64,000 nt of DNA, from assembly GCA_963761455.1 (NCBI GenBank), contig CAVXHA010000003.1, positions 958,036 through 1,022,035 on the forward strand, written 5' to 3'. This DNA comes from an uncultured Planctomycetota bacterium. Its GTDB lineage: Bacteria; Planctomycetota; Planctomycetia; Planctomycetales; Planctomycetaceae. This document shows positions 1 through 64,000 of this stretch, piece by piece (the first letter of the stretch is position 1; every line of letters begins with the position of its first letter). The translations under genes were made by a program, and so were the position numbers. The notes under the pieces were generated by a model. That model worked only from the letters and a program-made list of their open reading frames with translations, was not told the origin of the DNA and did no database searches.

Positions 1-1
1 T

Positions 2-611
2 CTGACCCAGCTCGAGGCCGACTGGAAACGGATGCAGCAACTGCGAAGCAACAACGTGGCGACGGCCGCCGACTACGACTCGACGCGGAGCAAGTATTGG
101 GCGATGATGCGGCAGGTCGAGCGGCTGCGGTTCGCCTATTCAACCTGATGGTGATCGGCGCCCGCAAAGAAAAAATCGACGGCGGCCCGCGCCGACGTCC
201 GAGACCGCCGAGTCGAACGTCGAAAAGGCGAAATGGAAGCTCGACAACTGCAAAATCCGCTCCCCGGTGACAGGCACGATTTTGAAGAAGAACGCCGAAG
301 AGGGAAACCTCGTCAACGCGATCGCCTTTTCGGGATCGGTGAGCCTGTGCGAATTGGCCGACCTGTCCGATCTGGAAGTCGATCTCACCGTGCAGGAGCG
401 GGACATCTCCCGCGTCTTCAAGGGACAGAAGTGCAAGGTGCGGGCGGAGGCGTATCCCGATCGCGTCTACGAGGGGGTCGTCTCGCGGCTCATGCCGATT
501 GCCGACCGCTCGAAGGGGGCCATTCCGGTCCGCGTGAAGCTGACCGTGCCCCGCGAGGAAGAGGGGGTCTACCTCAAGCCGGAAATGGGGGCCATCGTCA
601 CCTTCTACTAA
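2..611 (+). CDS. HlyD/MacA-family periplasmic adaptor (membrane fusion protein), C-terminal part. The 5' end lies outside the window. Two apparent frame switches near 147 and 185.
   Basis: Stitched frames read LTQLEADWKRMQQLRSNNVATAADYDSTRSKY.. then ..KIDAARADVRETAESNVEKAKWKLDNCKIRSPVTGTILKKNAEEGNLVN..IPVRVKLTVP..GAIVTFY*. This is a coiled-coil segment followed by the I-x-SPV-x-G-x-I beta-barrel motif typical of MFPs. It sits directly upstream of a MacB-like ATPase and FtsX permeases. Confidence 0.75.
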
Positions 612-640
612 GGCGGACGCAGTGACTCGCTGGAATGCGT

Positions 641-661
641 GGGCAAGCTGCCAGCTTGCCC
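641..661. repeat. Perfect 10+1+10 palindrome GGGCAAGCTG-c-CAGCTTGCCC between the adaptor and ATPase genes
   Basis: Read directly: 641-650 is the exact reverse complement of 652-661. It lies between the stop at 611 and the likely ATPase start. Confidence 0.8.
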
Positions 662-680
662 GAGCGGCTCCCGTGATTTA

Positions 681-1426
681 GTGACAAGGCTGATCAATGC
701 CGGCCGATTTGGCGGTGAGGCTGCATCGACATTCACCGCTTACTTTCAGCGCGGCAGCGAGCGTCTCGACGTGCTGCACGGCCTGACGCTCGAAGTCCCG
801 AACGGCGAGTTCCTGGCCCTGATGGGGCCCAGCGGCTCGGGAAAGACGACCCTGCTCAACCTGATCGCCGGCCTCGACAAGCCGAGCCGCGGCGAGGTTT
901 GGGTCGGCGACGACCGCATCTCCGATTATCCCGAATCGCGGCTCACCCGCTGGCGGACGCGGAACATCGGATTCATCTTCCAGTTCTATCATCTGCTTCC
1001 CGTGCTGACGGCCTACGAGAACGTCGAGCTCCCCCTGCTCTTGTTGCCCGCTTTCCGCCGCGGCAGCGGCGGGAACGGATCACGACGGCCCTCGATATCG
1101 TCGGCCTCAGCCATCGCATGTCCCATCGGCCGGGGCAGATGTCGGGCGGCGAGCAGCAGCGGGTCGGCATCGCCCGGGCGATCGTCACCGATCCCAAGCT
1201 GATCATCGCCGACGAGCCGACCGGCGACCTCGATGCCCGCTCGGCCCAGGAAATCCTCAACCTGATGAAAGAACTCAAGGAATCGCTGACCAAGTCGATC
1301 GTGATGGTGACGCACGATCCGCGGGCGGCCCGCCAGGCCGACCGCATGCAGTTTCTCGACAAGGGGGGCCTCGTCGACAAGCCGCCCGACAGCTTCCTGC
1401 TCGATCCGCACGAAGCGGTCGCCTGA
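681..1426 (+). CDS. ABC transporter ATP-binding protein, MacB/LolD type. One apparent frameshift near 1040-1075. Start uncertain (GTG 681, or ATG 697 in another frame).
   Basis: Walker A GPSGSGKTTLLN, Q-loop FIFQFYHLLP, signature MSGGEQQRVGIARA, Walker B LIIADEPTGDLD, H-loop VMVTHD. The N- and C-terminal halves are in different frames (ORFs 639..1202 and 899..1426). Confidence 0.85.
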
Positions 1427-1458
1427 CGCGGACGCACCTCCGCTCGCAAGGTCCTTCC

Positions 1459-2716
1459 GTGAAGTTCCTGCTCCTCATTCTCAAGAACGTGCGCCGCAAC
1501 GCGGTCCGCTCGATCTTGACGGCCGTCGGCACGATGGTGCTCGTCTTCGTGGTGACGTTGGTCTGGTCGATCCTTGATTTTCTCGACAAGGTGACGGCCG
1601 AAAAATCCGATAACCTCAAGGCCATCGTGACCGAACGCTGGCAGATTCCCAGCCAGATGCCCTTCGCCTACGCCGACAGCCTCGGCGACGGGGCCGCCCG
1701 GCACCCGAACGACATCCACCCGCTCGACTCGATGAGCTGGCAGTTCTACGGCGGCACGATCGACCCGGCCAAGACGGACGATCGAGAACATCCTCTTCGC
1801 CTTCGCCATGGAGCCGGACAAGGTCGGCACGATGCTCGACGAGCTCGAGCTGAACGAACTTGCCCTCCGACAAGGCCGACAACCTCCGCCAGTCGATCGC
1901 TCGGCTCAAGGAGAAACGCAACGGCATCATCCTGGGCCGCGAGAAGCTCGCCCAGATTCATAAACGCGTGGGCGATCGCTTCACCGTCACCGGCCTCAAC
2001 TACAAGGACATCGACCTCGAGTTCGAGGTCGTCGGCGTCTTTCCGGACGGCCGCTACGACAAAAGCGCCGTCATGAATCGCGACTATTTGAACGCGGCTC
2101 TCGACGCCTATCCGCGGTCGCACGCGGGCCAGAAACATCCGCTGGCCGACAAGTCGCTCAATCTGGTCTGGCTCCGCGTTCCCGACATGCAGGCCTTCAA
2201 CACGGTGCAGGAGCAGATCAGCCAGTCGCCGCTCTACACGTCGCCGGCCGTCAAGTGCGAAACGGCCTCTTCGGGCATCGCCACGTTTCTCGAAGCGTAC
2301 CGCGACCTGATCTGGGGCATGCGGTGGCTGCTCGCGCCGGCCATTCTGCTCACGCTGTCGCTGGTGATCGCCAACGCCATCAGCATCAGCGTCCGCGAGC
2401 GGCGGTTGGAGTTCGCCGTGCTCCGCGTGCTCGGTTTCCGGCCGCTGCAAGTCCTGGCCCTCGTCGTGGGTGAGGCGGTGTTGTTGGGTGCGGGCTCGGG
2501 GCTCGATCTCGACGGTTGCGACTTACACGTTGATCAACAAGGTGATCGGCGGAGTCAATTTCCCGATCGCCTTTTTCGGCGCGTTCTTCATTCCGGTTCA
2601 GGCGATTTGGTGGGGGCTTGGGATCGGCCTGTCGACGGCCCTCGCCGGCAGCGTCGTCCCCGCGTTGGCCGCCAGCTCGCATCCGCGTGACGGAGGCCTT
2701 TTCCAAAGTCGCCTGA
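1459..2716 (+). CDS. FtsX/MacB-type ABC permease 1. At least 3 apparent frameshifts (about 1780-1860, 2500, 2680).
   Basis: N-terminal TM MKFLLLILKNVRRNAVRSILTAVGTMVLVFVV, a periplasmic domain, then an FtsX-like C-terminal 3-TM bundle (LLAPAILLTLSLVIANAISISVRERRLEFAVLRVLGFRP..LGIGLSTALAGSVVPALAAS..RIRVTEAFSKVA*). Stitched from ORFs 1459, 1860 and 2470. Confidence 0.8.
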
Positions 2717-2827
2717 TCGACAATGGCACCAATCCATCCTGCTTGCTGGCCGCCAACTCGTCCGTCGCCGATCTGGATCGCCAGGCGCCGTGGCGCTGGT
2801 GCTTGTGGGCGGGTCCTGTTCGCGGGC

Positions 2828-4125
2828 GTGAAGGTTCCCCTGAGCTATCTCGTCCGCAATCTGACGGTCCGCTGGCGGACGACCCTCATGACCGCGCTCG
2901 CCTTTGTGATGGTGATTTCGCTGCTGACGGTGATGATGGCCTTCGTCAACGGCATGTACCGCCTCACGCAGGCCAGCGGCCAGCCCGGCAACGTGATGGT
3001 GATGGCCGACGGCGCAACCGACGAATCGTTCAGCAACCTCGATCTCCCCCGACATGGCCGATATCGAGAACCAGCCCGGCGATGCTGCGGGAAAATGGCC
3101 ATCCCCTCTGCAGCCGCGAGACGTACGTCGTCGTCACGCAGCCGATCGAGAACCCCGTCCCCGGCCGCCCGACGCGTCGCTTCCTGCAGGTTCGCGGGGT
3201 CTGGACGACTCGGCCATGGCCGGCCGCGTGCATGGGCTGGAGCTTTATCCCGGCGGATGCTGGCTTTCCGAGGCGGGCGTGCGCGAGTCGGTGTCCAATG
3301 ACGCGGCGCCGGCCGGCCGACGAGTTTCCTGCCCAGCCGCTCATCGAAGCCGTTTTGGGCGAAGGGGTGGCCCACGTGCTGGCCGGCGACAACAAGCAGC
3401 GATCGGGATCCGCCCCGGCCCCCGAACGGCTCGACGTCGGCGACAGTTTTCGCTTGGGCGATCGCCGATGGCTCGTCGTCGGCGTCCTCAAGTCGGCCGG
3501 CTCGACGTTCGATTCCGAAATCTGGGCCAAGCGAGAGCATGATCGGCCCGATGTTCGGCAAAGACACCTATTCGTCCCTCGTCCTGCGGACGGCCGGCCC
3601 GGTCGAGGCCCAGCCGCCTCAAGGACTTCTTCAATTCCGGATACAAAAAGGCCGCCGTCCTCGCGCAGGTCGAGACCGACTATTTCGACAACCTGTCGGG
3701 GACCAATCGCCAGTTCTTCTTCGCCATCGGCTTCGTCACGGTCGTGATGGCCGTCGGCGGCGTGATGGGCGTGATGAACACGATGTTCGCCGCCGTCAGC
3801 AACCGCGTGAAAGACATCGGCGTCTTGCGGCTGATGGGTTACAGCCGCTCGCAAATCATGCTGGCGTTTCTTTGGAATCGCTCTTGATCGCGATGGTGGG
3901 CGGGGCGATCGGCTGTGCGCTCGGCTCGCTCGTCGACGGCTGGCAGGCCAGCAGCATCGTCAGCGGCGGCGCGGGAGGCGGCAAAGTTCGTCGTGCTGCG
4001 GCTGTCGGTCGACTTGCAAACGCTGCTCTTGGGCTTCGTCCTCGCCCTGGCGATGGGCGCTGCTTGGCGGCTTCATCCCTGCCTTCTCGGCGGTCCGCCT
4101 CAAACCGCTGGAAGCGCTGCGATAG
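2828..4125 (+). CDS. FtsX/MacB-type ABC permease 2. Many apparent frameshifts.
   Basis: VKVPLSYLVRNLTVRWRTTLMTALAFVMVISLLTVMMAFVNG.., ..RWLVVGVLKSAGSTFDSEIWAK.., ..QFFFAIGFVTVVMAVGGVMGVMNTMFAAVSNRVKDIGVLRLMGYSRSQI.., ending GFIPAFSAVRLKPLEALR* (stop 4123-4125). The pieces are spread over all three plus frames. Confidence 0.75.
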
Positions 4126-5535
4126 TCTGGATGGGAGGCCGGCCACAAAGCCGGCCTTGTCCTGCGCGATGGATCGGCGACCTCTCGGGCCTTTTGCCAC
4201 GGCGTCGCGCCGGCGGCCTGGATGTGCCGCTGAAGCACTTGCGACAGTTCATCGAGTTTCTTTCGCTTCCGATCGGCAAGGTCGTGGGTTTCACCGGGGT
4301 CGTCGCGAAGGTTGAAGAGCTCCAGCGGTCTAAACGGGCTGTTGTGCACGAGCTTCCAGTCTCCGTCGATGACGGCGTCGATCGATTTACCAAGAAACGG
4401 CGCCCCCCGTCTCGGCGCATGAAGAAAAGTGCGCGCGCCACGGTCTGACGCTTGCCGAGCAGCGTCGGCAGCATGCTGACACCGTCGATATTCTTGGAGC
4501 GCGCGATGCCCGCGGCCTCCAACACGGTGGGAAAGAGATCCATCGTGACGGCCGCTAGATCGGCCGACGAATTTGCCGCGATGCGCTCCGGCCAGCGCGC
4601 GGCAAACGGAACCCGCAGCCCCCCCTCGTACATGCTCCCCTTCCCGTCGCGAAACGGACCGTTCGTGCGCCGAAGGAGATCGGCCCGCCGTTGTCCGACG
4701 TGAAGATTACGAGCGTGTCGCGTTCCAATCCGGCGACGGCCAGCGCGTCCGCCACCCGGCCCACGCCGGCGTCCAGATGCTCGACCAACGCTGCGCGGCG
4801 GGCCTGGATCTCCGGAAGATTCGGCGGACGCTGGCGAACGCGACGCAGCCATTCTTCCGGCGGCTGGATCGGAGCGTGTGGCGCGTTATACGCAAGGAGA
4901 AGAAAGAACGGCGCGTGCTCTTGCTGCCGAGTGCGGAGGAATTCGATCGCCCAATCGGTGAAGAGGTCGGTCGCGTGGCCCGTCGGTTCGATCTTCTCCG
5001 CATTGTGCCGCATGTAATTGATGCCATGACGCAGATGCGTGTGGTAATCGTCCATCATGTCGCCAAGAAAGCCGCGAAACAGATCGAAGCCGCGCTCCGT
5101 CGGGACGTTCGGCGGCGCAAGACCCAAGTGCCATTTGCCCACCAGGGCGGTCGTAAAGCCGGCCGGTCTGAGCACGGCCGGGAGCAGAACGGCGTCGTGC
5201 GCGAGCTCGCCCCAATTGTCCTGCGGATGAGTGCGGATCACACCGGGCACGCCCACGCAATCCGGATATCGGCCGGTGAGCAGCGCGGCCCGCGTCGGCG
5301 AGCAGACCGACGAATTCGTGCGGAACCGTGTCAGCGAGATGCCTTCGCGGAAAATGCGGTCGATGTTCGGCGTCCGCACGCCCTTCCCGCCGCAGCACGA
5401 CAAATCCCCGTGGCTGAGATCATCGGCCAGAATGATCAGCACGTTTGGACGGGCCTGCCCCTCGCCGAGAAGCCGCGACGAGCCTGACAATAGCGCCATT
5501 CCGACGAACAAAATGAAAACAGCACGCGGAGTCAT
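4100..5535 (-). CDS. Cys-type sulfatase (arylsulfatase A family) with signal peptide. About 3 apparent frameshifts. 3' end uncertain.
   Basis: Signal-like MTPRAVFILFVGMALLSGSS, metal site NVLIILADDLSHGDL, formylglycine motif SSVCSPTRAALLTGR, then GKWHLG, FTSDNGGP, FRDGKGSMYEGGLRVPF, and the C-terminal ELFNLRDDPGETHDLA tail. Stitched from ORFs 4555..5535, 4100..4852 and 3960..4349. Confidence 0.85.
4136..4157. terminator. GC-rich hairpin (8 bp stem AGGCCGGC/GCCGGCCT, 6 nt loop) at the convergent junction of permease 2 and the sulfatase. No U-tract.
   Basis: Read directly. It lies between or overlapping two convergent gene ends. No T-run on either strand, so a terminator function is only suggestive. 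Confidence 0.35.
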
Positions 5536-5559
5536 TCTGCGCCGATTCTAACGCGGTCC

Positions 5560-7656
5560 TCAAGCTGCCGCACCGCTTCCGACATTCCGCGCTCGGGCTC
5601 TCTCCCGGTTCAAAACGTGGCTTTGCCAGCTCTGACCGGATCGTCCGCGCGCTCCTGGCACCGAAGATCCGCCTCCTGTGCGTGCGGCGCGGCAGATGCG
5701 TCGTGCGCGCCGAAGGGGCACGTACTGGCGGATGTGATCGAGAAGGGCGTTGAAGTCGAGTGGCTTGGTCAGATAGGCGTCGACGCCCATCCCGAACATT
5801 TGCCGCCGCACACCGGGCGTGTTCACGCCGGTGAGCATCAGCACAGGGACCTTTTCCGTCAGGGGATGCGACCGCAGCCGGCCGAAGATATAGTTCCCAG
5901 CCCCGTCGGGCATCACCATGTCGAGGATGATCATGTCGGGACGCATGTCGAGCGCCGTCCAGTAGCCCTGCATTCCGTTGAAGGCGCGAAGCACGTCCAC
6001 ACCTAAGGACTCCAGGCGGAGCTTCAGAATCTTGGAGATGTCCGGATCGTCGTCGATGCACAGGATTCTGGGACGGCGGTTCTCGGCACTCATCTCGGAC
6101 GGGGCCATCGGCGAATGTTCGCTCGCCGCTGGGGGCGCGGGGAGTCCAAGCGACCGTCGGATCAGGGGTTCCAACCGCTCCCAAAGGCCGGCTCCTTTGG
6201 CGAGAAACTGGGCGCGGAGGACCTGGCACCGTCGCGGGATTGCCTCGTTCGAATCGCCCGTCATGATGATGACCGGAATCTTGGCAAGCGCCTCGTCGCC
6301 GCCGAGCATCTCACAGATCGACAGGCCGTTGCCGCCGGGCATGTTGACGTCGAGGACGACCAGATTGGGCCGGATGCGATGCACTCCCAAGAGCGCGTGC
6401 ATCGCGTCGGGCGAGCGAAACACCTGGAGACCCATTTGAGAGCAGCGAAGGGAGAGCATCTGCACGAGATCGCCGTCATCGTCTGCAATGAGCACGGTCT
6501 GTTCGGTCTGGGCGTCTGGTTTCTTGGGCATTGGAGTATCTTCCCTCTGTTCGGTTCGGGCGGGGTGAGCCGCAATTACCTTTCCGATTGTCGTTAAGGC
6601 CTTGTCGAGTTCGGCCCTCCGAGCGGGGGGCGCCGGGCCGGCTTGACGCGGCTCGTGTTCGTCGGTAGCCGTCGTGGGGACCGCCGTCGGGTCCGCAGGT
6701 TCACTCTCCGCGAGGTCGACCCGAGTCATCCGGGCCGACGGTGCGACGACCGGATTATCTTCGCCGGCGGCAATGGTCCGGCCCACCACACGGCCAACGA
6801 CTTGCGTGAGATGACGCCAAACACTCTCCGACTCTGCCGGACCTTCGAGCGGGGGGGTCGCTCTCGTGGGAGCCATTGTTTCCTGTTCCGAATCGGACCG
6901 CGCGTCGCGATCATCAAACGAAAGTTCAACGGGCCGCTGCGGTCCGGGCGATAGCGGCGAGGGCAAAGAATGCGACGCATTCATCGCCGCGTCCACCTGA
7001 CCGTCGGCGACGAGGGTGATAAGAGTTTCGGAAGGGGAATCCTCCGCAACCTGTGCCGGCGGAGCGAATGGGACCGCTTTGGAATCGGTTTGCCCTGCGG
7101 GCGTTGGCGGCTCGCTGGGGCGCTCGGCCGCAGCGGGTCGTTGGGCAGGATCAAGCAGCTCGTTCAGCAGCGGCTCGAGGCGGGTCCAAATGTCCGGGCA
7201 TTTTTCGACATAGTAAGCGCACATCGCGTGACAGCGGCAGATCGTATCGGGGTCGGTTCGACCGGTGAGAACGACGATCGGCATCCCGCCGTACGTCTCG
7301 TCGGTCGAAAGCATCTCGCACACGCTGAGACCGTTGCCCGCCGGCATCTGCACGTCGAGACAAATCACATCGGGCCGCCCGGCCCGGACGAGCGCCAAGG
7401 CCGTAAAGGCGTCGTGGGCCGCGAGCACCTTCAGCCCCATCCGGCGGCAGCGCACGCTCAAGAGATTCACCAGGTCGCGGTCGTCGTCCGCAATCAAGAC
7501 CGTCCTGGCGTCCTGTCTGCGGCACGATTGTGGAAGAGTGGCACTAGCGACGTGGCTGGTTATCATTTCCGCGGCCGCGGCTGACTCCACCAGCATCAAG
7601 CTGCCAGCGCCGCCCATTTCTATTTGGCTCCTGCTATTCACAAGCGTTCTCCGCAA
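5560..7656 (-). CDS. Response-regulator protein with three receiver (REC) domains and no recognisable output domain
   Basis: Uninterrupted 698 aa ORF. Three REC units: VLIADDDRDLV..VICLDVQMPAGNG..IVVLTGR; VLIADDDGDLV..LVVLDVNMPGGNG..VIIMTGD; ILCIDDDPDIS..MIILDMVMPDGAG..VLMLTG..AYLTKP. They are separated by Pro/Ala/Glu-rich linkers. Alternative starts are at 7617, 7596 and 7566. The Arg-rich C-terminal tail may be read-through. Confidence 0.85.
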   Translation of the reverse strand: MRRTLVNSRSQIEMGGAGSLMLVESAAAAEMITSHVASATLPQSCRRQDARTVLIADDDRDLVNLLSVRCRRMGLKVLAAHDAFTALALVRAGRPDVICLDVQMPAGNGLSVCEMLSTDETYGGMPIVVLTGRTDPDTICRCHAMCAYYVEKCPDIWTRLEPLLNELLDPAQRPAAAERPSEPPTPAGQTDSKAVPFAPPAQVAEDSPSETLITLVADGQVDAAMNASHSLPSPLSPGPQRPVELSFDDRDARSDSEQETMAPTRATPPLEGPAESESVWRHLTQVVGRVVGRTIAAGEDNPVVAPSARMTRVDLAESEPADPTAVPTTATDEHEPRQAGPAPPARRAELDKALTTIGKVIAAHPARTEQREDTPMPKKPDAQTEQTVLIADDDGDLVQMLSLRCSQMGLQVFRSPDAMHALLGVHRIRPNLVVLDVNMPGGNGLSICEMLGGDEALAKIPVIIMTGDSNEAIPRRCQVLRAQFLAKGAGLWERLEPLIRRSLGLPAPPAASEHSPMAPSEMSAENRRPRILCIDDDPDISKILKLRLESLGVDVLRAFNGMQGYWTALDMRPDMIILDMVMPDGAGNYIFGRLRSHPLTEKVPVLMLTGVNTPGVRRQMFGMGVDAYLTKPLDFNALLDHIRQYVPLRRARRICRAARTGGGSSVPGARGRSGQSWQSHVLNRERARARNVGSGAAA

Positions 7657-8014
7657 TCACCTTTCCGATGGCCGTCAACAACGTCGTTGGCTGGTACGGT
7701 TTTGTCAAAAAGTAGCGGGCTCCCGCGTCGAGGGCCGCCTGTTGGTCCACGAGGCTGGCCGAAAGCATGACGATGGGAATGTTTCGGGTCTGTTGGTCGT
7801 GCTGCAGCTTGTCGAGGGCGGTCAGGCCGTTCATCCGCGGCATGCGCACATCGAGCACGATGGCTGCGGGATGCCGCCGTCGGGCGACATCGATCCCTTC
7901 GTGGCCGTCGTGTGCGAGCAACGTTTCATAACCGGCCGACCGCAGTCGCAAACTGGCTCCAAAGGCCAGGTCGCGGTCGTCCTCGACCAACAGCACGGCA
8001 TTTTGTTTCGTCAT
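7634..8014 (-). CDS. Single-domain CheY-like response regulator
   Basis: 126 aa intact ORF: VLLVEDDRDLA..IVLDVRMPRMNG..IVMLSAS..YFLTKP. Confidence 0.9.
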   Translation of the reverse strand: MTKQNAVLLVEDDRDLAFGASLRLRSAGYETLLAHDGHEGIDVARRRHPAAIVLDVRMPRMNGLTALDKLQHDQQTRNIPIVMLSASLVDQQAALDAGARYFLTKPYQPTTLLTAIGKVIAENACE

Positions 8015-8069
8015 CGTGTACCTCGACCTGGAGAAAGGCGACTGGAGAATGGCGTGGAACGACCCGCGC

Positions 8070-9646
8070 TCAACAAGGGCTGGCCACAGGAGTGCGGATG
8101 CTCCGCGCGACCGCGTTGAGAAACCCCGCGAGGCCCTCGGAGACGAGCCACGTTCCCATCGGTTTCATCACGACGGGCGGGAGCGGTTCGCCGGGACGGT
8201 TGCGGTTGATCTTTAGCCGCGATTCTTCGGCCCGGCGAAAGAGGAGTTCCAGTTCGGACTGCTCGCAGGGGACAGCCAGAAGCCACAGGTTCTCGTCGGA
8301 GCGGAAGATCAAGTCGTGCCGCCGCAGGAGCGTGTTGAGAAACGTGTTGACGTCCTCGGCCAGCGAGGCGTCGGCCGGCTCAGCGGTCGTGACCGTCAGC
8401 AGCGACACGGCCGACGGCCCGTTTTGGAATTGCTCGATCCGCTTCACGTACCGCGACATGACTTCCTTCGGGTCGGCAATGGGCAGGCTGAACCAGAAGG
8501 TGCTGCCCCCGCCGACGGCGCTTTTCAAGTCGATCTCGCCCAGATTGAGATGCACGAGTTCCTTGGCGATGTTGAGTCCCAGGCCGAAACCGTTGGTGCT
8601 GCCGCGCGGGTTAGCCCCCACCTGCTTGAACCGCTGAAAGATGACGGCGAAGTTCTCCGGGCTGACGCCGTCGCCGTTGTCGGTGACGCCCACGAGGATG
8701 GCCCGCTCGTTTTCCTGGTATTCGGCCCAGACCTGGACCCGGCCCGGGCGGCCGCAGAACTTGATCGCGTTCACGGTCAGATTGATGACGACCCGTCCGA
8801 TTTTTTCATCGTCGCAATAGACGTCCGGCAGGTGCTCCGGGATATGGAATTTTAGCTCGACCTGCTTCACGATCGATTTGCGGATCAGGCTGGGCCGGAC
8901 GTGGTCGATAATGTCGGCGATGCGGCACTGCCTTCGCCACAGGCCGAGCATGCCCGCCTCCAGCCTGCTGACATCGAGCATGTCGTCGACCATGTTATTG
9001 AGGTCTTCGGCCCGGTCGCCGATCACGTCCAGCATCTGCTTCTGTTCGTCGTTGAGGGGCCCCACCACGCCGTCCCGCAAGAGCGACACGTATTCGTTGA
9101 CGACGGTCAGCGGCGTACGGAATTCGTGTGAGACGTTGTCGACGAAGCGGTGGGCCGTCTTGTACAACCGCGCCAGGCGGCGGTTCTTCTTGGCCATCGC
9201 GCGTTCATTGGCTTGAAGCTGGTCCAGGAGCTTGCGCATAGCCACGCTTTTCTGCCGCTGCACAGCGTACCGGATCGAACGTTCCAGGATCTCCGGAGTC
9301 ACGTGGTCTTTGACGAGATAGTCCTGCGCTCCATGGTCGAGCGAGGCCAGCGCCGTTTCATCGCTGGCCAGACCGGTCAGCACGACCATCGGCAAGTCGG
9401 CGCGCTCGACCGCAGTTGCCGCACGGCATCCAGCCCGTGGCCGTCCGGCAGCGAAAGGTCGGACAGTATGACGTCCCACGTGCCCGTGGAGGCGGCGTTT
9501 AGCCCCGCCGCCAGGTCCGACGCGACCCCCACGTCGAAGGCCGTCCGACCCTTGCTCAACGCCCGCTTGAGCAGAATGACGTCGCTCGGATTGTCTTCGA
9601 TCAATAGGACGCGGAACGTCTGGTCGCTCATCGGCTTGTTCCTCAT
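8070..9646 (-). CDS. Histidine kinase with N-terminal REC domain and an uncharacterised C-terminal domain of about 130 aa. One apparent frameshift near 9400-9440.
   Basis: REC: RVLLIEDNPSDV..VILSDLSLPDGHG..MVVLTGLA..DYLVKD. HisKA H-box: VSHEFRTPLT. HATPase N-box NLTVNAIKF, G1 DNGDGV, G2 GFGLGLNI. ORFs 9377..9688 and 8070..9479 overlap in different frames. Confidence 0.85.
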
Positions 9647-9900
9647 GGACTCGGACCCGGAATGGCAGCGCCGCCGAAGCGGACGCAATGAAAAGCTAGG
9701 TCAATGCGCCCGATTGTCTATAAAGGAATTACTTAGTGCCGCGAGCACTTCGGTGCCGCGATGAAAGTCTCGGATTTACCGACGGTTTCCGCCACGGGAT
9801 CGCTACGTGTGGATGGGAAGCGCTCGAGACGTTGTCGTCGACGAGGAAACACCGAAGAATGGTGCCGCGCGGCAAGACCAACGCTTGAAAGGTAAAAACG

Positions 9901-10296
9901 ATGCCCCCAACGATCGAATCGCAGCTTCTCGACCTGACTCGGCAACTGTTGACTGCGATCGCGGACAGGGACTGGAAGACCTACTCGCAGCTCTGCGATC
10001 CGTCGCTGACCTGTTTTGAGCCCGAGGCGGTCGGGCAGATGATTGAAGGAATGGACTTCCACAAGTTCTATTTCGACCTCCAAGGAGGGTCGGACCGGCG
10101 GAATACGACGCTTGCCGCGCCGCACGTGCGTCTGATGGGCCAAGACGCGGCCATCGTCAGCTATGTGCGTCTGCTCCAGAAATGCGACTCCGGGGCTGAG
10201 CCAGTTACGGCCGCCTTCGACGAAACACGGGTCTGGCAACGCATCCAGGGAGAATGGAAACACGTCCATTTCCACCGCTCCTCGGCGGCGCATTGA
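9901..10296 (+). CDS. NTF2/SnoaL-fold protein homologous to the CaMKII association (hub) domain
   Basis: 131 aa intact ORF. CDPSLTCFEPEAVGQMIEGMDFHKFYFD and ETRVWQRIQGEWKHVHFHRS are near-colinear with the animal CaMKII hub motifs [29 protein letters not shown] and [20 protein letters not shown] (recalled from memory). Confidence 0.8.
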   Translation: MPPTIESQLLDLTRQLLTAIADRDWKTYSQLCDPSLTCFEPEAVGQMIEGMDFHKFYFDLQGGSDRRNTTLAAPHVRLMGQDAAIVSYVRLLQKCDSGAEPVTAAFDETRVWQRIQGEWKHVHFHRSSAAH

Positions 10297-10656
10297 ATTC
10301 GGCCATTGCGCCTCCCTCCCCCTGGCAGACTCTTCGTGCTTTACGGGATCTGCGGCCGCACCTGTTTCCTCAGCGGCCGAAAACCGTGCGGACTGCGGAA
10401 AGCGTTCCGCGCGCGCCGTGAGTTTGCGGCGTCCATGTCGCGCCGGAGGCTTCGGTTGTGCTGCGACTTCGGGGCTGACCCCGTGTTTTCGTTATGCGCC
10501 GCGACCCGCCGCTAACAGATGATGCGCGCGTTTCCGCCGATACATGCAGAGCAACCGCTTCGACGGACTGGGAAGACGCCACGTTCCACGGATGGTCCCG
10601 GCCGGTGCCTTCTGAATTTCACGACATCCGACGCGCACCCGCAAGGACAATGGGAG

Positions 10657-13318
10657 ATGCCAGGTTTCATCCGGCTTTGTCTTCATTCGCGCCTAAGACA
10701 CGCGATCGTTTGGGCCCTGGCGTTTGTCGCGAGCGGGCTCCCGCTGGCGGCCGACGAGTTGCCGACCGGCTTTCACGACCGTGTCTACCGCGACGGGACG
10801 GGCGAGCATAAGTACACCGTCTTTTTGCCGGCCCAGTACAGCCCCGAAACGCGATGGCCGGTGATTTTGTACCTGCACAGTGCCAGTGCGCGGGGGACCG
10901 ACAACAGGCTGCCGATCCTCGACGGTCTGGCGCCGCACATCCGCGCTCGTGCGAACACCTTCCCGTTCGTCGTCGTCTTTCCGCAGTGCGAAGACCGGGC
11001 GGCGCAGCAGGCGAAGGGCTGGTTGGCCGAGACGCCCGACGCGCAGCGGGCCCTGCGGATTCTCGACGATGTCGAACGCGACTTTAGCATTGACCGTCGG
11101 CGTGAAATCCTCACAGGCCCATCGATGGGCGCCGTGGGGGCCTGGAGCATCGCCTGCGCCACCCCATCGCGGTGGGCGGGCGTGGTCATCGTGTCGGGGA
11201 CCGGAAATCCCGCCGATGCCGCCCAGTTGAAAGACGTCCCGATCTGGGCGTTCCACGGCGAGAAAGACCTGGCCATACCGATCGACGGCGAGCGGCGGAT
11301 GATCGACGCGGTCCGCGGGGCCGGCGGCCATCCGTATCTCACGGTCTTGCCCGGCGCCCGCCACATCATTGCCCACGTGGTCTACAGCGACGACGCGGTT
11401 TACGCCTGGATGCTCGACCCGAAAGCCGAACCACGGCCGGAACAGATTGTCCACAACTCGGAACGCAAGCCGACGCCCGCCGAGCTCGGTTTTGACATCA
11501 ACACGGCCTTCGTGCCGGCCGCTGAGGTCCCGCAAGCGGTTTACCTCCGCATCGGACGCGACGCCCTCGACGCGCTCACCAGCACCCTTCCCGAAATGCT
11601 GCCGCCCAATGCGCTCGCCGGATCGTTCGGAAGCATGCAGCGGACGGGCCGCGCGGTCGGTATGTCGTTCCAGATGCTCATCGCCGGCATGAACTACCGC
11701 GGCCAGCTGGAGCGGATGACCGTGGACTGTCGGAGCGACGGCTGGGCCGTGCTGCACCTGGGCTTGCGCAACATGACGCTGGAGATCCCACAATCGCAGC
11801 TTAGCTCGCGATTCGTCTCGGCCACCGCCGGTCCGATGTACGTGTTGATCGGCCAAAGGCGGCCGGTCTGGCTTTCGATTCCCCTCGACCCATACGTCGA
11901 AGCCGGTCACATCCGTTTCCGAACCAGTTCACCTGAATTCTCGATCCCGGCGGATGATTTTCAGGTCACCACTCCCGACGTCGAGGCGCACGGGTTGCCG
12001 TTGATCCGGCGCGAGGTCTCCAGCCGGTTCCGCGACAAGCTGGTCGAAGGCGCCTATGAACGCAAGCCGGAGATCGAGCAACTCGTGGTGCCGCGCCGTG
12101 CCGGCGTTGCTCAATCACCTCGAAGCCCGCCTGGACCGAGAGCTGGCGGTTCCCCGCACGATCGGCGGCTGGCCGATGCCCGCGCTGCAGCCGCGATTTC
12201 TGCTGTGGGCCAACGCCGTCCGGGTCGATGAATCGGGCCTCGCGCTGATTTTCGGCATGACGATCTCGCGCCCGGGCTCAACCCGCCCGAATGCGCGATT
12301 CGGAGAATCGAAGGGCGGACGTTGGAATTTGACGACATTCCGAAGACGGCCGGGCTCCAGTTCGGCGTCGCCGGCGGGGTGATGGAAGGGATTACCGCAG
12401 CGATGATCGCCGCCGGCGCCAATGGTTCCGATCTTCTCGACTTGAACCCAGAGGGACTTGCGGCGTTTAAGGATCCGAAGCGAATGTCCGAAATGATCCC
12501 GGATCTGGCCCGATTCGGCGACCGGCTGCAAGTGCGCAGCGCTCGCGCAATTGATCGAGCCGATCGCCATCACGGGCGCCCAGGAAAAAGGCCCGTCGCT
12601 CCAAGCCATCGCCGGGCGGGAGCACGGCTTGCCCTTGCCAAACACGTTCGCGTTTGGTCTGCCGAAGATACGGCTTTGCGTCGAGATCAAGACCTCGCCC
12701 GATCAGGCGAAATGGCAATCCTGCGCGCAAATTGACCTTACGTTGCGCCAACGGCTGCAAATGGATCTCCACAAGCCCAACTTCGAACGCCGGCTCGTCA
12801 ACTACGTAGCGACCGGAAAGGCCGATGTGGTCGCGACCGCCCGCTTCGCCGACGGCTTCGAACCGCACAACTCACGGATTGGCACCGACCAAATTGCAAA
12901 AACGATTGCCGAAGGCTGGCGGAGCGGCGGACAGATGCAGTTGATGCACGACATCGAGGCCCGCGATCTGTTCTTCGGCAGCGCGCGGTTCCGGGCGGCC
13001 GACGTGGGGTGGCTGGATCCCTTTTCGGTGAAATTTTACGTGCCGGCCCACACGCGAATCACGAATTCCATGTCCGAACCGGTCGAGTATGTCATCCGCG
13101 TTCCCTTGAGCGATTGGGGTGGGCCTTACCGCCTCAAGCCCGGACAATCGCATGAATTCAATGTTCCCTACTCGTTGATCGTCCGCTACCGAACGCGGGA
13201 CGGCGAAATCACCCGAACCGTCCCGCTCGGCACACAGTGCGTGCTGGTTCCCACGCCGGACGGCACGGGACCTCCGCCGCTTCAGGTGGAGACCTCGGCG
13301 GGGAGCGTAAGACAATGA
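10657..13318 (+). CDS. Secreted alpha/beta-hydrolase (esterase/peptidase-like) fused to an unknown C-terminal region of about 600 aa. About 3 apparent frameshifts (12090, 12290, 12540).
   Basis: Signal-like MPGFIRLCLHSRLRHAIVWALAFVASGLPLAA. Hydrolase domain with PVILYLHSA, nucleophile elbow GPSMGAVGAW, HGEKDLAIP, ARHIIAH. The C-terminal part is stitched from ORFs 10519, 12056, 12322 and 12551 and has no motif I recognise. Confidence 0.7.
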
Positions 13319-13364
13319 GCCGATTCGCTCACCACAATCCAGTGTCGTTTAATCCCGGTGTCGT

Positions 13365-16211
13365 ATGAAGGCGATGCGATCGATGGTCCGAGCGATTCTG
13401 ATTCTCTATCACATGCTGGGACTGGCGACGTTGGCGTCGATTCTGCTGGCGACGGCCTGTTGGAGCGTATCCGCAATCGCGGGCCCCGCGCCGCCGGCGG
13501 TTTGGATCGCACTCGGACCGGTCCTTTATCTCAGTTGGCTGCTGCTCATGCTGGGAGCCAGTGCCCTCAATATGCAGCTCATCGCGCGGACTGGTTGGCA
13601 GAAGCCGCGCCGCTTTGAAACCACGTTGGACGGACGCGAGTCGCGCGACGCGGTCTTGGTCTGTGCGATCATGCTGCGCGCACTCATGATCTGGTCTCTG
13701 CCCGGAGCGCGGTATCTGTTGCGGGTCCCAATGCTCGATCGACTTCTCCTTTATTCCTATGCGCCCCGCGTTCCGATCGGGCGCCGCGCCAGATTTGGGG
13801 GCTGCTGTACGATCCGGAACTGACGACGATTGGCGAGGCCGCGGTGATCGGCGGGGATTCGACGCTCTCGGCGCATTCCGTAACGACGAAACCGGACGGA
13901 ACCCTGGTCTTCCTTTCCGCCCCGATCAACGTCGGGCCGCGAACAGTGATCGGGGCCAATTCCCGCATCGCGCTCGGCGCGCAGATTGGCGCGGACTGCA
14001 TCGTGCTGCCCGACAGCAATGTCCTGCCCTATACACGAATCCCCGCCAACCAGGTTTGGGGCGGGAACCCGGCGACATTCGTTCGCTCGCGTGAGGCCGG
14101 CGACGTCGGCGAATCGGCCCGCTCGAACCAGATCGTCGAGGCGCAGCCGACGATTTGTCCGACGCCCCTCAGAATTCACGACGCCAAGATTCATGACGCC
14201 CCAGAGGACAGCCTGGTGGACGAAATCCGCCGTCTGGTCGCCGACACACTGAGCCTTTCAGCGGATCGCGTGCCGCCCGATTTCTGCTGCGACGACTGCG
14301 CCGAGTGGGACTCACTCGCCCAGATGGCGATCGCGGCTGCGCTTTTCAACCGCTTCGACGTGACGGTTGCCTCCGCGGAGGTGTTCGGCCTGCGATCGAT
14401 CGCCGAGTTGTGCGGACTCGTGCAGCGGCGGATGGATCGCACGGCCGAGACGGCCGTGCAGGCCACCGCACTGCCGGAAGATCCGGAGCTGATCCCGCTC
14501 ATGGAGACGTCGACGGCGACACGGCTCTTGGCCCAGCGTGCGTCTACGGATCGCGAGCCGCGGCACGAGTTGGAGGTCGTTATTGCGGCGACCTTCACCG
14601 CCGATCCGCTCGTACCCACGGTCACCTTGTGGAGCCGTGCTTTTGGGATCAGGGCGAGAACCCACATGCTCGGGTTCAACCAGGTGCAGGAGTCGCTTTT
14701 GGCTCCCGATAGCCCGCTGCACAAGAACTCGGGGCTGAATCTCGTCCTCACCCGGCCGGAGGACTTGCTCTCGGCCGAGGTGGACACCGCCTATGAACGG
14801 GTCGAATCGCTGCTCGATGCACTCGGCCAATGTGCCCGTCATTCCAATGGACGCGTGGTCGTCGCCTCCTTGCCGCCCGTCGTTTCCGACCTCCAGTGGT
14901 TCGACGCCAACCTGGTCGCGAAGATCCGCGCAAGTGGAACGCCCGAATTGCCGAAAACTCGGACCTGGAGGTGATCGACCTATCTGCAGTGGTAGAAAAA
15001 CTCGGCGTCAAGGCGTCGCGATCGCCATCGATGGAGCTCCAGACGCGATCACCCTATTCTCCCATCTTGTATCAAGAGTTGGGGCGGGAAGTGGCCCGGC
15101 TAATCCGAAAACGCTATCTTCCGGCCGCCAAAGTACTCGCCCTCGACGCCGACAACACACTGTGGGGAGGCGTGGTCGCCGAAGAGGGCGCAGCGGGCGT
15201 GGAGGTCGGTGCCGACGGTCCCGGGCGCTCTTTCCAGTTGTTCCAGGATGCCGCGCTGAGACTCCGCGAGCGCGGGGTGCTCTTGGCGCTCGTCAGCCGC
15301 AACGAGCCGGCCGATGTCTGGGCCGTGTTCGACAACCATCCGGGGATGCGCCTTACGCGGTCGCACATCACGGCTTCGCGGATCAATTGGAAACCGAAGT
15401 CGCAGAATCTGAAGGAGCTGGCTTCGGAGCTGAACCTGGGTCTAGACGCGTTCGTATTTGTCGATGACGATCCGGCGAACCGGCAGGAGGTCGCCGCCAA
15501 CGCACCGGGCGTCACCGTCGTTCCGATGCCGGCCGACCCGGCCGACTATTGCCGTGCCCTCACGCAACTCTGGGTCTTCGACTCTCCAACGCGCCTCACG
15601 TCGGAGGACCGCGAGCGGGCCAGCATGATGCAACAGGAGCAAAACAGGCAGCAAATGCGGCAATCGCATGGTCAGCTTGGCGATTACCTCCGGGACTTGA
15701 AGCTGCGGGTCGAAATGCGCGAGGCAACCCCGTTCGATCTGCCGCGCGTCGCCCAGCTCGAGCAGAAGACCAACCAGTTCAACTTGTCGCTCGGCCGCCG
15801 CACGCTCGACGAGCTCAAGGCGCTGGGCCGCAACCACCCGATCTTTGTCGTCCAGGCGGCCGATCGCTTTGGCGATTACGGCCTGGTTGGAACGTGCATC
15901 GTGGTGCCCGACGACTGCGACTCGACTATCTATCGGCTCGACACACTCATTTTGAGCTGTCGTTCGCTGGGACGCGGCATCGAAGAAGCGGTGCTGCACG
16001 GGATTCTGCGCGAGGTACAAGCCCGCGGCGGCACACGATTCGAGCGCCTCTCTTTGTTCCGGGGCCGCGGAACGAGCCTGTGCGGGACTTCGTACTTCGA
16101 TTCGGCTTTTCGGAGGAGGCCGAAAATCGGTTCGTAATCCCAGTTGCGGGCGACAGCCGTCTCCCCACCCACATCGAATGGGTCCAAAAACGATCTCGGC
16201 TCGCCGGTTGA
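13365..16211 (+). CDS. Multidomain protein: TM region, left-handed beta-helix (hexapeptide) domain, acyl carrier protein domain, FkbH-like HAD-IIIC domain, GNAT-like C-terminus. About 3-4 apparent frameshifts.
   Basis: TM helices in ORF 13365. Hexapeptide repeats VIGGDSTLSAHS..VGPRTVIGANSRIALGAQIGADCIVLPDS. ACP motif AEWDSLAQMAIAAALF. HAD motif I LALDADNTLWGGVV and FVFVDDDPANRQEV (FkbH family pattern). C-terminal FGDYGLVGTCIV..LILSCRSLGRGIEEAVL. Stitched from ORFs 13365, 13844, 14830 and 15549. Confidence 0.75.
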
Positions 16212-16496
16212 CGACTTGGAATAACGTCCACAAATGCCCTAAGTCGAAACACTTCGTCCGCACTTTGTCGGAAGCGTCGTATTTGCAGCCGTGGTCGCCG
16301 CGTTTGCGACCGGTCTCTCATGCTTTTGCCAGGCGATGACATCATCCGTCTGACGACAACCTTTGACTTTGCCGGACACGTTCGTCACCATCGAGCGCCG
16401 CGTTGGCGCTGCCGACCTGTTATCAAATCCTGCGGCGTTTCACCAACGGATTGGCGACGGGAATTCGGTCGCGCATGTTCAATGGGAGAAGAGGAG

Positions 16497-16979
16497 ATGA
16501 TGGCCCGACGACATGTGCGATCCCTTGTCGGAGCGGTCCTTGTCGTCGCCGCCGTTATTGGGGTGACGCACGCCGGACTGTCCCATCGGCAGTACTACAA
16601 CGATTGGAATTATTACCCTCAGTTTGGGTACTACTATAGCAGCTATTACTACCAGCCATCCCCGGATGACCGAGGTTATAAGTATCAGTTCTGCATCTAT
16701 TATCCCTCGCACCCGCGTTATGTTTACTACTACGATCCGTTCCGGCATTACTACTGGGGAAGGCTCGACCTCAAAGGCAAGCCTGGTCACCAGTATTCGC
16801 TCTTGGCCCCGAAGGACCGGAAGGCGATGCTGACGGATATTTCCGAGGACGCTTTCCCGAAGCCGGGAACGATGCCGCCCATCCCGGAATCGAAGGACGG
16901 CACTCCGATGGAGCCCGTCAAGGTCGTTCCCAAGATCACCGGCAGCGAGGGAAAGAACCTGCCGGGAACGGAGAAATAG
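16497..16979 (+). CDS. Small secreted Tyr-rich protein of unknown function
   Basis: GGAG-like RBS (gagaagaggag) before ATG 16497. Signal/TM MMARRHVRSLVGAVLVVAAVIGV. Then YYNDWNYYPQFGYYYSSYYYQPSPDDRGYKYQFCIYYPSHPRYVYYYDPFRHYYWGRLD. Confidence 0.7.
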   Translation: MMARRHVRSLVGAVLVVAAVIGVTHAGLSHRQYYNDWNYYPQFGYYYSSYYYQPSPDDRGYKYQFCIYYPSHPRYVYYYDPFRHYYWGRLDLKGKPGHQYSLLAPKDRKAMLTDISEDAFPKPGTMPPIPESKDGTPMEPVKVVPKITGSEGKNLPGTEK

Positions 16980-16995
16980 TATTCTGTCGGGCGGG

Positions 16996-18051
16996 TCAAT
17001 CGCCCTCGCTGATCTCCGAGGACAAGAGGATCAGCTCCAGCTCCACAAACTCGCGGATCAGGCTGCGAAGGTCCTGCGGTCGGCGGAACGGCTGCTTGGC
17101 CAATAGCCGACCGACCAGGTCCGATAATTCGCGGGGAGCGTCGGGCCGAAAGCGGCGCAAAAGAGTCGGCTTGCTCTGCCTGTGTTGGACCAGCACTGCC
17201 GACGCTCCGTTGCCCACGAAGGGTAATCGTCCCGTCAGCATGCGGTACAACGAGATACCGAGGCTGTACATGTCCTTCATCACGGGCTGCGTGATTCCGG
17301 CCGTCAGTGATTCGGGTGCCAAGTAGTCGGGGGTCCCCGCGAAGTCGCCAGCCATCGTCCGGGCCGCCGAGGGGACAATCGGCCGCACGAATCCCAAATC
17401 GAGCAGTTTGACCTCGCCGTGGTGCGTGATGAAGATGTTCTGGGGCTTGATATCGCCGTGGGCAAGCCCGTCGCATTCCAGGTCTCGCATGCCGTCGGCG
17501 GTTTGACGCGCGATCCACACCGCCCGACGAAGCGACAGTCGTTCCTCAACTCGCAGCTCGTCTTCGAGGGTCCGGCCATCGGTCCATTCAAAGACGAGAT
17601 ACGGAACGTCGGCATGCGGCTCCGACCGCAGCAATTTCAAGAGATGCCGGCTTGTGACCGCTTGGCAGGCCTGTGATTCGTTGCTGACGAGCTGCCGGGC
17701 GATTGGCTCGTCGCATCGTTCCGGCCGCAATCGTTTGAGCGCACAGAGGCGCCCAGTGGTCGTCTCCATCGCCTTCCAGACTTCGGCGAAGGCGCCGATT
17801 CCGGCCAGTTCAACCGGATCGAAGCCGCGAGGGAGCGAAAGATCAGACTGACGGACAGCCTCGTGGAGGGTCCGGTGTCCGACCTCGTTGTGACGGACGT
17901 GTTCAGCCAAAGACATGCGACACCGCCCAGCGCGGCAAATCGACCCGCAATGATAATTGCCGACAGCTGCCGAACGACCTAATGAGAGTCCGCTCAGAAA
18001 CCAATGAGGAAAGAGAGGCCGGGAGGCGACCGTATCCTTCTTATCGGCCAA
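16996..18051 (-). CDS. Ser/Thr protein kinase (catalytic domain only)
   Basis: Intact ORF. Gly-loop-like GIGAFAEVW, CALKRL lysine, catalytic loop HGDIKPQNIF, DLGF (DFG equivalent), GTPDYLAPE. Alternative start at 17916. Confidence 0.85.
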   Translation of the reverse strand: MADKKDTVASRPLFPHWFLSGLSLGRSAAVGNYHCGSICRAGRCRMSLAEHVRHNEVGHRTLHEAVRQSDLSLPRGFDPVELAGIGAFAEVWKAMETTTGRLCALKRLRPERCDEPIARQLVSNESQACQAVTSRHLLKLLRSEPHADVPYLVFEWTDGRTLEDELRVEERLSLRRAVWIARQTADGMRDLECDGLAHGDIKPQNIFITHHGEVKLLDLGFVRPIVPSAARTMAGDFAGTPDYLAPESLTAGITQPVMKDMYSLGISLYRMLTGRLPFVGNGASAVLVQHRQSKPTLLRRFRPDAPRELSDLVGRLLAKQPFRRPQDLRSLIREFVELELILLSSEISEGD

Positions 18052-18091
18052 GCGATGACTCCAAAAGCAGGGATTGAGCCGCCGCGCAAAG

Positions 18092-18121
18092 AAAAACCGG
18101 GCCGGCTTTGGGCCGGCCCGG
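18092..18121 (-). terminator. Rho-independent terminator downstream of the 18232 gene end
   Basis: Minus strand reads CCGGGCCGGCC-caaa-GCCGGCCCGG followed by TTTTTCTTTG. The stem is 10 bp and GC-rich, with a T-run, about 110 nt after the stop. Confidence 0.65.
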
Positions 18122-18231
18122 TGAATTTCTATGAGGCGTAGTTGGTTCCGTGCGGCCGACTCAAGGCTTACGCTTTGGCCCGGATGCCGGTCTCATGGAG
18201 TCCACTTGTGGCGGAACTCCTTCGCCTCACG

Positions 18232-20513
18232 TTAGTTAGCCCAGATGGTGAGCCAACCGTTGTCCGCGCGGATTCTGGCAACCGTCAGGTCGACGTCTGG
18301 TCGGCCCGGCCGTGGCACGTGAATCTGCGAGTCGAGGGGCATCGTCGGCTGGATGGCCGATTCGATCTTTTGCTTGATGGCACCGGAACGCAGGACACGG
18401 CCGCCACCCGCAACGCCGACCGTTCCGCGGAGGATCGCCACTTGGCCACCATCCGCGACCAAACGCAGAGGAACCGTAATCTCCTGCGTGGGCACATCCG
18501 CCTGCCCCTCCTGCTTGAACCCGGCCCGAATCACAAGCTTGATCTCTCCGTCATCGATGGTGAAGCGGATCGGGTCCTCCTGGTCGAACACGAATTTGCT
18601 GTTCTGTTGCTCGCCGGTCGCCGGCTTTGGTTTGGCGGGCGCGGGTGCTGCCCCGGGACTGCTGGCCTGCGCGGCGGCAAGTTTCTTTGCCGCCGCGGCG
18701 AAGTCAATCGGCCGGCCGGCTAGCAGCGACAGGAATCGCTGCAACTCGGCAGCGACCTGGGCATCCGTCATCGTTTGGCCGGCGAACTTCATTTGGCTGA
18801 TGGCGTTGTTCAGCAGACTCTCATGCAAAGAGATGACTAGGCCGGCCCCGGTCGACGCCGGCCGGGTTACCCGTGTCGCCGGCCAGTTCGTCCGGACCAG
18901 CGATCTCGGCGCTCAACCGAACGAACGAATCGTTGGATTCGGGTGCGGACCATTGTCGGAAGGACGCCCGCTTGTCGTAGCCGTTTCCGCAGATCGTACC
19001 GCAGCCGCTCGTCGGACTTTTGGATCAACTGGTCGACGCTGCGCGTCGAACTCGGGCAGCACGCGGCTTTCGAGGCGCTGGGCGGCGATCGCTTCGGACT
19101 CTCCACGCCGCATGTTAGCCTGCTGGACAGCAGTGCTGTCGGCGATGCTTCCGAAGAGGGGCATACCGCTGTACCTCGTCGAGGCGCCCGTCGTGGTGTT
19201 GCTCGGTTGAACGGAGGTCATTTCGGCCGGCCCCGTCACAATCGATGGTCTTTCCATCGAATCGGAGCGGTTTTTTCGCGCTCCACCGGTGATAGCCCGA
19301 CGTGTAGATCGAAGCCTGATCGGTCACGCCGACGGTGCTGCTTTGCGTCACGCCGTTGAGGATCAAATCGAGGTTGGCGACATTCTTTCCGGGCCGCAGT
19401 CGCGACGCTGATGTCGGTCGTGGTCCACTCAGTCCCGCTCACATTCGCCCCCAGGATAAAGTCCGTGACGGGACCGGTCGTACTCTGCTGGTCGCTCAGC
19501 AGCTTGCTGAGCATCTCCTGGGAGGCCACGACCTGGAGATTGTAGTTCATGAAATGTTCGCGGACGGCCTGATCGATCAGCGCTCCCTCGTCGATCGCCG
19601 ACTTTTCCGCGGCGTCCAGGGTCTCGTAGACCTTGCGAGCCTCGGCGGAGCCTCCGTTGTCCTCATAACCTTCGAGCGCGGCAACGAGTGCGGCGAACGT
19701 TCCCGTCTCGGCCTTTTGGTCGCCCGCGCTGGGACTCGTCTGTTCGGCCTGGTTTAGCTTGGCGAGAGCCGCCGACAGCATCCTGAAGGAGGGCCGCGCC
19801 AGGAATTGACGCTGCTGAATGTCCTTGAGCGAGCTGCCCGAATCGAGCTTCTTTTGCACGGCCGCAATGACACCGTCCGACTGGTTGGACGTCAACGCGT
19901 GGCGAAGTTCGTTCGCCCGGATGAAGGGCAGCCATGCCGAACCATTTGGAACCTGATTAAGGTCCGCTTCCAGGTCCGAAAGCTGGTCCAATGCATTGGC
20001 CCGTGCCGTCTTGATCCGCTCGGCCTTGACCTCTTCCGGCTTCAATTCGAGCGTATTGAGGATCGCCAGATCGACGTCGACGCGCCGGGCCAAGCGGCCT
20101 CTGAGGGACGTTAGGGGATCGTACAGGGAGGCGAAGGCGGATCGGCGATCGCTTTGTCGATCGTGTGGATTTTCTTTTGGAGCTGCTTCAACAGGCCGCG
20201 TTGAGCCGGCGGCATCCAGCTTTTCGTCGGTGTAGAGCTTGGTGATTAGCCCCGACACACCTTTCCCCCACGCCGACCAATTCCCTGTCAGATCGGTGAA
20301 AGAATCGGGCGTAAGGCCAGAGGGGACCTCGTTTTTCAGAATTCCGTCCAGACCCGATCTTGTCCGAAGGGCCTTCCAGAGCCACGGCGGCCGAGACGGC
20401 CACACCCACGATCAAAGCGGAAGCCGCCACGCGTCGAAACGTGACAGGCCGCTCCGGAAGCCAACGCCTCCCGAAGCCAACCCCGTCGTTCTGCTCGAAC
20501 TGAAATGGACTCC
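18232..20513 (-). CDS. Large N-terminally TM-anchored protein of unknown function. About 5 apparent frameshifts.
   Basis: Stitched from ORFs 20188..20430 (TM: AASALIVGVAVSAAVAL), 19236..20405, 19115..19366, 18913..19257 and 18232..18828. The middle is alpha-helical and Ala/Leu/Glu-rich. The C-terminus is ..FTIDDGEIKLVIRAGFKQEG..VARIRADNGWLTIWAN*. No recognised domain. Confidence 0.6.
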
Positions 20514-21003
20514 ATAGAAGTTACACTCCGCTGTCCTGGATGGAACCACGATGGGCGTGCAAGGGATACGGCGGTCCTCCCGCAAGATTCGCGCGGTGGA
20601 TCCTCGCCCGATCCCTCAGACGCTACTCGCCGCAGTTCGTTGCTGTAGGAAGACCGACTGACTTTTCCCGACGGCGCCGGTCGCAGGTATGCGACTGAAT
20701 CTGCTTGCCGGACCCGTCCCGCAGTTTGGCGTGTTCATTGGTTCTGCCCAGTTTAACCATCTTTGATATGCCGGCAGTCCCCCCACGCCGCCTTAACCCT
20801 CAAGGCTTTTAGTACCCGCAAAGTCTAATGCGACTGGTATTGTTGTGCAATTCACTCGTTTCCGCGTTTCTCCCTGGCTTCCCGAAAGTGGCTTTGCGAG
20901 TCTCCGTAGATTCGGACCCATGGGTCGACATTCCGCAGCAAATTGCATGCGGATTATAATTTCCATTAGGTTTTCGCGCGATTCGTCACCCCGAGCGGGT
21001 GCC

Positions 21004-23403
21004 GTGAATTTTAAGGCCGATCTGAGTGGCAACAACCGGACGATCTGACTCCCAGCCAGCGACGGGCCGTCGAACAGACGGAAGGACCCCTGCTTGGTGC
21101 TGGCCGGCCCCGGTTCCGGCAAGACACGGGTCATCACGCGGCGCATCGCCCGCATTATCGAGCAGGGGGTCGATCCGGCCCGCGTCCTGGCGATCACCTT
21201 CACCAACAAGGCGGCCGGCGAAATGGCGGACCGCGTCGCCCGGCTCTTGCCCGGACACGCGGGTCTGGATCAGCACGTTTCACCGCTTCTGCGCCGGCCT
21301 CTTGCGAGCACGGGCGAACGCGGTCGGACTCAGATCGAATTTCACCATCCTCGACGACGATGACCAGCGCCGGATCGTCCGCGGGGTCATCAAGGAGTCT
21401 GCAGTACGACCCGGTCACCTTCCCTCCCGAGCGAATTGCCGAGCGGATCAGCCGCGCGAAGAACGACCTGTTGACCGCCGAGGCATTCCGCCAAGCCCGC
21501 CAGGAGCGGATCGGCGACCTGTTCGATTCGGTCGTCGACGAAAGTCTATCCCGAATATCAGCGTCGCCTGAGGGAATCGAACGCGGTCGACTTTGACGAC
21601 TTGCTGCTGGACGTCGTGCAGATTCTGACCGAGAACCCGGAGATCCGGCACGAGCTCGACGATCGCTTCCGCTACGTGCTCGTCGACGAATACCAGGACA
21701 CGAACCTCGCGCAATACCAGATCATCGCCGGCCTTTCGCACGATTATCCCAACTTGTGCGTGACGGGCGATCCCGATCAATCGATTTACGGCTGGCGTGG
21801 GGCGCGGATCGAAAACATCCTGCGGTTTGAGGCCGACTATCCGCAGGCGGCCGTCATTCGCCTGGAGGAGAATTTCCGCAGCACGAAATCGATCCTGGCG
21901 GCGGCCGACCGCTTGATCGCCCACAACGTCCGCCGCAAAGCGAAGACGATGCGGACCGAGAACCCGGAGGGGGCTCCGGTCGAAGTGCTGCGTTTCGACG
22001 ACGCACAGGCCGAAGCGGAAGGGATTGCGCGGGCGATCCGCGCGGCCGTCGAGCCGGGGCCGATGCGCTGGTGCGACGTCGCCATTTTTTATCGCATCAA
22101 CGCTCTCTCGCGGGAATTCGAAACGGCCCTGACCCGCCACCGCATTCCCTATCAAGATCGCCGGCGGGTTCGCGTTTTACGAGCGGTCCGAGGTCAAGGA
22201 CGTGCTGGCCTACTTGCGGCTGGTCGCCAATCCCCAGGATCGGCCCGCCTTTCTCCGCGTGGTGAACGTCCCCGTGCGGGGCATCGGCGACAAGAGCCTC
22301 GGAACGGCTCGTCGCCTGGGCCGAGGCGAACCGGCTGACGCTGCTCGAGGCGGCCGCCCGGGCCGACCGAATGTCCCGCAATTGCCGCGGCGGGCCGTCC
22401 AAGCGCTCGACGAGATTTGCCCGCCTGATCGCCGAGTTCAGCGACGCGCGGCTCGAATCGGTCCGCATGCTGCTCGAACGGATCCTCGACCGCAACGGGC
22501 TATCTGCCGTCGCTGAAGGCAAGCAACTCGCCGCAGGACCAGGAGCGATTGGCCAACGTCGAGGAGCTGGTCAACGCGGCCGACCCAATACGACGCCGGC
22601 GCCGACGGGAATCCGACGCTGGAAGGCTTTCTTGGAAACCACGGCCCTCGTCGCCGACGTCGACAGCGTCGACGGAGCGGCCAATCGCGTCACGCTGATG
22701 ACGCTGCATTCGGCCAAGGGGCTCGAGTTTCCCGTCGTCTATATCGTGGGAGTCGAGCAGAACCTCTTGCCGCACGAACGGGCCCTGCGCACCGACGATC
22801 CGGGCGAATACGAAGAGGAACGCCGGCTGCTGTTCGTCGGCATGACCCGGGCCCGCCAGCGGCTCTATCTCACGCGGACGCAGAAACCGCGGCAGTTCGC
22901 GGCCGATCGCTGAGCAGCATTCCCAGCGAGTTCCTGCGGGAAATCGGCGTGTCCGAGACGGTGATCCTGCCGCCCGAACGCTGCCTGGGCGGCCGATGCG
23001 CCGGACGAGGGCGAAGAGCACCCGGGCCCCGATTACGACAACGTCTCGCAGGAGTCGCCGGACGAGGACCAGCACGGCACGAGCGCCACGCCGTGGAAGC
23101 CGCGCACTGGCTTCGCCGACAATCCGTCGAACGTCCGCCCGCCATCGGCGAACGACGCCGATCGGCCTCGCTTGATCACGGGCGCCGATTTGCTGGCCGG
23201 CGCCGCGGCGCGCGCCGGCCGAGCTGCCGCTCGGTTTTGCCTTGGGCATGGCGGTCCGGCATCCCCAATACGGCGTGGGCCGCATCGTCAAAATCGGCGG
23301 ATTCGCCAAGAACCGGACGATCACCGTCGAATTCGACGATGACGGTCGCAGCGAAACGTTCGTCACGGGAAAGAATCCGCTGCAACCCGTCGGCGCCGGA
23401 TAA
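21004..23403 (+). CDS. uvrD: UvrD/PcrA/Rep-family ATP-dependent DNA helicase. About a dozen apparent frameshifts.
   Basis: Motif [15 protein letters not shown], Ia [18 protein letters not shown], motif [75 protein letters not shown], and a C-terminal Tudor-like [19 protein letters not shown]. The pieces alternate among all three plus frames. Stop at 23401-23403. Confidence 0.85.
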
Positions 23404-23406
23404 CTC

Positions 23407-23541
23407 GAAATGACGAATGACGAAGCACGAATGACGAATGACGAAGCTCTAAGCACGGAACAGAGGCAGTCTGTCCGCATTTTCCACTTAGGCATTCGTG
23501 CTTCGTGCTTCCTTCGTCATTCGGTTCGTCATTCGTCATTC
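23407..23541. repeat. REP-like imperfect palindromic element built from GAATGACGAA / CGAAGCACGAA units
   Basis: Left arm aaatgacgaatgacgaagcacgaatgacgaatgacgaagc. Right arm gcattcgtgcttcgtgcttccttcgtcattcggttcgtcattcgtcatt. The outer 16 nt pair perfectly. It is intergenic between uvrD and xerD. The same motif vocabulary recurs at 57381-57573 and 60077-60190. Confidence 0.8.
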
Positions 23542-23566
23542 CCCGACTATCTGATCATGCGCTCGG

Positions 23567-24574
23567 ATGATTCAAGGATGCGCCACGTGCCTCGATCTGT
23601 CAGGATATCTCCATGAGGATTCCGCCGTGCCTCCGCGCAAGCGACCACCAAGTGCCACTCAGTCGGAGACGCATGTTGCGCCCGGGCCGGCCGTCCACTT
23701 GCCCGCCTTTCTCAATTATCTCGAATCTGAATGCGGGATGGCCCGCAACACGCTGGCCGCCTATCGCACCGATTTGTTGCAGTTCTTCGCCTGGTTCGAG
23801 AAGAGCGGCACCCGTTCGCTGTTCAAAGTCGATCTGAAGCTTCTGGCCCGCTACCTCGATCATCTGCACAGCGCAAGCTGGCCTCGTCGTCCGTGGCCCG
23901 GCACCTCGTTTCGCTGAAGATGTTTTTCCGGTATTTTGGTGCTCGACGGCGTGCTGGCCGAAAGCGCGGTCGAGTTGTTGAACTCGCCCAAAATGTGGCA
24001 GCACCTGCCCAAAGTGCTCAGCCCCGAAACGGTCGACCGCATGCTGGCGGCGCCGACTCCCGACGACCGCTATCCGCTCCGCGACCGGGCCGTGTTGTGC
24101 TTTTTGTACGCGACCGGCTGCCGCGCCTCGGAAGCGGCCGGCATGCGGCTGAACGACGTCCACCTCGAGGAGGGCTTTTGCCGCTGCATCGGCAAGGGGA
24201 ACAAGGAACGGATCGTCTCGCTCAACCCGGTGGCGACGGCGGCGATCGAGGCGTATCGTCTCTACGAGCGGCCGCGGCTGCGGGGCGGTCGCGAATCCGA
24301 TCGGCTCTTCGTCTCCCGCCGGGGAACGCCCCTCTCGCGGATCATGATCTGGAACCTGGTGAAAAAATATGCCGCCCGCGTCGGTTCGAGCGCCGACGTC
24401 AGTCCGCACACGCTGCGGCACACGTTCGCCACGCACATGCTGGCCGGCGGCGCCGAAATCCGCGCCCTGCAGGAGATGCTGGGCCACGCCAGCGTGCAGA
24501 CGACGCAGATCTACACGCACGTCGAGCACAGCCGCCTCAAGGCGCTCCACCGGCGGTGCCACCCGCGGGGCTAG
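23567..24574 (+). CDS. xerD: Tyrosine recombinase XerC/XerD type. About 2-3 apparent frameshifts. Start uncertain.
   Basis: N-terminal SAM-like FLNYLESECGMARNTLAAYRTDLLQFF. Catalytic domain with RDRAVLCFLYATGCRASE, HTLRHTFATHML, LGHASVQTTQIYTHV (R..HxxR..H..Y). Confidence 0.85.
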
Positions 24575-24693
24575 GGAGCTGAAGGCTTCCGCCGTCGCGA
24601 GGTGCCTTCGGATCAGTTCGTCCGAGATCCGCGTCACTGGCGGTCTGTCCCGTCAAGATCCAGATAGAGGTATCCCGCCTGTGAGTCATTTCG

Positions 24694-25925
24694 ATGCCCG
24701 TCCGTCTGTCGCCGTCTGATTCTCGCCCTCGTGCCTGCCTCGTCGCCGCGGACCGGCCGCCGCTTTCCGCACAGACTCGCGAGGAATTCGACAGAGCCCG
24801 GCAGCGGATGGTGTCGGAGTTCATCCAGAAGGAGGGGATCAAGAACCCGCGGGTGCTCGCAGGCGATGCGGACCGTGCCCCGGCACGAGTTCGTGCCGCT
24901 GATGCTGCGGCCCAAGGCCTACGTCGATGCGGCCTGGTCGATCGGTTACAAGCAGACGATCTCGCCCCCCTTCGTCGTCGCCTACATGACCGAGGCGCTC
25001 GATCCGCAGCCCACCGACCGCGTGCTCGAGATCGGCACGGGCAGCGGCTATCAGGCGGCCGTCCTGTCGCTGTTGGTGAAAGAGGTCTACTCGATCGAGA
25101 TCGTCGAGCCGCTGGGCAGCGCGGCCGAGCGGCGGCTGAAGCACCTGGGTTACCACAACGTCAAAACGAAGGTCGGCGACGGCTATCTCGGCTGGCCGGA
25201 GCATGCCCCCTTCGACAAGATCATCGTCACCTGCTCGCCCGAAAACGTCCCCAAGCCGCTCGTCGACCAGCTCCGCGAAGGGGGCCGGATGGTCATCCCG
25301 CTGGGCGAGCGGTTTCACCAGGACATTTACTTGCTGGAAAAGAAGGACGGGAAAGCTCGTCCGCAAACACTTGATTCCGACCCTCTTCGTTCCCATGACG
25401 GGCCGCTCGGAAAAAGAGCGGACCGTGAAGCCCGACCCGCTCCATCCACAGATCCATGAACGGCGGCTTCGAGGAGCTCGACGCCGACGGGAACCCTGCC
25501 GTTTGGTATTACCTCCGCCAGATGACGCTCGTCAAAGAGGACGCGCCGGAAGGGAAGTTGTTCGTGCTCGGTTCGAGAACGAGGATCCCGGCCGAATCTC
25601 CCAGGCGCTGCAGGGCATGGCGGTCGACGGGCGGTCGATCGGATCGCTGCACTTTACGCTCAAGGTGCGTGCCGACAGGATCGTCGACGGGCCGGAACCG
25701 TACAACAAAGCCAATTTGCAGGTGACATTTCTTCGACATCAGCCGCCGCCCGATCGGCGACGCGATCGCAGCCCGGCTGGATCGGCACGTTCAATTGGCG
25801 CAGACGCGCCGGAACGCGTTCGCGTCCCCGAAACGGCGCGGGAGGCCATCATTCGCATCGGATTAGGCGGGGCGACGGGCCGGCTGTACGTCGACGCCAT
25901 CAAGATGACGGCCCAGCGGCGATGA
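24694..25925 (+). CDS. pcm: Protein-L-isoaspartate O-methyltransferase with signal-like N-terminus and a C-terminal extension of about 170 aa, copy 1. About 5 apparent frameshifts.
   Basis: [34 protein letters not shown] motif [53 protein letters not shown]. Then a C-terminal ..[39 protein letters not shown]. Confidence 0.8.
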
Positions 25926-25976
25926 GACTTTCCATGTTCGCGGTCCCAAGCCGCGGGCTGTGCAACCGGAACGTCC

Positions 25977-27214
25977 ATGAGAAGGACCGGGGCACGAGTG
26001 CTTCCTTTGACCCTGCTGCCCGCGTTCGGCTGTTGCTATTGGCGGCCGATTCCCGGCTTTCTGCACAGACCCACGAGGAATATGACCGGGCGCGGCAGCG
26101 GATGGTTTCCGAGTTCCTCGAGAAGAGAAGGGATCAAGAACCCGCGCGTGCTGGCGGCGATGCGGCGCGTTCCCCGGCATGAGTTCGTCCCGTCCTCGCA
26201 GCGGAGCGGCCTACGAAGACTCGGGGCTGCTCATCGGGTACAAGCAGACGATTACCTGGCCTTTTGTCGTCGCCTTCATGACCGAAGCCCTCGACCCGCA
26301 GCCGACGGACCGTGTGTTGGAGATCGGCACCGGGACCGGATATCAGGCCGCCGTTTTGTCGCTTTTGGTCGACGAGGTCGATTCGATCGAAATCATTCCT
26401 GCCCTGGGAAAGGCGGCCGAAAAACGGCTCAAGCGCCTGGGATACAAAAACGTCAAAACGAAAATTGGCGACGGTTATCTCGGCTGGCCCGAGAGGGCAC
26501 CCTTCGACAAGATCATCCTCACCTGCTCTCCCGAAAAAATCCCGCAGCCGCTCGTCGACCAGCTCAAAGAGGGGGGACGGATGGTCCTGCCGCTGGGCAG
26601 TCGCTACGAGCAGGCGGTCACGCTCCTCGAAAAGAGAAAGGGGCGGCTCGACCGAAAGGATCTGATGCAGACGTTTTTCGTGCCCATGACGGGCCGCTCG
26701 GACAGAGACCGCACGACAAAGTCCGACCCGCTCAATCCGGAGATCCATAACGGAAGTTTCGAGGAGCGCGAGGCGAACGGAGCGTTCTCCGGCTGGTATT
26801 ACCAACTCCAAATGACGCCCAGTGATCGCGACACGCCCGGGGGCCGTTTCTGCGTCCAATTCGACAACGAAGAACCGAGTCGGCGGTCTCAGGCTCTTCA
26901 GGCGATGGCGGTCGACGGATCGAGAATCGCCTCGCTGCGCTTCCGCCTCAAGTTTCGCGCTGACAAAATTGTGGACGGAGCGCCAGCCTTTTGAAAAGGC
27001 TGGGCTCCAGGTGAGCTTCCACAATTTTCGCCGCCTGATGGGCGATGTGATCGCGGTCCACTGCGTCGGGTCGTCCGACTGGCAGACCGCCAGTGCCGCC
27101 GTGCCGGTTCCGGAGCAAGCCCGCGAGACCGTGATCCGCATTGGATTGAACGGGGCGACGGGCCGTCTTTGGCTCGACGACATCGTGCTCACGCCCGAGC
27201 GGCGCGATCGGTAA
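25977..27214 (+). CDS. pcm: Protein-L-isoaspartate O-methyltransferase paralog with the same architecture, copy 2. About 4 apparent frameshifts.
   Basis: Colinear with copy 1: [84 protein letters not shown], ..WYYQLQMT..SQALQAMAVDG..VIRIGLNGATGRLWLDDIVL. Confidence 0.8.
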
Positions 27215-27220
27215 GACGGC

Positions 27221-27520
27221 TTACCGATGCCAACGACCGCGGTATCCCCACCCGCCGCCCCAGCGGCCTCCGTAGAAGCCGATTCTCGGGCCCACGACGA
27301 CCGGACCTGCCCCCACATACACCGGCGCTGGGGCCGGGTAGTAGGCCGGTGGGGCCGCATAGTAGGCCGGCGGCGGCGCGTAGTAGGCCGGCGGCGCGTA
27401 GACCGGGGCCGGCGCGTAAAGAGGAATCCCGACGCCCACATTGACCCCGACACCAGCCTGAACCGGCGTCGCAAAAGTTCCAACGGTTAACAGACACGCG
27501 AGAGCAACAACGTACTTCAT
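27221..27520 (-). CDS. Small secreted Pro/Ala/Tyr-repeat, Gly/Trp/Arg-tailed protein
   Basis: 99 aa ORF. Signal peptide MKYVVALACLLTVGTFATPVQA, repeats APPAYYAPPPAYYAAPPAYYPAP, tail GGRWGGGWGYRGRWHR. Confidence 0.65.
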   Translation of the reverse strand: MKYVVALACLLTVGTFATPVQAGVGVNVGVGIPLYAPAPVYAPPAYYAPPPAYYAAPPAYYPAPAPVYVGAGPVVVGPRIGFYGGRWGGGWGYRGRWHR

Positions 27521-28384
27521 GGGTCTCTGACTCCTTCGTGGAAGAATTCACGCTCCCCCCGCATTATTGTACATGAGCTTCGAAACGCGGCAAAAAAAAT
27601 TCGCATGTAAGCGGCGTCAAACGGATGTTTGGTCGTAGGAAAGCCGGACTGCGAAAGATGGGGAGAGTTCGCGGACAAGATCAAGTTGGAAGGCGTCGGA
27701 GGGGAACCCTGCCCGCTCTCGCTTAACGGTCATTGATTTCACTGGCAATTTTCAGCGGGCCAGGCGTGGTCGGGCCGTGAGTGTTGAGTGGATCGGGAGT
27801 GGTGGGTGGCCGTCATGTCCTGGCAACTTGGAAAGTGGGAGCGTCTGGGGAGATGCGATTTCCGGGCCGTGTTGGGCTGAGAATGTGTCACCCGTCCGAC
27901 CAACAAACGTCGGGTTTCGCCCGGCAAGCACGGTCCGCTGACAAGGCCCGCACACATTGCGTGCAACCGCGCCGTTCTTGACTCTGGGCCGCGGCGAACC
28001 TGACTCATCCTTCTGGCGGACTCCGGAATATGCAGGCCACGCGACTGATCGATTTGCCGAGCGCCACGGTTTCGGTGATCCGCCGATCCCAAGCCGGCGA
28101 TGAAGCAACGGTGGAGGATAGTGGCACTTGTGACCGAGTTCACGGCAATGGGCGCATGGGTCTCGCAGGGTTCCCAAACGGAACGTGCCGCAATTGACGA
28201 GTCTCTGAAACTTCAGCCATCTTGCGCAACGCGTTTAGCTGTTCGGAATTAGAATAGCGGAGGGCGACGATTCAGATCCTTCGGGGTCGCTCGCTCCCGT
28301 CAACGGACAGTTATTCGGCGTACTTGGGAAGAGAATTGGGTTTTTGAACACGGCCATCAGATCCGTGGCAGCAATCGTCCACGC

Positions 28385-29548
28385 TCAGGCAGAGTCTTTT
28401 GCGAATCGCAAGCTGAACAGTACGGCGATCACGAGGACGGCCCCTCGCACGATGTACTTGATCTCCGGCGCGATCGCCAAAAGCGTCATCGCGTTCAAGA
28501 GTATTGCCATCACCGTCGATCCGAAGAGTGTCCCGAGGACCGTCCCGCGGCCCCCTTTCAGGCTCGCTCCACCAATCACGCAAGCGGCAACGGCGTCAAG
28601 CTCCATCAGCTCGCCGACGCTCACGGTCGACGCCCCCGCGTAAGAGGTCTGCATGAAGCCCGTCAGTGCGACGAGCGCGCCCATCAGCGTGTAGGCCATC
28701 ACAATCAACCTCCGAACCGGAATCCCGCAGAGGGCAGCGGCTTCCGTGTTGCCGCCGACTGCATACAGGTAACGGCCAAACGGGGTTCGCGACACGACTA
28801 CATGAACTGCGAGGGCGACCACACATAGGATCACAAACGCCAGTGGCAACCCGCGGTACTGATTGCAGACAAGCACCACCAGCAGCACGATTTGACTGGC
28901 CGTGAATACTCGCAGAAAGGAGAGCTCGACCGATTCGACGATGTCCCCATCGGCCGCCGCTCGTCTCCGCCGCATCCAGGTCAGCATTGTGAAGCCGACG
29001 GCGAACGCGGCCGCCAGGGCGAGGCCAATACGCGGAGGCAGATAATACGTGGTCAAGAGGGTGAGGACATTGTCTTCGCCACCCGTCGAGATCGGCACCG
29101 TGCTGCTGCGGATCGTCAGCCAGAAGGCGCCCTTGAAGGCGAGCAGCCCGCCGAGCGTCACAATGAACGATTGAATGCCGGTCCTCGCGATCAGCGTCCC
29201 CATGGATGCCCAGATCGCCAGTGCGACGGCGACCGCCGCGAGTAGCGCCAGAGGAGCGGGCCAGCCCGCGCGGAAGATCAGGACCGCCGCCACGCCGCCG
29301 ATCAGGCCGACCCCGGAACCGGCCGACAAATCGATCTGTCCCGGAAGGATCACGACGAGCATGCCGACCGCAAGGACCGCCGTGATCGACAGTTCGATCA
29401 GGAGCATCGATAGATTGCGCGGAGTGAGAAACTCTGGCGATAGGACGGCGAAGCAGACGATCAGCCCGCCGATCAACAGCGGCATCGTGAGATGCCGCTT
29501 GTTGAGCGTCTTTTCTGCCTCCAGTCCTGGCGCGTGCGGTTGACTCAA
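28385..29548 (-). CDS. xylH: Xylose-type sugar ABC transporter permease
   Basis: Intact 387 aa ORF. It is colinear by eye with E. coli XylH (ITAVLAVGMLVVILPGQIDLSAGS.., SFIVTLGGLLAFKG, RYLYAVGGNTEAAALCGIPV, ELDAVAACVIGGASLKGGRG). Confidence 0.85.
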   Translation of the reverse strand: MSQPHAPGLEAEKTLNKRHLTMPLLIGGLIVCFAVLSPEFLTPRNLSMLLIELSITAVLAVGMLVVILPGQIDLSAGSGVGLIGGVAAVLIFRAGWPAPLALLAAVAVALAIWASMGTLIARTGIQSFIVTLGGLLAFKGAFWLTIRSSTVPISTGGEDNVLTLLTTYYLPPRIGLALAAAFAVGFTMLTWMRRRRAAADGDIVESVELSFLRVFTASQIVLLVVLVCNQYRGLPLAFVILCVVALAVHVVVSRTPFGRYLYAVGGNTEAAALCGIPVRRLIVMAYTLMGALVALTGFMQTSYAGASTVSVGELMELDAVAACVIGGASLKGGRGTVLGTLFGSTVMAILLNAMTLLAIAPEIKYIVRGAVLVIAVLFSLRFAKDSA

Positions 29549-30579
29549 CGCAACAACTCTGCCGGATGAAACCCGTCTTTGATCACCGTCTCCGCGAGAT
29601 TGCTGCGATCCACCACGATCACGTTTTCGAGAATGCTCGGGACGTCCTTGACCCCGTTGTTGACCGAATCACGAACGATGAGGACCTGCCGCCGCGCCAA
29701 CGTGACAGCCGCCTCGGCCGCCCGGTTGGCCAGCTTGGCCAGCGGCTTGTAGACCGACATCGCCTGCGTGCCTCGAACGATACGTTGGCAGGCGGCAAGA
29801 TCCGCATCCTGCCCCGTCACGAACACCTTGCCGGCCAGTCCCTCTTCCAACAGGGCTTGAATCGCTCCACCGGCCGTTCCGTCATTCGTCGCCAGGACGG
29901 CCTGGAAGGTCCGCCCCTTGGCGGTGATTGCCGCGCTCACAATTCGTTTGGCGTTCTCGGGCTTCCAGCCGGCGGCGTAGTCCTCGTGCACGACCTCGAT
30001 CGCTCCGCTGGCAATCAGGGGCGCGAGGACGTCGTCCTGACCTTTCTTGAACAGCATTCCCGTATAGTCGGTCTTCGGCCCGTAGATGCGGACGATTCGC
30101 CCTTTGCCGCCGAGTTTGCGGACAAGGAATTCCGCCTGCAGCCGGCCGACGCGCACGTTGTCGAAGCTGAGGTAGAGATCCACGTCGCAACCTGTGATCA
30201 GCCGATCGTAGCAGACGACCGGCACCCCGGCGGCCCGCGCCGCGTCAACCGAGCGGTTCATCGCCGTGGGATCGTGCGCGACCACGACCAACACCTGCAC
30301 CCCCCGGCTGAGCAGCGATTCGATGTCCTGGATTTGCCGGGCCGTATCGCTATTCCCCGATTGAACGAGCACTTCGGCGCCCAACTCTTCGGCGCGGCGG
30401 ACGAATCGTTCGCGGTCCCGCTGCCAGCGCTCCTCCTGCAGCGTCCCGAGCGACAGTCCGATCCGTAGCGGTCCCTCCGGCGAACGTTGCGGATCATTCC
30501 CCGTTCTGTGGCTCAGGAAGACGCCGGTGAGCGCGCTGAGTGCCAACGAAAGGAGTACCAGCCCCGTGCGAACGGTCAT
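29545..30579 (-). CDS. xylF: Xylose-type sugar ABC transporter periplasmic substrate-binding protein
   Basis: Intact 344 aa ORF with signal/TM. XylF-like blocks LSFDNVRVGRLQAEFL, VLATNDGTAGGAIQAL, VTGQDADLAACQRIVRGTQAMSVYKP. There is a 4 nt overlap with the xylH start. Confidence 0.85.
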   Translation of the reverse strand: MTVRTGLVLLSLALSALTGVFLSHRTGNDPQRSPEGPLRIGLSLGTLQEERWQRDRERFVRRAEELGAEVLVQSGNSDTARQIQDIESLLSRGVQVLVVVAHDPTAMNRSVDAARAAGVPVVCYDRLITGCDVDLYLSFDNVRVGRLQAEFLVRKLGGKGRIVRIYGPKTDYTGMLFKKGQDDVLAPLIASGAIEVVHEDYAAGWKPENAKRIVSAAITAKGRTFQAVLATNDGTAGGAIQALLEEGLAGKVFVTGQDADLAACQRIVRGTQAMSVYKPLAKLANRAAEAAVTLARRQVLIVRDSVNNGVKDVPSILENVIVVDRSNLAETVIKDGFHPAELLR

Positions 30580-30654
30580 CGCGAATGGTTCCGTGTAGAA
30601 AAGATGCGGAGAAAAGACGACGTGTTCCCTCTCGACACGACGTTGCCATTCAGC

Positions 30655-31330
30655 TTAGCAGTCTTCGTCGCGCAGCGTGCGTCCCACGGCCCGGACCGGG
30701 GACCCGTCGCGGCCGATGACGGCCAGCGGCAACGCGCAAGAACTCAAAGATGGGGGAGTGGATTTCGTCCAGATTCGTCAAATTTTCGACGATGACGAGC
30801 CCGTTGCCCAAGAGCACCTCGTGTGCGGGATGCGGCGGCCGATCCACCGACGGAAAATCGACGCCGACCAGCACAACGCCCAGGTCGACTAGCCATTGCG
30901 CGCACTCACCGCTGATCACCGGGTGGTCGGTGAAATACCCGGCCTGGCCGAACCGGTGGGACCACCCGGTATTCAGCACGACGCGGCGCGCCTCTTTGAT
31001 CTGGGCCCGCTGCGGTTCAAGGTGGGCCAGCTCGATCGCCGCGTGCGCCGTCCATGCCGCGTGGAAGACGAGGGCCGCCGGCCCCACGCAGACGCTCAGC
31101 GGGACTCGATCGATCGTCTTCCCGTCGTTGAAAAAATGAAACGGCGCGTCCATGTGCGTGCCGCAGTGGATGCTCGTGTTCAGCCGGCTGGAATTGCAAT
31201 GGCGTCGACCGTCGTGGGGAGCGCAGCGGATTGCGTCCAACACCTCGATCTCGACGGGCCCATTGCCCGGAAACGGTGGCGTCTCGGGGCCGAGCGGATG
31301 GCTCAAATCGACGATCGCTTCGCTATTCAT
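30655..31330 (-). CDS. Cyclase-family protein (kynurenine formamidase-like fold). One apparent frameshift near the 3' end.
   Basis: HCGTHMDAPFHF motif, GVDFPSVD. The C-terminal ..LPLAVIGRDGSPVRAVGRTL* is in a second frame (stop 30655-30657). Confidence 0.8.
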
Positions 31331-32348
31331 CGCTTACCTCGACGGGCTGGCCCGTTCTCCATGAGTCCTCCGCGGCCGCGGCAATGCGCAGGCTTGCAAC
31401 GCCGTCGCGCCCGGTGACTTCCGGAGATTCCCCGCATTTGATCTTTGACACAAAGACCCGCACGTGCGCACCAATCGTGTCCCAGAAGGAGCTTACTGGA
31501 TCCCACGGATCGGCAAGCCACGTTTCGCGCTCCTCGGGATCGTTCGCGACGGCGGTCACGCTCCGCGTTACGTCCTCGACCGTCAGGCTTCCCGCCGAAC
31601 CGACGATCGTCATCGTTTCGTGCGTCCGCGTCTGCCCCTCGCGATAGGTCGCGGCAATCGTCCCCACGGCCCCTGCCCGAAACCGGAAGGCGATGACGAC
31701 GTGGCTCACGAGGTTTGTCGCGCGGTCGACGGAGCCGGTGACGTGCACGGTTGCCGGTTCGCCGACGAGCCAGCGAAGGAGGTCGAAGTGGTGCGTGAGC
31801 AGGGTCGTGAACATGACTGTCGGCGTGGTCCGCACCGAAAGCCGCGGAAAGCCGTCCGTGACCACGAGCGTGGCGTTCCGGGGTGTTCCAATCCGGCCGT
31901 CGCGAATCATCTCGCCTGCCCGACGGTAGCCGAATCCGTAGCGACGGTTGAAATCGACGCCGAGAAAACGCTGGCGTTTGTCCGCCGCCGCGGCCATGGC
32001 TCGCGCTTCGTCGATTCGCGTCGCTAACGGCTTCTCGCAGAAAACGTGGCTTCCCGTTTCGAGGGCCGCCATCACGGGCTCGAAATGGAGTGCGCCGGGC
32101 GTGGCGACCGTCACGACATCCGGCCGCACGCTGCGCAGCAACTCTCGAAAATCGTCAAACGGCTTCGCCCGGAAATACTCGGCCACGCGCCTGCCCCGAT
32201 CCCGATCCGAATCGCAGACAGCCACGAGGGTGGCATCGCCGTTCTCGGCAAGTGCTCTGGCGTGCCGTTCTCCCACGCGACCGCAACCAATGACGGCGGC
32301 TGACAAAATTTTGCCGGTCGTCGAAACTTCGCTCGACGCGTCTTTCAT
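31323..32348 (-). CDS. Gfo/Idh/MocA-family NAD(P)-dependent oxidoreductase
   Basis: Intact 341 aa ORF. Rossmann N-terminus LSAAVIGCGRVGERHARAL, then EKPLA motif. Confidence 0.85.
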   Translation of the reverse strand: MKDASSEVSTTGKILSAAVIGCGRVGERHARALAENGDATLVAVCDSDRDRGRRVAEYFRAKPFDDFRELLRSVRPDVVTVATPGALHFEPVMAALETGSHVFCEKPLATRIDEARAMAAAADKRQRFLGVDFNRRYGFGYRRAGEMIRDGRIGTPRNATLVVTDGFPRLSVRTTPTVMFTTLLTHHFDLLRWLVGEPATVHVTGSVDRATNLVSHVVIAFRFRAGAVGTIAATYREGQTRTHETMTIVGSAGSLTVEDVTRSVTAVANDPEERETWLADPWDPVSSFWDTIGAHVRVFVSKIKCGESPEVTGRDGVASLRIAAAAEDSWRTGQPVEVSDE

Positions 32349-32418
32349 TCAAAACTTTCGGCCTCGGAACCAGGCTGCCGCTTGCGAACAAGTTTGAACG
32401 ATGTCGATTGGGCATCCG

Positions 32419-34602
32419 TCAGGTAATTTCGATTGCGAACATGCTGAGCGTCGCCAACCGCGGTGCGATGAAGGAAACGACGTCGGCGTTCCGTTCGACC
32501 TTGAGCTCCTGTTTTGAAGGGAGAATGCGAATGGTCCCCACCTTCGCCGGCAAACGCAGGCGGACGCGGATGTCGGAGATCGGGATGTTCGGCAACTCTT
32601 CCTGGAAATTGACCAGAGACAAGATGTAGCGCGATCGATCGGGCTGGTCGAACAGGCTCGCTTCCACAGACCCCGGTGCGTCGATCTCGAACGGGTGCTT
32701 CGGGCACAGGGCATTCACAATCGCATCGAATGTCGGGCGAAGCGTGTCGAGATTCTCGATCATACTGGCGGCGTAGATGCACCGGCCGCGGCCGTAGTTG
32801 TGATCGACGAGTTCCGGATTGTCGGTTGGCACCCAGGGGGGATCGGAGTGAATCGAGGCGAACTTGTCCGGAGATGGCGCAGGCCACGGAAGGGTCGTCG
32901 TCGCCAGTACCCGTGCCGCGGCGGTCGCTCGGATGACGAGGCCGAACTCCTTCGTGTACGCCGGATATTTGGCGGAGAATCCGGGAAAGAAAGGTTGCCC
33001 GGCCGGCGTTGGAGCAAGGTAATGGATGCGGGCGCTCCAATTGGGGTTTTCCTTCAGTGAGACGCCAAAGACGTCCGCCAGCATGAAATCGTCGTGCAGC
33101 TTTCCGGCTTTATCGACGAGTGACGTGCTGCCGCTGGCGTAGAGCGTCCCTCCGTTCTTGACCCACTCGCGGATTGCAGTGCATTCCTCCTTGTCCATCA
33201 TGTTGACGTTGGAGAGGATCAAGAGCTTGATCCGGCCGAGCTTTCCCAGCGAGGGCTTGGTGATCACGCGGAACGGAACGTGCGAGGCAATCAGCCGCGA
33301 GGCAGCCCCCATCACCCCGGGTGAATGCGTGTCGCTGAGATCAGCTTGGCGGACGTGGCGTCCGTTCCCCGCGAAGGTGAATTTGGACTCGGTGCTATAG
33401 TAAGCGGCAACGTCGGCGACTCGTTCGCCCCCCAGATGTTCGTAATAGGGCATCAACCGCTCGAAGATTCGCCCCATCCGTTCGTGCGCCCGCGCATTGA
33501 CCGTCCCGATCGGGTCGATGGCGTCGATAAAGATGAAGGCCGCGTGGTCGGCGATCGCGGCCGAGGCCTTGGCCTCGAGCAGCTCTTCCGTTTTCATCGC
33601 CGTGTGGTCGTTGAGTGCGACGGAAAAGCTCGTCTCGTAGCCGAAGGGGCGATTCGGGGTCAGATCCTCGAGCAGCTTGCGGACGAACGAACCTTGCAGC
33701 TTGCTGCCGTAGAAGTCCCCCTGCAGGAAATCATTCTGCTTGGCCAGCGGCGTCGTGACGCCGAGCGTCCACGGCGCGGGGAACGTCGAGGATTGGTGTT
33801 CGACCGTCGCCTGCGGCTTGTGCTGCCGCACGGTCGAGGTGGCCACGGTCGCGAACTCGACGAGCCACCGCTCGCGGGCCCGCTGGAAGGCGACCCACCG
33901 CTCGTCGACCCAGTTCACGATCTCGGGGATCCTCCCGCCGACCTCCGCGGCATACCGGTCCTTGCAAAAATGGCAGTAGCAGACGGAGGGCCAGAAGGTC
34001 ATGTCGAAACGGATGCCTTCAAAGTCGAACGTCTCGCAGATTTCCCGCACAAAGGAGCGGACATAGTCACGATAGGGGGAGTTGACGCACAACACGCCGA
34101 ACCGGCCTCCCTCCCCTTGAATGTGTCCGTCGACCGTGCGAATTCGCCATTCCGGATGCTGGTCGGCGCACCAGCGGTCGAAGATCAGGCTCGTGTAAAG
34201 CTGGACATTGATTCCGACGGCGTGGCACCGGTCGATCATCTCTTGGAGCATGTTCCGACCCTTGAAGGCGGCATGCTCTTTGCCGATCTTCGTCGGGTAG
34301 TTGAACAGCCCCACGTGCGATTGGCAGTAGCAGACGATCGACTGCGACTTCGAGCGCACGAGCATCTTTGCATATTCGTTGGGATCGAACTGGGAGAGAA
34401 ACTTCGGATCCCAATCCGGAATGTGCATGTCGATCACCGCGCGGCGATAGGCGTGCCGAAACCAGCGTTTTTCTTCGCCGGAGGCGTTCGACCCGCCGAG
34501 GGCAGGCCGAACGGAGGACAACATTCCCGTGGCCACGGATGCGGCCGTTGCGGTTTGAATGAACTCCCGTCGTGGCAGTTTGCGCGTCATGGTGACCATC
34601 AC
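32419..34602 (-). CDS. Tat-exported putative glycoside hydrolase (TIM-barrel GHL6-like N-terminal half plus GH42-type trimerisation/GATase-like domain)
   Basis: Intact 727 aa ORF. Twin-arginine signal KLPRREFIQTATAASVATG. The architecture call rests on family resemblance only (..GINVQLYTSLIFDRW.., ..IKLLILSNVNMMDKEECTAIREWVKNGGTLYASG). Confidence 0.6.
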   Translation of the reverse strand: MMVTMTRKLPRREFIQTATAASVATGMLSSVRPALGGSNASGEEKRWFRHAYRRAVIDMHIPDWDPKFLSQFDPNEYAKMLVRSKSQSIVCYCQSHVGLFNYPTKIGKEHAAFKGRNMLQEMIDRCHAVGINVQLYTSLIFDRWCADQHPEWRIRTVDGHIQGEGGRFGVLCVNSPYRDYVRSFVREICETFDFEGIRFDMTFWPSVCYCHFCKDRYAAEVGGRIPEIVNWVDERWVAFQRARERWLVEFATVATSTVRQHKPQATVEHQSSTFPAPWTLGVTTPLAKQNDFLQGDFYGSKLQGSFVRKLLEDLTPNRPFGYETSFSVALNDHTAMKTEELLEAKASAAIADHAAFIFIDAIDPIGTVNARAHERMGRIFERLMPYYEHLGGERVADVAAYYSTESKFTFAGNGRHVRQADLSDTHSPGVMGAASRLIASHVPFRVITKPSLGKLGRIKLLILSNVNMMDKEECTAIREWVKNGGTLYASGSTSLVDKAGKLHDDFMLADVFGVSLKENPNWSARIHYLAPTPAGQPFFPGFSAKYPAYTKEFGLVIRATAAARVLATTTLPWPAPSPDKFASIHSDPPWVPTDNPELVDHNYGRGRCIYAASMIENLDTLRPTFDAIVNALCPKHPFEIDAPGSVEASLFDQPDRSRYILSLVNFQEELPNIPISDIRVRLRLPAKVGTIRILPSKQELKVERNADVVSFIAPRLATLSMFAIEIT

Positions 34603-34650
34603 TTGAAGACTGAACTCGGCTCAACCTTCAATTTGCCGTTTCACGTCAGC

Positions 34651-35337
34651 TCATACTTCGGATCGGCATTTTGATTGAAGAATTGTCGATGTCGGGTTTT
34701 CAGCCGCTTGACGACTTCGTCGTTCTCGGGCCGACGGATGAGATTCTTGCACTCTTGCGGATCGCTTAGCATATCGTAGACCTCGCCGGAGCCGTTCGGA
34801 AGGCGGCACGTATATTTCCGTTGCGACGGACCGTCGTTTACTGCGCGCCGAGAGGTCCCAGCAGTTTGATTTGCGAGAGAAAATAGAACTCGTCTTCATC
34901 TGGTCGAATCGGGCTGTGGCCGACTTTACGGTCAATGCAAGCGGCGTCATCCTCTTCGGGCAGGAGGAGGCAGAGGTCGGTCATCATGATCTTCCACAAT
35001 CGGGTCTCTCTTGAATTGTCCTGATCCCGAGCTCGTGTCCTACGGGCAGCCAATGGGCTTGGCGACCGTGATCGCGAACGCGGGGGCGTCTCCTCTCGTC
35101 ACACATCAGCTTGCGCACCGTCCGATTTGCAAACTGGAGCAAACAGCGAGTCGGCCGTTGGATAGCCAACCCGTATCGTCCATTCGTCGAATTGACGACC
35201 CCTTCGCGGCCCGCGTAGACTCCGGCGCTCGCTAAGAGGAGCGTCTCCAGCTCTATAATCTGCGTTGGCCCTTCTTTCTCCGAAATTGGCGGGGGTTCTG
35301 ACGAGCCGTTTGAACAAATCGAGTTGCCCTCAAGCAC
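34651..35337 (-). pseudogene. Orphan sulfatase-like C-terminal fragment, frame-broken, with no catalytic N-terminal domain
   Basis: The stitched minus-strand reading ends ..GSGEVYDMLSDPQECKNLIRRPENDEVVKRLKTRHRQFFNQNADPKYELT*. This resembles the LYDL-x-DP-x-E tail of sulfatases. No CxPxR or metal-binding N-terminal domain lies upstream before the divergent gene at 35378. Confidence 0.35.
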
Positions 35338-35377
35338 GCAATCCGATTAGCACAAAGCTCCAAACCAGGAAATCTGA

Positions 35378-36893
35378 ATGAAGCCGCCGCTTGACTCGAC
35401 GCCTCACGATCGACATGGCTTGTTGCGAGTCGGTTTTCTTTTGATTCTCGCCGCGGTCGCGTGCACCGCGGACGTCGCGCTTTCCGCCGCGCCTTCAGAC
35501 GGCAGCGTTCGCCGTCCGAACATCGTGATTGTCATGCCGGACGACGTCGGCTATGGCGACTTTTCATGTCACGGCAATCCGGTCATACACACGCCACATG
35601 TCGATGCGTTTTACCGGCAGAGCGTGCGGTTCACCGATTTTCACGTCAGCCCGACTTGCGCGCCGACACGGTTCGCCTTGATGACAGGACGGCACGAGTT
35701 CAAGTCAGGGGTCACGCATACGATCTATGAGCGCGAGCGGATGAGCCTGAAGGCCGTCACGATTGCCCAAGTCTTGCGAAACTCCGGGTACGCGACGGGG
35801 ATCTTTGGCAAATGGCATTTGGGCGACGAGCCCGTCTATCAGCCTGATCGGCGAGGCTTCGAGGAGGTCTTCATTCACGGGGCCGGCGGAATCGGCCAGA
35901 CGTTCCCCGGAAGCTGTGGTGATGCGCCCGGAAACACGTATTTCAACCCGGCCATCCTTCACAATGGGACCTTCGAAAGGACACACGGCTATTGCACCGA
36001 CGTTTTTTTCCGGCAGGCCCTCCGCTGGATCGATCGCGAGCCGCAGCGGCGGCCACCCCTTTTTCGCCTACATTACGCCGAACGCCGCCCACGCGCCGTT
36101 ACAAGTCCCCGACGACTATTTTCACCGTTACCAAGGCAAAGTGCCCGACAACGTGGCCCGCTTTTTCGGAATGATCGAGAACATTGACGACAACTTTGGC
36201 GCGCTCCTCAGGAAGCTCAACGAATGGGGTCTCGCCAACAACACGCTTGTCGTCTTCATGACCGACAACGGCGGCACTCAGGGAACGACCGTCTTCAATG
36301 CCGGGATGCGCGGCATGAAGAATACGCCCTACCAGGGGGGGACTCGCGTCCCGTCGTTCTGGCGTTGGCCGGCTGCCTTCCCGGGGGGACGCGACGTCTC
36401 CACGTTGACCGCCCACATCGATGTCTTTCCAACTCTCGCTGAAGTGGCCGGCGCGAAGTTACCGGCCGACGTGCAGACGCAAGTGGAAGGACGCAGCCTC
36501 GTGGACCTCCTCAAAACCCAAGGGGCCGAGTTTGCCGACCGGTACCTAGTGACTCATTGTGGTCGTTGGCGGCGGGGCCAGGCCGCGAAGGCTAAGTTCA
36601 CGCAGTGCTCCATCCGCAACGGCCGCTTCACGCTGGTCAACAATGCGGAACTCTATGATCTGCGGAATGATCCCGGCGAGACGACGAACGTGCTGGCCCG
36701 GCACCCGGAAGTGGTCGCCGCGTTCCGGGCCGCCTATGACCGCTGGTGGAACGACGTCCTTCCCCGGTTCGAAAATGAAGATGCGATCGGCCCGGACGTC
36801 AACCCGTTCAAGGAACGGTACTGGAAACAGTTCGGCGGAGGCCCCGACGCGGACCTTTTGCGCAGGATGAAGCCGGAGCCGGCTCGGCAATGA
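35378..36893 (+). CDS. Cys-type sulfatase (arylsulfatase A family) with signal peptide. One apparent frameshift near 36040-36060.
   Basis: NIVIVMPDDVGYGDFS, SPTCAPTRFALMTGR, GKWHLG, FMTDNGG, MKNTPYQGGTRVPSF, AELYDLRNDPGETTNV. ORFs 35378..36187 and 35763..36893. Confidence 0.9.
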
Positions 36894-36973
36894 CCGGCGG
36901 CCCCGCAGGAAGCTTCGGATCTGCCAAGTCGGGGTCACTGGAGAAGGATTGACCTGCCGGGCGGATAGAGACG

Positions 36974-37003
36974 AAAAAAGCCGCACGACTCTCAGCGTGC
37001 GGC
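36974..37003 (-). terminator. Rho-independent terminator on the minus strand
   Basis: Minus strand reads GCCGCACG-ctgagagt-CGTGCGGC followed by TTTTTT. A perfect 8 bp stem plus a T6 run. Confidence 0.7.
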
Positions 37004-37420
37004 GACGAGTGTTGCGCGGTTGACGGAAGAATCAGGAGACAACCGGCATGCGCCTGAGCCACGATTGATGAGAGGTCTGCCGCGAGTAGTCAGCATTGTT
37101 ACAGTCGACGGTCGTTCGCCTCGCGCTCGTCGAGGGCCGACATTTGCATGAGGAAGCCCATTTTGGCGATTTCCGGCTTCAACTTCCTGCGTCCGCCTGA
37201 GGGAAGGCTGAAAGGAATTCAAAAGAAGTTCGATTTCAGCTTGCGTTGTCAGTACGATGAGACGCGTTGCCCGGCCGCGAAGCCAAGTCGGTTGGCAGTG
37301 AGACGACCTTTGCCCAGGACGTCGACAAGCTCCGGCACCTCCGCTCGCGGCTCCGCTGGCCGTTACTCGATCTCCGCTTACTCGGACTACCGCCTTCGTC
37401 CTCGCTCTCGTTCGGCGGAC

Positions 37421-39938
37421 TCATTTGCGCTTGGCAGACGGACTCAAGGCAATGCGGAAGCCCAGGTTAAAAACCCGCTTCCCCGGCGAGTACCAATTCC
37501 GCAACGCCGACCGGCAACTCCCGGCAGTGCTGCCCCAGCCTCCGCCCCGTAGCACCCGGACCGAGCCCTTTAGCGGACCCTGCGGGTCCGTGCCGCCGGT
37601 TAAGGTCTCCGCGTACAAGTCCCGGCACCATTCCCACACGTTGCCGTGCATGTCGGACAGCCCCCACCGATTCGTCTTCTTTTGGCCCACCTGATGCGCG
37701 TATCTTCTCATCCGCACCGTCGGTGTTCTTGGTGAACCAGGCGTACCCCGGCAGGTCCGATTCATCGTCCCCGAATGAGAATCGGGATTTCGCCCCGGCC
37801 CGGCAGGCGTATTCCCATTGTGCCTCTGTCGGCAACCTGTATTTCCAGCGCACCGGCAGACGCCCCGCGTCGCGCTCCATCTCCGTCAGCTTCTCGCAAA
37901 ATCTAATAGCGTCCTCCCAGCTCACGTAGGTCGCCGGGTAGTCCTCACCCTCTTTCACGTAATTCTGGCCGCTCCACGGCGTGGTCTGCATGACGCGCTG
38001 CCATTCCGACTGCGTCACTCCGTGTTGGCCCAGCCAGAACCCCTTCGTGAGGGTGACGTCGACCGGTCCCTCGTTGCCAATGCGGCCCAGCTCAGTGGGC
38101 GGACTTCCCATTCGGAATTTGCCTGGAGGACACCATGCGAGCGGAAGCTTTAGTCCGTTGTCATCGCGAGTTTCGCCGGCTGGTCGAACCGAGCCCCGGC
38201 CGGCGCCGCCCTTTTTCTTGGGAAAGAGCGCGCTCACGACAGTGCAAAGTCGCGAGAAGTGGGGATCCAAGGGTTCTGCGAGGGCATCGATCCGATGGGG
38301 CCCGCGGAGAAAAGGAGCCAGCATCGCCGGCTGAACATCCTCGATGCAGAAGGTCACGATGGTGGCCCCCGCCCGCGCCGCAAGCTCGATCTCTTGCAAC
38401 ACCCGTTCGGATTTGTTCGAAAAGGAGGACAGGATCAGGAGGACGACGCGGCTCTCCTTGATTGCGCGGCGGCTCGATTTTTCCCAACTCCGGCCCGCAG
38501 CGATATCGCGTGGCGCGATCCAGCAAGGGATGCCGGCTGCTTCGAGCATGTCGCAGGACGTCTCGGCGATCGTTTGGTCCTTTCGCGAAAAGCTGATGAA
38601 GAGCTTGGCCGCCGAAGAACGGTGCGGCGCCGCGGCGACGCTGCCTGTTCCCGGGGTGCGCAACAGTCGGCTGAGCGCGGCAGCCAATTCGCCCGCACTC
38701 TTGAACCGGAGATTCGGATTCTTTGGCCATGCAACGGGAGCAAATCGCCTCAAGCGGCGCGGGAACGGACGGATTGACCGAGCGCAGGGGCTCGAACCTT
38801 CCGTCGGAAACGCGGCGGATGATCTCCAGGACGTTTGTGCCCTGAAACGGCGGTCGCCCGGCCAGCGCAGTAGTAAAGGATGGCACCCATCGCATAAATG
38901 TCGGTCGGCGGCCCGACAAGCGACGTTTTCCCCGCAGCCTGTTCGGGCGACATATAGCTCGGAGTCCCCAGAACCTCGCCGCTGGCGGTGATCCCCTCCG
39001 GCAAGTCGATTCGCCGAGCCAGCCCAAAGTCGGTTACGCGTGGCTGGGCGGCGGCAGTCAGCAGGATGTTCTGAGGCTTCAAGTCGCGATGGACGATTCC
39101 CCGCGCATGGGCATGCTCGATGGCATCGGCGATGTCCCGAACGATTCGAGCCGCCTCGAGCGGCGGCAGCGCCGCCTTTGGCAAGATGGTCGGCAAGACT
39201 GCGTCCCTCGACGAATGCCATACACAGGAAATACTTCCCGTCCCGGCTGCCGAAGTCGTACACCGTCACGATGCCGGGATGATCAAGCCGGGCGGCGGCA
39301 CGGGCTTCAACCTGAAACCGCTTCACTCCCACTTCCGATTCGACGTGACCCGGGTGGATCAACTTGATGGCAACGAATCGGTCCAGTTCGACGTCGCGTG
39401 CCTTCCAGACCACCGCCGTGCCGCCGCGGCCTAGCTCCCCGATCAGTTCATACCGGTCGAACAACTGCTCGGCGACCGACTGCTCGCCTGTGGCGGATCG
39501 AATCAGGGTCTCATCGCCTGTCAACCGCGTGGCATCCGAAGCCGTTTCACTCCCGGGCGTGCCGCTCATCGTCTCTTCGGCGACACGAGGGGGTGCCGAT
39601 TGCGTGCCGTCCGCATGCGCCCCGTCCGTCTGCGGCGGGTGTGACGGCGGCAGCTCGACGGCGGACGTTCGCCCGTGAGGCCCAAAGCGCTTTTCAAGCT
39701 GGTCCGCAACCTGGGGGAACCGCTTGAAGTATTCCGCCGGGCTCGGCGTCTCTTTGTACTTCTCACGAAGGCAGTATTCGGAATAGATAAAATCGGCGAG
39801 CAACTCGGGATCGGACCGGAGATCGGAGTCGCGCACGACGTACGACTCGACCAGGGCACGCTGACCCTGTCGCCAGCTCTTACTCTGATCATTTTGGAGC
39901 GCCAGAAGGCGTTCCAAATGAACCGGCGTTTCGGTCAT
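37421..39938 (-). CDS. Ser/Thr kinase, TIR domain and FGE/SUMF1-fold domain fusion. About 5 apparent frameshifts, mostly in the kinase part.
   Basis: Kinase (about 38760-39440): GRGGTAVVWKA, VAIKLI, HRDLKPQNILL, DFGLA, GTPSYMSPEQ. TIR (about 38330-38610): KLFISFSRKDQ..GIPCWIAPRDIAAGRSWEKSSRRAIKESRVVLLILSSFSNKSERVLQEIELA. FGE fold (about 37421-38150): WCPPGKFRMGSP, WEYACRAG, GLSDMHGNVWEWCRD, RVLRGGGW. Confidence 0.8.
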
Positions 39939-40301
39939 CGCTTGCCTCGCTTAGGCTCCTTCCGCAGGTCGCGAACAGCGCCGGTCGCTCTGCCTTTGAA
40001 CCAGCACCACCCTAATGCGGCCGTCCACGGAAAGACAGTAAGTGTCGCGCACTGACCATGTCCCACATTTGACCGGTCTGTACCAGAATCCAACCACGGC
40101 GGACAGTGCGCCCGAAACGCCCGCCCCGCGGCGCCATCAGCTGTTTTCTGCGACAAAATGTCGATCCCAAAGCGATGGATTGAGACGCAAGCACCAAGAT
40201 ACCGCGCCGACAACCGGACGCCATGCGGAGAACCACCTAGAGGCTCAATTCCAGAGCAAAAAATGACCAATGAATAATCCGCTCAATACCCCTTCCCGCT
40301 C

Positions 40302-41012
40302 TCACGTTTGCGACGCCAATGGACCACTCCTCGACGCTTCGGCGAGGGCTCTCTGCAATGGGCACTGTGCCGCTTCAACGGCCCTGCCGGTCCGATAGGT
40401 TTCTAACATCTTCCGCGACTGCTCGGCCAGCTGGCGTCGAATCTGACGGCGCATTCCTCGGGCCCGTGCGATCTTCAAATCATCATACGCCGTCGTCCGG
40501 TGGCGCAGCCAAGCGATTACGGCCGACTCGGCCCGCCGCTCGATCGGGATGCGCTCCGTCCGAGCGACCGTACGGCTGCCGACCGGTGTGCTATGCTGCG
40601 TCACCGCGTCGGCAAGTCGCTCCGCGAGGTCGGCGTACAATGCGGCAAAGTCGAGGAACGCCAGGACAGCGTGCCGAAATTCCTTGACGTAGTCGGTCTG
40701 TTTCCGCTCCCGCCTCGCGACTTGCGCGGCTCGACGTTTGGCATACGAGTCCGTCGAACGCTCTGTCTCCAGCTGGGCACGGATGGACTGAATCCGGTTC
40801 GCTGGCGCGAAGACCCCTTGTGAGAACGTCTTTCGCCCCATTTTCTTCTGAACTGTCCAGGTCAGCCCAGCAGTCTTCACCCGACGGGTCAGCGTGGCAT
40901 CGCCAGGCGGCAACAGAGCCCAGCCTTCGGGAACGCGGAGAATCTGGCCATCGGCGGTTCGGACCGAACGTTCATCTGGTCCTGGGGCGACGATGCGTGT
41001 CTGAGAGGGCAT
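40302..41012 (-). CDS. DUF2293-like protein
   Basis: Inner start MPSQTRIV at 41012. The remainder (..TRRVKTAGLTWTVQKKMGRKTFSQGVFAP..AVIAWLRHRTTAYDDLKIARARGMRR..) matches my recollection of the DUF2293 family. The upstream 160 codons of the long ORF overlap the opposite-strand GT2 gene. Confidence 0.6.
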   Translation of the reverse strand: MPSQTRIVAPGPDERSVRTADGQILRVPEGWALLPPGDATLTRRVKTAGLTWTVQKKMGRKTFSQGVFAPANRIQSIRAQLETERSTDSYAKRRAAQVARRERKQTDYVKEFRHAVLAFLDFAALYADLAERLADAVTQHSTPVGSRTVARTERIPIERRAESAVIAWLRHRTTAYDDLKIARARGMRRQIRRQLAEQSRKMLETYRTGRAVEAAQCPLQRALAEASRSGPLASQT

Positions 41013-41193
41013 CGCGACACTATTCAGCCTTGCCGCTGATCGTTCAAGGGATGGGCGAAAGCTAAGTGCGGAGCCGGTTCGCGAAAATGAAGCTCGTGGC
41101 CACCGGTCTCTCGCGGGGATACGATCGAAATGACGCTGTGGAACGTTCGCTGTTGTTGCACCGTCGCAATTGCTCGGGACTCGGGTGAGCATC

Positions 41194-41907
41194 ATGCCAA
41201 GATTCTCGATTCTGATTCCGGCTCGCAATGAAGAGAAGTATCTTCCTGGATGCCTCGAGTCCCTGCAGCGGGCAGCGGAACCGTTTCCAGGCCAGGTCGA
41301 AGTGATCGTCGCCGTCAACCGTTGCACCGACCGCACGGAGGAGATCGCCCTGGCCCACGGCGCGATCGTTGTGCACAGCGACGCCCGGAATCTGGCGAAG
41401 ATCAGGAACGCAGCAGCCAAAGTGGCCACGGGCGACATCATTGTCACCATCGACGCGGACAGCCGGATGAGCCCTAAGATGTTGCTGGACATCGACCGGC
41501 TGCTGCGTACGGAGCGTTACGTCGGCGGCGGCGTGATGATCTGGCCGGAACGATGGTCTTTGGGAATCGTAGCGACGGCCATCATGCTGTTGCCCGTGGC
41601 ACTTCGGCATCGAGTCTCGGGGGGACTCTTCTGGTGCCTGCGTGAGGACTTCGAGGCGATCGGCGGGTTCAACGAGACTTGGGTCAGCGTGGAAGACATC
41701 GACTTCGCGAAGCGGCTGAAGGCTCACGGCAAGAGCAAGGGAAAACGGTTCGCAACCATCTTGGGGTCGCACATCATCACGTCCTGCCGGAAGTTCGATA
41801 CCTTCGGCGACTGGTTTCTGATTCGCAATCCAGGGATGGTGCGGCGAATCTTTACCGGTAAGTCACAGAAGGATGCCGACCATCTGTACTACGACTTTGA
41901 AAGGTAG
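41194..41907 (+). CDS. Family 2 glycosyltransferase
   Basis: FSILIPARNEEKYLPGCLESL, DxD-type TIDADS, GGFNE..EDIDFAKRL. Intact ORF. Confidence 0.85.
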   Translation: MPRFSILIPARNEEKYLPGCLESLQRAAEPFPGQVEVIVAVNRCTDRTEEIALAHGAIVVHSDARNLAKIRNAAAKVATGDIIVTIDADSRMSPKMLLDIDRLLRTERYVGGGVMIWPERWSLGIVATAIMLLPVALRHRVSGGLFWCLREDFEAIGGFNETWVSVEDIDFAKRLKAHGKSKGKRFATILGSHIITSCRKFDTFGDWFLIRNPGMVRRIFTGKSQKDADHLYYDFER

Positions 41908-42014
41908 GTATCGCAGTTGCGGCACTCACTACGTCCAAATACCGGTCTCGAGTCTCCTACCCGGTAACATGTCGTCGGCACACGTCAACACAGCGATCGG
42001 CAGAGGATGAGCAG

Positions 42015-43970
42015 ATGGATTCCGCTGACGCTCCGGCCCCTCGATCAAGCCGGCGCGAACGTTCCGTTCTCACGCCGCAGTCGATTTTTGACGCGGAAAA
42101 GCCGCCATCCCAGCGCGCTTCTTTCGCTGCGGCGCCAAACCTTACGTCCGATGGTGGTGGCTCGCCGGACCGTTTTGCCCGCACGACATTCATAACCAAC
42201 TCGATTGGATCAAGGCGATGGGTTTCGGCGGCGTGGAGCTGGCCTGGCTCTGGCCCACGTGGCTTGGCTCGAAGATTGACCAGAAGTCGATTCCCCGCTG
42301 GCTCAGTCCCGAATGGTCCTCCCTCGTCGCGGAGGCAAAACGGTATGCCGATCAAATCGGCCTCGGCTGCGACTTTACGTTCGGAAGTTGCTGGCCCTTT
42401 GGCGGTTCGTGCGTACCCTCTGAAAACGCATCGCAGACATTTGACGGATCGCCAACACAGCACTTGGACAGGTCGTGGGAAGACCCGCTCGGGCGCCCGC
42501 TCTTCGTGCTGGACCATCTGAACCGGGAGGCATTGGAGGCTTATGCGGCGGCCCTGATGCCGGCGTTTGAGCCGTGCCTGGCGGGACACCGCTCGGGACT
42601 CTTTTGCGACTCCCTGGAGATCGAAACGGACCGCCTTTGGAGCCCAAAACTCTGGGACCAGTTTGCCGAATGCTTCGGTTACCGGCTGGAACTTTATCGC
42701 GACGATCTCGACCGGCATCCGGACGTCCGCTACGACGACCGCAAGTTCATCGCCGCGACCATGGTGCGGGAGTTCTATGCCGCCTTCACGGAAGTCTGCC
42801 ATCGTCACGGCGCGTTCGCGCGCGTGCAATGCCACGGCTCGCCGACCGACCTGCTGAGCTCCTACTCCGCGGTGGACGTTCCGGAGTCCGAAGCGCTGTT
42901 GTTCAATCCTCCGTTTTCGCGAATTGCGGCTTCGGCAGCGGCACTGGCCGATCAACCGGTCGTGAGTGCGGAAACATTCACCTGCATTTACGGCTACACG
43001 AATCCGCACCACGTGGACGCCTATCGGCATTGGAAGCGCGAGCAAGTGGCCGACTTGAAGCTCCTGGCCGACACGACGATCGCCAACGGGATTAACCAGA
43101 TCGTCTGGCATGGCATGCCGTATAATCCACGCGGGGAAAGCCACGAGTTCTACGCATCGGTCCACGTTGGCCCGAATGCGGGTTTTGCGGCCGAGCTTCC
43201 TGGGTTCAATGCCTATTTGGAGACGGTCTGCGGGGTGATGCAGTTGGGCAAGACGAGGTCGGAGCTGGCGGTCTACATCCCCAACGAGGACGCCTGGATG
43301 CTCGATCGTCTTCCGCCCGAGCGTCAAACGCCCGGCGCCGTCTACTGGTGGGAGATGCGTCATGCCGCGCCGCCTGCGGAAACAGAGCCTTTTCACCCGC
43401 TGTGGATCTCGACGAACTTTCTCAAACGATCCTGGTATCACGACGGCCGTTTGCGCGTCGGCCCGCATTCCTTTGCCGCCCTGTTTGTCGACGTCGAATG
43501 GCTCGATTGGGAAGCGCTCATCGAATTCGAGCGATTGGCCGCAGCCGGGCTGCCCGTCATTCTCAAACGACGGCCAAAACAGCCTGGTCATCAACCAAGA
43601 GCCGATTACGAGCAAAAACTCGACGCCTTGATCCGCCTTCCCAACGTCGTGAACCACCTGGCGCAAGCGAACGTCAAGCCGCTTTTGTCCGGAGCAGACA
43701 TTCCGCCGTACTGGGCGCGCAGCACCGGTAGGCACACGTATTTCTTCTTTGCGCACCGAAGGGCGCGAAGTGCGTTATCCGATGCCGTACGGTTTCTCGT
43801 ACTGTGACACGACGGTCGCTCGTTTTGTAACGCTCCAATCCAATTCGGCGTCCGCAGACATCGAGCTCGTCTTCGAGCCCTACCAGTCGCTGCTGCTTCG
43901 CCTGGCCGCAAACGGCGACGTTGACTTCATCGACGCCACTTATCGACCACGAGATCCGGTGAGCGGCTGA
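42015..43970 (+). CDS. Glycosyl hydrolase-like protein (GH106-related pattern). About 2-3 apparent frameshifts. Start uncertain.
   Basis: KPYVRWWWLAGPF..IHNQLDWIKAMGFGGVELAWLWP N-terminal pattern, then a long conserved body in ORF 42218..43807 and a C-terminus in ORF 43749..43970. The family assignment is from memory only. Confidence 0.5.
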
Positions 43971-44343
43971 CGGCCCCTGCGCGACGTCGACAGCGGCTCG
44001 GTCGCCCGCTTCGCCCGCTCGTTCGCAGGCCGGAACCGGTGCCCGGCCTTCATCCGCGGCAAGACACGAGGAAGTAGCCGGTGGCCGAGCCGACGGTACC
44101 GACGGCGAAGAGGGTCGCAGCCGGTGGTGCCGAGCCCACTGCCCGGGCAAACGACCTCGTCCGTCGATACAATCACGATGGCGACAAGTTGATCCAGCGA
44201 ACCTTCAATGCGTGCGGTTCGAATGACTTAAAGAAGGCCCATGCGTCTCGCAGACGGAAGGCCGCGGGCCCAAAGGGACACGAGCGGAGAATGTGAGACT
44301 GATCTGACTGCCCAAGCGATTTCAGAGACAGAAAGGAGTCGAC

Positions 44344-44592
44344 ATGTTCAAAAAGACAACGACTACGGCGAAGGAAAAGTTGAGCACCGACGCACCACCA
44401 TCCAATCAAACCACATCCGACCGTAGCACCTCGGCCGCATCCAATGCCGAAGTCACGCGCGATGCAATCGCGCAGTTGGCATTCCAAAAATGGCAGAAAC
44501 GCGGGTGCCGTCTGGGGGAGGATCAACGAGACTGGTTCGACGCCGAGCGCGAGTTGAAATCGCTGCAGTCCAGCAGCACTCGGCGCGGATGA
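44344..44592 (+). CDS. DUF2934-like small protein
   Basis: RBS gaaaggag before the ATG. C-terminal IAQLAFQKWQKRGCRLGEDQRDWFDAEREL matches the DUF2934 pattern (A..A...W...G.p.G.d..dW..Ae.el). Confidence 0.7.
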   Translation: MFKKTTTTAKEKLSTDAPPSNQTTSDRSTSAASNAEVTRDAIAQLAFQKWQKRGCRLGEDQRDWFDAERELKSLQSSSTRRG

Positions 44593-44776
44593 CGACGAGT
44601 TTTGGTGATGGCTTCGCTTGACGCGACGGCGCGTCGACGTGCTCCGCCGAGTACGACGAGACAATTGATCGATGGCTCTTTCCTTCCTTTGTGGACGTGG
44701 TAAGCTCCTACTGACGTCGGCTGCCTGAGCAGCTCGATTCACTCAGAAACCGAAAGCACAACCAGGATACTTCGCG

Positions 44777-45061
44777 ATGGTCACCGTCGGCATGAACTAC
44801 CACGTCATCGAGGGTAAGCAGCAGGATTTTGAAGAGAAGTTCAGCGCTGTCATCAATGCGCTGGGAGCCGCAGACGGGCACACCCGTTCGACGCTTTGGA
44901 AAAACGTCAGCGACAGTGCCTCCTACCTGATCATCAGTGAATGGTCCGACGAGCAGGCGTTTCAAGATTTCATCCGCAGCGATGCCTTCCGTGCCGTCAC
45001 GAACTGGGGCAAAGAGCAAATCCTCTCCGGCCGTCCGGAGCACAAGATTTACAAGCACTAG
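44777..45061 (+). CDS. Antibiotic-biosynthesis-monooxygenase (ABM/Dabb-fold) domain protein
   Basis: 94 aa intact ORF: ..LWKNVSDSASYLIISEWSDEQAFQDFIRSDAFR.. Confidence 0.75.
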   Translation: MVTVGMNYHVIEGKQQDFEEKFSAVINALGAADGHTRSTLWKNVSDSASYLIISEWSDEQAFQDFIRSDAFRAVTNWGKEQILSGRPEHKIYKH

Positions 45062-45096
45062 CCTGCCGGTGTCGAACCGCCGGGTGCCGCCGCTTA

Positions 45097-46721
<1,625 letters not shown>

Positions 46722-46782
46722 GGAGGCGTCTCGCGGAAATGTCTCTTGGCTAGCCCCTGGTCCCTGACTTCTGGTCCCTCTT

Positions 46783-47572
46783 TCAGATCGTCATGCTCGA
46801 GAATCCGCCGTCGACGACGATGTTGGCCCCCGTCAGGAAGCTTCCGGCGTTTGGGGAGGCCAACAGGAGCAGGGCGCCGGCCAGTTCTTTGGGCAGGCCG
46901 AACCGTTTGAGAGGCGTGTGGCGCATGATATTCTCGATCCGCTCTTCGGTCAGGATGGATTTATTTTGTTCGGCAGGGAAAAACCCGGGCGACAGTGCGT
47001 TCACGCGGATGCCTAAAGGCGCCCATTCGCGGGCCAGGTTCTGCGTCAGATTGATGACGGCCGCCTTGGTTGCGGCGTACGTGAAGACGCGCGATAAGGG
47101 AGTGATCGCCGAAAGCGACGCGATATTGATAATCGAGCCGCGCGTTCCCCGCTGAATCATGTATTTGCCGAAGACCTGGCAGGCGAGCCGGACGGCGCGG
47201 CAGGTTCACGTTGATAATTCGGTCCCACTCGTCGTCGGTGATTTCGAGGAACGGCGTGGCCGCGTTGACTCCGGCGCCGTTGACGACAACGTCGGCGGCG
47301 CGGTTGGCTCGCGTCAAATGAGCGGCCACCGCCTCGAGATCCTTGCGGCTGGTGCAGTCGGCAGCCAAAAACTCGGCGCTGCCGCCGCAATCCGCGAGAC
47401 GCCCGACACAATCGCTTCCCCGATTGCGATCGCGACCAACCACGATCGCGTGCGCCCCCGCTCCCGCCAGCGCCTCGCAAAACGCGCCCCCCAGCACGCC
47501 CGTTCCGCCAATCACGACCGCCGTCCGTCCCTGCAGGCCGTAAAGCCCCTTGAGATAGGATTCAGGCGTCAT
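46783..47572 (-). CDS. Short-chain dehydrogenase/reductase (SDR). One apparent frameshift near 47185.
   Basis: [15 protein letters not shown] (TGxxxGxG), NGAG, catalytic [17 protein letters not shown]. ORFs 46961..47620 and 46783..47160. Confidence 0.85.
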
Positions 47573-47787
47573 GGAGTCTCCGGCCCGAAGAAAGGAAGAC
47601 GATGGAATTGCGTTGCGCACCGACCATCTTAATCAAAACCGGCCGGCCGGTGAAATCGAGCGTGGCTCGGGTGCAAACTATGGACGGGACTGCGAGCGGC
47701 CCCTTGTGTCATTCAATCCCGTTCCGCCAAGTGCGGGCGTCCCTACGCAGCGCTCCCTCCGGGAACGCCTGACCATCGCCATCATCA

Positions 47788-48599
47788 CTACTCGGGGACT
47801 TCATCGGTCCGGACGTTGAAGGTTTCCAGTTGATTCGAGCCAAAGGTCGTTGTGAGCGCGGCGTCGGCGGCATCGCGGCCGTGCGCCATGAGAATGCGGC
47901 CGATCCGCGGAATGTTGTTGCGCGGGTCAAATGACCACCAACGTCCGTCCAGAAAGGCTTCGAACCAGCGCTGAAATCCATTGGATTGGACGACGGCGGT
48001 ACGCCGATGTCGCCGAGATAGCCGGTGCAATAACGGGCCGGAATGTTCATGCACCGGCAGAGCGTGATGGCCAGATGGGTAAAGTCGCGGCAGACGCCCA
48101 CGCGTTCACGATATGTCTCCAACGCGGTCCGGTTGGCCCGCGCCTGCTGGTAGTCAAAGCGGATGTGCTGATAGACGAAATTACAGATCGATTGCACTCG
48201 CGGCCAGCCCGGCCGCGTCGAATTGAAGAGAGAGCCGGCGATGTCTTTCAGTTCGCTGTCCACCTCGCAATAGCGGCTGCCGAGGAGGAACAGCAGAACA
48301 TCGTCCGGCAAATCTTCCACGTTGTGCTGTTGGGCATTCCAGGCCTGTGGATCAGGCTGTCCGCTATCTTCGACGGTTGCATCGTTGCGAAGCACGACTC
48401 GGCCACCGGGGGCGAACAGACGCCCGCACCGGTTTCCGAAGGAGTCGAAGAATTCGGAAATGGGTACGCGAGGCTCCACCTCTAAGCATTCGGGTTTTCG
48501 GAGTGTCGACGCACGCGACGGATGCACATAGAGCATCAGCAGCACCGCCGTCGGCTGTGAGAAACGAAACGCAATTTCGTAGCCGACACGGATCAGCAT
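47788..48599 (-). CDS. Transglutaminase-like cysteine protease family protein. One apparent frameshift near 47980.
   Basis: Bact_transglu_N-like N-terminus (MLIRVGYEIAFRF..), core GVCRDFTHLAITLCRCMNIPARYCTGYL, then WFEAFLDGRWWSFDPRNN in a second frame. Confidence 0.8.
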
Positions 48600-48824
48600 A
48601 ATCCCTCAGCGGGTTGTGGCTGGCCATCGGGGTGCATGAAGTTGCATGAATCATCCACTATCCGCCGTCGGCTGTCGATGCTGCCATCCGACAGCATCCC
48701 CGCTCTGGCTTTCGCGGATCCGTCTGCTAGGATGCAGCCAGGGTCTTCCGCTCGGTTCCTGCCGCGGAGGGCGATCGGAGACGCTCAGCGGATGATGGGG
48801 GGGAAGCGAACGAGGAGTGCAATC

Positions 48825-49460
48825 ATGCCCGTGCGATCCGCCCTCTTCGCGGCCGTTGCAAGTCTGTTCCTCGTCGGGTGCGGCTGGGGCGATCTCTTTC
48901 AATCCAGTTCGGGCAGCGAGCCCGAATTCCGCTTCAACGACGAGACCGTCGCGAACGCGTCGCCCGGCGACGCGATCTTGAATCTCGAATTCATCGACCA
49001 GGCGGGCAAAACGATCCGACCGCGCGATTTCGTTGCGAAGCATAACCTCGTCATCGTCTTCGTGAAGGGCTACAACGGCTCGATTTGCCCGTTTTGCTCG
49101 GCCTACACCTCGGGGCTGATCTCGAATTTCAAGGCAATCGCCGAGCGCGACGCCGACGTTCTCCTGGTGTATCCGATTGCCAAGCCCGACCAGTCGCAGC
49201 GTCTGGACGAATTCCTGCGGGCGACGTATCAGCGATCGTCGCCGGCCGTGAGCCAGACGCCGTTTCCCGTTGTGCTCGACGTCGGGTTGAAAGCCGTCGA
49301 TGCCCTGGGAATCCGACGGGACCTCGCTAAGCCGGCCACGTATATTCTCGACAAAAAGGGGCAGGTGCGGTTTGCCTATGTCGGCAATTCCCTGTCCGAC
49401 CGCCCGTCGATCAAGGCGATCCTCAAGCAGTTGGACGCCATCAAGCAGGAACCGAGCTGA
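48825..49460 (+). CDS. Redoxin/AhpC-TSA-family thiol peroxidase-like lipoprotein
   Basis: RBS gaggag. Lipobox LFLVGC. Thioredoxin-fold block LVIVFVKGYNGSICPFCSAY. Confidence 0.75.
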   Translation: MPVRSALFAAVASLFLVGCGWGDLFQSSSGSEPEFRFNDETVANASPGDAILNLEFIDQAGKTIRPRDFVAKHNLVIVFVKGYNGSICPFCSAYTSGLISNFKAIAERDADVLLVYPIAKPDQSQRLDEFLRATYQRSSPAVSQTPFPVVLDVGLKAVDALGIRRDLAKPATYILDKKGQVRFAYVGNSLSDRPSIKAILKQLDAIKQEPS

Positions 49461-49489
49461 CAACCGCAGCTGACACGCCCCCGTCGCCC

Positions 49490-51363
49490 ATGAACCAGAC
49501 TTCGTCGACAGCCCCGGACGCTTTTCTTGCGATGGCCCACCGTTTGTCGCTCCTGGATGAAGAGGCCGCCCGCAAGCTCGATGCCGAACGCGGCACGGCC
49601 GGCGTGTCGACGGCGCAGCTCGCCTTGAGGCACGGATTGCTCGATCCCGTTCAGATCGACATCGTCGAAACGCTTCTCGCGCCGACGAGGTCGTCCCCGG
49701 CTTTCAAATTCTCGACTTGATCGCCCAGGGGGGGATGGGAGTCGTCTTTCGCGCGCGGCAGAAAAGCCTCGACCGCATCGTGGCCGTCAAGACGATTCTT
49801 GTGAGCCAGATGCACGACCAGACGTCGCTGGCGCGGTTCGAACAGGAGGCCCTGACCGTCGCGCGGCTCCGACATCCGAACATCGTGGCCGCACACGATC
49901 TGGGGCGGCACCAGGGTCGGCTTTTTTTTGTAATGGAGCTAATCGAGGGCGAGGACGTCGAGCAGACGATCGAAAAGGAGGGACCGCTGGAGGAAGGGGT
50001 CGTCTGGAAGCTGCTGCGGCAGGCGGCCGTCGGCCTCTCGCACGCCGCCTCGGCGGGGATCATCCATCGCGACATCAAGCCGGCCAATCTCCTGCTCGTC
50101 GACCCGCCGGCCGGGTTCGAGCTGCCGGGTGGACTGAAGATGGTGAAAATCACTGACTTCGGCCTCGCCTTTCTGACGCGGGACGTCGACGTCAAGACGC
50201 GTTTGACCCAGGCCAACACGGCCATCGGCAGCCCGCATTACCTCGCTCCGGAACAACTCGAAGGCAATTCATTCGACCATCGGGTCGACATCTATTCTTT
50301 GGGAGCGACTGCCTACCACATGCTGGCAGGCGTCGCCCCCTTCCACGCGAAGACGCTGCCGCAGATTATCGCCCGGAAGCTGGCGGCCGAGTCGCTCGAT
50401 CTGCGAGCAGAGTTCTCCCACGTCTCTGCCGCGTCGGCCGAGCTTGTCCGCCGCATGACGGACCGCGATCCGGCCCGCCGCATCGCCGATTATTCCCAAC
50501 TCATTTCGCAGATCGACTCGCTGAGCCTGGCCGACTCACCGCGGGCGCCGCCGCCGCGCCCGTCATCCGCACTGGCGGCGACTCAGCTCTTCCGCACCGA
50601 TCCGACGCCCGGACAGACGGCGATCGGCACAGTCGACTTGCGACCGCCCCGCCCGCGATTGGCCGGGCGTCGGAAGTTTTTGATGGCTTTGGGAGGCGGA
50701 ACGATCGCCGCCTCGGCACTGGCTGCGGGCGCCTGGTCGCTCTGGTCGTCACGAAGTCACAAGTTGTCGCCGACACTCGTCCCCACGGGCCTCGGGCTGA
50801 GTCTGTTTGACGGCCTCAGCCTGTCCGGGTGGCGGACGCAGTCCGGCGGCTGGACCGTGCGAAGGAATTCCGAGGGAGGGCGCGTCCTTTCCGGAACGAG
50901 CGGCCGGACAAGCCACGTGCTGCTGAAACAGGTCGGCAACAAGAAAACCGCGCTGAGGCAGTTCAGCCTGTCGGTCGTCGTTCAGCTTCACGGCGCGACG
51001 GCGGCCGAGATCGAATTCGGTGCCAGCGAAGTGGACCAAGACGGCGAGCGGCTGGTCGCGCGACTCGAAAAGTTGAGCGGCAGCGTGGGACGGCGGGCAA
51101 CCGATTCGGGCACGTTCGTTCGCCTGTCGGATCTCGAAAGCCCTCTCGATCGCGCCGCGAGCGACCCTCACACGTTGACGGTCCAGCGGCAGCCCGGCTT
51201 TTGGTGGGTCTTACTCGACGAAAGCCCGATCGGCTCGGTGCCCATCCAGGCCGGGCAGCGCAGGCCGCCCTCGTTCGCTCTTGTGGCCGAGGAAGGCGAA
51301 GTCTGGTTCTCCGACATCACGCTCCAAGAACTCGCCCTGCCGCAACCGCACAGCGATTCGTAG
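49490..51363 (+). CDS. Ser/Thr kinase with one TM helix and an extracytoplasmic DUF1080/LamG-like domain. One apparent frameshift near 49690.
   Basis: GGMGVVFRA, VAVKTI, HRDIKPANLLL, DFGLA, GSPHYLAPE. TM LMALGGGTIAASALAAGAWSLW. C-terminal LFDGLSLSGWRTQSGGWTV..GEVWFSDITLQEL. Confidence 0.85.
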
Positions 51364-51427
51364 CCGGTCAGGAACGGACTCCGCGCATCTGCAGAAACGT
51401 AGTGGTCCGTCTACTCAAATTCGGTGG

Positions 51428-51661
51428 GTGCCACGCAACGGCGTGAAGGATTTTCTTCGGTGGCCGCCGAGGCGGCCGTAGGGTGGGACAAGGCCGGCTC
51501 GGCGGCCGCCGGCCCACCTTTTGAAGGTTGCCAAGCGCGGGCCGTGGTGGGCCGTCGCTCGCTCCGCGAGCTTGTCCCACCCTACGTTTCGAAAAGCACG
51601 TGTTTTCCCGAGCGAAAATCCTTCACGGCGTTGGGTGCCACGCCCACGGCTTTGCGTGGGC
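51428..51661. repeat. Nested composite palindrome (about 230 bp) plus an adjacent small hairpin
   Basis: Outer arms are 51428-51455 gtgccacgcaacggcgtgaaggattttc and 51614-51641 gaaaatccttcacggcgttgggtgccac (25 of 28 positions complementary). Inner arms are 51478-51492 gtagggtgggacaag and 51571-51585 cttgtcccaccctac (perfect). A hairpin gcccacg-gctttg-cgtgggc sits at 51642-51661. Confidence 0.8.
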
Positions 51662-51826
51662 ATCGCACCCGAAAACCAGGATGTGACGGACGATTCGGTC
51701 CTCGCAGACTGCTCATGGCAATCGGACACATTCACAGGTATTATCGCGGAGAACGGCGACGTTCAAGCCGCGATCAATCGAGTCCCGGAAGGCGTTTTCA
51801 TCGCGAATTCACAACAGGAGTGTTCG

Positions 51827-52513
51827 ATGCCACAAAAAACGACGTGGATGATCTGCGCGGCGTTGACGGTCGCCTTGGCGACGCCGGCCCTTGCGGCCGA
51901 CAATCAGCTCACTCCCGAAGAACGAGCGGCCGGCTGGCAGCTACTGTTCAACGGCAAGGACTACAGCGGCTGGCGGTGCAATAACGGCCGACCGATCGCC
52001 TCAAAAATCGAGAACGCGTCGCTCGTGCCGTACAAATCGGGCGGTTACCTCATCATCTACGAAAAAGAGTTCGGCGATTTCGTCCTGACGTGCGACGTGA
52101 AGATGGACACCGAATGCAATTCGGGTGTTTTCGTTCGCGTGGGGAATCCGAAAGACCCGGTGCAGACGGGGTTCGAGGTGCAGGTGGCGTCCGAAATCGG
52201 AACGGGCAAGCACGACTTCGGCGCACTGTACGATCTCGTCGGTCCGAAAAAAGTGCCGCGTCTTTCCGCGGATTGGAACACGATCACGGTCACCTGTCAG
52301 GGGCCGCACATCAGCGCCGCGGTCAACGGTGAAACCGTTGCGCGGCTGAACTGCGACGAATGGACCGAGCCGCATCGCTGCCCCGATGGGAGCAGGAACA
52401 AGTTTTCCCGCGCGATCAAGGACTTTCCGCGAAGAGGCTACATCGGCCTGCAGGACCACGGGCACAAGGTGTGGTTCAAGAACGTGAAGATTCGAGAATT
52501 GGCAGCGAAGTGA
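51827..52513 (+). CDS. Secreted DUF1080 (3-keto-disaccharide hydrolase-like) domain protein
   Basis: RBS caggag. Signal MPQKTTWMICAALTVALATPALA. LLFNGKDYSGWR.., NSGVFVR, FEVQV, GLQDHGHKVWFKNVKIREL. Confidence 0.85.
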   Translation: MPQKTTWMICAALTVALATPALAADNQLTPEERAAGWQLLFNGKDYSGWRCNNGRPIASKIENASLVPYKSGGYLIIYEKEFGDFVLTCDVKMDTECNSGVFVRVGNPKDPVQTGFEVQVASEIGTGKHDFGALYDLVGPKKVPRLSADWNTITVTCQGPHISAAVNGETVARLNCDEWTEPHRCPDGSRNKFSRAIKDFPRRGYIGLQDHGHKVWFKNVKIRELAAK

Positions 52514-52579
52514 TTTGCGCGACGAGCCGAGGTGACCCAACGGTTCGTACAGTCGCTTCGCCCGTCTTGAATCGGCCGC

Positions 52580-54040
52580 TTATTTCGCGGCCCCTGCCGG
52601 ACGCGCTCCTGTGTTTGTGGTCTCGACCGGGACGACCTTCTCGCCCGGGAAGAGGTCGGCCGTTGGGTGCCGCACGACGAGGTCATGCGGCTGGAGACCC
52701 GAAAGGATCTCGGCCTGGACGCCGCTGTCACGGCCGACTTTGACCGGAATAAGCTGCGCAAGCCCGTTTCGCACGACATAAACCGATGTCGTTGTTCCAT
52801 CGGCGCTGCTCACCAGGCAGGTCGACGGAACGCTCAGCTCCTTGGTGGAGCGGGTCAATTGAATCGTCACGCGGCCGAACATGCCGTCGCGCAGCTCGTT
52901 GGACGTGTTTTCCAAGTCGACCTCGACCCGCATGGTCCGGTCGGTGGGGTCCAGCGAATTGCCAATCCGCGCAACCTTGGCGTGGAATTCCTTGCCGGCC
53001 AAGGCATCCAGCTCGACCACGGCGGGATCGCCGGGATCGGTGTACGGCACATAGGTCTCGGGCATCTTCAAGATCACTCGCATCTTGTCGGTGCGGGCGA
53101 CGACCAACAGCGGCGTTCCACCCCCCTGGTCGGCGGCCCGGATGAAATCTCCCACATGGAAACTGCGCTTCGTGATGACGCCGGTGTAATCTTTGGGTGC
53201 GCGGATTTCGAGGTAATCGACAAACACCTTGGCCTTCGCCAGGACGGCGTTGGCCACCTGAACTTTGGCCTTGGCATTGGCGAGGTCGGCCTGCGCTTCC
53301 ACAATCTTGGCCGTTTTTGCCGCGACTTCCGCGATGGCCGTCTGGATCGCCGCCTTCGCCGCGTTTTCGGCCGCCTGCGCGGCGTCGCGCTCCTTGAGGT
53401 TCTGGTCCACGAGTTTCTCTTCGATCGCCCTCAGGTCGTAGAGATGCCGGATGCGGTCGTACTCGATCTGACGGAACGCCAAGTAAGCCGTCTCGCGTTT
53501 CAAATCGGCCCGTTTCTCGCCGACGTTCGCCTCGGCCGCCTCCAGGTCGGCCTTTGCCCTGTCGATCCCCGCCTCCGTCAGTTTCACTTGCGATTTGGCC
53601 TGGTCGAGTTGGGCTCTGGCTTGATCGACCGCCTGCACCAGCTCCGGCGCGGAAATCTTCGCCAGCAATTGGCCGGGCTTAACGCTGTCGCCGATGTCCA
53701 CGTTCTGTTCCTGGAGGTAGCCGGAAACCTTCGCGTAGAGGTCCGCGTAATCAAACGCTTTGACCGTGCCTGGCTCCGGAACGGATCGAGCCATGTTCCC
53801 GACACCAGGGCGGATGACGTCGACCCGCATGGATGTCGTGGGGGAAGATGCGTCGGCGGTCTTCGGCGCTGCCGTCGCCGCGGCGGCCGCTGATTCCGGT
53901 CCCGGGTCACCCGCACCGTTCGTTTTCGACCAATGGAACGCGAAAATCACCAGCAGGGCAACGACGACCGCGATTCCGAGTATCCATCTTCTTCGGACGA
54001 TCTGCTGCCCGACGGACTCGATCCGAGCTTGTACGTTCAT
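52580..54040 (-). CDS. HlyD-family periplasmic adaptor (MFP) with N-terminal TM anchor and a long coiled coil
   Basis: Inner start MNVQARIE at 54040. TM WILGIAVVVALLVIFAF. Lipoyl-like VSGYLQEQNVDIGDSVKPGQLLAKISAPEL, a long Ala/Glu/Lys coiled coil, IRAPKDYTGVITKR, beta-barrel and C-terminal domain. Intact. Confidence 0.85.
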   Translation of the reverse strand: MNVQARIESVGQQIVRRRWILGIAVVVALLVIFAFHWSKTNGAGDPGPESAAAAATAAPKTADASSPTTSMRVDVIRPGVGNMARSVPEPGTVKAFDYADLYAKVSGYLQEQNVDIGDSVKPGQLLAKISAPELVQAVDQARAQLDQAKSQVKLTEAGIDRAKADLEAAEANVGEKRADLKRETAYLAFRQIEYDRIRHLYDLRAIEEKLVDQNLKERDAAQAAENAAKAAIQTAIAEVAAKTAKIVEAQADLANAKAKVQVANAVLAKAKVFVDYLEIRAPKDYTGVITKRSFHVGDFIRAADQGGGTPLLVVARTDKMRVILKMPETYVPYTDPGDPAVVELDALAGKEFHAKVARIGNSLDPTDRTMRVEVDLENTSNELRDGMFGRVTIQLTRSTKELSVPSTCLVSSADGTTTSVYVVRNGLAQLIPVKVGRDSGVQAEILSGLQPHDLVVRHPTADLFPGEKVVPVETTNTGARPAGAAK

Positions 54041-54122
54041 GGCCAATGCAATGCCTTTGTGGCGGACGGGCGGGTTCGAGCGCTTCCTATTAGATTGTAG
54101 AGGCCGGTTCAAGCCTTTGAAA

Positions 54123-55879
54123 CTACTTCGAGCGCTTGCCGTCTGTGCCCGTGCCCACTTGCAGCGGATCGGGGAGGGCCGCGCTGGGAGTCTCGCCGAT
54201 CGCGACGAAGAGCTCAAACTGGGCCATATCGTATCCGACGAGCGCGGCAATGAACTCGTCGCGGGCCTCGACTAACAGGTTGACACTATTGATTGCCTCC
54301 AGGGGCAGGGCCTCGCCGCCGCGTGTGCGGGCGATTTCTTCACGTGCCCCGGTCGCCGCCGTTTGCAACCGTCCCCGAGCCAATTCCAATTGCTGCCGCC
54401 TCGCCTCCGATTGGGCGTAGGCATCGGCCACTTCGCGGCCAATTTGGTTGAGTGCCAGGCCCCGCCGCGCCAGGGCGTCATCGCGTTCGGCCCGCCGTTC
54501 CTTTTGAATGGCCGCGTTCCCAAAGCCGAGGTTTTGGAGGGTCCAGACCGCATACACGTCGAAGTCGGTTCGGCCCGACGTCGCTTGAAACAGCAAGCCC
54601 GCCTGGTCTCCGCCCCCGCCGAAGCCCCCTGCGCTGTAGCCGACCGAAAGCAATGGCAGCCAGGGCGCGCGTATTCTTGTTTCAATCGGTATTCCGCCGC
54701 CGCAATGTCCGCCGCGCGGGCGGCCGCCTCGGGCCGAGCGTTCAATGCGATTTGAATCAGCTCTTCGACGCGATAGGTCGAATCGACCAGTTGCACGGGC
54801 TCCAGTGCGGCCCCGGCGGTCGTGAGGCGGATCGACGGATCGAGGTGGAGCGTCCGGGCCAAATCGGCCGAAGCGACCGCGACACTTTCCTGAGCCCGCT
54901 CTTCGCGGGAATGCAGCAGTAGGGCATCCGTTCGCGCCCGATTATAGTCGCCGACCCGGCCCTGCCCCGTCCGGGCGAACGCGGCGGTGGCCTGCACCAC
55001 TTGTCGAAGATTGTCCTCGGACCGCCGGATCGCTTCGAGTGCGGCTTGCGTTCCCACGAGACCGAGGTACCGCCGGGCGACATCCAACAAGACCGCGTTT
55101 TCGATGCCGTGCGAGTCGGCGCGACGGCTGTTGACGACCTGCCGGGCGACAAGGGGGGCAAAATAGACATCGCCGAGATGGCCGAACAGCTGCACCGCCG
55201 GAACGGCGACGGTTTGCGAGCCGACCGCCCAATCCCCGCCGCCGAAATAGACCGACTGCAAATCAACCTTCTCGATTTGACCATCGCCGGCTTGAAGCGT
55301 GCCTTGATGGAGATGATACATGGCTCCCGCGTTGAGCGACGGAAGCATCATCGCGCGGGCCTGAAGCTGGAGAGCCAGCGCCTCCTGGATCGCCTCGCGC
55401 CCCAGCGCGATCGTCGGATTCTCGGCCTCGGCCAAGCGCAAGACCGTGGAAAGGTCGACCGTGTACTCTTCCCCCGTCACGGGGACGATCTCCTCCCGCG
55501 ACAACCCCGCCAGCTCGTTCCCAATGCGGGCGGCCTTTTGCAGAGGCCGCGCTTCTTGTGGTGTGGAAATGCCACCTGGAGATCGCAGGTCATCAAGGGT
55601 TGGGCCCGCCGCGGGATCAGCAGGGGGCGCCGGCGGAGGAGGGAGAAGGTCGATGACCACAAACCGCCCCCCTCCCGCTTCAATCTTTAGTTCTGACGTC
55701 GCAGCCTGGTCGGCGCCGTGAGCATGTCCGGCCCGCAGTCCCGCAACGCAAAGCGCGGCCAAGCAGATGCCGGCGACAAACGTCCACCGAGACCAAGCCC
55801 TCCGCCAACCGGCGGTCCTGGCAAAGATCGATTTGGAGCAAGTCTGCGGCATCATGAGCGTGGGCCGTACGCAAATCAC
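54123..55879 (-). CDS. TolC-like outer membrane factor, paralog 1. One apparent frameshift near 54660.
   Basis: YTVDLSTVLRLAEAENPTIALGREAIQEA..LPSLNAGA.. and a second repeat ..LIQIALNARPE.. then ..VGYSAGGFGGGGD..VWTLQNLGFGN..EAINSVNLLVEARDEFIAALVGYDMAQFELFVAIG. ORFs 54272..55879 and 54123..54653. Confidence 0.8.
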
Positions 55880-55897
55880 AGGCGCGAGTATTCCCTG

Positions 55898-57556
55898 TCA
55901 GCGGGGAGCCGGCGGCGGCATCCGCGCTGGGGATTGTCGTGCGGCTGGGTCCTGTCCGTTTTCATCGGCGGGTCGAACCAGAACGTCCGCGGGAGGCTTT
56001 CCGAGGGCGACATACAGCTCGAACTGAGCCCGGTCGTAGTCGAGAATGGTATTGAGGTAAGCGACGCGAGACCGCGACAAGAGGCGCAGACTGTTGAGCA
56101 CCTCCAAGGGGATCCCGATCTGTCCCATGATGCGGCGCAAGTCTTCCTGATACGCCTCGGTGCTCGATTGGATCGCCAGCTCGCACGTCCGCATCTGGGC
56201 GAAACGGGCGTGCGTTTTGGCGTAGGCGTCGGCCACTTCGGACCGGATCTGATCGAGCGTGGCAGTCTCCTGAAGATCCGTGCTGCGCAGCCGGCTGTGG
56301 GCCGCGTCGATCGAGCGCCCGGTTCCCGATCCCTAAATTCAAAACGGTCCAATAGGCCATCACGTCGAGATCCTGTCGCGGACTGCACGAGTCCGAACCG
56401 TGGATCGCCGAGCGCGTCAGTGCCTGACCCGACCGGTTGCGCGACGAGATTGCTCCCTCCGCCAAAGTCGCCCGCGCTATAACCGATGTAAACGGTCGGC
56501 GAGAACGGCAGCCAGTGCGCCTGATCCAGAGCTTCAAGCGCCTGTACGACCGCCGTTCGCCGCTCTTTCAGCTCCGGCCGGTTCAAGAGTGCGATCGCCA
56601 GCAGTTCCGGCAGGGGAATCGGTTCGGGGACGATCGATTTCGGAAGGACTTGATCGTCGACGGGGTGCAGCCGTAGCGAAGGATCGAGGTGCAAAAGCCG
56701 GCACAGCCGCGCCGATGTCGTGCCGATGTCTCCTTCCATCTGGATGACGATGGCCTCGCGGCGTGCCAGCTCGGTGGCAGCCCGGTCCGCGTCGGCCTTG
56801 CGCCCCTGTCCCGCCTTCAAATAGGCCGCCGTCAGGCGGGCCAATTCGCGTGCGTCGTCCCGCGTGAGCAGGCGCCACGGCGTGCTGCCCCTCGGCGCGC
56901 ACCAGCTCGATGTAGCCCAAGGCCACCGCCAGCAGTGTGTCCTGAGAGACGCACTGCGCTCTCGAATCCGCGGCGGTTAACCTCTTGCCGGCTGATGAGA
57001 TAGGCGAAAAGGATCTGCGACACGTTACCGGTGAGCACGACCCCGGGAATCTGCACCGTTCCCCCGGCGACCGCCAATGCGCCCGCGCCGACGTACAACG
57101 CATCGCGATTGACGTTGAGAATCGTTCCATTCGAGTCCTGCAGCACGCCTCGATGCGAATCGAGGTTCGACCCGGCATTGAGCGTCGGCAGGAATTGGGC
57201 CGCCGCGAGCTGACGCAGTGCCACCGCTTCGAGCACGCGTTGTTGCGCAAGAGAATTTGCGAGTTCTGCACGCCGGCCAGCCGCAGCGCGCTCGACAAAT
57301 CGATCGGCGTGAGGTTCGTCTGCAGGTACTGCTTCAACAACTCGTCATCGGCCCCCGCCGGAGAAGAGACCGCCGCGAGTCCCAAGCACGAAATCCCAAT
57401 GACGAAAGAAATCCGAAGTACGAAGGACCAAAGCCCACGGAAGTCGCGGCACGTGCGCGGGCCCGCGGCGAGGCGCAACAAGGCAATCGCGCGCTCTCCG
57501 ACGGTCGCCCTGCGCTCCAGAACTTCGTGCTTCGTACTTGGGATTTTCTTCGTCAT
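55898..57556 (-). CDS. TolC-like outer membrane factor, paralog 2. About 5 apparent frameshifts. Start uncertain (the ATG lies inside a REP element).
   Basis: IDLSSALRLAGVQNSQIL.., LPTLNAGSNLDSHRGVLQDSNGTILNVNRDALYVGAGALAVAGGTVQIPG.., ..LPELLAIALLNRPELKERR..FSPTVYIGYSAGDFGGGSN.., ..LEVLNSLRLLSRSRVAYLNTILDYDRAQFELYVALG. Stitched from ORFs 56534, 56832, 55876 and 55898. Confidence 0.75.
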
Positions 57557-57573
57557 TCGTGCTTCGGATTTCG
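57381..57573. repeat. REP-like inverted repeat (same motif family as 23407-23541) overlapping the 5' end of the TolC paralog 2 ORF
   Basis: The left arm ..aatgacgaaagaaatccgaagtacgaagg (to 57426) pairs with the right arm cttcgtgcttcgtacttgggattttcttcgtcatt.. (from 57523). The arms are about 100 nt apart. Confidence 0.75.
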
Positions 57574-57590
57574 CCTTCTTGGCCGACTGC

Positions 57591-59110
57591 CTATTTCGGC
57601 AGTAGGATCTGGGCCGGCGGGTGCAGGAGATCGTCGGGAACCGGTCGGGCCAGCGTGTCGGCCGGCGGCGCGCCGAGCGCCACGTACAATTGAAACTCGG
57701 CTTGATCGAAGCCGATGATCGCGTCCAGGTAGTCCCTCCGGGCCGTGGCCGCTTGCCTCAGGCTGTCGAGCAGCTCGATCGGCAGCCCTTGCAGTCCGCG
57801 GATGCGAAGCAGGTCTTCCCGCATGGCGTTGGTCCCCGACCGGACGGCCTGCGCCTGGACGTCAATTTCCGCAAAGCGGGCTTGCGTGCGGACGTAAGCG
57901 GCGGCGACCTCTTCCCGCACGCGGTCCAGCACGACCATCTCTTCGAGCTGCGACTCGCCGAGCCGCGCCGGGCCGCGTCGATCAGCGCCTTATTTCCAAA
58001 CCCCAGATTCCGCAACGACCAGTAAAAAACGACGTCGACGTCGCTTCGGTCGCTGAAACTGCCGAACCGCGGCTGGCCTTCGCCGGCTCCAATGCTGCTC
58101 CCTCCGCCGAATGCCCCGTCGCTGAATCCGGCAAGCACCGTCGGCGAGAAGGGAAGCACCTTTGCCGAGTGGAGCTCGAGCAGGGCCGCCTTGATTGCCG
58201 CGCGCCGCGCCAAAAGCTCCGGGCGGTGCAACAAGGCCGTCGCCAACAACTCGGGCAGGGGAATCCCCGTCGGGACGACCGGCTCCGGAACGACTTGCGA
58301 TTCCAACGGCCGCAGGCGCGTCGTCGTTTCGAGGTTCAGCAGTTCGCACAGTCGATGCGAGGCTTGAGCCCGCCGGGCCTCCGCTTCGGCCACGACCTGT
58401 TCGCGCTGCGCCAGCTCCGTCGCCGCGCGATTGGCGTCGGCCTGCCGCCCTTGGCCCGTTCTGGCGTTGGCCGCGGTCAGGCGGGCGACTTCGCTGGCGT
58501 CATTCCGCGTGAGGATTGCCAGGCTCCGCGCTCCAGAGGCGCGGAGCAATTCCGCGTACGCCACCGCCACGTCGAGCAACACGGCGTTGTCGACGGCTTG
58601 CCGGTCGAATCGGGATTGATTCGTGATTTGCCGGCTAACCAGGTAATTGAAGATCCCCTCGGAAATGTTGATGTTGTATTGCAGTCCGGGAATCTGAACC
58701 GTTCCCGATCCGACGGCATACGCGCCGGCTCCCACGTAAAGCGCGCTGCGATTGACCGACAGGATCTCGCCGGTGGGCTGTTGCAGGACGCCCGTGTGCG
58801 AGTCGAAGTTGGTGCCGAGGTTGAGGTCCGGCAGGATCTGAGCGGCCGCCAATTGCTGACCGGCCACGGCCGCCTCGACGCGCTGTTGGGCGACCACGAT
58901 TTGCAAGTTTTGGACGCCGGCCAACCGCAGAGCCGAACTGAGATCGATCGTCGTCGGCTCATCCTCCGAGCTCGCGGCGGGTGCCGCCTCCGACGCCGGC
59001 ATCAAACGGGGCTGGTCGCCCGCCAGCGCGCACGACGCTCGCGGACTGCACTCGAAAGCCATTCCGGCGAGGAGGATCAGTAAACCAGTCCTGCCCGGAC
59101 TCATCTTCAT
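57591..59110 (-). CDS. TolC-like outer membrane factor, paralog 3. One apparent frameshift near 57960.
   Basis: Signal MKMSPGRTGLLILLAGMAF. IDLSSALRLAGVQNLQIVVAQQRVEAA..LPDLNLGTNFDSHTGVLQQPTGEILSVNRSALYVGAGAYAVGSGTVQIPG.., ..LPELLATALLHRPELLARR..FSPTVLAGFSDGAFGGGSS.., ..IELLDSLRQAATARRDYLDAIIGFDQAEFQLYVALG. Confidence 0.85.
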
Positions 59111-59407
59111 AGGGACGCCCGTACACTTTTTGATTCAGCGAGTGGGCCGCGGAAGGCGCGGACCCCGGCTTTTCGGCGCGTGGAAGTGCCTCATCAGGTC
59201 ATCGGCCGAATCAACTTGCCGAATTTAACGATTCTGCCGATTTTGACGGCCGACGACTCTGAGAGGGCCATTCGGGGAATCGCCGGAACCGCGAAGAGAG
59301 CGATTCAGGCCAACGCAGAAGGCGCGACGCACTTGCGGGCAAGCCGGCAGCCGCCCCCACGAGGCTGGCCCTTGTGTCGCCTTTTTCGACTGGCTTACGC
59401 TTGTTCT

Positions 59408-60073
59408 ATGTGGGGAGGCGTGCTGGAACAGGCCAATTCGATGTATCAGGGCGGCGACACGACCCAGTTTCAACGCCTGCTCGACGGCTGGGCCGCCGGC
59501 GATGACGCTGCGCGGAACCAACTCCTCGAACGGGCCGCACAGCGGCTGCTGAAACTCACACGCCGCATGCTCCACAACTATCCGCATCTGCGCCGCTGGG
59601 AAGAGACCGACGATGTTTTTCAGAATGCAATTTTGCGGCTCTACCGTTCGCTCGGCGACGTCCGGCCCGATTCGGTCCGCGGATTTTTCGCGCTGGCGGC
59701 AACGCAGATCCGCAGAACGCTCATCGACCTGGCGCGGCACCATTTTTGCCCCGAGGGCTCGGCCGCCCGCCATCACAGCGACGTTGGCTCCTCCGACGCC
59801 TCGGCTGGGAAGACCGACTCGCGAATGGCCGGCGCCGACGAGCCGCCCGAAACGTTGGACGCCTGGGCCCGGTTCCACGAAGCCGTCGAACTGCTCCCCA
59901 CCGAGGAGCGCGACGCCTTCAGCCTGATCTGGTACGGCGAAGCGACGCAAAAGGAGGCCGCCGCGCTTCTGGGGATTTCTGAACGGACCGTTTTGCGGCG
60001 CCTCGTCCGTGCCCGCCTGCAGTTATACGAATCACTCAAAAATGCCCGCGCTACCTTCGAGGAGGCGAATTGA
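59408..60073 (+). CDS. ECF-type RNA polymerase sigma factor (PF07638-like, the kinase-associated type)
   Basis: DTTQFQRLLDGWAAGDDAARNQLLERAAQRLLKLTRRML.., region 2 DDVFQNAILRLYRSL, region 4 HTH TQKEAAALLGISERTVLRRLVRARLQL. An alternative start is at 59441. The long ORF from 59180 is probably an over-extension. Confidence 0.85.
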   Translation: MWGGVLEQANSMYQGGDTTQFQRLLDGWAAGDDAARNQLLERAAQRLLKLTRRMLHNYPHLRRWEETDDVFQNAILRLYRSLGDVRPDSVRGFFALAATQIRRTLIDLARHHFCPEGSAARHHSDVGSSDASAGKTDSRMAGADEPPETLDAWARFHEAVELLPTEERDAFSLIWYGEATQKEAAALLGISERTVLRRLVRARLQLYESLKNARATFEEAN

Positions 60074-60076
60074 AAG

Positions 60077-60190
60077 ACACGAAGCACGAAATCTGAATGA
60101 CGAAGGAAGTCCGAATGACCGAACAATCGAAATAAAAGGTCAGCCGAGGGTCAGTGCTGCTTTTCATCCGTGCTTCGTGCTTCGGATTTG
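60077..60190. repeat. REP-like element (CGAAGCACGAA / GAATGACGAA vocabulary) between the ECF sigma and kinase genes
   Basis: gacacgaagcacgaaatctgaatgacgaaggaagtccgaatgacc ... catccgtgcttcgtgcttcggatttgatt. It shares motifs with the elements at 23407 and 57381. Pairing is imperfect. Confidence 0.65.
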
Positions 60191-60234
60191 ATTGATCGGG
60201 AGAGGCATGCCCGTTTTCGAAGAGGTGAGCTGCG

Positions 60235-63200
60235 ATGGCCGTTGACGATCGACTGAGTGATTTGCTCGTGGAATGGGAACAAGGGCGGCGGAGCGGTCAG
60301 GAGCCGTCGCTCGAGGAGCTGTGTCGCGACACGCCCGATCTGCTTCCCGTGGTGAGGGAGTCAATCGATTCCCTCAAGGCGACCGACTGGATGTTCGGCC
60401 CGGAGCCGAGTGATTTTTCTTCTTCGGAGTCTTCGGTTGCCGATTCCGAGCGCGCCGCCTTGCACGACACGGAGCTGCCCGCGTCGCACCTCACGGTGCA
60501 GGAGTTCGCGGCGTCGATTTTTCAAAGCGGTCTGTTGTCGCGGGCCGAGATCGACGAGCTGAAAGAGCGTCTCGACGCCAGTGCGTTGCCGGGCGAGGCG
60601 CGCGAGATCGCCTCGAAACTCGTGACCGAAGGCAAACTCACGCGATACCAGGCGGCCGTGCTGCTCAAGGCGTCGAAGAATCCGCTGTTGGTCGATAACT
60701 ATGTGATCCTCGACACGCTCGACACGGGGGGCATGGGGCTGGTCTTCAAGGCGCTGCACCGGTCGATGAACCGCGTCGTCGCGCTCAAGCTTTTGCCCGC
60801 CTCGATGATGAGTGCCCGCGACACCGTGAAACGCTTCCAGCGCGAGGTGCAGGCGGCCGCCGCGCTCAAGCATCCCAACATCGTTGCCGCCTACGATGCC
60901 GACGAATCCGAAGAGATCGCCTACCTCGTGCTGGAATACGTCGAGGGGACCAACCTCTTCCGGTTGGTGAAAGAAGAGGGGCCGCGCTCGCTCGCTCAGG
61001 CCGCCGACTACGTCCGCCAGGCGGCGACCGGCCTGGCGTACCTGCACTCTCGCGGCATCATCCACCGCGACGTCAAGCCGGCCAACCTGATCCTGGCCAA
61101 CGACGGCACGGTCAAGCTCTTGGACATGGGACTCGTGCGGTTCGCATCCTCCGAAGATCTCTCCTGCGCCGAGATGGACCAGGAGCTGACGCAAGCGGGA
61201 ATCGTGATCGGCACAGTCGCCTACATGTCGCCCGAACAGGCGCTCGACACGCGCTCCGCCGATCAGCGGTCGGACATCTATAGCCTGGGCTGCACGCTCT
61301 TTTTCCTGCTCACGGGCCGATCGCTCTACCACGAGGAAACCGGCATGAAGACGCTCTTGGCCCACCGCGAGCAGCCGGTCCCCTCGCTCCGCGAATTCTG
61401 CGAAGAGGCCCCGGTCTCGCTCGACGCGGTGTTCCGCACGATGGTGGCCAAGCGGCCGGCCGATCGGCTGCAAACGATGGACGAAGTCATTGCCGCCCTC
61501 GACGCCTGCGTGCCGCCGCCTGCCGCGCCGACTGGCCGTGCGGGCCGGCCTGTCCCGAGCGCACCGCCGCTGCGAACACGGACGGATCGCGACCGAGTGT
61601 GGCAATCGCGCCGATTCCGGATCGCCGCCGCGGTCACCGCGCTGGCCGCGGCCCTGCTCGGCAGCATCTATCTGGCGGTTATCGTCATTCGCATCAAGAC
61701 CTCGCAGGGGACAACCGAAGTCAGCGTCAACGACCCGAACGCAAAGATCGAAATCGAGTCTCAGCCCCAAGGGCCCGCCGTTTCGCAGCTTCGATCGCCC
61801 TTCGAGACGAGTCAGCCAGTCGGAAACGACCGGGATCGGAGAATCGGTCTGTCCTCCGGCATCGCGCCTGCAGCGAAGCCCAAGCCGCCGGTCCACGTCG
61901 TGACGGCGACGGTTCGCAAGGGGGACTTCGACGTCTACTTGTCGGGCCTGCAGGGCGCGGTGCGTGCCTCGCAGATCGTTTCGATCCGCACCCGGGTTGA
62001 CGGCGAGATCACCAAGGTCAATTTCACCGAAGGGCAAGTCGTTCACATGGGTGACGTGCTGTTTGAAATCGACCCCCGGCCCTACAAGATTCGATTGGAT
62101 GAAGCCGAGGCAAAGCTCGCCAAGGACAAACAATCAGTCGTGCACGCCCAAGAGGAGTTGCAAGCGGTGAAAAAATTACGCGCGAACTCCGCGGTCTCCC
62201 TGAGCGATAAGCTCGCGGCGGTCGCTCAATACGAAGGCCTCGTCAAAACCGACGGGGCGCTCGTCGAAGAGGCCCAGCTTCAGCTCAAGGGGTGCCAGAT
62301 CGTGGCTCCCATCAGTGGACGGATCGGACTCCGGGCGTTGGATAAAGGGAACATTGTTCAGGCCGCCAGCTCGACCAGGCTGGCCACCATCGCGCAGTTT
62401 CAGCCGATCGACGTCTTTTTTTCCATCCCGCAGGACCAAATCGATCGCGTCCAGCAGAAGCTGAGCTCAACAAAAGAGACCATGGTCGAAATCTGGAACC
62501 ACGGCGGCGGTGCCAAGATTGGGACGGCACGGCTTGTCGGGCTCGACAACGCGTTAAATCCGGGGACCGGAACCGTTGAGGTGAAAGCCCGTTCTGCGAA
62601 CGTCGACAATCGCTTGTTTCCCGGTGAGTTCGTGGACGTGCGGCTCCTCGTTGACACGCTGCACGACGCCGTGATCGTGCCGACGGCCGCCGTGCAGCAC
62701 GGCGACGCGGAGACGTTCGCCTACATCGTCAGGCCGGATCAGACGGTCGAGAAACGCAAGCCGATCCTCGGCCCCAGCGAGACGCAGGAGACGGTCGTGA
62801 CGAGCGGCCTCTCGCCGGGCGACGTCGTGGTCGTCGAAGGAACCGACAAGCTGTCCGACGGATTCAAGGTGGAAGCCCAAACCCCGACCGCCAATAGCAC
62901 TGCGAATCTCGATCGGCAGGTCGCCGATTGGGTGCTGGCCAATCGGGGAACCGTCAACCTCAAGGAATTTCGCGGCCGAACGTTCCAGTTCGTCGATGCG
63001 CTCCCCCCGACCGACTTTCACATTGAGACGATCAATCTGAAGGATTACGTCACCGACGATTCGCGCGGCGCGGCACCGGCGGAAGGCGTCGGCCTGCGCC
63101 GGTCCCGGTCGGGATTCGGCCGCCGCCGGCTGCGAGTCCAGAACCAGGCGGCCGGCGGCGACGAGCAGACGGGGCGGATGTTTCACCGCATCGAATTCAG

Positions 63201-64000
63201 CGAGGCCGACCTCGACCGTTTGGCGTCGTTGAAGGAATTGCGAACACTGATCTTTGCCTCATCGGCACTCACCGACGACGTCTTCAGCGCGATTGAAGGG
63301 GCTCACGAAGCTCGACGCGCTCGGATTGGAGGGCTCGAGCATCACCGATGCGGGCCTCACCTCCCTCCTGGGCATGACGGAATTGACGTATTTGGATCTC
63401 GATTCGACCGCCATCACGGATGCGGGATTGAAGGAGATCGCCAAGCTCAAGTCGTTGAATGATCTGAGTCTCGTCTCGGAAGGCGAGCGGAGCGGCCGGA
63501 TTCAGAGAACCCATCCCTCTCTTCGACTTGGCCAAACGCGCACCACGGTGAACGGCATCGACGAGCTGCAGCGGGCGCTTCCCAACTGCATCGTTTTCGC
63601 ATCGCACCTGCCCGATTTTTCGCCGGCCCCTCCCGCGCCGGGCCGCTCGGATCGTGATTGGGCCCAATGGCTGCTCCCGCCGAATCAGGGCTCCGGGAAG
63701 CACGTCTTCACCGACCTTGATCCGGAGACTGCCATTAGTTCCTTCGAGGAATTGCCTCCCGTCGATTTCCACATCGTGCAGGTCAACTTCGACCTGAATC
63801 TCATCTCGGAAACCATGCTGCGGCGGATGGCCGGCCTGGCAAAGCTCAGGGGGCTTTATTTCAAGCACCTGCCGACGTCCGCGTTTGCCGGCCTGGGCGA
63901 CCTCAAGCAGCTCGAGCACCTGTGGATCGAGGAAACCGACGCGACCGACGACGCGCTGCAAGTCCTCGGCAACCTGACCCGGCTCAAATTGCTGAAGCTG
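60235..64000 (+). CDS. Ser/Thr kinase, TM helix, MdtA/AcrA-type periplasmic adaptor (MFP) and leucine-rich-repeat region. The 3' end lies outside the window. Frame switches occur only after about 63300.
   Basis: One uninterrupted frame from 60235 to about 63300. Kinase: GGMGLVFKA, VALKLL, HRDVKPANLIL, DMGLV, GTVAYMSPEQ. TM: FRIAAAVTALAAALLGSIYLAVIVI (about 61610-61700). MFP (about 61885-62880) is colinear by eye with E. coli MdtA: [114 protein letters not shown]. LRR-like LTKLDALGLEGSSITDAGLTSLLGMTELTYLDLDSTAITDAGLKEIAKLKSL.. continues to the window end. Confidence 0.85.

What the first reader, a model, noticed from the sequence alone, without database searches (positions are those of the whole stretch)
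37421..39938. Kinase-TIR-FGE three-domain fusion
Stitched reading gives a Hanks kinase, then a TIR-like domain (FISFSRKD..CWIAPRDI..G..W...I..AI..S.VVLLILS..S..S..V..EIELA), then a C-terminal FGE/SUMF1-fold domain.

Kinase-FGE fusions are frequent in planctomycetes and some other phyla. I do not recognise a TIR domain inserted between the two as a described arrangement.

Bacterial TIR domains are known NAD+-cleaving or signal-generating modules in anti-phage systems such as Thoeris. A kinase-coupled TIR could be a regulated NADase or an oligomerisation switch.

Two caveats. The kinase portion needs about 5 frame corrections. The FGE domain here may bind a ligand rather than mature the three sulfatases encoded in this window.
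Basis: partly seen in the sequence, partly recalled or inferred. Interest (0 to 1): 0.7.

Follow-up and report, generated by a model that had tools for sequence, protein, structure and literature searches.

The report
Kinase–TIR–lectin-like sensor fusion protein
The window really does encode one long cytoplasmic protein that joins an active-looking protein kinase, a TIR domain with the NAD-cleaving glutamate, and a non-catalytic FGE-fold binding domain; it belongs to a small conserved planctomycete family, and it is a new combination of parts that are already known to be fused in pairs.

Summary
One gene lies on the minus strand (39938→37421). After four single-base frame corrections (not about five) it gives an 837/838-aa protein: N-terminal helical domain, Pkinase (E=6e-49), TIR_2 (E=1.6e-17) and FGE-sulfatase (E=9e-44).

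Five intact homologues (823-878 aa, 52-64% identity, full length) have the same order, so this is a real but rare family.

The frameshifts are probably not gene decay. About 33 comparable frame switches occur across the 64 kb, including in a UvrD-like helicase and a sulfatase. This points to an error-prone long-read assembly.

The kinase motifs are intact. The TIR model (pLDDT 91.7) matches NADase TIRs, and the invariant E516 aligns with SPARTA's catalytic E77. The FGE domain lacks the catalytic Cys pair and is closest to the T. denticola DGR variable protein. It is therefore a lectin-like sensor, not a sulfatase maturase. There is no membrane segment, no conserved neighbour, no defence island and no DGR repeat in the window.

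TIR–FGE, kinase–TIR and kinase–FGE pairs all exist elsewhere. "Effector domains N-terminal to a C-terminal FGS sensor" is a published theme.

Verdict: a new variant of a known kind. Function is inferred: a ligand-sensing, kinase-regulated TIR effector. Interest is moderate.

The parts
37421..39938 (-). Whole gene for the kinase-TIR-FGE protein (837/838 aa after four 1-nt frame corrections), stop codon included
   Evidence: Full-length alignment to intact homologues P0002-P0006.
39684..39938 (-). N-terminal alpha-helical domain (aa 1-85), conserved in the family and shared with many planctomycete Ser/Thr kinases
   Evidence: Alignment A1. A local HMM finds it on kinases with other C-termini. 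It is helical with pLDDT 84-91 in the P0002 model. No Pfam or PADLOC hit.
39453..39683 (-). Low-complexity, poorly conserved linker (aa 86-162)
   Evidence: Mean pairwise identity 0.31. pLDDT below 50 in the homologue model.
38700..39452 (-). Hanks-type Ser/Thr protein kinase domain (aa 163-413), split over three frames in the deposited sequence
   Evidence: Pfam Pkinase E=6e-49. The motifs VAIK, the alpha-C Glu, HRDLKPxN, DFG and SPE are all conserved.
39173..39173 (-). Frame change 1: one surplus nucleotide (approximate position) in GGCG(G)CGCTG, between ...LAKG and ALPPLEAARIV
38866..38866 (-). Frame change 2: one surplus nucleotide (approximate position) in TACTAC(T)GCGCTG; the true reading is ILYYALAGRPPF, as in the homologues
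38721..38721 (-). Frame change 3: one surplus nucleotide (approximate position) between CMAK and (D/E/N)PNLRFKSAGE
38214..38612 (-). TIR domain (aa 443-575; Pfam TIR_2 core 447-553 = 38280-38600), in one uninterrupted frame
   Evidence: Pfam TIR_2 E=1.6e-17. AlphaFold2 model pLDDT 91.7. Foldseek matches RPP1, SPARTA, SARM1 and AbTir TIRs. The family profile hits TIR chains in the PDB.
38391..38393 (-). Codon of Glu516, the predicted catalytic glutamate of the TIR domain (motif S-E-R-V-L-Q-E-I)
   Evidence: Invariant in the family and in the wider TIR clade. It aligns with E77 of SPARTA TIR-APAZ, whose E77A mutant loses NADase activity (PMC9097488).
37448..38132 (-). FGE-sulfatase-fold (C-type-lectin-like, 'FGS') domain (aa 603-830), predicted non-catalytic sensor
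   Evidence: Pfam E=9.4e-44. Best PDB relatives are T. denticola variable protein 2y3c (E=2.5e-32) and PvdO. The human FGE C336 position is Ser/Leu/Val, and only C808 is retained.
37703..37703 (-). Frame change 4: one surplus nucleotide (approximate position) between ...GADEK and YAHQVGQKK, inside the FGE domain

Best explanation
This is one gene for a soluble cytoplasmic four-module protein: N-terminal helical domain, active Hanks Ser/Thr kinase, TIR domain, and a C-terminal FGE-fold lectin-like domain. It belongs to a small family seen mainly in Planctomycetota-type metagenomic contigs.

The four frameshifts in the window are most likely 1-nt insertion errors of a low-accuracy long-read assembly, so the gene is probably intact in the organism.

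Shown here:
- The architecture and its conservation.
- Intact kinase catalytic motifs.
- A TIR fold with the invariant catalytic-position Glu.
- Loss of the FGE catalytic Cys pair.
- Absence of membrane segments.
- Absence of conserved neighbours.

Inferred:
- The C-terminal FGE-fold domain acts as an intracellular ligand sensor, as proposed for 'FGS' domains.
- Ligand binding drives self-association.
- Self-association assembles the composite TIR active site, so that NAD+ is cleaved (depletion or a nucleotide signal).
- The kinase, through autophosphorylation or substrate phosphorylation, serves as the regulatory switch. It takes the place that a STAND/KAP NTPase occupies in the described effector-NTPase-FGS conflict proteins.
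- The gene works as a stand-alone, single-chain sensor-switch-effector.
For: Architecture and stitching:
-.

Family:
- Five intact full-length homologues share all Pfam domains and align end to end.
- Only four representatives exist among 1.84 billion 50%-identity clusters.

Frameshifts as artefact:
- About 33 same-strand frame switches with no nearby stop codon occur across the window.
- Consecutive UvrD-helicase profile segments are spread over three frames.
- The Sulfatase profile is split 1-171 / 160-301 over two frames.
- The contig is 1.36 Mb.
- The other truncated family members (P0007, P0017) also come from very long contigs, whereas the intact ones come from 3.8-73 kb contigs.

Kinase:
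- Motifs are conserved.

TIR:
- Pfam hit, confident model and structural matches to NADase TIRs, with TMq up to 0.83 to SPARTA.
- E516 is invariant and aligned to catalytic E77.

FGE domain:
- It is non-catalytic and nearest to a DGR ligand-binding protein.

Location and context:
- No membrane segment: the maximum Kyte-Doolittle 19-residue hydropathy is 1.0-1.4.
- The three contexts examined share no neighbours.

Published framework:
- FGS is described as a C-terminal intracellular sensor with TIR, kinase or NTPase domains N-terminal to it (PMC7159879, PMC8195603, PMC10907252, PMC13581612).
Against: - No biochemical evidence exists for any member of this family, or for this very large TIR clade.
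- The BB-loop Pro of the RDxxPG box is replaced (RDIAAG).
- The Trp of the WxxxE motif is Arg. SPARTA also lacks that Trp.
- There is no defence-island context. The neighbours are carbohydrate-metabolism genes.
- PADLOC gives only generic kinase hits and weak TIR hits.
- Planctomycetes carry many kinase-FGE paralogues that may be ordinary signalling proteins.
- The window copy has Ala in place of the third Gly of the kinase P-loop.
- The full-length model was too poor (pLDDT 60.9, pTM 0.33) to show any inter-domain regulation.
- Assembly error is inferred from frameshift density, not from reads.
Confidence: 0.5

Rival explanations
1. Ordinary signalling kinase. The protein is one of the many planctomycete Ser/Thr kinases with variable C-terminal sensor modules. 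The TIR acts only as a non-enzymatic homotypic interaction or oligomerisation adaptor. The FGE-fold domain senses an endogenous metabolite or glycan. No NAD+ cleavage and no role in conflict are involved.
For: - The N-terminal domain plus kinase chassis recurs with tandem kinase, TPR, WD40 and FGE C-termini. The closest relatives lacking a TIR (P0019, P0021) are Nterm-kinase-FGE.
- Neighbourhoods are housekeeping or carbohydrate genes with no defence genes.
- The BB-loop Pro is substituted.
- No specific PADLOC family is hit.
Against: - The Glu at the catalytic position is invariant in the family and across a clade of tens of thousands of representative proteins. A pure scaffold is not expected to conserve it so strictly.
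- The best structural matches include many enzymatic TIRs.
Confidence: 0.3
2. Decayed pseudogene. The four frameshifts are real in the organism, so this copy makes no three-domain protein.
For: - The deposited sequence carries four frame disruptions.
- The P-loop deviates from all homologues: GRGGTAVV against GRGGMGVV.
- Two other family members (P0007, P0017) are also truncated.
Against: - All four lesions are single-base insertions, with no lost residues and no in-frame stops in the corrected reading.
- Identity to homologues is even along the whole length.
- Frame switches occur throughout the window, including in a UvrD-like helicase (five or more pieces), a sulfatase and an ABC transporter.
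- Truncated members all come from very long contigs, while intact members come from shorter contigs (3.8-73 kb).
Confidence: 0.12
3. DGR-diversified receptor. The C-terminal FGE-fold domain is a variable region rewritten by a diversity-generating retroelement, as in T. denticola TvpA and the CLec targets of multicellular bacteria.
For: - The best PDB match of the domain is the T. denticola DGR variable protein (E=2.5e-32).
- Proteins with Pkinase+CLec and CHAT+TIR+CLec architectures are reported DGR targets (PMC10907252).
- The last 40 residues or so differ markedly between homologues.
Against: - No template-repeat copy of the gene's 3' end exists anywhere in the 64-kb window.
- The C-terminal segment is no more variable than the TIR or the N-terminal domain (identity 0.58 against 0.54-0.56).
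- No retroelement was noticed in the neighbourhoods L001 and L002.
Confidence: 0.05
4. Genuine kinase-regulated formylglycine-generating enzyme that matures the Cys-type sulfatases encoded nearby.
For: - A strong Pfam FGE-sulfatase hit.
- A Cys-type sulfatase (motif C-A-P-T-R) lies convergently downstream at 35378-36893.
Against: - The two catalytic, copper-binding cysteines of FGE (human C336/C341) are not both present in any family member. Position 336 is Ser/Leu/Val.
- Other PDB relatives are non-FGE members of the fold: PvdO, PorK/GldK and TvpA.
- Sulfatase linkage is not conserved in L001 or L002.
Confidence: 0.03

Closest known systems
Effector-NTPase-FGS and other FGS-sensor conflict proteins (Kaur, Burroughs, Iyer & Aravind, eLife 2020 and 2021; Doré et al., PNAS 2024)
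   Same: - The FGE-fold ('FGS'/CLec) domain is at the extreme C-terminus, with all other domains N-terminal to it.
- A TIR serves as the fused effector.
- A fused regulatory enzyme domain sits in the same chain.
- The location is intracellular.
- The FGS domain is closest to the T. denticola TvpA type.
   Different: - The switch domain is a Hanks kinase, not a STAND, KAP or MoxR NTPase.
- The TIR sits between the switch and the sensor, not at the N-terminus.
- No EAD adaptor partners, vWA-MoxR genes or DGR are nearby.
- The lineage is Planctomycetota-like rather than cyanobacteria or other multicellular bacteria.
Planctomycete/verrucomicrobial Ser/Thr kinase-FGE-sulfatase fusion proteins
   Same: - The same N-terminal helical domain plus kinase chassis and the same type of C-terminal FGE domain.
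- The closest relatives lacking a TIR, P0019 and P0021, are Nterm-kinase-FGE. L098 is a more distant kinase-FGE protein.
   Different: These relatives lack the ~135-aa TIR between kinase and FGE. The TIR-bearing form is rare, with about nine sequences found.
SPARTA TIR-APAZ, SARM1, AbTir and plant TNL TIR domains (NAD+-cleaving TIRs)
   Same: - TIR fold: TMq 0.72-0.83 to SPARTA chains and about 0.7 to SARM1 and AbTir.
- The Glu at the catalytic position is present, with E516 aligned to SPARTA E77.
- Like SPARTA, it lacks the Trp of WxxxE.
   Different: - Sequence identity is only 14-22%.
- The partners differ: kinase and lectin-like domain rather than Argonaute, ARM-SAM or NB-LRR.
- Activity has not been tested.
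- The BB-loop Pro is replaced.
The large bacterial 'VFISYSxKD...CWIAPRDIxPG...SxQVxREVERA' TIR_2 clade
   Same: - The window's TIR is a full-length member, matching profile positions 2-136 of 138.
- It shares the invariant Phe, Glu, Trp, Arg, Ser and Glu residues.
- The clade includes TIR-FGE proteins (P0144, P0162, P0183, P0227, P0268), a TIR-kinase (P0224) and a kinase-TIR (P0237).
   Different: - In most clade members the TIR is N-terminal or in tandem arrays. Here it is internal.
- Some TIR-FGE relatives have a membrane segment between TIR and FGE. This family has none.
Thoeris (ThsA/ThsB)
   Same: It uses a bacterial TIR domain. Some clade relatives also hit the ThsB_TIR Pfam model.
   Different: - No ThsA (SIR2 or Macro-SLOG) gene lies in any of the three neighbourhoods.
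- PADLOC ThsB hits are marginal (E=0.003).
- The architecture is unrelated.

Membership tests
TIR domain superfamily (Pfam TIR_2, PF13676) | Significant match to the family model above the curated threshold | tested here: met
   E=1.6e-17, 64.6 bits against a cutoff of 28. The family profile hits TIR chains in the PDB down to E=1.5e-9.
TIR domain superfamily (Pfam TIR_2, PF13676) | Flavodoxin-like alpha/beta TIR fold | tested here: met
   AlphaFold2 model with pLDDT 91.7 and pTM 0.87. Foldseek probability 1.00 to RPP1, SPARTA, SARM1, AbTir, TLR and MyD88 TIRs.
NAD+-cleaving (enzymatic) TIR domains | Catalytic glutamate at the start of helix alpha-C | tested here: met
   E516 is invariant in the family and the wider clade. 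It aligns with SPARTA E77. E77A abolishes NADase activity (PMC9097488).
NAD+-cleaving (enzymatic) TIR domains | BB-loop / box-2 motif (RDxxPG) needed for the oligomeric composite active site | tested here: inconclusive
   R477, D478 and the Gly are conserved, but the Pro is Ala or Ser in most family members (RDIAAG, RDIVAG, RDVVSG). The functional consequence is unknown.
NAD+-cleaving (enzymatic) TIR domains | Measured NADase or cyclase activity | not testable with these tools
   Needs an enzyme assay.
Hanks-type Ser/Thr protein kinases | Pkinase fold with the catalytic Lys (VAIK), alpha-C Glu, HRDxKxxN, DFG and APE/SPE motifs | tested here: met
   Pfam E=6e-49. All motifs are present and conserved in six sequences. 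The window copy has Ala for the third P-loop Gly.
Formylglycine-generating enzyme (catalytic FGE/SUMF1) | FGE-sulfatase fold | tested here: met
   Pfam E=9.4e-44. PDB relatives include human and bacterial FGEs at E about 1e-15.
Formylglycine-generating enzyme (catalytic FGE/SUMF1) | Two catalytic, Cu(I)-binding cysteines (human C336 and C341) | tested here: not met
   In the alignment to human FGE, the C336 position is Ser in the window protein and Leu or Val in homologues. Only one Cys (C808) is conserved in the segment.
DGR variable (target) proteins with FGE-type CLec fold | Template repeat matching the 3' variable region, plus a reverse transcriptase nearby | tested here: not met
   No repeat of the gene's 3' end occurs in the 64-kb window. 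No retroelement was noticed in L001 or L002. The rest of the 1.36-Mb contig could not be examined.
Effector-NTPase-FGS conflict systems (Kaur et al. 2021) | C-terminal FGS domain with effector domains N-terminal to it | tested here: met
   The order is Nterm-kinase-TIR-FGS. The syntax is described in PMC7159879.
Effector-NTPase-FGS conflict systems (Kaur et al. 2021) | Central STAND, KAP or AP-GTPase NTPase switch, often with EAD partners or a DGR | tested here: not met
   No NTPase domain is in the protein. No such genes are in the neighbourhoods. A kinase occupies the regulatory position instead.
Thoeris | ThsB TIR protein encoded next to a ThsA (SIR2 or Macro-SLOG) effector | tested here: not met
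   No ThsA-like neighbour. ThsB PADLOC hits are only E=0.003-0.004.
PD-T4-6 (single-gene Ser/Thr kinase defence, PADLOC) | Match to PD-T4-6 kinase models, plus an anti-phage phenotype | tested here: inconclusive
   The matches are strong (E down to 2e-86) but confined to the generic kinase domain. Such models match Hanks kinases in general. The phenotype cannot be tested here.

The most novel reading that the evidence does not exclude
A single-chain bacterial pattern-recognition receptor in which a Hanks kinase, rather than a STAND NTPase, gates a TIR NADase downstream of an intracellular lectin-like (FGS) sensor. It would be a fused prokaryotic counterpart of the receptor / TIR-adaptor / kinase logic of animal Toll signalling. 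It would also define a new stand-alone anti-invader system in Planctomycetota.
Probability: 0.2. Interest if true: 0.65.

Novelty: new variant of a known kind. Interest (0 to 1): 0.36.

Why it matters
If the inferred mechanism holds, this family would show that a protein kinase can replace the NTPase switch in sensor-switch-effector immune proteins. It would also give a compact, single-gene model for three questions:
- How phosphorylation controls a TIR NADase.
- What intracellular FGE-fold lectin domains recognise.
- How immunity or signalling works in Planctomycetota, a phylum where it is almost unstudied.

The practical lesson is more certain. The apparent pseudogene state is an assembly-quality artefact, and automated annotation of this contig (for example the 823-aa mosaic ORF, P0001) is unreliable.

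Tried and rejected
- **Own-contig look-up.** Exact-sequence look-ups of P0001 (the window's own mosaic ORF) and P0007 found nothing on record. The source organism and the rest of the contig could not be examined.
- **TIR-only word-index search.** It returned a single hit because of the index's limits. It was replaced by the exhaustive profile search.
- **Genome scan with the TIR+FGE alignment.** The tool's back-translated patterns came from generic FGE motifs. It yielded just two TIR-FGE loci without a kinase: L031 (Gemmatales) and L042 (Methanosarcinaceae).
- **Metagenome scan with the family-specific linker.** 72 loci, none with a TIR.
- **Full-length AlphaFold2 model of homologue P0002.** The 16-sequence alignment gave a poor model (pLDDT 60.9, pTM 0.33). 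It says nothing about inter-domain contacts. Only the helical N-terminal domain and the disordered linker are informative.
- **DNA references containing stop codons.** The Pfam tool refuses them. The search was redone with stops replaced by X.
- **PADLOC PD-T4-6, MADS6 and PglW hits.** Rejected as evidence of defence, because they cover only the generic kinase domain.
- **DGR hypothesis.** Rejected for the window, because there is no template repeat.
- **True-FGE hypothesis.** Rejected because the Cys pair is missing.
Full report
**1. The observation**

The finding's coordinates (37421-39938) hold a single gene on the minus strand. The ORF list shows an 823-aa ORF (37467..39938, minus strand). 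Its N-terminus is kinase-like, its middle is compositionally odd, and it then reads cleanly through a TIR-like stretch and most of an FGE-like stretch. Overlapping minus-strand ORFs carry the missing kinase core and the FGE C-terminus.

Three-frame translation and inspection of the junctions give one continuous reading with four frame changes, not about five. The pieces are 39938-39174 | 39172-38867 | 38865-38722 | 38720-37704 | 37702-37424, followed by a stop at 37421-37423. Exactly one surplus nucleotide sits at each junction, and each shift is in the same (+1) direction.

The stitched 838-aa protein (837 aa after removing one duplicated Gly at junction 1) scores as follows against Pfam:
- Pkinase, residues 163-413, E=6e-49.
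- TIR_2, residues 447-553, E=1.6e-17 (64.6 bits, cutoff 28).
- FGE-sulfatase, residues 603-830, E=9.4e-44.

**2. Real gene or wreck?**

A search of 5.8 billion protein clusters returned the window's own mosaic ORF (P0001, from a 1.36-Mb contig). It also returned five intact proteins of 823-878 aa (P0002-P0006) that cover 99-100% of the query. BLASTP identity is 51-62%, or 52-64% in the alignment. All five carry the same three Pfam domains.

The stitched protein aligns to them end to end. No residue is lost at any junction and there are no internal stops. The order of the domains is therefore a conserved property of a family.

The frameshifts are not specific to this gene:
- A codon-usage hidden Markov parse of the window switches frame on the same strand dozens of times.
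- At 33 of those junctions there is no stop codon of the upstream frame within 30 nt.
- A UvrD-like helicase (21130-23395) has consecutive segments of the UvrD-helicase and UvrD_C profiles distributed over all three frames.
- The neighbouring sulfatase is split, with Sulfatase profile positions 1-171 in one frame and 160-301 in the next.
- An ABC ATPase/permease region (690-4056) is similarly broken.

The other truncated family members (P0007, P0017) also come from very long contigs (933 kb and 150 kb). The intact ones come from contigs of 3.8-73 kb.

The most economical reading is an indel-rich long-read assembly. I put a true pseudogene at about 0.12. This rests on frameshift density, not on reads.

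**3. Anatomy**

(a) *N-terminal domain, residues 1-85.* It is a conserved helical domain: pLDDT 84-91 in the homologue model, with no Pfam or PADLOC hit. It recurs at the N-terminus of many planctomycete kinases that carry other C-terminal modules, including tandem kinase domains, TPR, WD40 and FGE.

(b) *Linker, residues 86-162.* It is poorly conserved and predicted disordered.

(c) *Kinase.* The motifs VAIK, the alpha-C Glu, HRDLKPxN, DFG and SPE are all present and conserved. The window copy alone has GRGGTAVV where the others have GRGGMGVV.

(d) *TIR, residues 443-575.*
- An AlphaFold2 model built on a 37-sequence alignment is confident (pLDDT 91.7, pTM 0.87).
- Its best PDB matches are TIR domains. 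These include the NAD+-cleaving RPP1, SPARTA TIR-APAZ (TMq up to 0.83), SARM1 and AbTir.
- Counting residues in the HMMER alignment, E516 in S-E-R-V-L-Q-E-I pairs with E77 of SPARTA TIR-APAZ. Its E77A mutant has no NADase activity (PMC9097488).
- E516 is invariant in the family and in the wider clade.
- The box-2/BB-loop motif is present as RDIAAG. The Arg, Asp and Gly are conserved, but the Pro is replaced in most family members.

(e) *FGE-fold domain, residues 603-830.*
- The best solved relatives are the Treponema denticola DGR variable protein (2y3c, E=2.5e-32) and PvdO. True FGEs follow at about 1e-15.
- In the alignment to human FGE, the C336 position is Ser (Leu or Val in homologues). 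Only one Cys (C808) is conserved in the segment.
- The catalytic Cys pair is therefore absent, and the domain should bind rather than oxidise.

(f) *Location.* No hydrophobic segment reaches transmembrane values (maximum Kyte-Doolittle 19-residue hydropathy 1.0-1.4), and I saw no signal-peptide-like N-terminus by eye. The whole protein is predicted to be cytoplasmic. Some TIR-FGE relatives do have a membrane segment between TIR and FGE.

**4. Distribution and relatives**

An exhaustive profile search with the family's TIR against 1.84 billion representatives found:
- 48,979 proteins at E≤1e-3.
- 3,026 proteins at E≤1e-30.

Most of these have the TIR at the N-terminus or in tandem arrays. Their consensus is VFISYSxKD...CWIAPRDIxPG...SxQVxREVERA.

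Only four representatives are kinase-TIR-FGE: P0001, P0002, P0017 and P0130. Among the 150 best hits there are also:
- TIR-FGE proteins without a kinase: P0144, P0162, P0183, P0227, P0268.
- A TIR-kinase (P0224).
- A kinase-TIR (P0237).

A scan of species-representative genomes added TIR-FGE loci in a Gemmatales MAG and a Methanosarcinaceae MAG. The closest relatives lacking a TIR are Nterm-kinase-FGE proteins (P0019, P0021). This is consistent with insertion of a TIR into a kinase-FGE ancestor, an inference that has not been tested phylogenetically. A metagenome scan with the family-specific linker found no further members.

The family is therefore rare, but it is assembled from modules that are commonly paired.

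**5. Context**

The window's neighbours are a sugar ABC transporter, a GFO/IDH/MocA oxidoreductase, glycoside hydrolases, a Cys-type sulfatase, a DUF2293 protein and a family-2 glycosyltransferase.

The two homologue loci (L001 and L002) share no neighbour with the window or with each other. None of the three contexts shows defence genes, a ThsA, an NTPase partner or a retroelement. No template repeat of the gene's 3' end exists in the window. The gene behaves as a stand-alone unit.

**6. How it most likely works**

*Shown:*
- An intact kinase.
- A TIR with the catalytic-position Glu.
- A non-catalytic FGE-fold domain.
- All modules in one soluble chain.

*Inferred from established knowledge:*
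- TIR NADases need self-association to form a composite active site. This is known from SARM1, plant TNLs, AbTir and SPARTA.
- FGE-fold 'FGS'/CLec domains are ligand-binding scaffolds. They occur in DGR variable proteins, and they are proposed as intracellular invader sensors placed C-terminal to effectors (PMC7159879, PMC8195603, PMC10907252, PMC13581612).

I therefore propose that ligand binding by the C-terminal domain promotes oligomerisation and TIR activation. The kinase would act as the regulatory switch in the place usually held by a STAND/KAP NTPase.

I give the whole package about 0.5. The architecture, family membership and artefact parts stand at about 0.85. The NADase/sensor mechanism stands at about 0.35-0.4.

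The main rival (0.3) is an ordinary planctomycete signalling kinase in which the TIR is a non-enzymatic adaptor. Its support is the housekeeping context and the large number of kinase-FGE paralogues. The evidence against it is the strict conservation of the Glu.

**7. Comparison with the known, and novelty**

- The TIR meets the tests for superfamily membership and for the catalytic Glu.
- The kinase meets the Hanks criteria.
- The FGE domain fails the defining Cys-pair test, so it is not an FGE enzyme.
- Thoeris, DGR-target and effector-NTPase-FGS memberships each fail a defining feature: a ThsA partner, a template repeat with reverse transcriptase, and an NTPase, respectively.
- The PADLOC PD-T4-6, MADS6 and PglW hits are generic kinase matches. 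The TIR alone hits SAVED-TIR, SPARTA-type and ThsB models only weakly.

Full-text searches found no paper describing a kinase-TIR-FGE protein. The general syntax, diverse effector or signalling domains N-terminal to a C-terminal FGS, is published. The domain content of these proteins is already visible in precomputed Pfam annotation.

I rate it a new variant of a known kind, with an interest of 0.36.

Noticed in passing
whole window, e.g. 690-4056, 12091-14932, 21130-23395, 35378-36893, 45115-48600, 54651-57971: Frameshifts are pervasive. About 33 same-strand coding-frame switches have no nearby stop codon. Essential-looking genes (a UvrD-like helicase in five or more pieces, an ABC ATPase/permease, an L-aspartate-oxidase-like gene) are broken. 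This suggests an unpolished long-read assembly. Any gene call from this contig should be treated with caution.
   Followed up: yes
60229-63459 (+): A 1077-aa ORF combines a Ser/Thr kinase domain (Pkinase, aa 159-416) with a C-terminal HlyD-type membrane-fusion domain (HlyD_D23, Biotin_lipoyl_2). It sits next to HlyD and TolC-like (OEP) genes at 52583-59134. This is an unusual kinase / efflux-adaptor fusion.
   Followed up: partly
24668-25456 and 26086-26991 (+): Two tandem paralogous protein-L-isoaspartate O-methyltransferase (PCMT) genes lie within a ~1.29-kb direct duplication. The copies are 70-83% identical at the DNA level.
   Followed up: partly
54275-59134 (-): A run of diverged paralogous TolC-like outer-membrane efflux (OEP) genes. 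DNA repeats at spacings of 1645 and 1805 nt are 71-74% identical.
   Followed up: partly
35378-36893 (+): The convergent neighbour is a Cys-type sulfatase (motif C-A-P-T-R) split by one frameshift near 36045. No bona fide FGE or anSME was seen among the genes examined, so the maturase must lie elsewhere.
   Followed up: partly
39438-39422 (-), protein residues 168-180: The window copy's kinase P-loop reads GRGGTAVV where all five intact homologues read GRGGMGVV. This could be a real substitution of the third glycine or a further sequencing error.
   Followed up: no
49561-51360 (+): A third Hanks-type Ser/Thr kinase gene (600 aa) lies in the same 64-kb window. It fits the kinase-rich genomes of Planctomycetota.
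   Followed up: partly
P0122-P0180 (protein hits, not in the window): Many of the closest TIR relatives carry 2-7 tandem copies of this ~135-aa TIR unit in one polypeptide (for example P0129, 2023 aa with 7 copies, and P0138, 2208 aa with 7 copies). I did not see this poly-TIR architecture discussed in the papers I read.
   Followed up: no

Follow-up and report, generated by a model that had tools for sequence, protein, structure and literature searches.

The efflux-like gene cluster at the end of the window (the whole 64-kb stretch of DNA analysed here) is best explained by two separable modules, which would have been brought back to back by rearrangement. The first, an operon with the order OMFa-OMFb-OMFc-adaptor on the minus strand, appears to encode the accessory components of a planctomycetal tripartite efflux system of the RND type, from which a small clade of Planctomycetaceae would have lost the RND gene, and would serve a transporter encoded elsewhere. 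The second, on the plus strand, is a putative signalling pair of an ECF sigma factor and a Ser/Thr kinase of the planctomycetal type without an anti-sigma factor; the kinase gene encodes an AcrA/MdtA-like adaptor domain and an LRR part behind a transmembrane (TM) helix. To this explanation as a whole we assign a probability of about 55%.

Gene content of the locus and search for a pump in cis

Pfam and NCBIfam searches (Table 1) confirmed the three OMFs, the HlyD adaptor, the ECF sigma factor and the kinase-adaptor-LRR protein of the original prediction, and Pfam also recovered its convergent DUF1080 gene downstream of the adaptor gene. The DUF1080 protein is 77% identical to its orthologue in locus L004, and its N-terminus resembles a signal peptide. 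Its gene adjoins the adaptor or the sigma factor gene in L002, L003, L004, L008, L080, L125, and L127; it is a conserved neighbour and is regarded as context only.

Table 1. Features of the OMF-adaptor and sigma factor/kinase region, in window coordinates
Feature	Position	Strand	Evidence
DUF1080/3-keto-disaccharide-hydrolase-like protein, secreted (3keto-disac_hyd)	51827..52513	+	Pfam PF06439, E 9e-40
Free periplasmic adaptor (MFP), HlyD/RND-type, 486 aa	52580..54040	-	Pfam HlyD_D23, HlyD_3; TIGR01730
OMFc (OMF1 of the original prediction), TolC-family OMF	54123..55852	-	Pfam OEP, 32.7 bits vs cutoff 22
OMFb (OMF2 of the original prediction), TolC-family OMF	55898..57556	-	Pfam OEP
OMFa (OMF3 of the original prediction), TolC-family OMF, first gene of the operon	57591..59110	-	Pfam OEP, 40.7 bits
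Conserved non-coding block, candidate promoter/leader of the OMF operon	59170..59250 (core 59215-59247)	-	
Conserved motif GTGTCGCCTTTTTCGACTGGCTTACGCTT, candidate autoregulated ECF-type promoter	59374..59402	+	
ECF sigma factor, 210 aa	59441..60073	+	Pfam PF07638, Sigma70_r2, r4_2; TIGR02937
Ser/Thr kinase-TM-RND-type adaptor-LRR protein	60235..64000, runs past window end	+	Pfam, NCBIfam, AF2

No transporter gene was found between 40 and 64 kb. The ORFs of any size worth noting between 41 and 52.5 kb all have a non-transporter Pfam assignment, and from 30 to 64 kb no ORF reaches four predicted TM segments; the only ORF of the window that does encodes an ABC-importer permease at 28.4-29.5 kb. 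In tblastn searches with RND, ABC-2, and ABC-exporter references that Pfam had verified, nothing was detected in the window except a MacAB-like ATPase at 765-1423. The only MacB-like genes of the window (0.6-2.7 kb) have their own adaptor at 267-611. Pfam, tblastn, and TM prediction thus uphold the claim that no ABC, RND, or MFS pump is encoded from 48.8 kb to the window end. An RND homologue is absent from the entire 64-kb window and from the 22-kb locus L001 of a 97% identical sister assembly, in which no transporter gene follows for 9 kb past the window end either. The LRR end is followed by rpoD and the genes for citrate synthase and LPG synthase in L001, L003, and L005, with a transposase gene between the LRR end and rpoD in L001 and L003 only. 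A pump gene behind the kinase gene, beyond position 64000, was left open by the original prediction, and none is present there in these three loci. The ABC-2 transporter of relatives has no orthologue in the window.

Compared with the defining components of known systems, the locus is that of an RND-type tripartite system without its transporter. All three OMF genes matched Pfam OEP above the gathering score, and both the free adaptor and the kinase-fused domain belong to the RND_mfp family (TIGR01730; 205 and 208 bits, respectively, cutoff 94.9), but an RND transporter (Pfam ACR_tran) is not encoded with the adaptor. The locus has no ABC exporter (ABC_membrane and ABC_tran) as in type I secretion (HlyB-HlyD-TolC), and the HlyD-type adaptor model TIGR01843 gave 19 bits (cutoff 209). 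Nor is a MacB protein (ABC_tran and MacB_PCD/FtsX) encoded with the adaptor as in MacAB-TolC, or a pair of free adaptor genes in an operon with an RND transporter as in TriABC; genuine two-adaptor RND operons were found in the relatives L029 and L065. The similarity to AcrAB-TolC and MexAB-OprM lies in the RND-type, inner-membrane-anchored adaptor and the TolC/OEP OMFs in one operon, and in the AcrB-family RND gene of the orthologous operons of relatives. Unlike these systems, the locus of the clade is devoid of an RND gene in cis, contains a conserved set of three OMF paralogues where those have one or none, and encodes an adaptor with a far longer coiled-coil region. With TriABC-OpmH of Pseudomonas aeruginosa, it shares two dissimilar adaptor-type polypeptides at one locus (PMC8277102); however, the second adaptor belongs here, as a domain, to a Ser/Thr kinase encoded on the other strand, and an RND gene is lacking.

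The OMF-adaptor operon and its relatives

The gene of the free adaptor stands last in the OMF operon. Its start codon was set by the L002 orthologue, which shortens the 556-aa ORF to the length given in Table 1. The protein is anchored by an N-terminal TM segment, carries a long coiled-coil hairpin, is identical to the database protein P0121, and has its nearest PDB matches in TriAB, MexJ, and MacA (best match: the TriA-TriB fusion 6vej). OMFa showed a weak PDB match to OprN, and the intact OMF orthologues of L127 aligned to most of TIGR01844 with scores below the cutoff.

Orthologues of the free adaptor with 71-74% identity occur in operons that encode an RND transporter, three OMFs, and the adaptor (L128 and L010). 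Among the 63 loci with adaptor homologues and at least 5 kb of sequence on both sides, an RND gene, checked by Pfam ACR_tran, is located within 5 kb in 45 and within 10 kb in 52. In the Illumina-derived L128, rpoD is followed by RND-OMF-OMF-OMF-MFP, and L010 has the same order; in the distant L028, L029, and L089, the RND gene on the minus strand diverges from the three OMF genes and the MFP gene. The RND gene hence heads, or diverges from, the same four genes in sister lineages. The slot between rpoD and OMFa holds the RND gene in L128, is empty in L125, and is occupied by the sigma factor and kinase genes on the opposite strand in the window, L001, and L003, together with a transposase gene in the latter two. 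In L127, the sigma factor and kinase genes diverge from OMFa, and rpoD lies outside the visible contig. This distribution points to an RND pump that was ancestrally present at the operon and to the pump-less form as the derived state of a small Planctomycetaceae clade. Loci with and without an RND gene interleave in an unresolved neighbour-joining tree of the adaptors, so a single loss is not established.

OMFa, OMFb, and OMFc are 1:1:1 orthologues across the window and the pump-less and RND-linked loci compared. The OMF triplet is anciently conserved, and we regard it as a new feature; literature searches for heterotrimeric OMFs and planctomycetal efflux gave no earlier description. None of the four operon genes is interrupted in L125 or L127, both Illumina contigs. 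The dN/dS values (0.11-0.16 between the two pump-less loci, 0.12-0.17 in comparison with the RND-linked L128) indicate that the pump-less operon is under purifying selection similar to that on the RND-linked operon. Because the RND gene was apparently lost from the locus, yet the remaining genes are intact and under purifying selection, the operon probably uses a pump encoded elsewhere, for which it would provide a duct through the outer membrane and an adaptor anchored in the inner membrane. Adaptors are normally co-encoded with their pump, and such a partnership in trans would be unusual. Of the two readings offered originally, dependence on a pump elsewhere is thus favoured for this operon by the RND-type adaptor, its orthologues in RND operons, and the purifying selection.

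The non-coding block upstream of OMFa is nearly invariant in the window, L001, L003, L127, L125, and L008, and in L010 it is situated between the RND gene and OMFa. It has no match to an Rfam family or to the sigma-70 consensus, and scans of the intergenic region with Rfam and for sigma-70 promoters and terminators gave nothing significant.

The sigma factor/kinase pair

The start of the sigma factor gene was assigned by homologue alignment, the conserved MYQGGDTT, and upstream stop codons in relatives. The protein contains both a sigma-2 and a sigma-4 domain and scored 83.7 bits with TIGR02937 (cutoff 42.9), while TIGR02999 remained below its own cutoff. No anti-sigma factor gene is co-encoded; the kinase gene starts 161 nt past the sigma factor gene with no ORF in between. 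ECF groups linked to STKs have been described, among them the planctomycetal ECF59-62 and ECF217, and phosphorylation has been demonstrated for EcfP-PknT and EcfK-PknS (PMC7826278, PMC8999054). By its gene arrangement, the pair can be assigned to this known ECF-STK type: as in EcfP-PknT of V. parahaemolyticus (ECF43), EcfK-PknS of Xanthomonas, and ECF59-62/ECF217, the sigma factor gene is located directly upstream of that of a membrane-spanning Hanks-type kinase, an anti-sigma gene is lacking, and the sigma factor is of the planctomycetal PF07638 type. The difference lies in the periplasmic part of the kinase, which consists here of an efflux adaptor and LRRs. The sigma factor reads WEETDDVFQ, with an acidic, Thr-containing ETDD at the presumed DAED position (an equivalence aligned by eye against the description in PMC8999054), whereas EcfP has the uncharged STTA at the presumed sigma-2.2 position (PMC8999054). 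In ECF43 factors such as EcfP, the acidic DAED of sigma region 2.2 is lost and a phosphorylatable Ser/Thr motif takes its place. The sequence of the window suggests a sigma factor unlike ECF43 and nearer to the planctomycetal groups linked to STKs; if phosphorylation controls its activity, the mechanism may differ from that of EcfP.

The motif GTGTCGCCTTTTTCGACTGGCTTACGCTT is located 39 nt 5' of the sigma factor start codon. It occurs once per locus, always upstream of the sigma factor gene, in all eight independent loci with sigma factor and kinase-adaptor genes, including the distant L007. In the window, it is the sole exact match, and one further match with two mismatches is within chance expectation. 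The ECF-type promoter expected in the intergenic region thus has a conserved candidate on the sigma factor side, from which the sigma factor may autoregulate its own expression; no further copy, whether directed towards the OMF operon or at another place, exceeded chance.

Extended by the sister assembly, the kinase protein comprises about 1800 aa and ends near the window equivalent of 65.6 kb. It is composed of the kinase domain (60703-61476; Pkinase, E 1e-49), a single TM helix (61615-61689, residues 461-485), the adaptor domain (61858-62889; HlyD_D23, HlyD_3, and Biotin_lipoyl_2), and a long array of LRRs starting at about 63190. The Lys of VALK, HRD, and D(M)G are present, and the Hanks-type domain is predicted to be cytoplasmic and the adaptor-LRR part periplasmic. 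The adaptor domain matched the NCBIfam MdtA/MuxA adaptor model at positions 48-391 of 392 (E 2e-89) and AcrA from end to end (E 2e-33), and AcrA, TMexC, and MexA are the best PDB folds for its AF2 model. By sequence and predicted structure, the ectodomain of the kinase therefore includes a complete efflux-adaptor domain. Its identity to the free adaptor is 25%. The L127 protein and P0001-P0009 are homologues over the full length. Paralogues of the LRR-only kind share 74-79% identity across the kinase half, from which it follows that the adaptor domain was probably added to a kinase-LRR scaffold. Literature searches gave no earlier description of a kinase with an efflux-adaptor and LRR ectodomain, and an adaptor as the putative sensor part of a kinase is regarded as a new feature.

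The hairpin-tip RLS motif is retained in the five nearest free adaptors. In the kinase adaptor domain of the window, R is replaced by A, and in P0001, the closest homologue, the tip is deleted, which argues against canonical tip-to-tip docking of this domain on an OMF. Among its nearest relatives is the adaptor domain (41% identity) of P0414, a BlaR1-type M56 peptidase-adaptor fusion. In both proteins, an RND-type adaptor domain forms the extracytoplasmic part of a membrane signal transducer; P0414, however, has an M56 peptidase instead of a kinase as output, has no LRRs, and retains R and L of the hairpin tip. A functional analogy may be drawn to the flux-sensing BceS-BceAB system of Firmicutes, in which BceS, a histidine kinase without a sensor domain, binds the ABC transporter. 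The proposed input of the kinase would likewise result from association with transport machinery and not from a ligand-binding domain. In contrast to BceS, the protein described here is a Ser/Thr kinase with a covalently fused adaptor domain.

Frame interruptions and competing explanations

The host is a soil planctomycete, and its assembly is a nanopore-only MAG. Interruptions of the OMF and LRR reading frames were overlooked in the original prediction. Single-base indels cause one break in OMFa (57968/9), four or more in OMFb, one in OMFc (a 1-nt deletion at ~54663, CCCC to CCC), and one in the LRR region (~63285); the free adaptor ORF is intact in the window. OMFb has to be read in four or more frame segments here, and its frame changes, located near 57300, 56950-57010, 56385, and 56320 by tblastn with the intact L003 and L125 orthologues, match indel differences to L001 at 57248, 56950, 56873, and 56312. 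The OMFa indel at 57969 is absent from L001, and restoring one base yields 506 aa. The window and L001 (97.3% identical) differ by 48 one-base indels in 12.8 kb, at which the frameshifts of the window are found; the only one common to both is CCCC to CCC within GCGCGCCCC (OMFc). The uvrD gene and those for an ABC ATPase, an SDR protein, and a flavoprotein are likewise split by indels, as is citrate synthase in L001. The OMF frames were assigned by homology to intact orthologues (OMFa 88% identical to L125_a; OMFc, read in two frames, 86% to L125_c); a longest-ORF hybrid reconstruction was misleading in this high-GC DNA. The frameshifts look like nanopore assembly errors: they vary from one sister assembly to the other, uvrD and citrate synthase are affected as well, and none occurs in the Illumina-derived relatives, whose genes are all intact. 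Nanopore-only MAGs like this one have about one indel per 300-1000 bp, and intact operons can resemble pseudogenes in them.

Taken at face value, the at least six frame disruptions over the three OMF genes, one of them common to the sister assembly and some at positions that recur in L003, would make these genes true pseudogenes and the cluster an inert remnant decaying after the loss of the RND gene. This is very improbable and was largely rejected, because the indels are assembly-wide and include housekeeping genes, most positions differ between 97% identical assemblies, every change is a single base in a GC or homopolymer context, the amino acid identity to intact orthologues remains 83-95% across the shifted frames, and the Illumina orthologues have unbroken frames and dN/dS values around 0.1-0.17. 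Another candidate for the cognate pump, displaced here so that it would act in trans or have left the cluster orphaned, is a DrrAB-like ABC-2 transporter beyond the DUF1080 gene of relatives. There, in L002, L003, L004, L008, L125, and L127, a block of genes for ABC_tran and ABC2_membrane proteins (DrrA/DrrB-like by NCBIfam), a second ECF sigma factor, and a 151-aa protein lies on the same strand as the adaptor gene, and L007, a more distant relative, is the only one with an ABC exporter gene beside the sigma factor gene, in divergent orientation. ABC-2 permeases can partner HlyD-family adaptors, for example in YbhGFSR of E. coli. However, the block is also present in L004, which has no free adaptor, and thus occurs irrespective of the adaptor; it is separated from the adaptor gene by a gene on the opposite strand, has a sigma factor of its own, and is absent from the window, and the adaptor is of the RND type and shares 74% identity with orthologues from RND operons. 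We consider this origin of the pump unlikely.

Equally unlikely, in our view, is a pump-less signalling device that spans the envelope, in which the kinase-fused and free adaptors and the three OMFs would form a TolC-like duct without a transporter, relaying an outer-membrane or extracellular signal, perhaps caught by the LRRs, to the kinase and the sigma factor. It would account for the position of the sigma factor and kinase genes in the slot of the RND gene of sister operons, their divergent adjacency to the OMF operon in four assemblies (window, L001, L003, and L127), the selection on the pump-less genes, and the presence of two different adaptors, as in TriABC-type hetero-oligomers (PMC8277102). 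The conservation of the neighbourhood itself stood the comparison with relatives, since the same order of genes is also seen in L001, L003/L049, and L127, an Illumina contig. The two parts also occur separately, however: L125 retains the three OMF genes and the adaptor gene without sigma factor or kinase genes nearby, L004, L005, and L007 retain the kinase-adaptor-LRR gene without OMFs or a free adaptor, and L002 and L080 have the adaptor alone. In addition, the sigma factor gene and the OMF operon have no common promoter motif, the block upstream of OMFa is conserved even where the sigma factor and kinase genes are not nearby, and the hairpin-tip motif of the kinase adaptor domain is eroded or deleted. 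The sigma factor/kinase pair is thus a separable module, with a weaker coupling to the OMF operon than originally proposed, and the suggested repurposing for signalling would apply to the kinase-fused adaptor domain only and not to the OMFs and the free adaptor.

Under the preferred two-module explanation, the adaptor domain of the kinase would act as a sensor that contacts either efflux machinery, be it the pump, the channel or both, or the cargo of this machinery, and phosphorylation by the kinase would switch on the sigma factor. A more specific version, which is put forward tentatively and with low confidence, is that the domain senses the state of the pump by inserting into, or competing for, assemblies of OMFabc, the free adaptor, and the pump in trans, so that tripartite occupancy or flux would be translated into sigma factor phosphorylation; OMFa, OMFb, and OMFc would then form an obligate heterotrimeric channel. 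The OMFs characterised so far have been described as trimers of a single gene product, and efflux adaptors are seen as structural and allosteric components of the pump. That a complete adaptor domain forms the ectodomain of a kinase and, in another protein, of a BlaR1-type transducer suggests that the state of efflux machinery may be read directly. If true, this would constitute a new class of input for ECF/STK signalling, and a pump-state sensor would be a previously undescribed coupling of efflux machinery to transcription. The pump-less operon, still under selection, offers a natural test of how strictly adaptors need co-encoded pumps, and the conserved OMF triplet makes hetero-oligomeric TolC-like channels a testable question. 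L004, with the kinase-adaptor-LRR gene, and L128, with the RND-linked operon, are from the same sample, and a join between them would place the kinase and the RND operon in a single genome; their contig ends have only a 44-nt palindromic repeat in common.

Gene content of the locus and quality of the assembly

The minus strand carries three TolC-family outer-membrane factor genes (OMFa, OMFb, and OMFc) and a gene for an RND-type periplasmic adaptor, separated from each other by 34–88 nt. Divergent from this operon are the genes of an ECF sigma factor and a Ser/Thr kinase with an adaptor domain, and a DUF1080 gene is located next to the adaptor gene. Gene and domain annotation agreed with the original prediction on all these genes, but the prediction had overlooked that OMFa, OMFb, OMFc, and the leucine-rich repeat (LRR) part are each spread over more than one reading frame. 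The predicted absence of a pump was borne out from approximately 40 kb to the window end, where all sizeable ORFs carry other Pfam assignments and no ORF with at least four transmembrane segments was found in a hydrophobicity screen. Pfam-verified proteins of the RND, ABC-2, and ABC-exporter types, used as tblastn queries against the window, matched only a MacAB-like system at 0.3–2.7 kb, which has its own adaptor, lacks an OMF gene of its own, and could conceivably make use of the OMF triplet. Another Ser/Thr kinase gene, accompanied by an AhpC/TSA-like gene, fills the position beside DUF1080 at which relatives encode a DrrAB-like ABC-2 transporter and a second ECF sigma factor (ABC-2 block).

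Features of the locus and of other regions of the window
Feature	Position	Strand	Remarks
MacAB-like system	267–2690	+	Window start; adaptor, ABC ATPase, MacB_PCD/FtsX permease
AhpC/TSA-like gene	48636–49460		
Second Ser/Thr kinase gene	49561–51363	+	35% identity to first kinase over the kinase domain
DUF1080 protein, secreted	51827–52513		Convergent with adaptor gene
RND-type periplasmic adaptor, 486 aa	52580–54040	−	Last in transcription order; identical to database protein P0121
OMFc	54123–55852	−	Third in transcription order; OMF1 of the original prediction
OMFb	55898–57556	−	Second in transcription order; OMF2 of the original prediction
OMFa	57591–59110	−	First in transcription order; OMF3 of the original prediction
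Block upstream of OMFa	59215–59247 (core)		Approximately 75 nt, near-invariant
GTGTCGCCTTTTTCGACnnGCTTACGCTT motif, 29 nt	59374–59402		Upstream of sigma factor start
ECF sigma factor	start 59441	+	Start set at conserved MYQGGDTT
Kinase–TM–adaptor–LRR protein	161 nt past sigma gene, beyond window end	+	Hanks-type kinase, one TM helix (residues 461–485), complete efflux-adaptor domain, leucine-rich repeats

The MAG that contains the window was assembled from long reads and belongs to an uncultured Planctomycetaceae bacterium; the window's contig is 1,356,430 bp long, and isolate names with "MFD" and contig names in Flye style are found among relatives. The genes for UvrD, an ABC ATPase, an SDR, and a flavoprotein are also split in the window, as is citrate synthase in the 97.3%-identical sister assembly L001 (examples of indel-split stretches: window 639–1426, 21475–22910, 45097–46721, and 46783–47620; L001 18901–20042). 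Both assemblies differ by 48 single-base indels over 12.8 kb, and the window frameshifts at 57969, 57248, 56950, 56873, 56312, and 63285 are located exactly at such sites. The frameshift set of L001 is a different one and includes a frameshift in the adaptor gene, which is intact in the window. The only frameshift common to both is CCCC to CCC following GCGCGC. In orthologous loci from Illumina data, all genes are intact. Because of the long-read origin, the split housekeeping genes, the indel differences, the C-run context, and the intact Illumina orthologues, we conclude that the multi-frame reading of the OMF genes and the LRR part is most probably an assembly error. The gene-splitting single-base indels, often at GCGC or C-runs, look like errors of a nanopore-only assembly, and pseudogene calls anywhere in this contig are unsafe.

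Transporter genes in related loci

Loci with adaptor homologues were gathered from GTDB genomes and JGI metagenomes (117 loci, and four more via three exact look-ups) and annotated by tblastn with Pfam-verified references. Sequence of 5 kb or more was visible on both sides in 63 loci; among these, an RND transporter gene lay within 5 kb of the adaptor gene in 45 and within 10 kb in 52. In L128, an Illumina contig whose adaptor is 74% identical, and in L010 (71%), rpoD is followed by RND–OMF–OMF–OMF–adaptor, and in more distant Planctomycetota (L028, L029, and L089; 43–50%) a minus-strand RND gene adjoins the OMF triplet and the adaptor gene. No RND gene was found within 10 kb in the window's clade, a separate group with 51–52% identity (L018, L019, L021, and L085), L072, and L076. 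Within the window's clade, to which L008 also belongs, the neighborhood is conserved in L127 and L003/L049; the Illumina contig L125 has rpoD, OMF×3–adaptor, DUF1080, and the ABC-2 block, and L002/L009 and L080 contain the adaptor gene alone. In L011–L017 and L081–L084 (55–64% identity), the adaptor and RND genes are convergent on opposite strands, approximately 100 nt apart. This layout, kept across many MAGs, is unusual for a cognate pair, which would be expected to be co-oriented.

The region past position 64000, where a pump gene had been considered, was read in related loci in place of the window's contig. Over the final 2.5 kb of the window, L001 is nearly 100% identical; its LRR gene ends approximately 1.6 kb further on, followed by an IS200-type transposase, rpoD, citrate synthase, and an LPG-synthase-like gene. 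The continuation from rpoD onward was also found in L003 and L005, and none of the three loci has a pump gene 3′ of the kinase gene. The slot between rpoD and OMFa harbors an RND gene in L128, is empty in L125, and in the window, L001, and L003 is occupied by the sigma and kinase genes, which run on the opposite strand. The pair is likewise divergent in L127, on whose contig rpoD is not visible. These slot contents and the RND gene near the adaptor in most loci indicate that the pump-less state is probably derived, via one or more events, between which the adaptor tree does not discriminate. Because transposase genes are located between the LRR gene and rpoD in L001 (IS200/Y1, 15023–15475) and L003 (DDE, 15657–17036), and the contig ends of L004 and L128, both related Illumina assemblies, have a GGGGAGAGGGG/CCCCTCTCCCC palindromic repeat in common, the slot fits a putative rearrangement hotspot.

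A kinase with an adaptor domain

The periplasmic domain of the kinase aligned without large gaps to AcrA residues 38–383 (E 2e-33), covered positions 48–391 of the 392 positions of the MdtA/MuxA model (E 2e-89), and passed TIGR01730. The best folds matching its AF2 model (medium confidence, pLDDT 66) were AcrA, TMexC, and MexA. The periplasmic part is thus a full RND adaptor; its identity to the free adaptor is only 25%. The architecture was found in nine protein clusters (P0001–P0009, 1203–1785 aa) and a 2061-aa protein of L127. Paralogues 74–79% identical over the kinase half contain LRRs or, in a few, FliL or FGE-type domains, and none contains an adaptor, indicating that the adaptor domain was inserted into a kinase–LRR scaffold. 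When 1.84 billion representative proteins were searched exhaustively, ordinary free adaptors (370–770 aa) made up nearly all of the 150 closest relatives of the domain. Exceptions were kinase fusions, a tandem adaptor–adaptor fusion (P0381, 769 aa), and a fusion of a BlaR1-type M56 peptidase with an RND-type adaptor domain (P0414, 723 aa), an independent case of a signal transducer that carries such a domain. The R-L-S motif of the hairpin tip is kept in the nearest free adaptors; since R is replaced by A in the window's kinase and the tip is deleted in its closest homologue, canonical tip-to-tip docking on an OMF appears doubtful.

The sigma factor gene precedes the kinase gene in all seven loci with a visible, sigma-bearing upstream region, and no anti-sigma gene is present in these. 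This matches STK-linked ECF groups of Planctomycetes, and EcfP–PknT and EcfK–PknS are experimentally shown STK-linked cases (PMC7826278, PMC8999054). By analogy to transporter-coupled kinases, the adaptor domain may serve as a readout of efflux-assembly state. In L007, the most distant kinase–adaptor–LRR locus, a half-size ABC exporter (ABC_membrane and ABC_tran; 3–1835, minus strand) is divergent from the sigma factor gene and fills the position of the window's OMF operon.

Relation of the two modules and selection on the operon

The side-by-side placement of the two modules recurs, but the predicted coupling between them appears to be only loose. The OMF operon occurs without sigma/kinase in L125, the kinase without OMFs or free adaptor in L004, L005, and L007, and the adaptor alone in L002 and L080. 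Eight independent loci each have a single GTGTCGCCTTTTTCGACnnGCTTACGCTT motif, always approximately 40 nt upstream of the sigma factor start, even in the distant L007; no second copy above chance faces the OMF operon or is present elsewhere in the window. The block upstream of OMFa is kept with or without adjoining sigma/kinase genes (in L010, between the RND gene and OMFa), suggesting a candidate control element specific to the operon.

The OMF genes are 1:1:1 orthologous across loci (56–88% identity at the same position versus 29–56% between positions), which argues for an old and ordered triplet. Tandem triplets in fixed order were observed in L125, L127, L128, L029, L028, L089, L010, L008, and the window, even across Planctomycetota with adaptors only 43–50% identical; OMF pairs are present in many Isosphaeraceae loci. 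The conserved paralogues raise the possibility of hetero-oligomeric TolC-like channels, of which no case was found in the literature searched.

We favor, with a probability of roughly 0.55, that a rearrangement brought two modules side by side: an RND-type accessory operon (OMF×3–adaptor) that would still function but now depend on a pump gene at another locus, and a sigma/kinase pair in which the adaptor domain would act as a sensor. Of the two options in the original prediction, the pump encoded elsewhere is therefore retained, and a truly pump-less signalling duct becomes a rival that we regard as unlikely, given the separate occurrence of the modules and the altered or deleted hairpin tip. 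A partnership with the DrrAB-like ABC-2 transporter, which neighbors the locus in six relatives and is absent from the window, is just as improbable. The pump-less state is most likely not decay, because dN/dS of OMFa, OMFb, OMFc, and the adaptor gene is 0.11–0.16 between two pump-less Illumina loci and the same against an RND-linked locus; with the frameshifts read as assembly errors and intact Illumina orthologues, true pseudogenisation is highly unlikely.

All building blocks of the locus are from known families. Within the literature searched, a kinase with an adaptor as its presumed sensor, a conserved triplet of OMF genes, and a pump-less operon under selection appear undescribed. The divergence between the window and L001 is mosaic, with 6–9% at the sigma factor gene and kinase domain (59500–61500), approximately 0–0.5% in the adaptor–LRR part (61500–64000), and 1–3% in the OMF operon, which points to recombination or gene conversion; the many 75–79%-identical kinase paralogues may have been partners in this.

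Follow-up and report, generated by a model that had tools for sequence, protein, structure and literature searches.

A conserved triplet of TolC-type genes in a planctomycete as a candidate outer-membrane duct of three different subunits

We propose that three consecutive outer-membrane factor (OMF) genes, here termed A, B and C, encode three non-interchangeable subunits of one TolC-type duct, assembled as a 1:1:1 heterotrimer. We hold this to be probable, if by no means secure, and the co-assembly of the three products is inferred. As yet without proof, the triplet is a strong candidate for the first TolC-type duct made of three different subunits. To our knowledge, identical chains make up the trimer in every TolC-type duct studied to date, and this symmetry underlies the models of how pumps assemble, how they are gated and how adaptors dock. 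We found no paper on a heteromeric TolC-type duct or outer-membrane factor in the searchable literature.

Gene layout, frame breaks and predicted fold

The window, i.e. the whole stretch of 64,000 nucleotides that was analysed, comes from a soil planctomycete. At 54123-59110 it carries three consecutive, co-oriented OEP/TolC-family genes on the minus strand, after which an adaptor gene follows (Table 1). A sequence-only reading of this region had described three tandem, paralogous TolC-like genes (its paralogs 3, 2 and 1 are our A, B and C), and this description stands: a whole-genome scan with the PF02321 profile matched the N- and C-terminal OEP halves at the triplet locus, and the motif blocks quoted at the time are present in the genes. 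Paralogs 2 and 3 are also the closest pair, as had been noted: the A and B types are 50-57% identical to each other, and each is 33-38% identical to C.

Table 1. Features of the triplet locus (window coordinates)
Feature	Position	Strand	Remarks
OMF unit A	57591..59110	-	~507 aa allowing one single-base deletion near 57968; N-terminal signal peptide
OMF unit B	55898..57556	-	full reading only after five single-base indels are allowed
OMF unit C	54123..~55855	-	~577 aa, N-terminal leader long; a single base is missing from a C run near 54665
REP-like palindromic dispersed repeat	57378..57572	.	A-B spacer; overlaps the start that the longest ORF gives for B
Periplasmic adaptor (membrane fusion protein, RND_mfp type)	52580..54040	-	intact; last gene of the unit

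Unit A is read from ORFs 57758-59110 and 57591-57938 and unit C from ORFs 54272-55879 and 54123-54653, each piece with a Pfam OEP match; across the pieces of A, B and C the scores are 40.7, 20.4, 22.8, 32.7 and 27 bits, above or near the 22-bit cut-off. Intact orthologs exist for all three: A is 87-95% identical to a 510-aa protein in the close relative L022, B is 83-100% identical to its L022 counterpart over the matched pieces, and C is 85% identical to a 573-aa ortholog. The true start of B remains uncertain because of the REP-like element, which consists of inverted repeats whose 43-nt arms span 57389-57431 and 57524-57566. Such arms (~45 nt) are found at many sites of the source genome (G000) and its relatives, and the translation of the element (WSFVLRISFVIG) occurs in L022 too. 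Scans for promoters and terminators at the locus gave nothing exceeding chance. The adaptor matches Pfam HlyD_D23 and HlyD_3 and is 82% identical to a 487-aa ortholog in L022, whose start aligns at window position 54040 and which scores 202 bits on TIGR01730 (cut-off 94.9).

Nucleotide alignment to an intact relative placed seven single-base indels in the triplet, one in A (~57968), five in B (~57248, ~56951, ~56872, ~56388, ~56312) and one in C (~54665), so the earlier count of about five frame corrections for paralog 2 was right. These breaks might be taken as a sign that the triplet is decaying in G000, with B, and perhaps A and C, being real pseudogenes, and it is true that seven of them fall within 5 kb while the adjoining adaptor gene (1.5 kb) and kinase gene (3.2 kb) have none. 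However, the source genome is only 67% "complete" despite consisting of just 6 contigs, and on the same contig as the triplet the housekeeping sigma-70 gene has four frameshifts and an ABC permease gene has two. A, B and C are intact in six many-contig assemblies of the genus and in two metagenome contigs, whereas the remaining few-contig assemblies of the genus are broken at differing places. Once the indels are skipped there are no stop codons, and omega for the three genes (0.087, 0.109 for B, and 0.133) is below that of the intact adaptor (0.189). Because of the low completeness, the sigma-70 frameshifts, the intact relatives, the absence of stops and the low dN/dS, the frame breaks are almost certainly sequencing or assembly errors, and we regard decay as extremely unlikely. 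The finding that two of the three genes are genuine pseudogenes, which would have undone the idea of a heterotrimer, did not materialize.

An ortholog of A, P0001 (89% identical to A), and not the frame-broken window gene, was modelled with AF2. The model shows TolC topology, with helices at 153-221 and 378-442 and strands at 102-152 and 328-367, and its top 44 Foldseek matches in the PDB are all OMFs (E 1e-14 to 1e-4, TM 0.52-0.69), including OprN, TolC, OprM, CusC, MtrE, VceC, CmeC and SilC. A search of the A/B profile against PDB sequences returned no match at E<=0.001. The orthologs of A, B and C score 52.7, 53.9 and 44 bits on TIGR01844 (type I secretion TolC), below its cut-off of 225 bits, and have no match to the NodT-family NCBIfam model. 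As judged from profile matches and the predicted structure, A, B and C belong to the TolC fold and family. With TolC, OprM, OprN and CusC (PF02321; PDB 1EK9, 1WP1, 5IUY, 3PIK) they share the two OEP repeats, with strands and helices of ~65-69 residues, and the same partners in the genome, namely an RND_mfp adaptor and an AcrB-family pump. The planctomycete units differ from these proteins in being highly divergent in sequence (12-21% identity), in lacking a lipobox, in having a long conserved first extracellular loop and, above all, in comprising three distinct conserved subunit types, with fusions of two units occurring naturally, where the known proteins have a single protomer that associates with itself. 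No leader of A, B or C, either in the window or among genus relatives, contains a lipobox of the form [LVI][ASTVI][GAS]C; a D1-type protein of a distant two-gene relative (L018; see below) does carry one, LFVVGC.

Age and conservation of the three units

The sequence-only reading had proposed to look for the triplet in related genomes and to place the paralogs in a phylogeny with their homologs, and both checks were carried out. The other 11 genomes of the genus all show the A-B-C order, a recurrence far beyond chance. A maximum-likelihood tree built from 86 units resolves three monophyletic groups, A, B and C (UFBoot/SH-aLRT 99/91, 99/97 and 100/99), which are recovered in 99-100% of bootstrap trees, and the window genes fall in clades A, B and C, respectively. 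All three clades are common to the genus, to G158, which belongs to another, distant family, and to metagenomic lineages. Thus the suspicion that the paralogs are recent lineage-specific duplicates is not borne out. Within the tree, A and B both derive from one type, which we call D23, and clade C is nested in a second, D1.

All three units are under purifying selection, with within-genus omega mostly at ~0.07-0.13 and reaching 0.24 in the most divergent pairs. Within the genus, 37 differences between A and B are fixed, and these could stem from specialisation into three separate homotrimeric ducts, A3, B3 and C3. As alternative exits, such ducts would differ in gating, substrates or partners while being transcribed together and relying on the same adaptor and several pumps. 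It is common for one OMF to serve several pumps, and in half of the genus the triplet adjoins neither adaptor nor pump, as one would expect of general-purpose ducts. The precedent also points this way, as every solved OMF is a homotrimer (bioRxiv 10.1101/2024.07.30.605823) and the Foldseek matches in the PDB all come from homotrimeric families. We nevertheless consider separate homotrimers a doubtful, if possible, explanation. It does not account for the retention of all three genes together, in one order, across old lineages, and dN is near-equal among A, B and C for identical pairs of genomes; the fusions described below weigh against it further.

Fused units and the composition of the duct

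Every locus of the ABC clades consists of exactly three units in the order A-B-C, and none has fewer or more, even where neighbouring units are fused. Four loci (L056, L062, L063 and L050) encode a B::C chain with a separate A gene directly upstream, and two (L061, and L057/L058 from two independent assemblies) encode an A::B chain with a separate C gene directly downstream. The linkers measure ~40-90 aa and are without signal-peptide-like segments, which the N-termini possess. An exception is P0241, an A::B case whose linker retains a hydrophobic segment; it could have arisen by artefactual read-through and is kept as uncertain only. Four further candidates (P0023, P0286, P0215 and the tail of P0220) were rejected as frameshift or read-through artefacts. 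Two large searches brought up no A::B::C triple fusion among their best-scoring proteins. A search of the phylum genomes with the fusion protein at E<=1e-150 gave zero matches, G000 included, and is uninformative, as the cut-off was too strict.

The fused B::C chain was modelled with AF2; a mixed MAFFT alignment of fusion and single-unit homologues was excluded from folding, because both types were stacked on the first half. The model reached a pTM of 0.65 over 1087 aa, equal to that of a single unit, with 37% of residues disordered. This value suggests a defined packing of the two predicted units, though the inter-unit geometry was not seen.

As comparative evidence, and not as proof, this Rosetta-stone pattern supports the heterotrimer. 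Separate homotrimers leave unexplained why neighbours were repeatedly fused through such linkers with the total constant at three units, and three tethered chains could not easily form two separate trimers next to each other. A fusion, however, signals joint function or proximity and not strictly membership in the same ring. The suggestion that one protomer from each gene might form a heterotrimeric channel has thus gained comparative support from the B::C and A::B fusions and from the three units at every locus, while co-assembly itself is still an inference. In such a duct, one protomer each of A, B and C would replace the usual homotrimer; each subunit would be exported by its own signal peptide, and the three together would form a 12-stranded barrel and a 12-helix tunnel.

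The three-gene system derives from a widespread two-gene form, D23 + D1. In a sample of 151 genomes of the class, D1 adjoins D23 at 28 of 29 D23 loci, the sole exception lying at a contig end, and these loci usually also encode a membrane fusion protein and an AcrB-family pump; in other families, the two-gene form comes with orthologs of the adaptor (38-47% identity). We envisage that a single duct gene gave rise by duplication to D23, the type encoded upstream, and D1, the downstream one, and that D23 duplicated again to give A and B. The second duplication is what would be expected if a 2:1 heterotrimer had resolved into a 1:1:1 one, although the 2:1 ancestor is inferred.

The two-gene relatives also provide the main complication. 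Stand-alone D23::D1 fusions without a third OMF gene nearby occur in related Planctomycetes (L051-L055); they fall into two conserved clades, with members from independent assemblies. Such fusions imply equal numbers of D23 and D1, a 1:1 ratio that is at odds with a simple trimer and for which there is no explanation. Together with the lack of direct evidence for co-assembly and the homotrimeric state of all solved OMFs, they speak against the heterotrimer. Equal numbers would allow a hetero-oligomer of another size, e.g. a ring of six units that would be (ABC)2 at the triplet and (D23-D1)3 in the relatives with two genes, and six units would accommodate both forms. We judge this very unlikely. 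The descent of both A and B from D23 suits a transition from a 2:1 to a 1:1:1 trimer better than an alternating ring, and genomes with the stand-alone fusions could carry a third unit at another place. A duct of 12 helices matches the adaptor hexamer and the RND trimer, and we know of no TolC-family assembly other than a trimer. If true, the six-unit ring would have 24 strands and 24 helices and be about twice as wide as TolC, an outer-membrane conduit of a kind not known to have been described.

Pump partners and known heteromeric systems

The heterotrimeric duct would dock on the downstream-encoded adaptor and on an RND pump, which in relatives belongs to the same operon. An AcrB-family pump gene is clustered with the triplet in G005, G158, L056, L061, L062 and L063; the orthologous pump of G000 lies on a contig other than that of the triplet (C5:264948-268190), and its partnership with the triplet there is inferred. 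A conserved ~1100-aa protein encoded near the doublets, at one point considered a kinase-adaptor fusion, is an AcrB-family pump. Kinase-adaptor and ECF sigma genes were rejected as conserved partners, since only two of the 12 genus genomes, G000 and G009, have them next to the triplet. The alternative of three exits selected by two adaptors finds no support either, the kinase-adaptor gene adjoining the triplet in only these two genomes.

Heteromeric parts of tripartite pumps are known. TriAB comprises the two different adaptors of TriABC-OpmH. MdtBC is a rare RND heterotrimer (Chem Rev 2021, PMC8277102). In these systems, as proposed for the triplet, a normally homo-oligomeric part of the pump is replaced by side-by-side paralogous subunits; they concern the inner-membrane pump or the adaptor, whereas the triplet concerns the outer-membrane duct. 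For heteromeric pump parts of the MdtBC kind one expects distinct, invariably co-encoded paralogs that share one oligomer; for the triplet, co-encoding, orthogroups and fusions are observed, while physical co-assembly is inferred. Several TolC-family paralogs in one genome are also found in Treponema pallidum, where TP0966-TP0969 have been modelled as homotrimers (bioRxiv 10.1101/2024.07.30.605823); that their genes are adjacent is inferred from the consecutive locus numbers. No co-assembly evidence from fusions or orthogroups was reported for them (bioRxiv 10.1101/2024.07.30.605823), and their sequences are unrelated to the planctomycete clades.

Heteromers are thus known for the pump (MdtBC) and the adaptor (TriAB) and are not known for the duct, for which the triplet offers a well-defined, testable candidate. 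The natural two-unit fusions indicate which subunits should be neighbours, and these proteins are ready-made material for structural work. If confirmed, the heterotrimer would reveal a route from a symmetric to an asymmetric channel, from homotrimer through 2:1 to 1:1:1, and would mean that three different walls can make up the entrance and lumen of a tunnel. In Planctomycetes, the many annotations as "TolC family protein" would then need to be read anew.

The three genes and their interrupted frames

As the sequence-only reading had claimed, three TolC-family genes lie in a row in the window; all match Pfam OEP, and an adaptor gene follows them. We call the three units A, B and C. The motif blocks that this reading quoted are present, and the two paralogs that it held to be closest (A and B) are indeed so, with 50-57% identity between A-type and B-type sequences as against 33-38% between either and C. 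Their membership of the OEP/TolC family is a distant one: Pfam OEP matches are weak, TIGR01844 scores (44-54 bits) fall below the cut-off of 225, and an A/B profile found no match at E<=0.001 among PDB sequences. P0001, an ortholog 89% identical to A, nevertheless has the topology of a TolC protomer in its AlphaFold2 model, and every one of the model's 44 significant PDB matches is an outer membrane factor (OMF), among them OprN, TolC, ST50, OprM, CusC, MtrE, VceC, CmeC and SilC. A lipobox is absent from all three leaders, in the window and in genus relatives. In the long first extracellular loop of this model, which is conserved (YVGAGA.AVG.GTVQIPG), AlphaFold2 draws extra beta strands, perhaps giving these ducts more than four strands per protomer, similar to the 8-strand prediction made with AF3 for Treponema OMFs (10.1101/2024.07.30.605823). 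The spacer between A and B is taken up by a REP-like palindrome, which also overlaps the start of B's longest ORF; the arms of the palindrome recur at many sites in the genome carrying the window (G000) and in genus relatives, and its translation is found at the same place in the close-relative metagenome contig L022.

Coordinates of the features discussed (positions in the window unless a contig or locus is named)
Feature	Position	Strand	Remark
Four consecutive genes: three TolC-family (Pfam OEP), then one adaptor	59110-52580	minus	
OMF unit A	59110 to 57591	minus	paralog 3 of the sequence-only reading
OMF unit B	57556 to 55898	minus	paralog 2
OMF unit C	about 55855 to 54123	minus	paralog 1
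Periplasmic adaptor, RND_mfp/HlyD type	54040 to 52580	minus	
ECF sigma gene and Ser/Thr kinase fused to HlyD-type adaptor domain	59180-63462	plus	divergent from triplet, upstream
REP-like palindrome	57378-57572		43-nt arms
Predicted extra strands in first extracellular loop of A	about 58650-58800		P0001 residues 102-152
AcrB-family pump of G000	C5:264948-268190		frame-broken
Housekeeping sigma-70 (RpoD-like) gene of G000	C3:1026148-1027825		four frameshifts; about 4 kb past window end
ABC2 permease gene of G000	C3:709941-711033		two frameshifts; same contig as window
Hybrid histidine kinase/response-regulator genes	L010 12154-13953; L011 4717-6522; L014 4000-6309		flank triplet
Stand-alone D23::D1 fusions	L052 9001-12087; L054 9001-12246; L051 633-3473		about 950-1130 aa
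B::C fusions	P0394-P0397 and P0399		
A::B fusions	P0389; P0241		P0241 less certain

The open frame is broken in all three OMF genes, A and C needing one correction each and B five, in agreement with the earlier estimate for B. Nucleotide alignment against L022, which is 86% identical and has intact genes, shows exactly seven single-base indels within the coding regions and no further damage. Four lines of evidence, for which no reads were consulted, point to assembly errors and not to decay. The G000 assembly has 7.5 Mb in only 6 contigs with a completeness score of 67%, and the sigma-70 and ABC2 permease genes are also frameshifted; the broken genes in the window have to be read in the light of an assembly so rich in single-base indels. 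The named genus members are long-contig MAGs, and in few-contig, low-completeness genus assemblies the triplet is broken at sites that differ between assemblies, while A, B and C are all intact in six many-contig genus assemblies and two metagenome contigs. Once the seven indels are skipped, no stop codon remains, and the dN/dS values in comparison with the nearest relative are 0.087 for A, 0.109 for B and 0.133 for C, the unbroken adaptor having a higher value (0.189). The worry that some of the genes might be pseudogenes can thus be dismissed, and real decay of the cluster in G000, for all its broken frames, is highly improbable.

Conservation, neighbourhood and two-gene relatives

The check proposed earlier, whether the tandem is conserved, gave the same A-B-C order in the other 11 genus genomes, without exception. 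Purifying selection within the genus is strong and nearly equal on the three units (omega mostly about 0.07-0.13, and at most 0.24 in the most divergent pairs), and for a given genome pair dN is almost identical across them. In genome G005 the gene immediately upstream of A encodes an inner-membrane RND pump; the G000 ortholog of this AcrB-family pump is on a different contig, with none of its G005 neighbours around it. Adaptor and pump are both non-adjacent to the triplet in half of the genus, and hybrid histidine kinase/response-regulator genes flank the triplet in a sub-lineage without an adjacent adaptor. Outside G000, the ECF sigma and kinase-adaptor genes adjoin the triplet in G009 alone (identity 73% and 83%); the nearest relatives have a sigma-70 gene in that place, which gives the pair the look of an insertion of about 9 kb. 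Given this restricted occurrence, the suggestion of three alternative exits selected by two adaptors is left without support.

When 151 genomes of the class were searched for relatives outside the genus, a widespread two-gene form emerged, in which an A/B-like gene (D23) stands upstream of, and directly next to, a C-like gene (D1) at 28 of 29 loci, the sole exception being at a contig end. The pair is usually accompanied by an orthologous adaptor and AcrB-family RND pump, and trees place D23 and D1 as sister clades with respect to the single OMFs of ordinary RND operons. Several other-family genomes have two copies of this cluster (G076, at L035 and L036; G142, at L038 and L039; G159; G108); the copies in G076 hardly differ, whereas those in G142 have diverged. 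The triplet itself is present in G158, a genome of another family.

Natural fusions and the origin of the three units

A search with C found proteins of about 950-1100 aa, and a scan of 1.8 billion proteins together with a last word search added many more. Some of the long proteins were frameshift artefacts and were discarded; the fusions left are of three kinds, D23::D1 (in two clades), B::C and A::B. Their linkers are 37-184 residues long, hydrophilic and devoid of the signal-peptide-like segment that the chain N-termini have, and P0389, P0391 and P0385 were each found again in independent assemblies, short-read ones included. Immediately upstream of every B::C gene examined lies a separate A-type gene (L050, L056, L062 with a 4-nt overlap, L063), and immediately downstream of both A::B genes a separate C-type gene (L057/L058 with a 4-nt overlap, L061). 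These loci also carry an adaptor and/or an RND pump; the order in L063 is A, B::C, adaptor, pump. For the B::C chain, of which more than a third is disordered, the AF2 model has a pTM of 0.65 over 1087 residues, as high as the pTM of one unit alone. This is a hint that the two units pack in a defined way, although the predicted geometry could not be inspected.

In a careful maximum likelihood tree of 86 units, A, B and C each form a clade, free and fused units alike (support 99/91, 99/97 and 100/99), recovered in 99-100% of bootstrap trees. The three-unit system thus has a single origin that is older than the genus, with its order kept and always exactly three units, however they are divided among polypeptides. 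The paralogs are therefore not recent lineage-specific duplicates, an outcome that would have counted against a joint channel.

Proposed composition of the duct

We favour, with some reserve and on comparative evidence that falls short of proof, the reading that A, B and C form one heterotrimeric duct; the fusions and the orthogroup structure back this earlier idea. A single A-B-C hetero-oligomer would predict just what is observed: complementary fusions of neighbours (A::B, B::C), a constant three units, matched evolutionary rates and strict co-inheritance. Three independent homotrimers, which we consider unlikely although possible, are hard to reconcile with these features: it is hard to see how three tethered two-unit chains could assemble as two separate trimers, and the number of units would have nothing to fix it at three. 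All structurally characterised OMFs are homotrimers according to the Treponema study, which also modelled TP0966-0969, four consecutively numbered OMF paralogs, as homotrimers (10.1101/2024.07.30.605823).

Two conserved D23::D1 fusion clades stand alone, lacking both a pump and a third OMF gene in their vicinity; around the fusions of L051, L052 and L054 an adaptor gene is missing as well. The L052 fusion lies among polysaccharide genes, adjoined by asparagine synthase, alginate-lyase-like, glycosyltransferase and Poly_export genes. A 1:1 chain cannot tile a trimer, so either a third unit comes from a gene at another place or the complex is built differently, for instance as a six-unit ring; these fusions do not fit a trimer and their stoichiometry is unexplained. 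They are what speaks for another stoichiometry, to which we give only a slim chance. Under the heterotrimeric reading, an ancestral (D23)2(D1) heterotrimer may have resolved into A-B-C after duplication, which fits the descent of A and B from the D23 type and of C from the D1 type.

Full-text literature searches found no paper describing a heteromeric OMF or a heterotrimeric TolC. The only heterotrimers named in a 2021 review are those of the RND pump MdtBC (PMC8277102), whereas our proposal concerns the outer-membrane duct. The A-B-C triplet is a well-posed target for structure determination.
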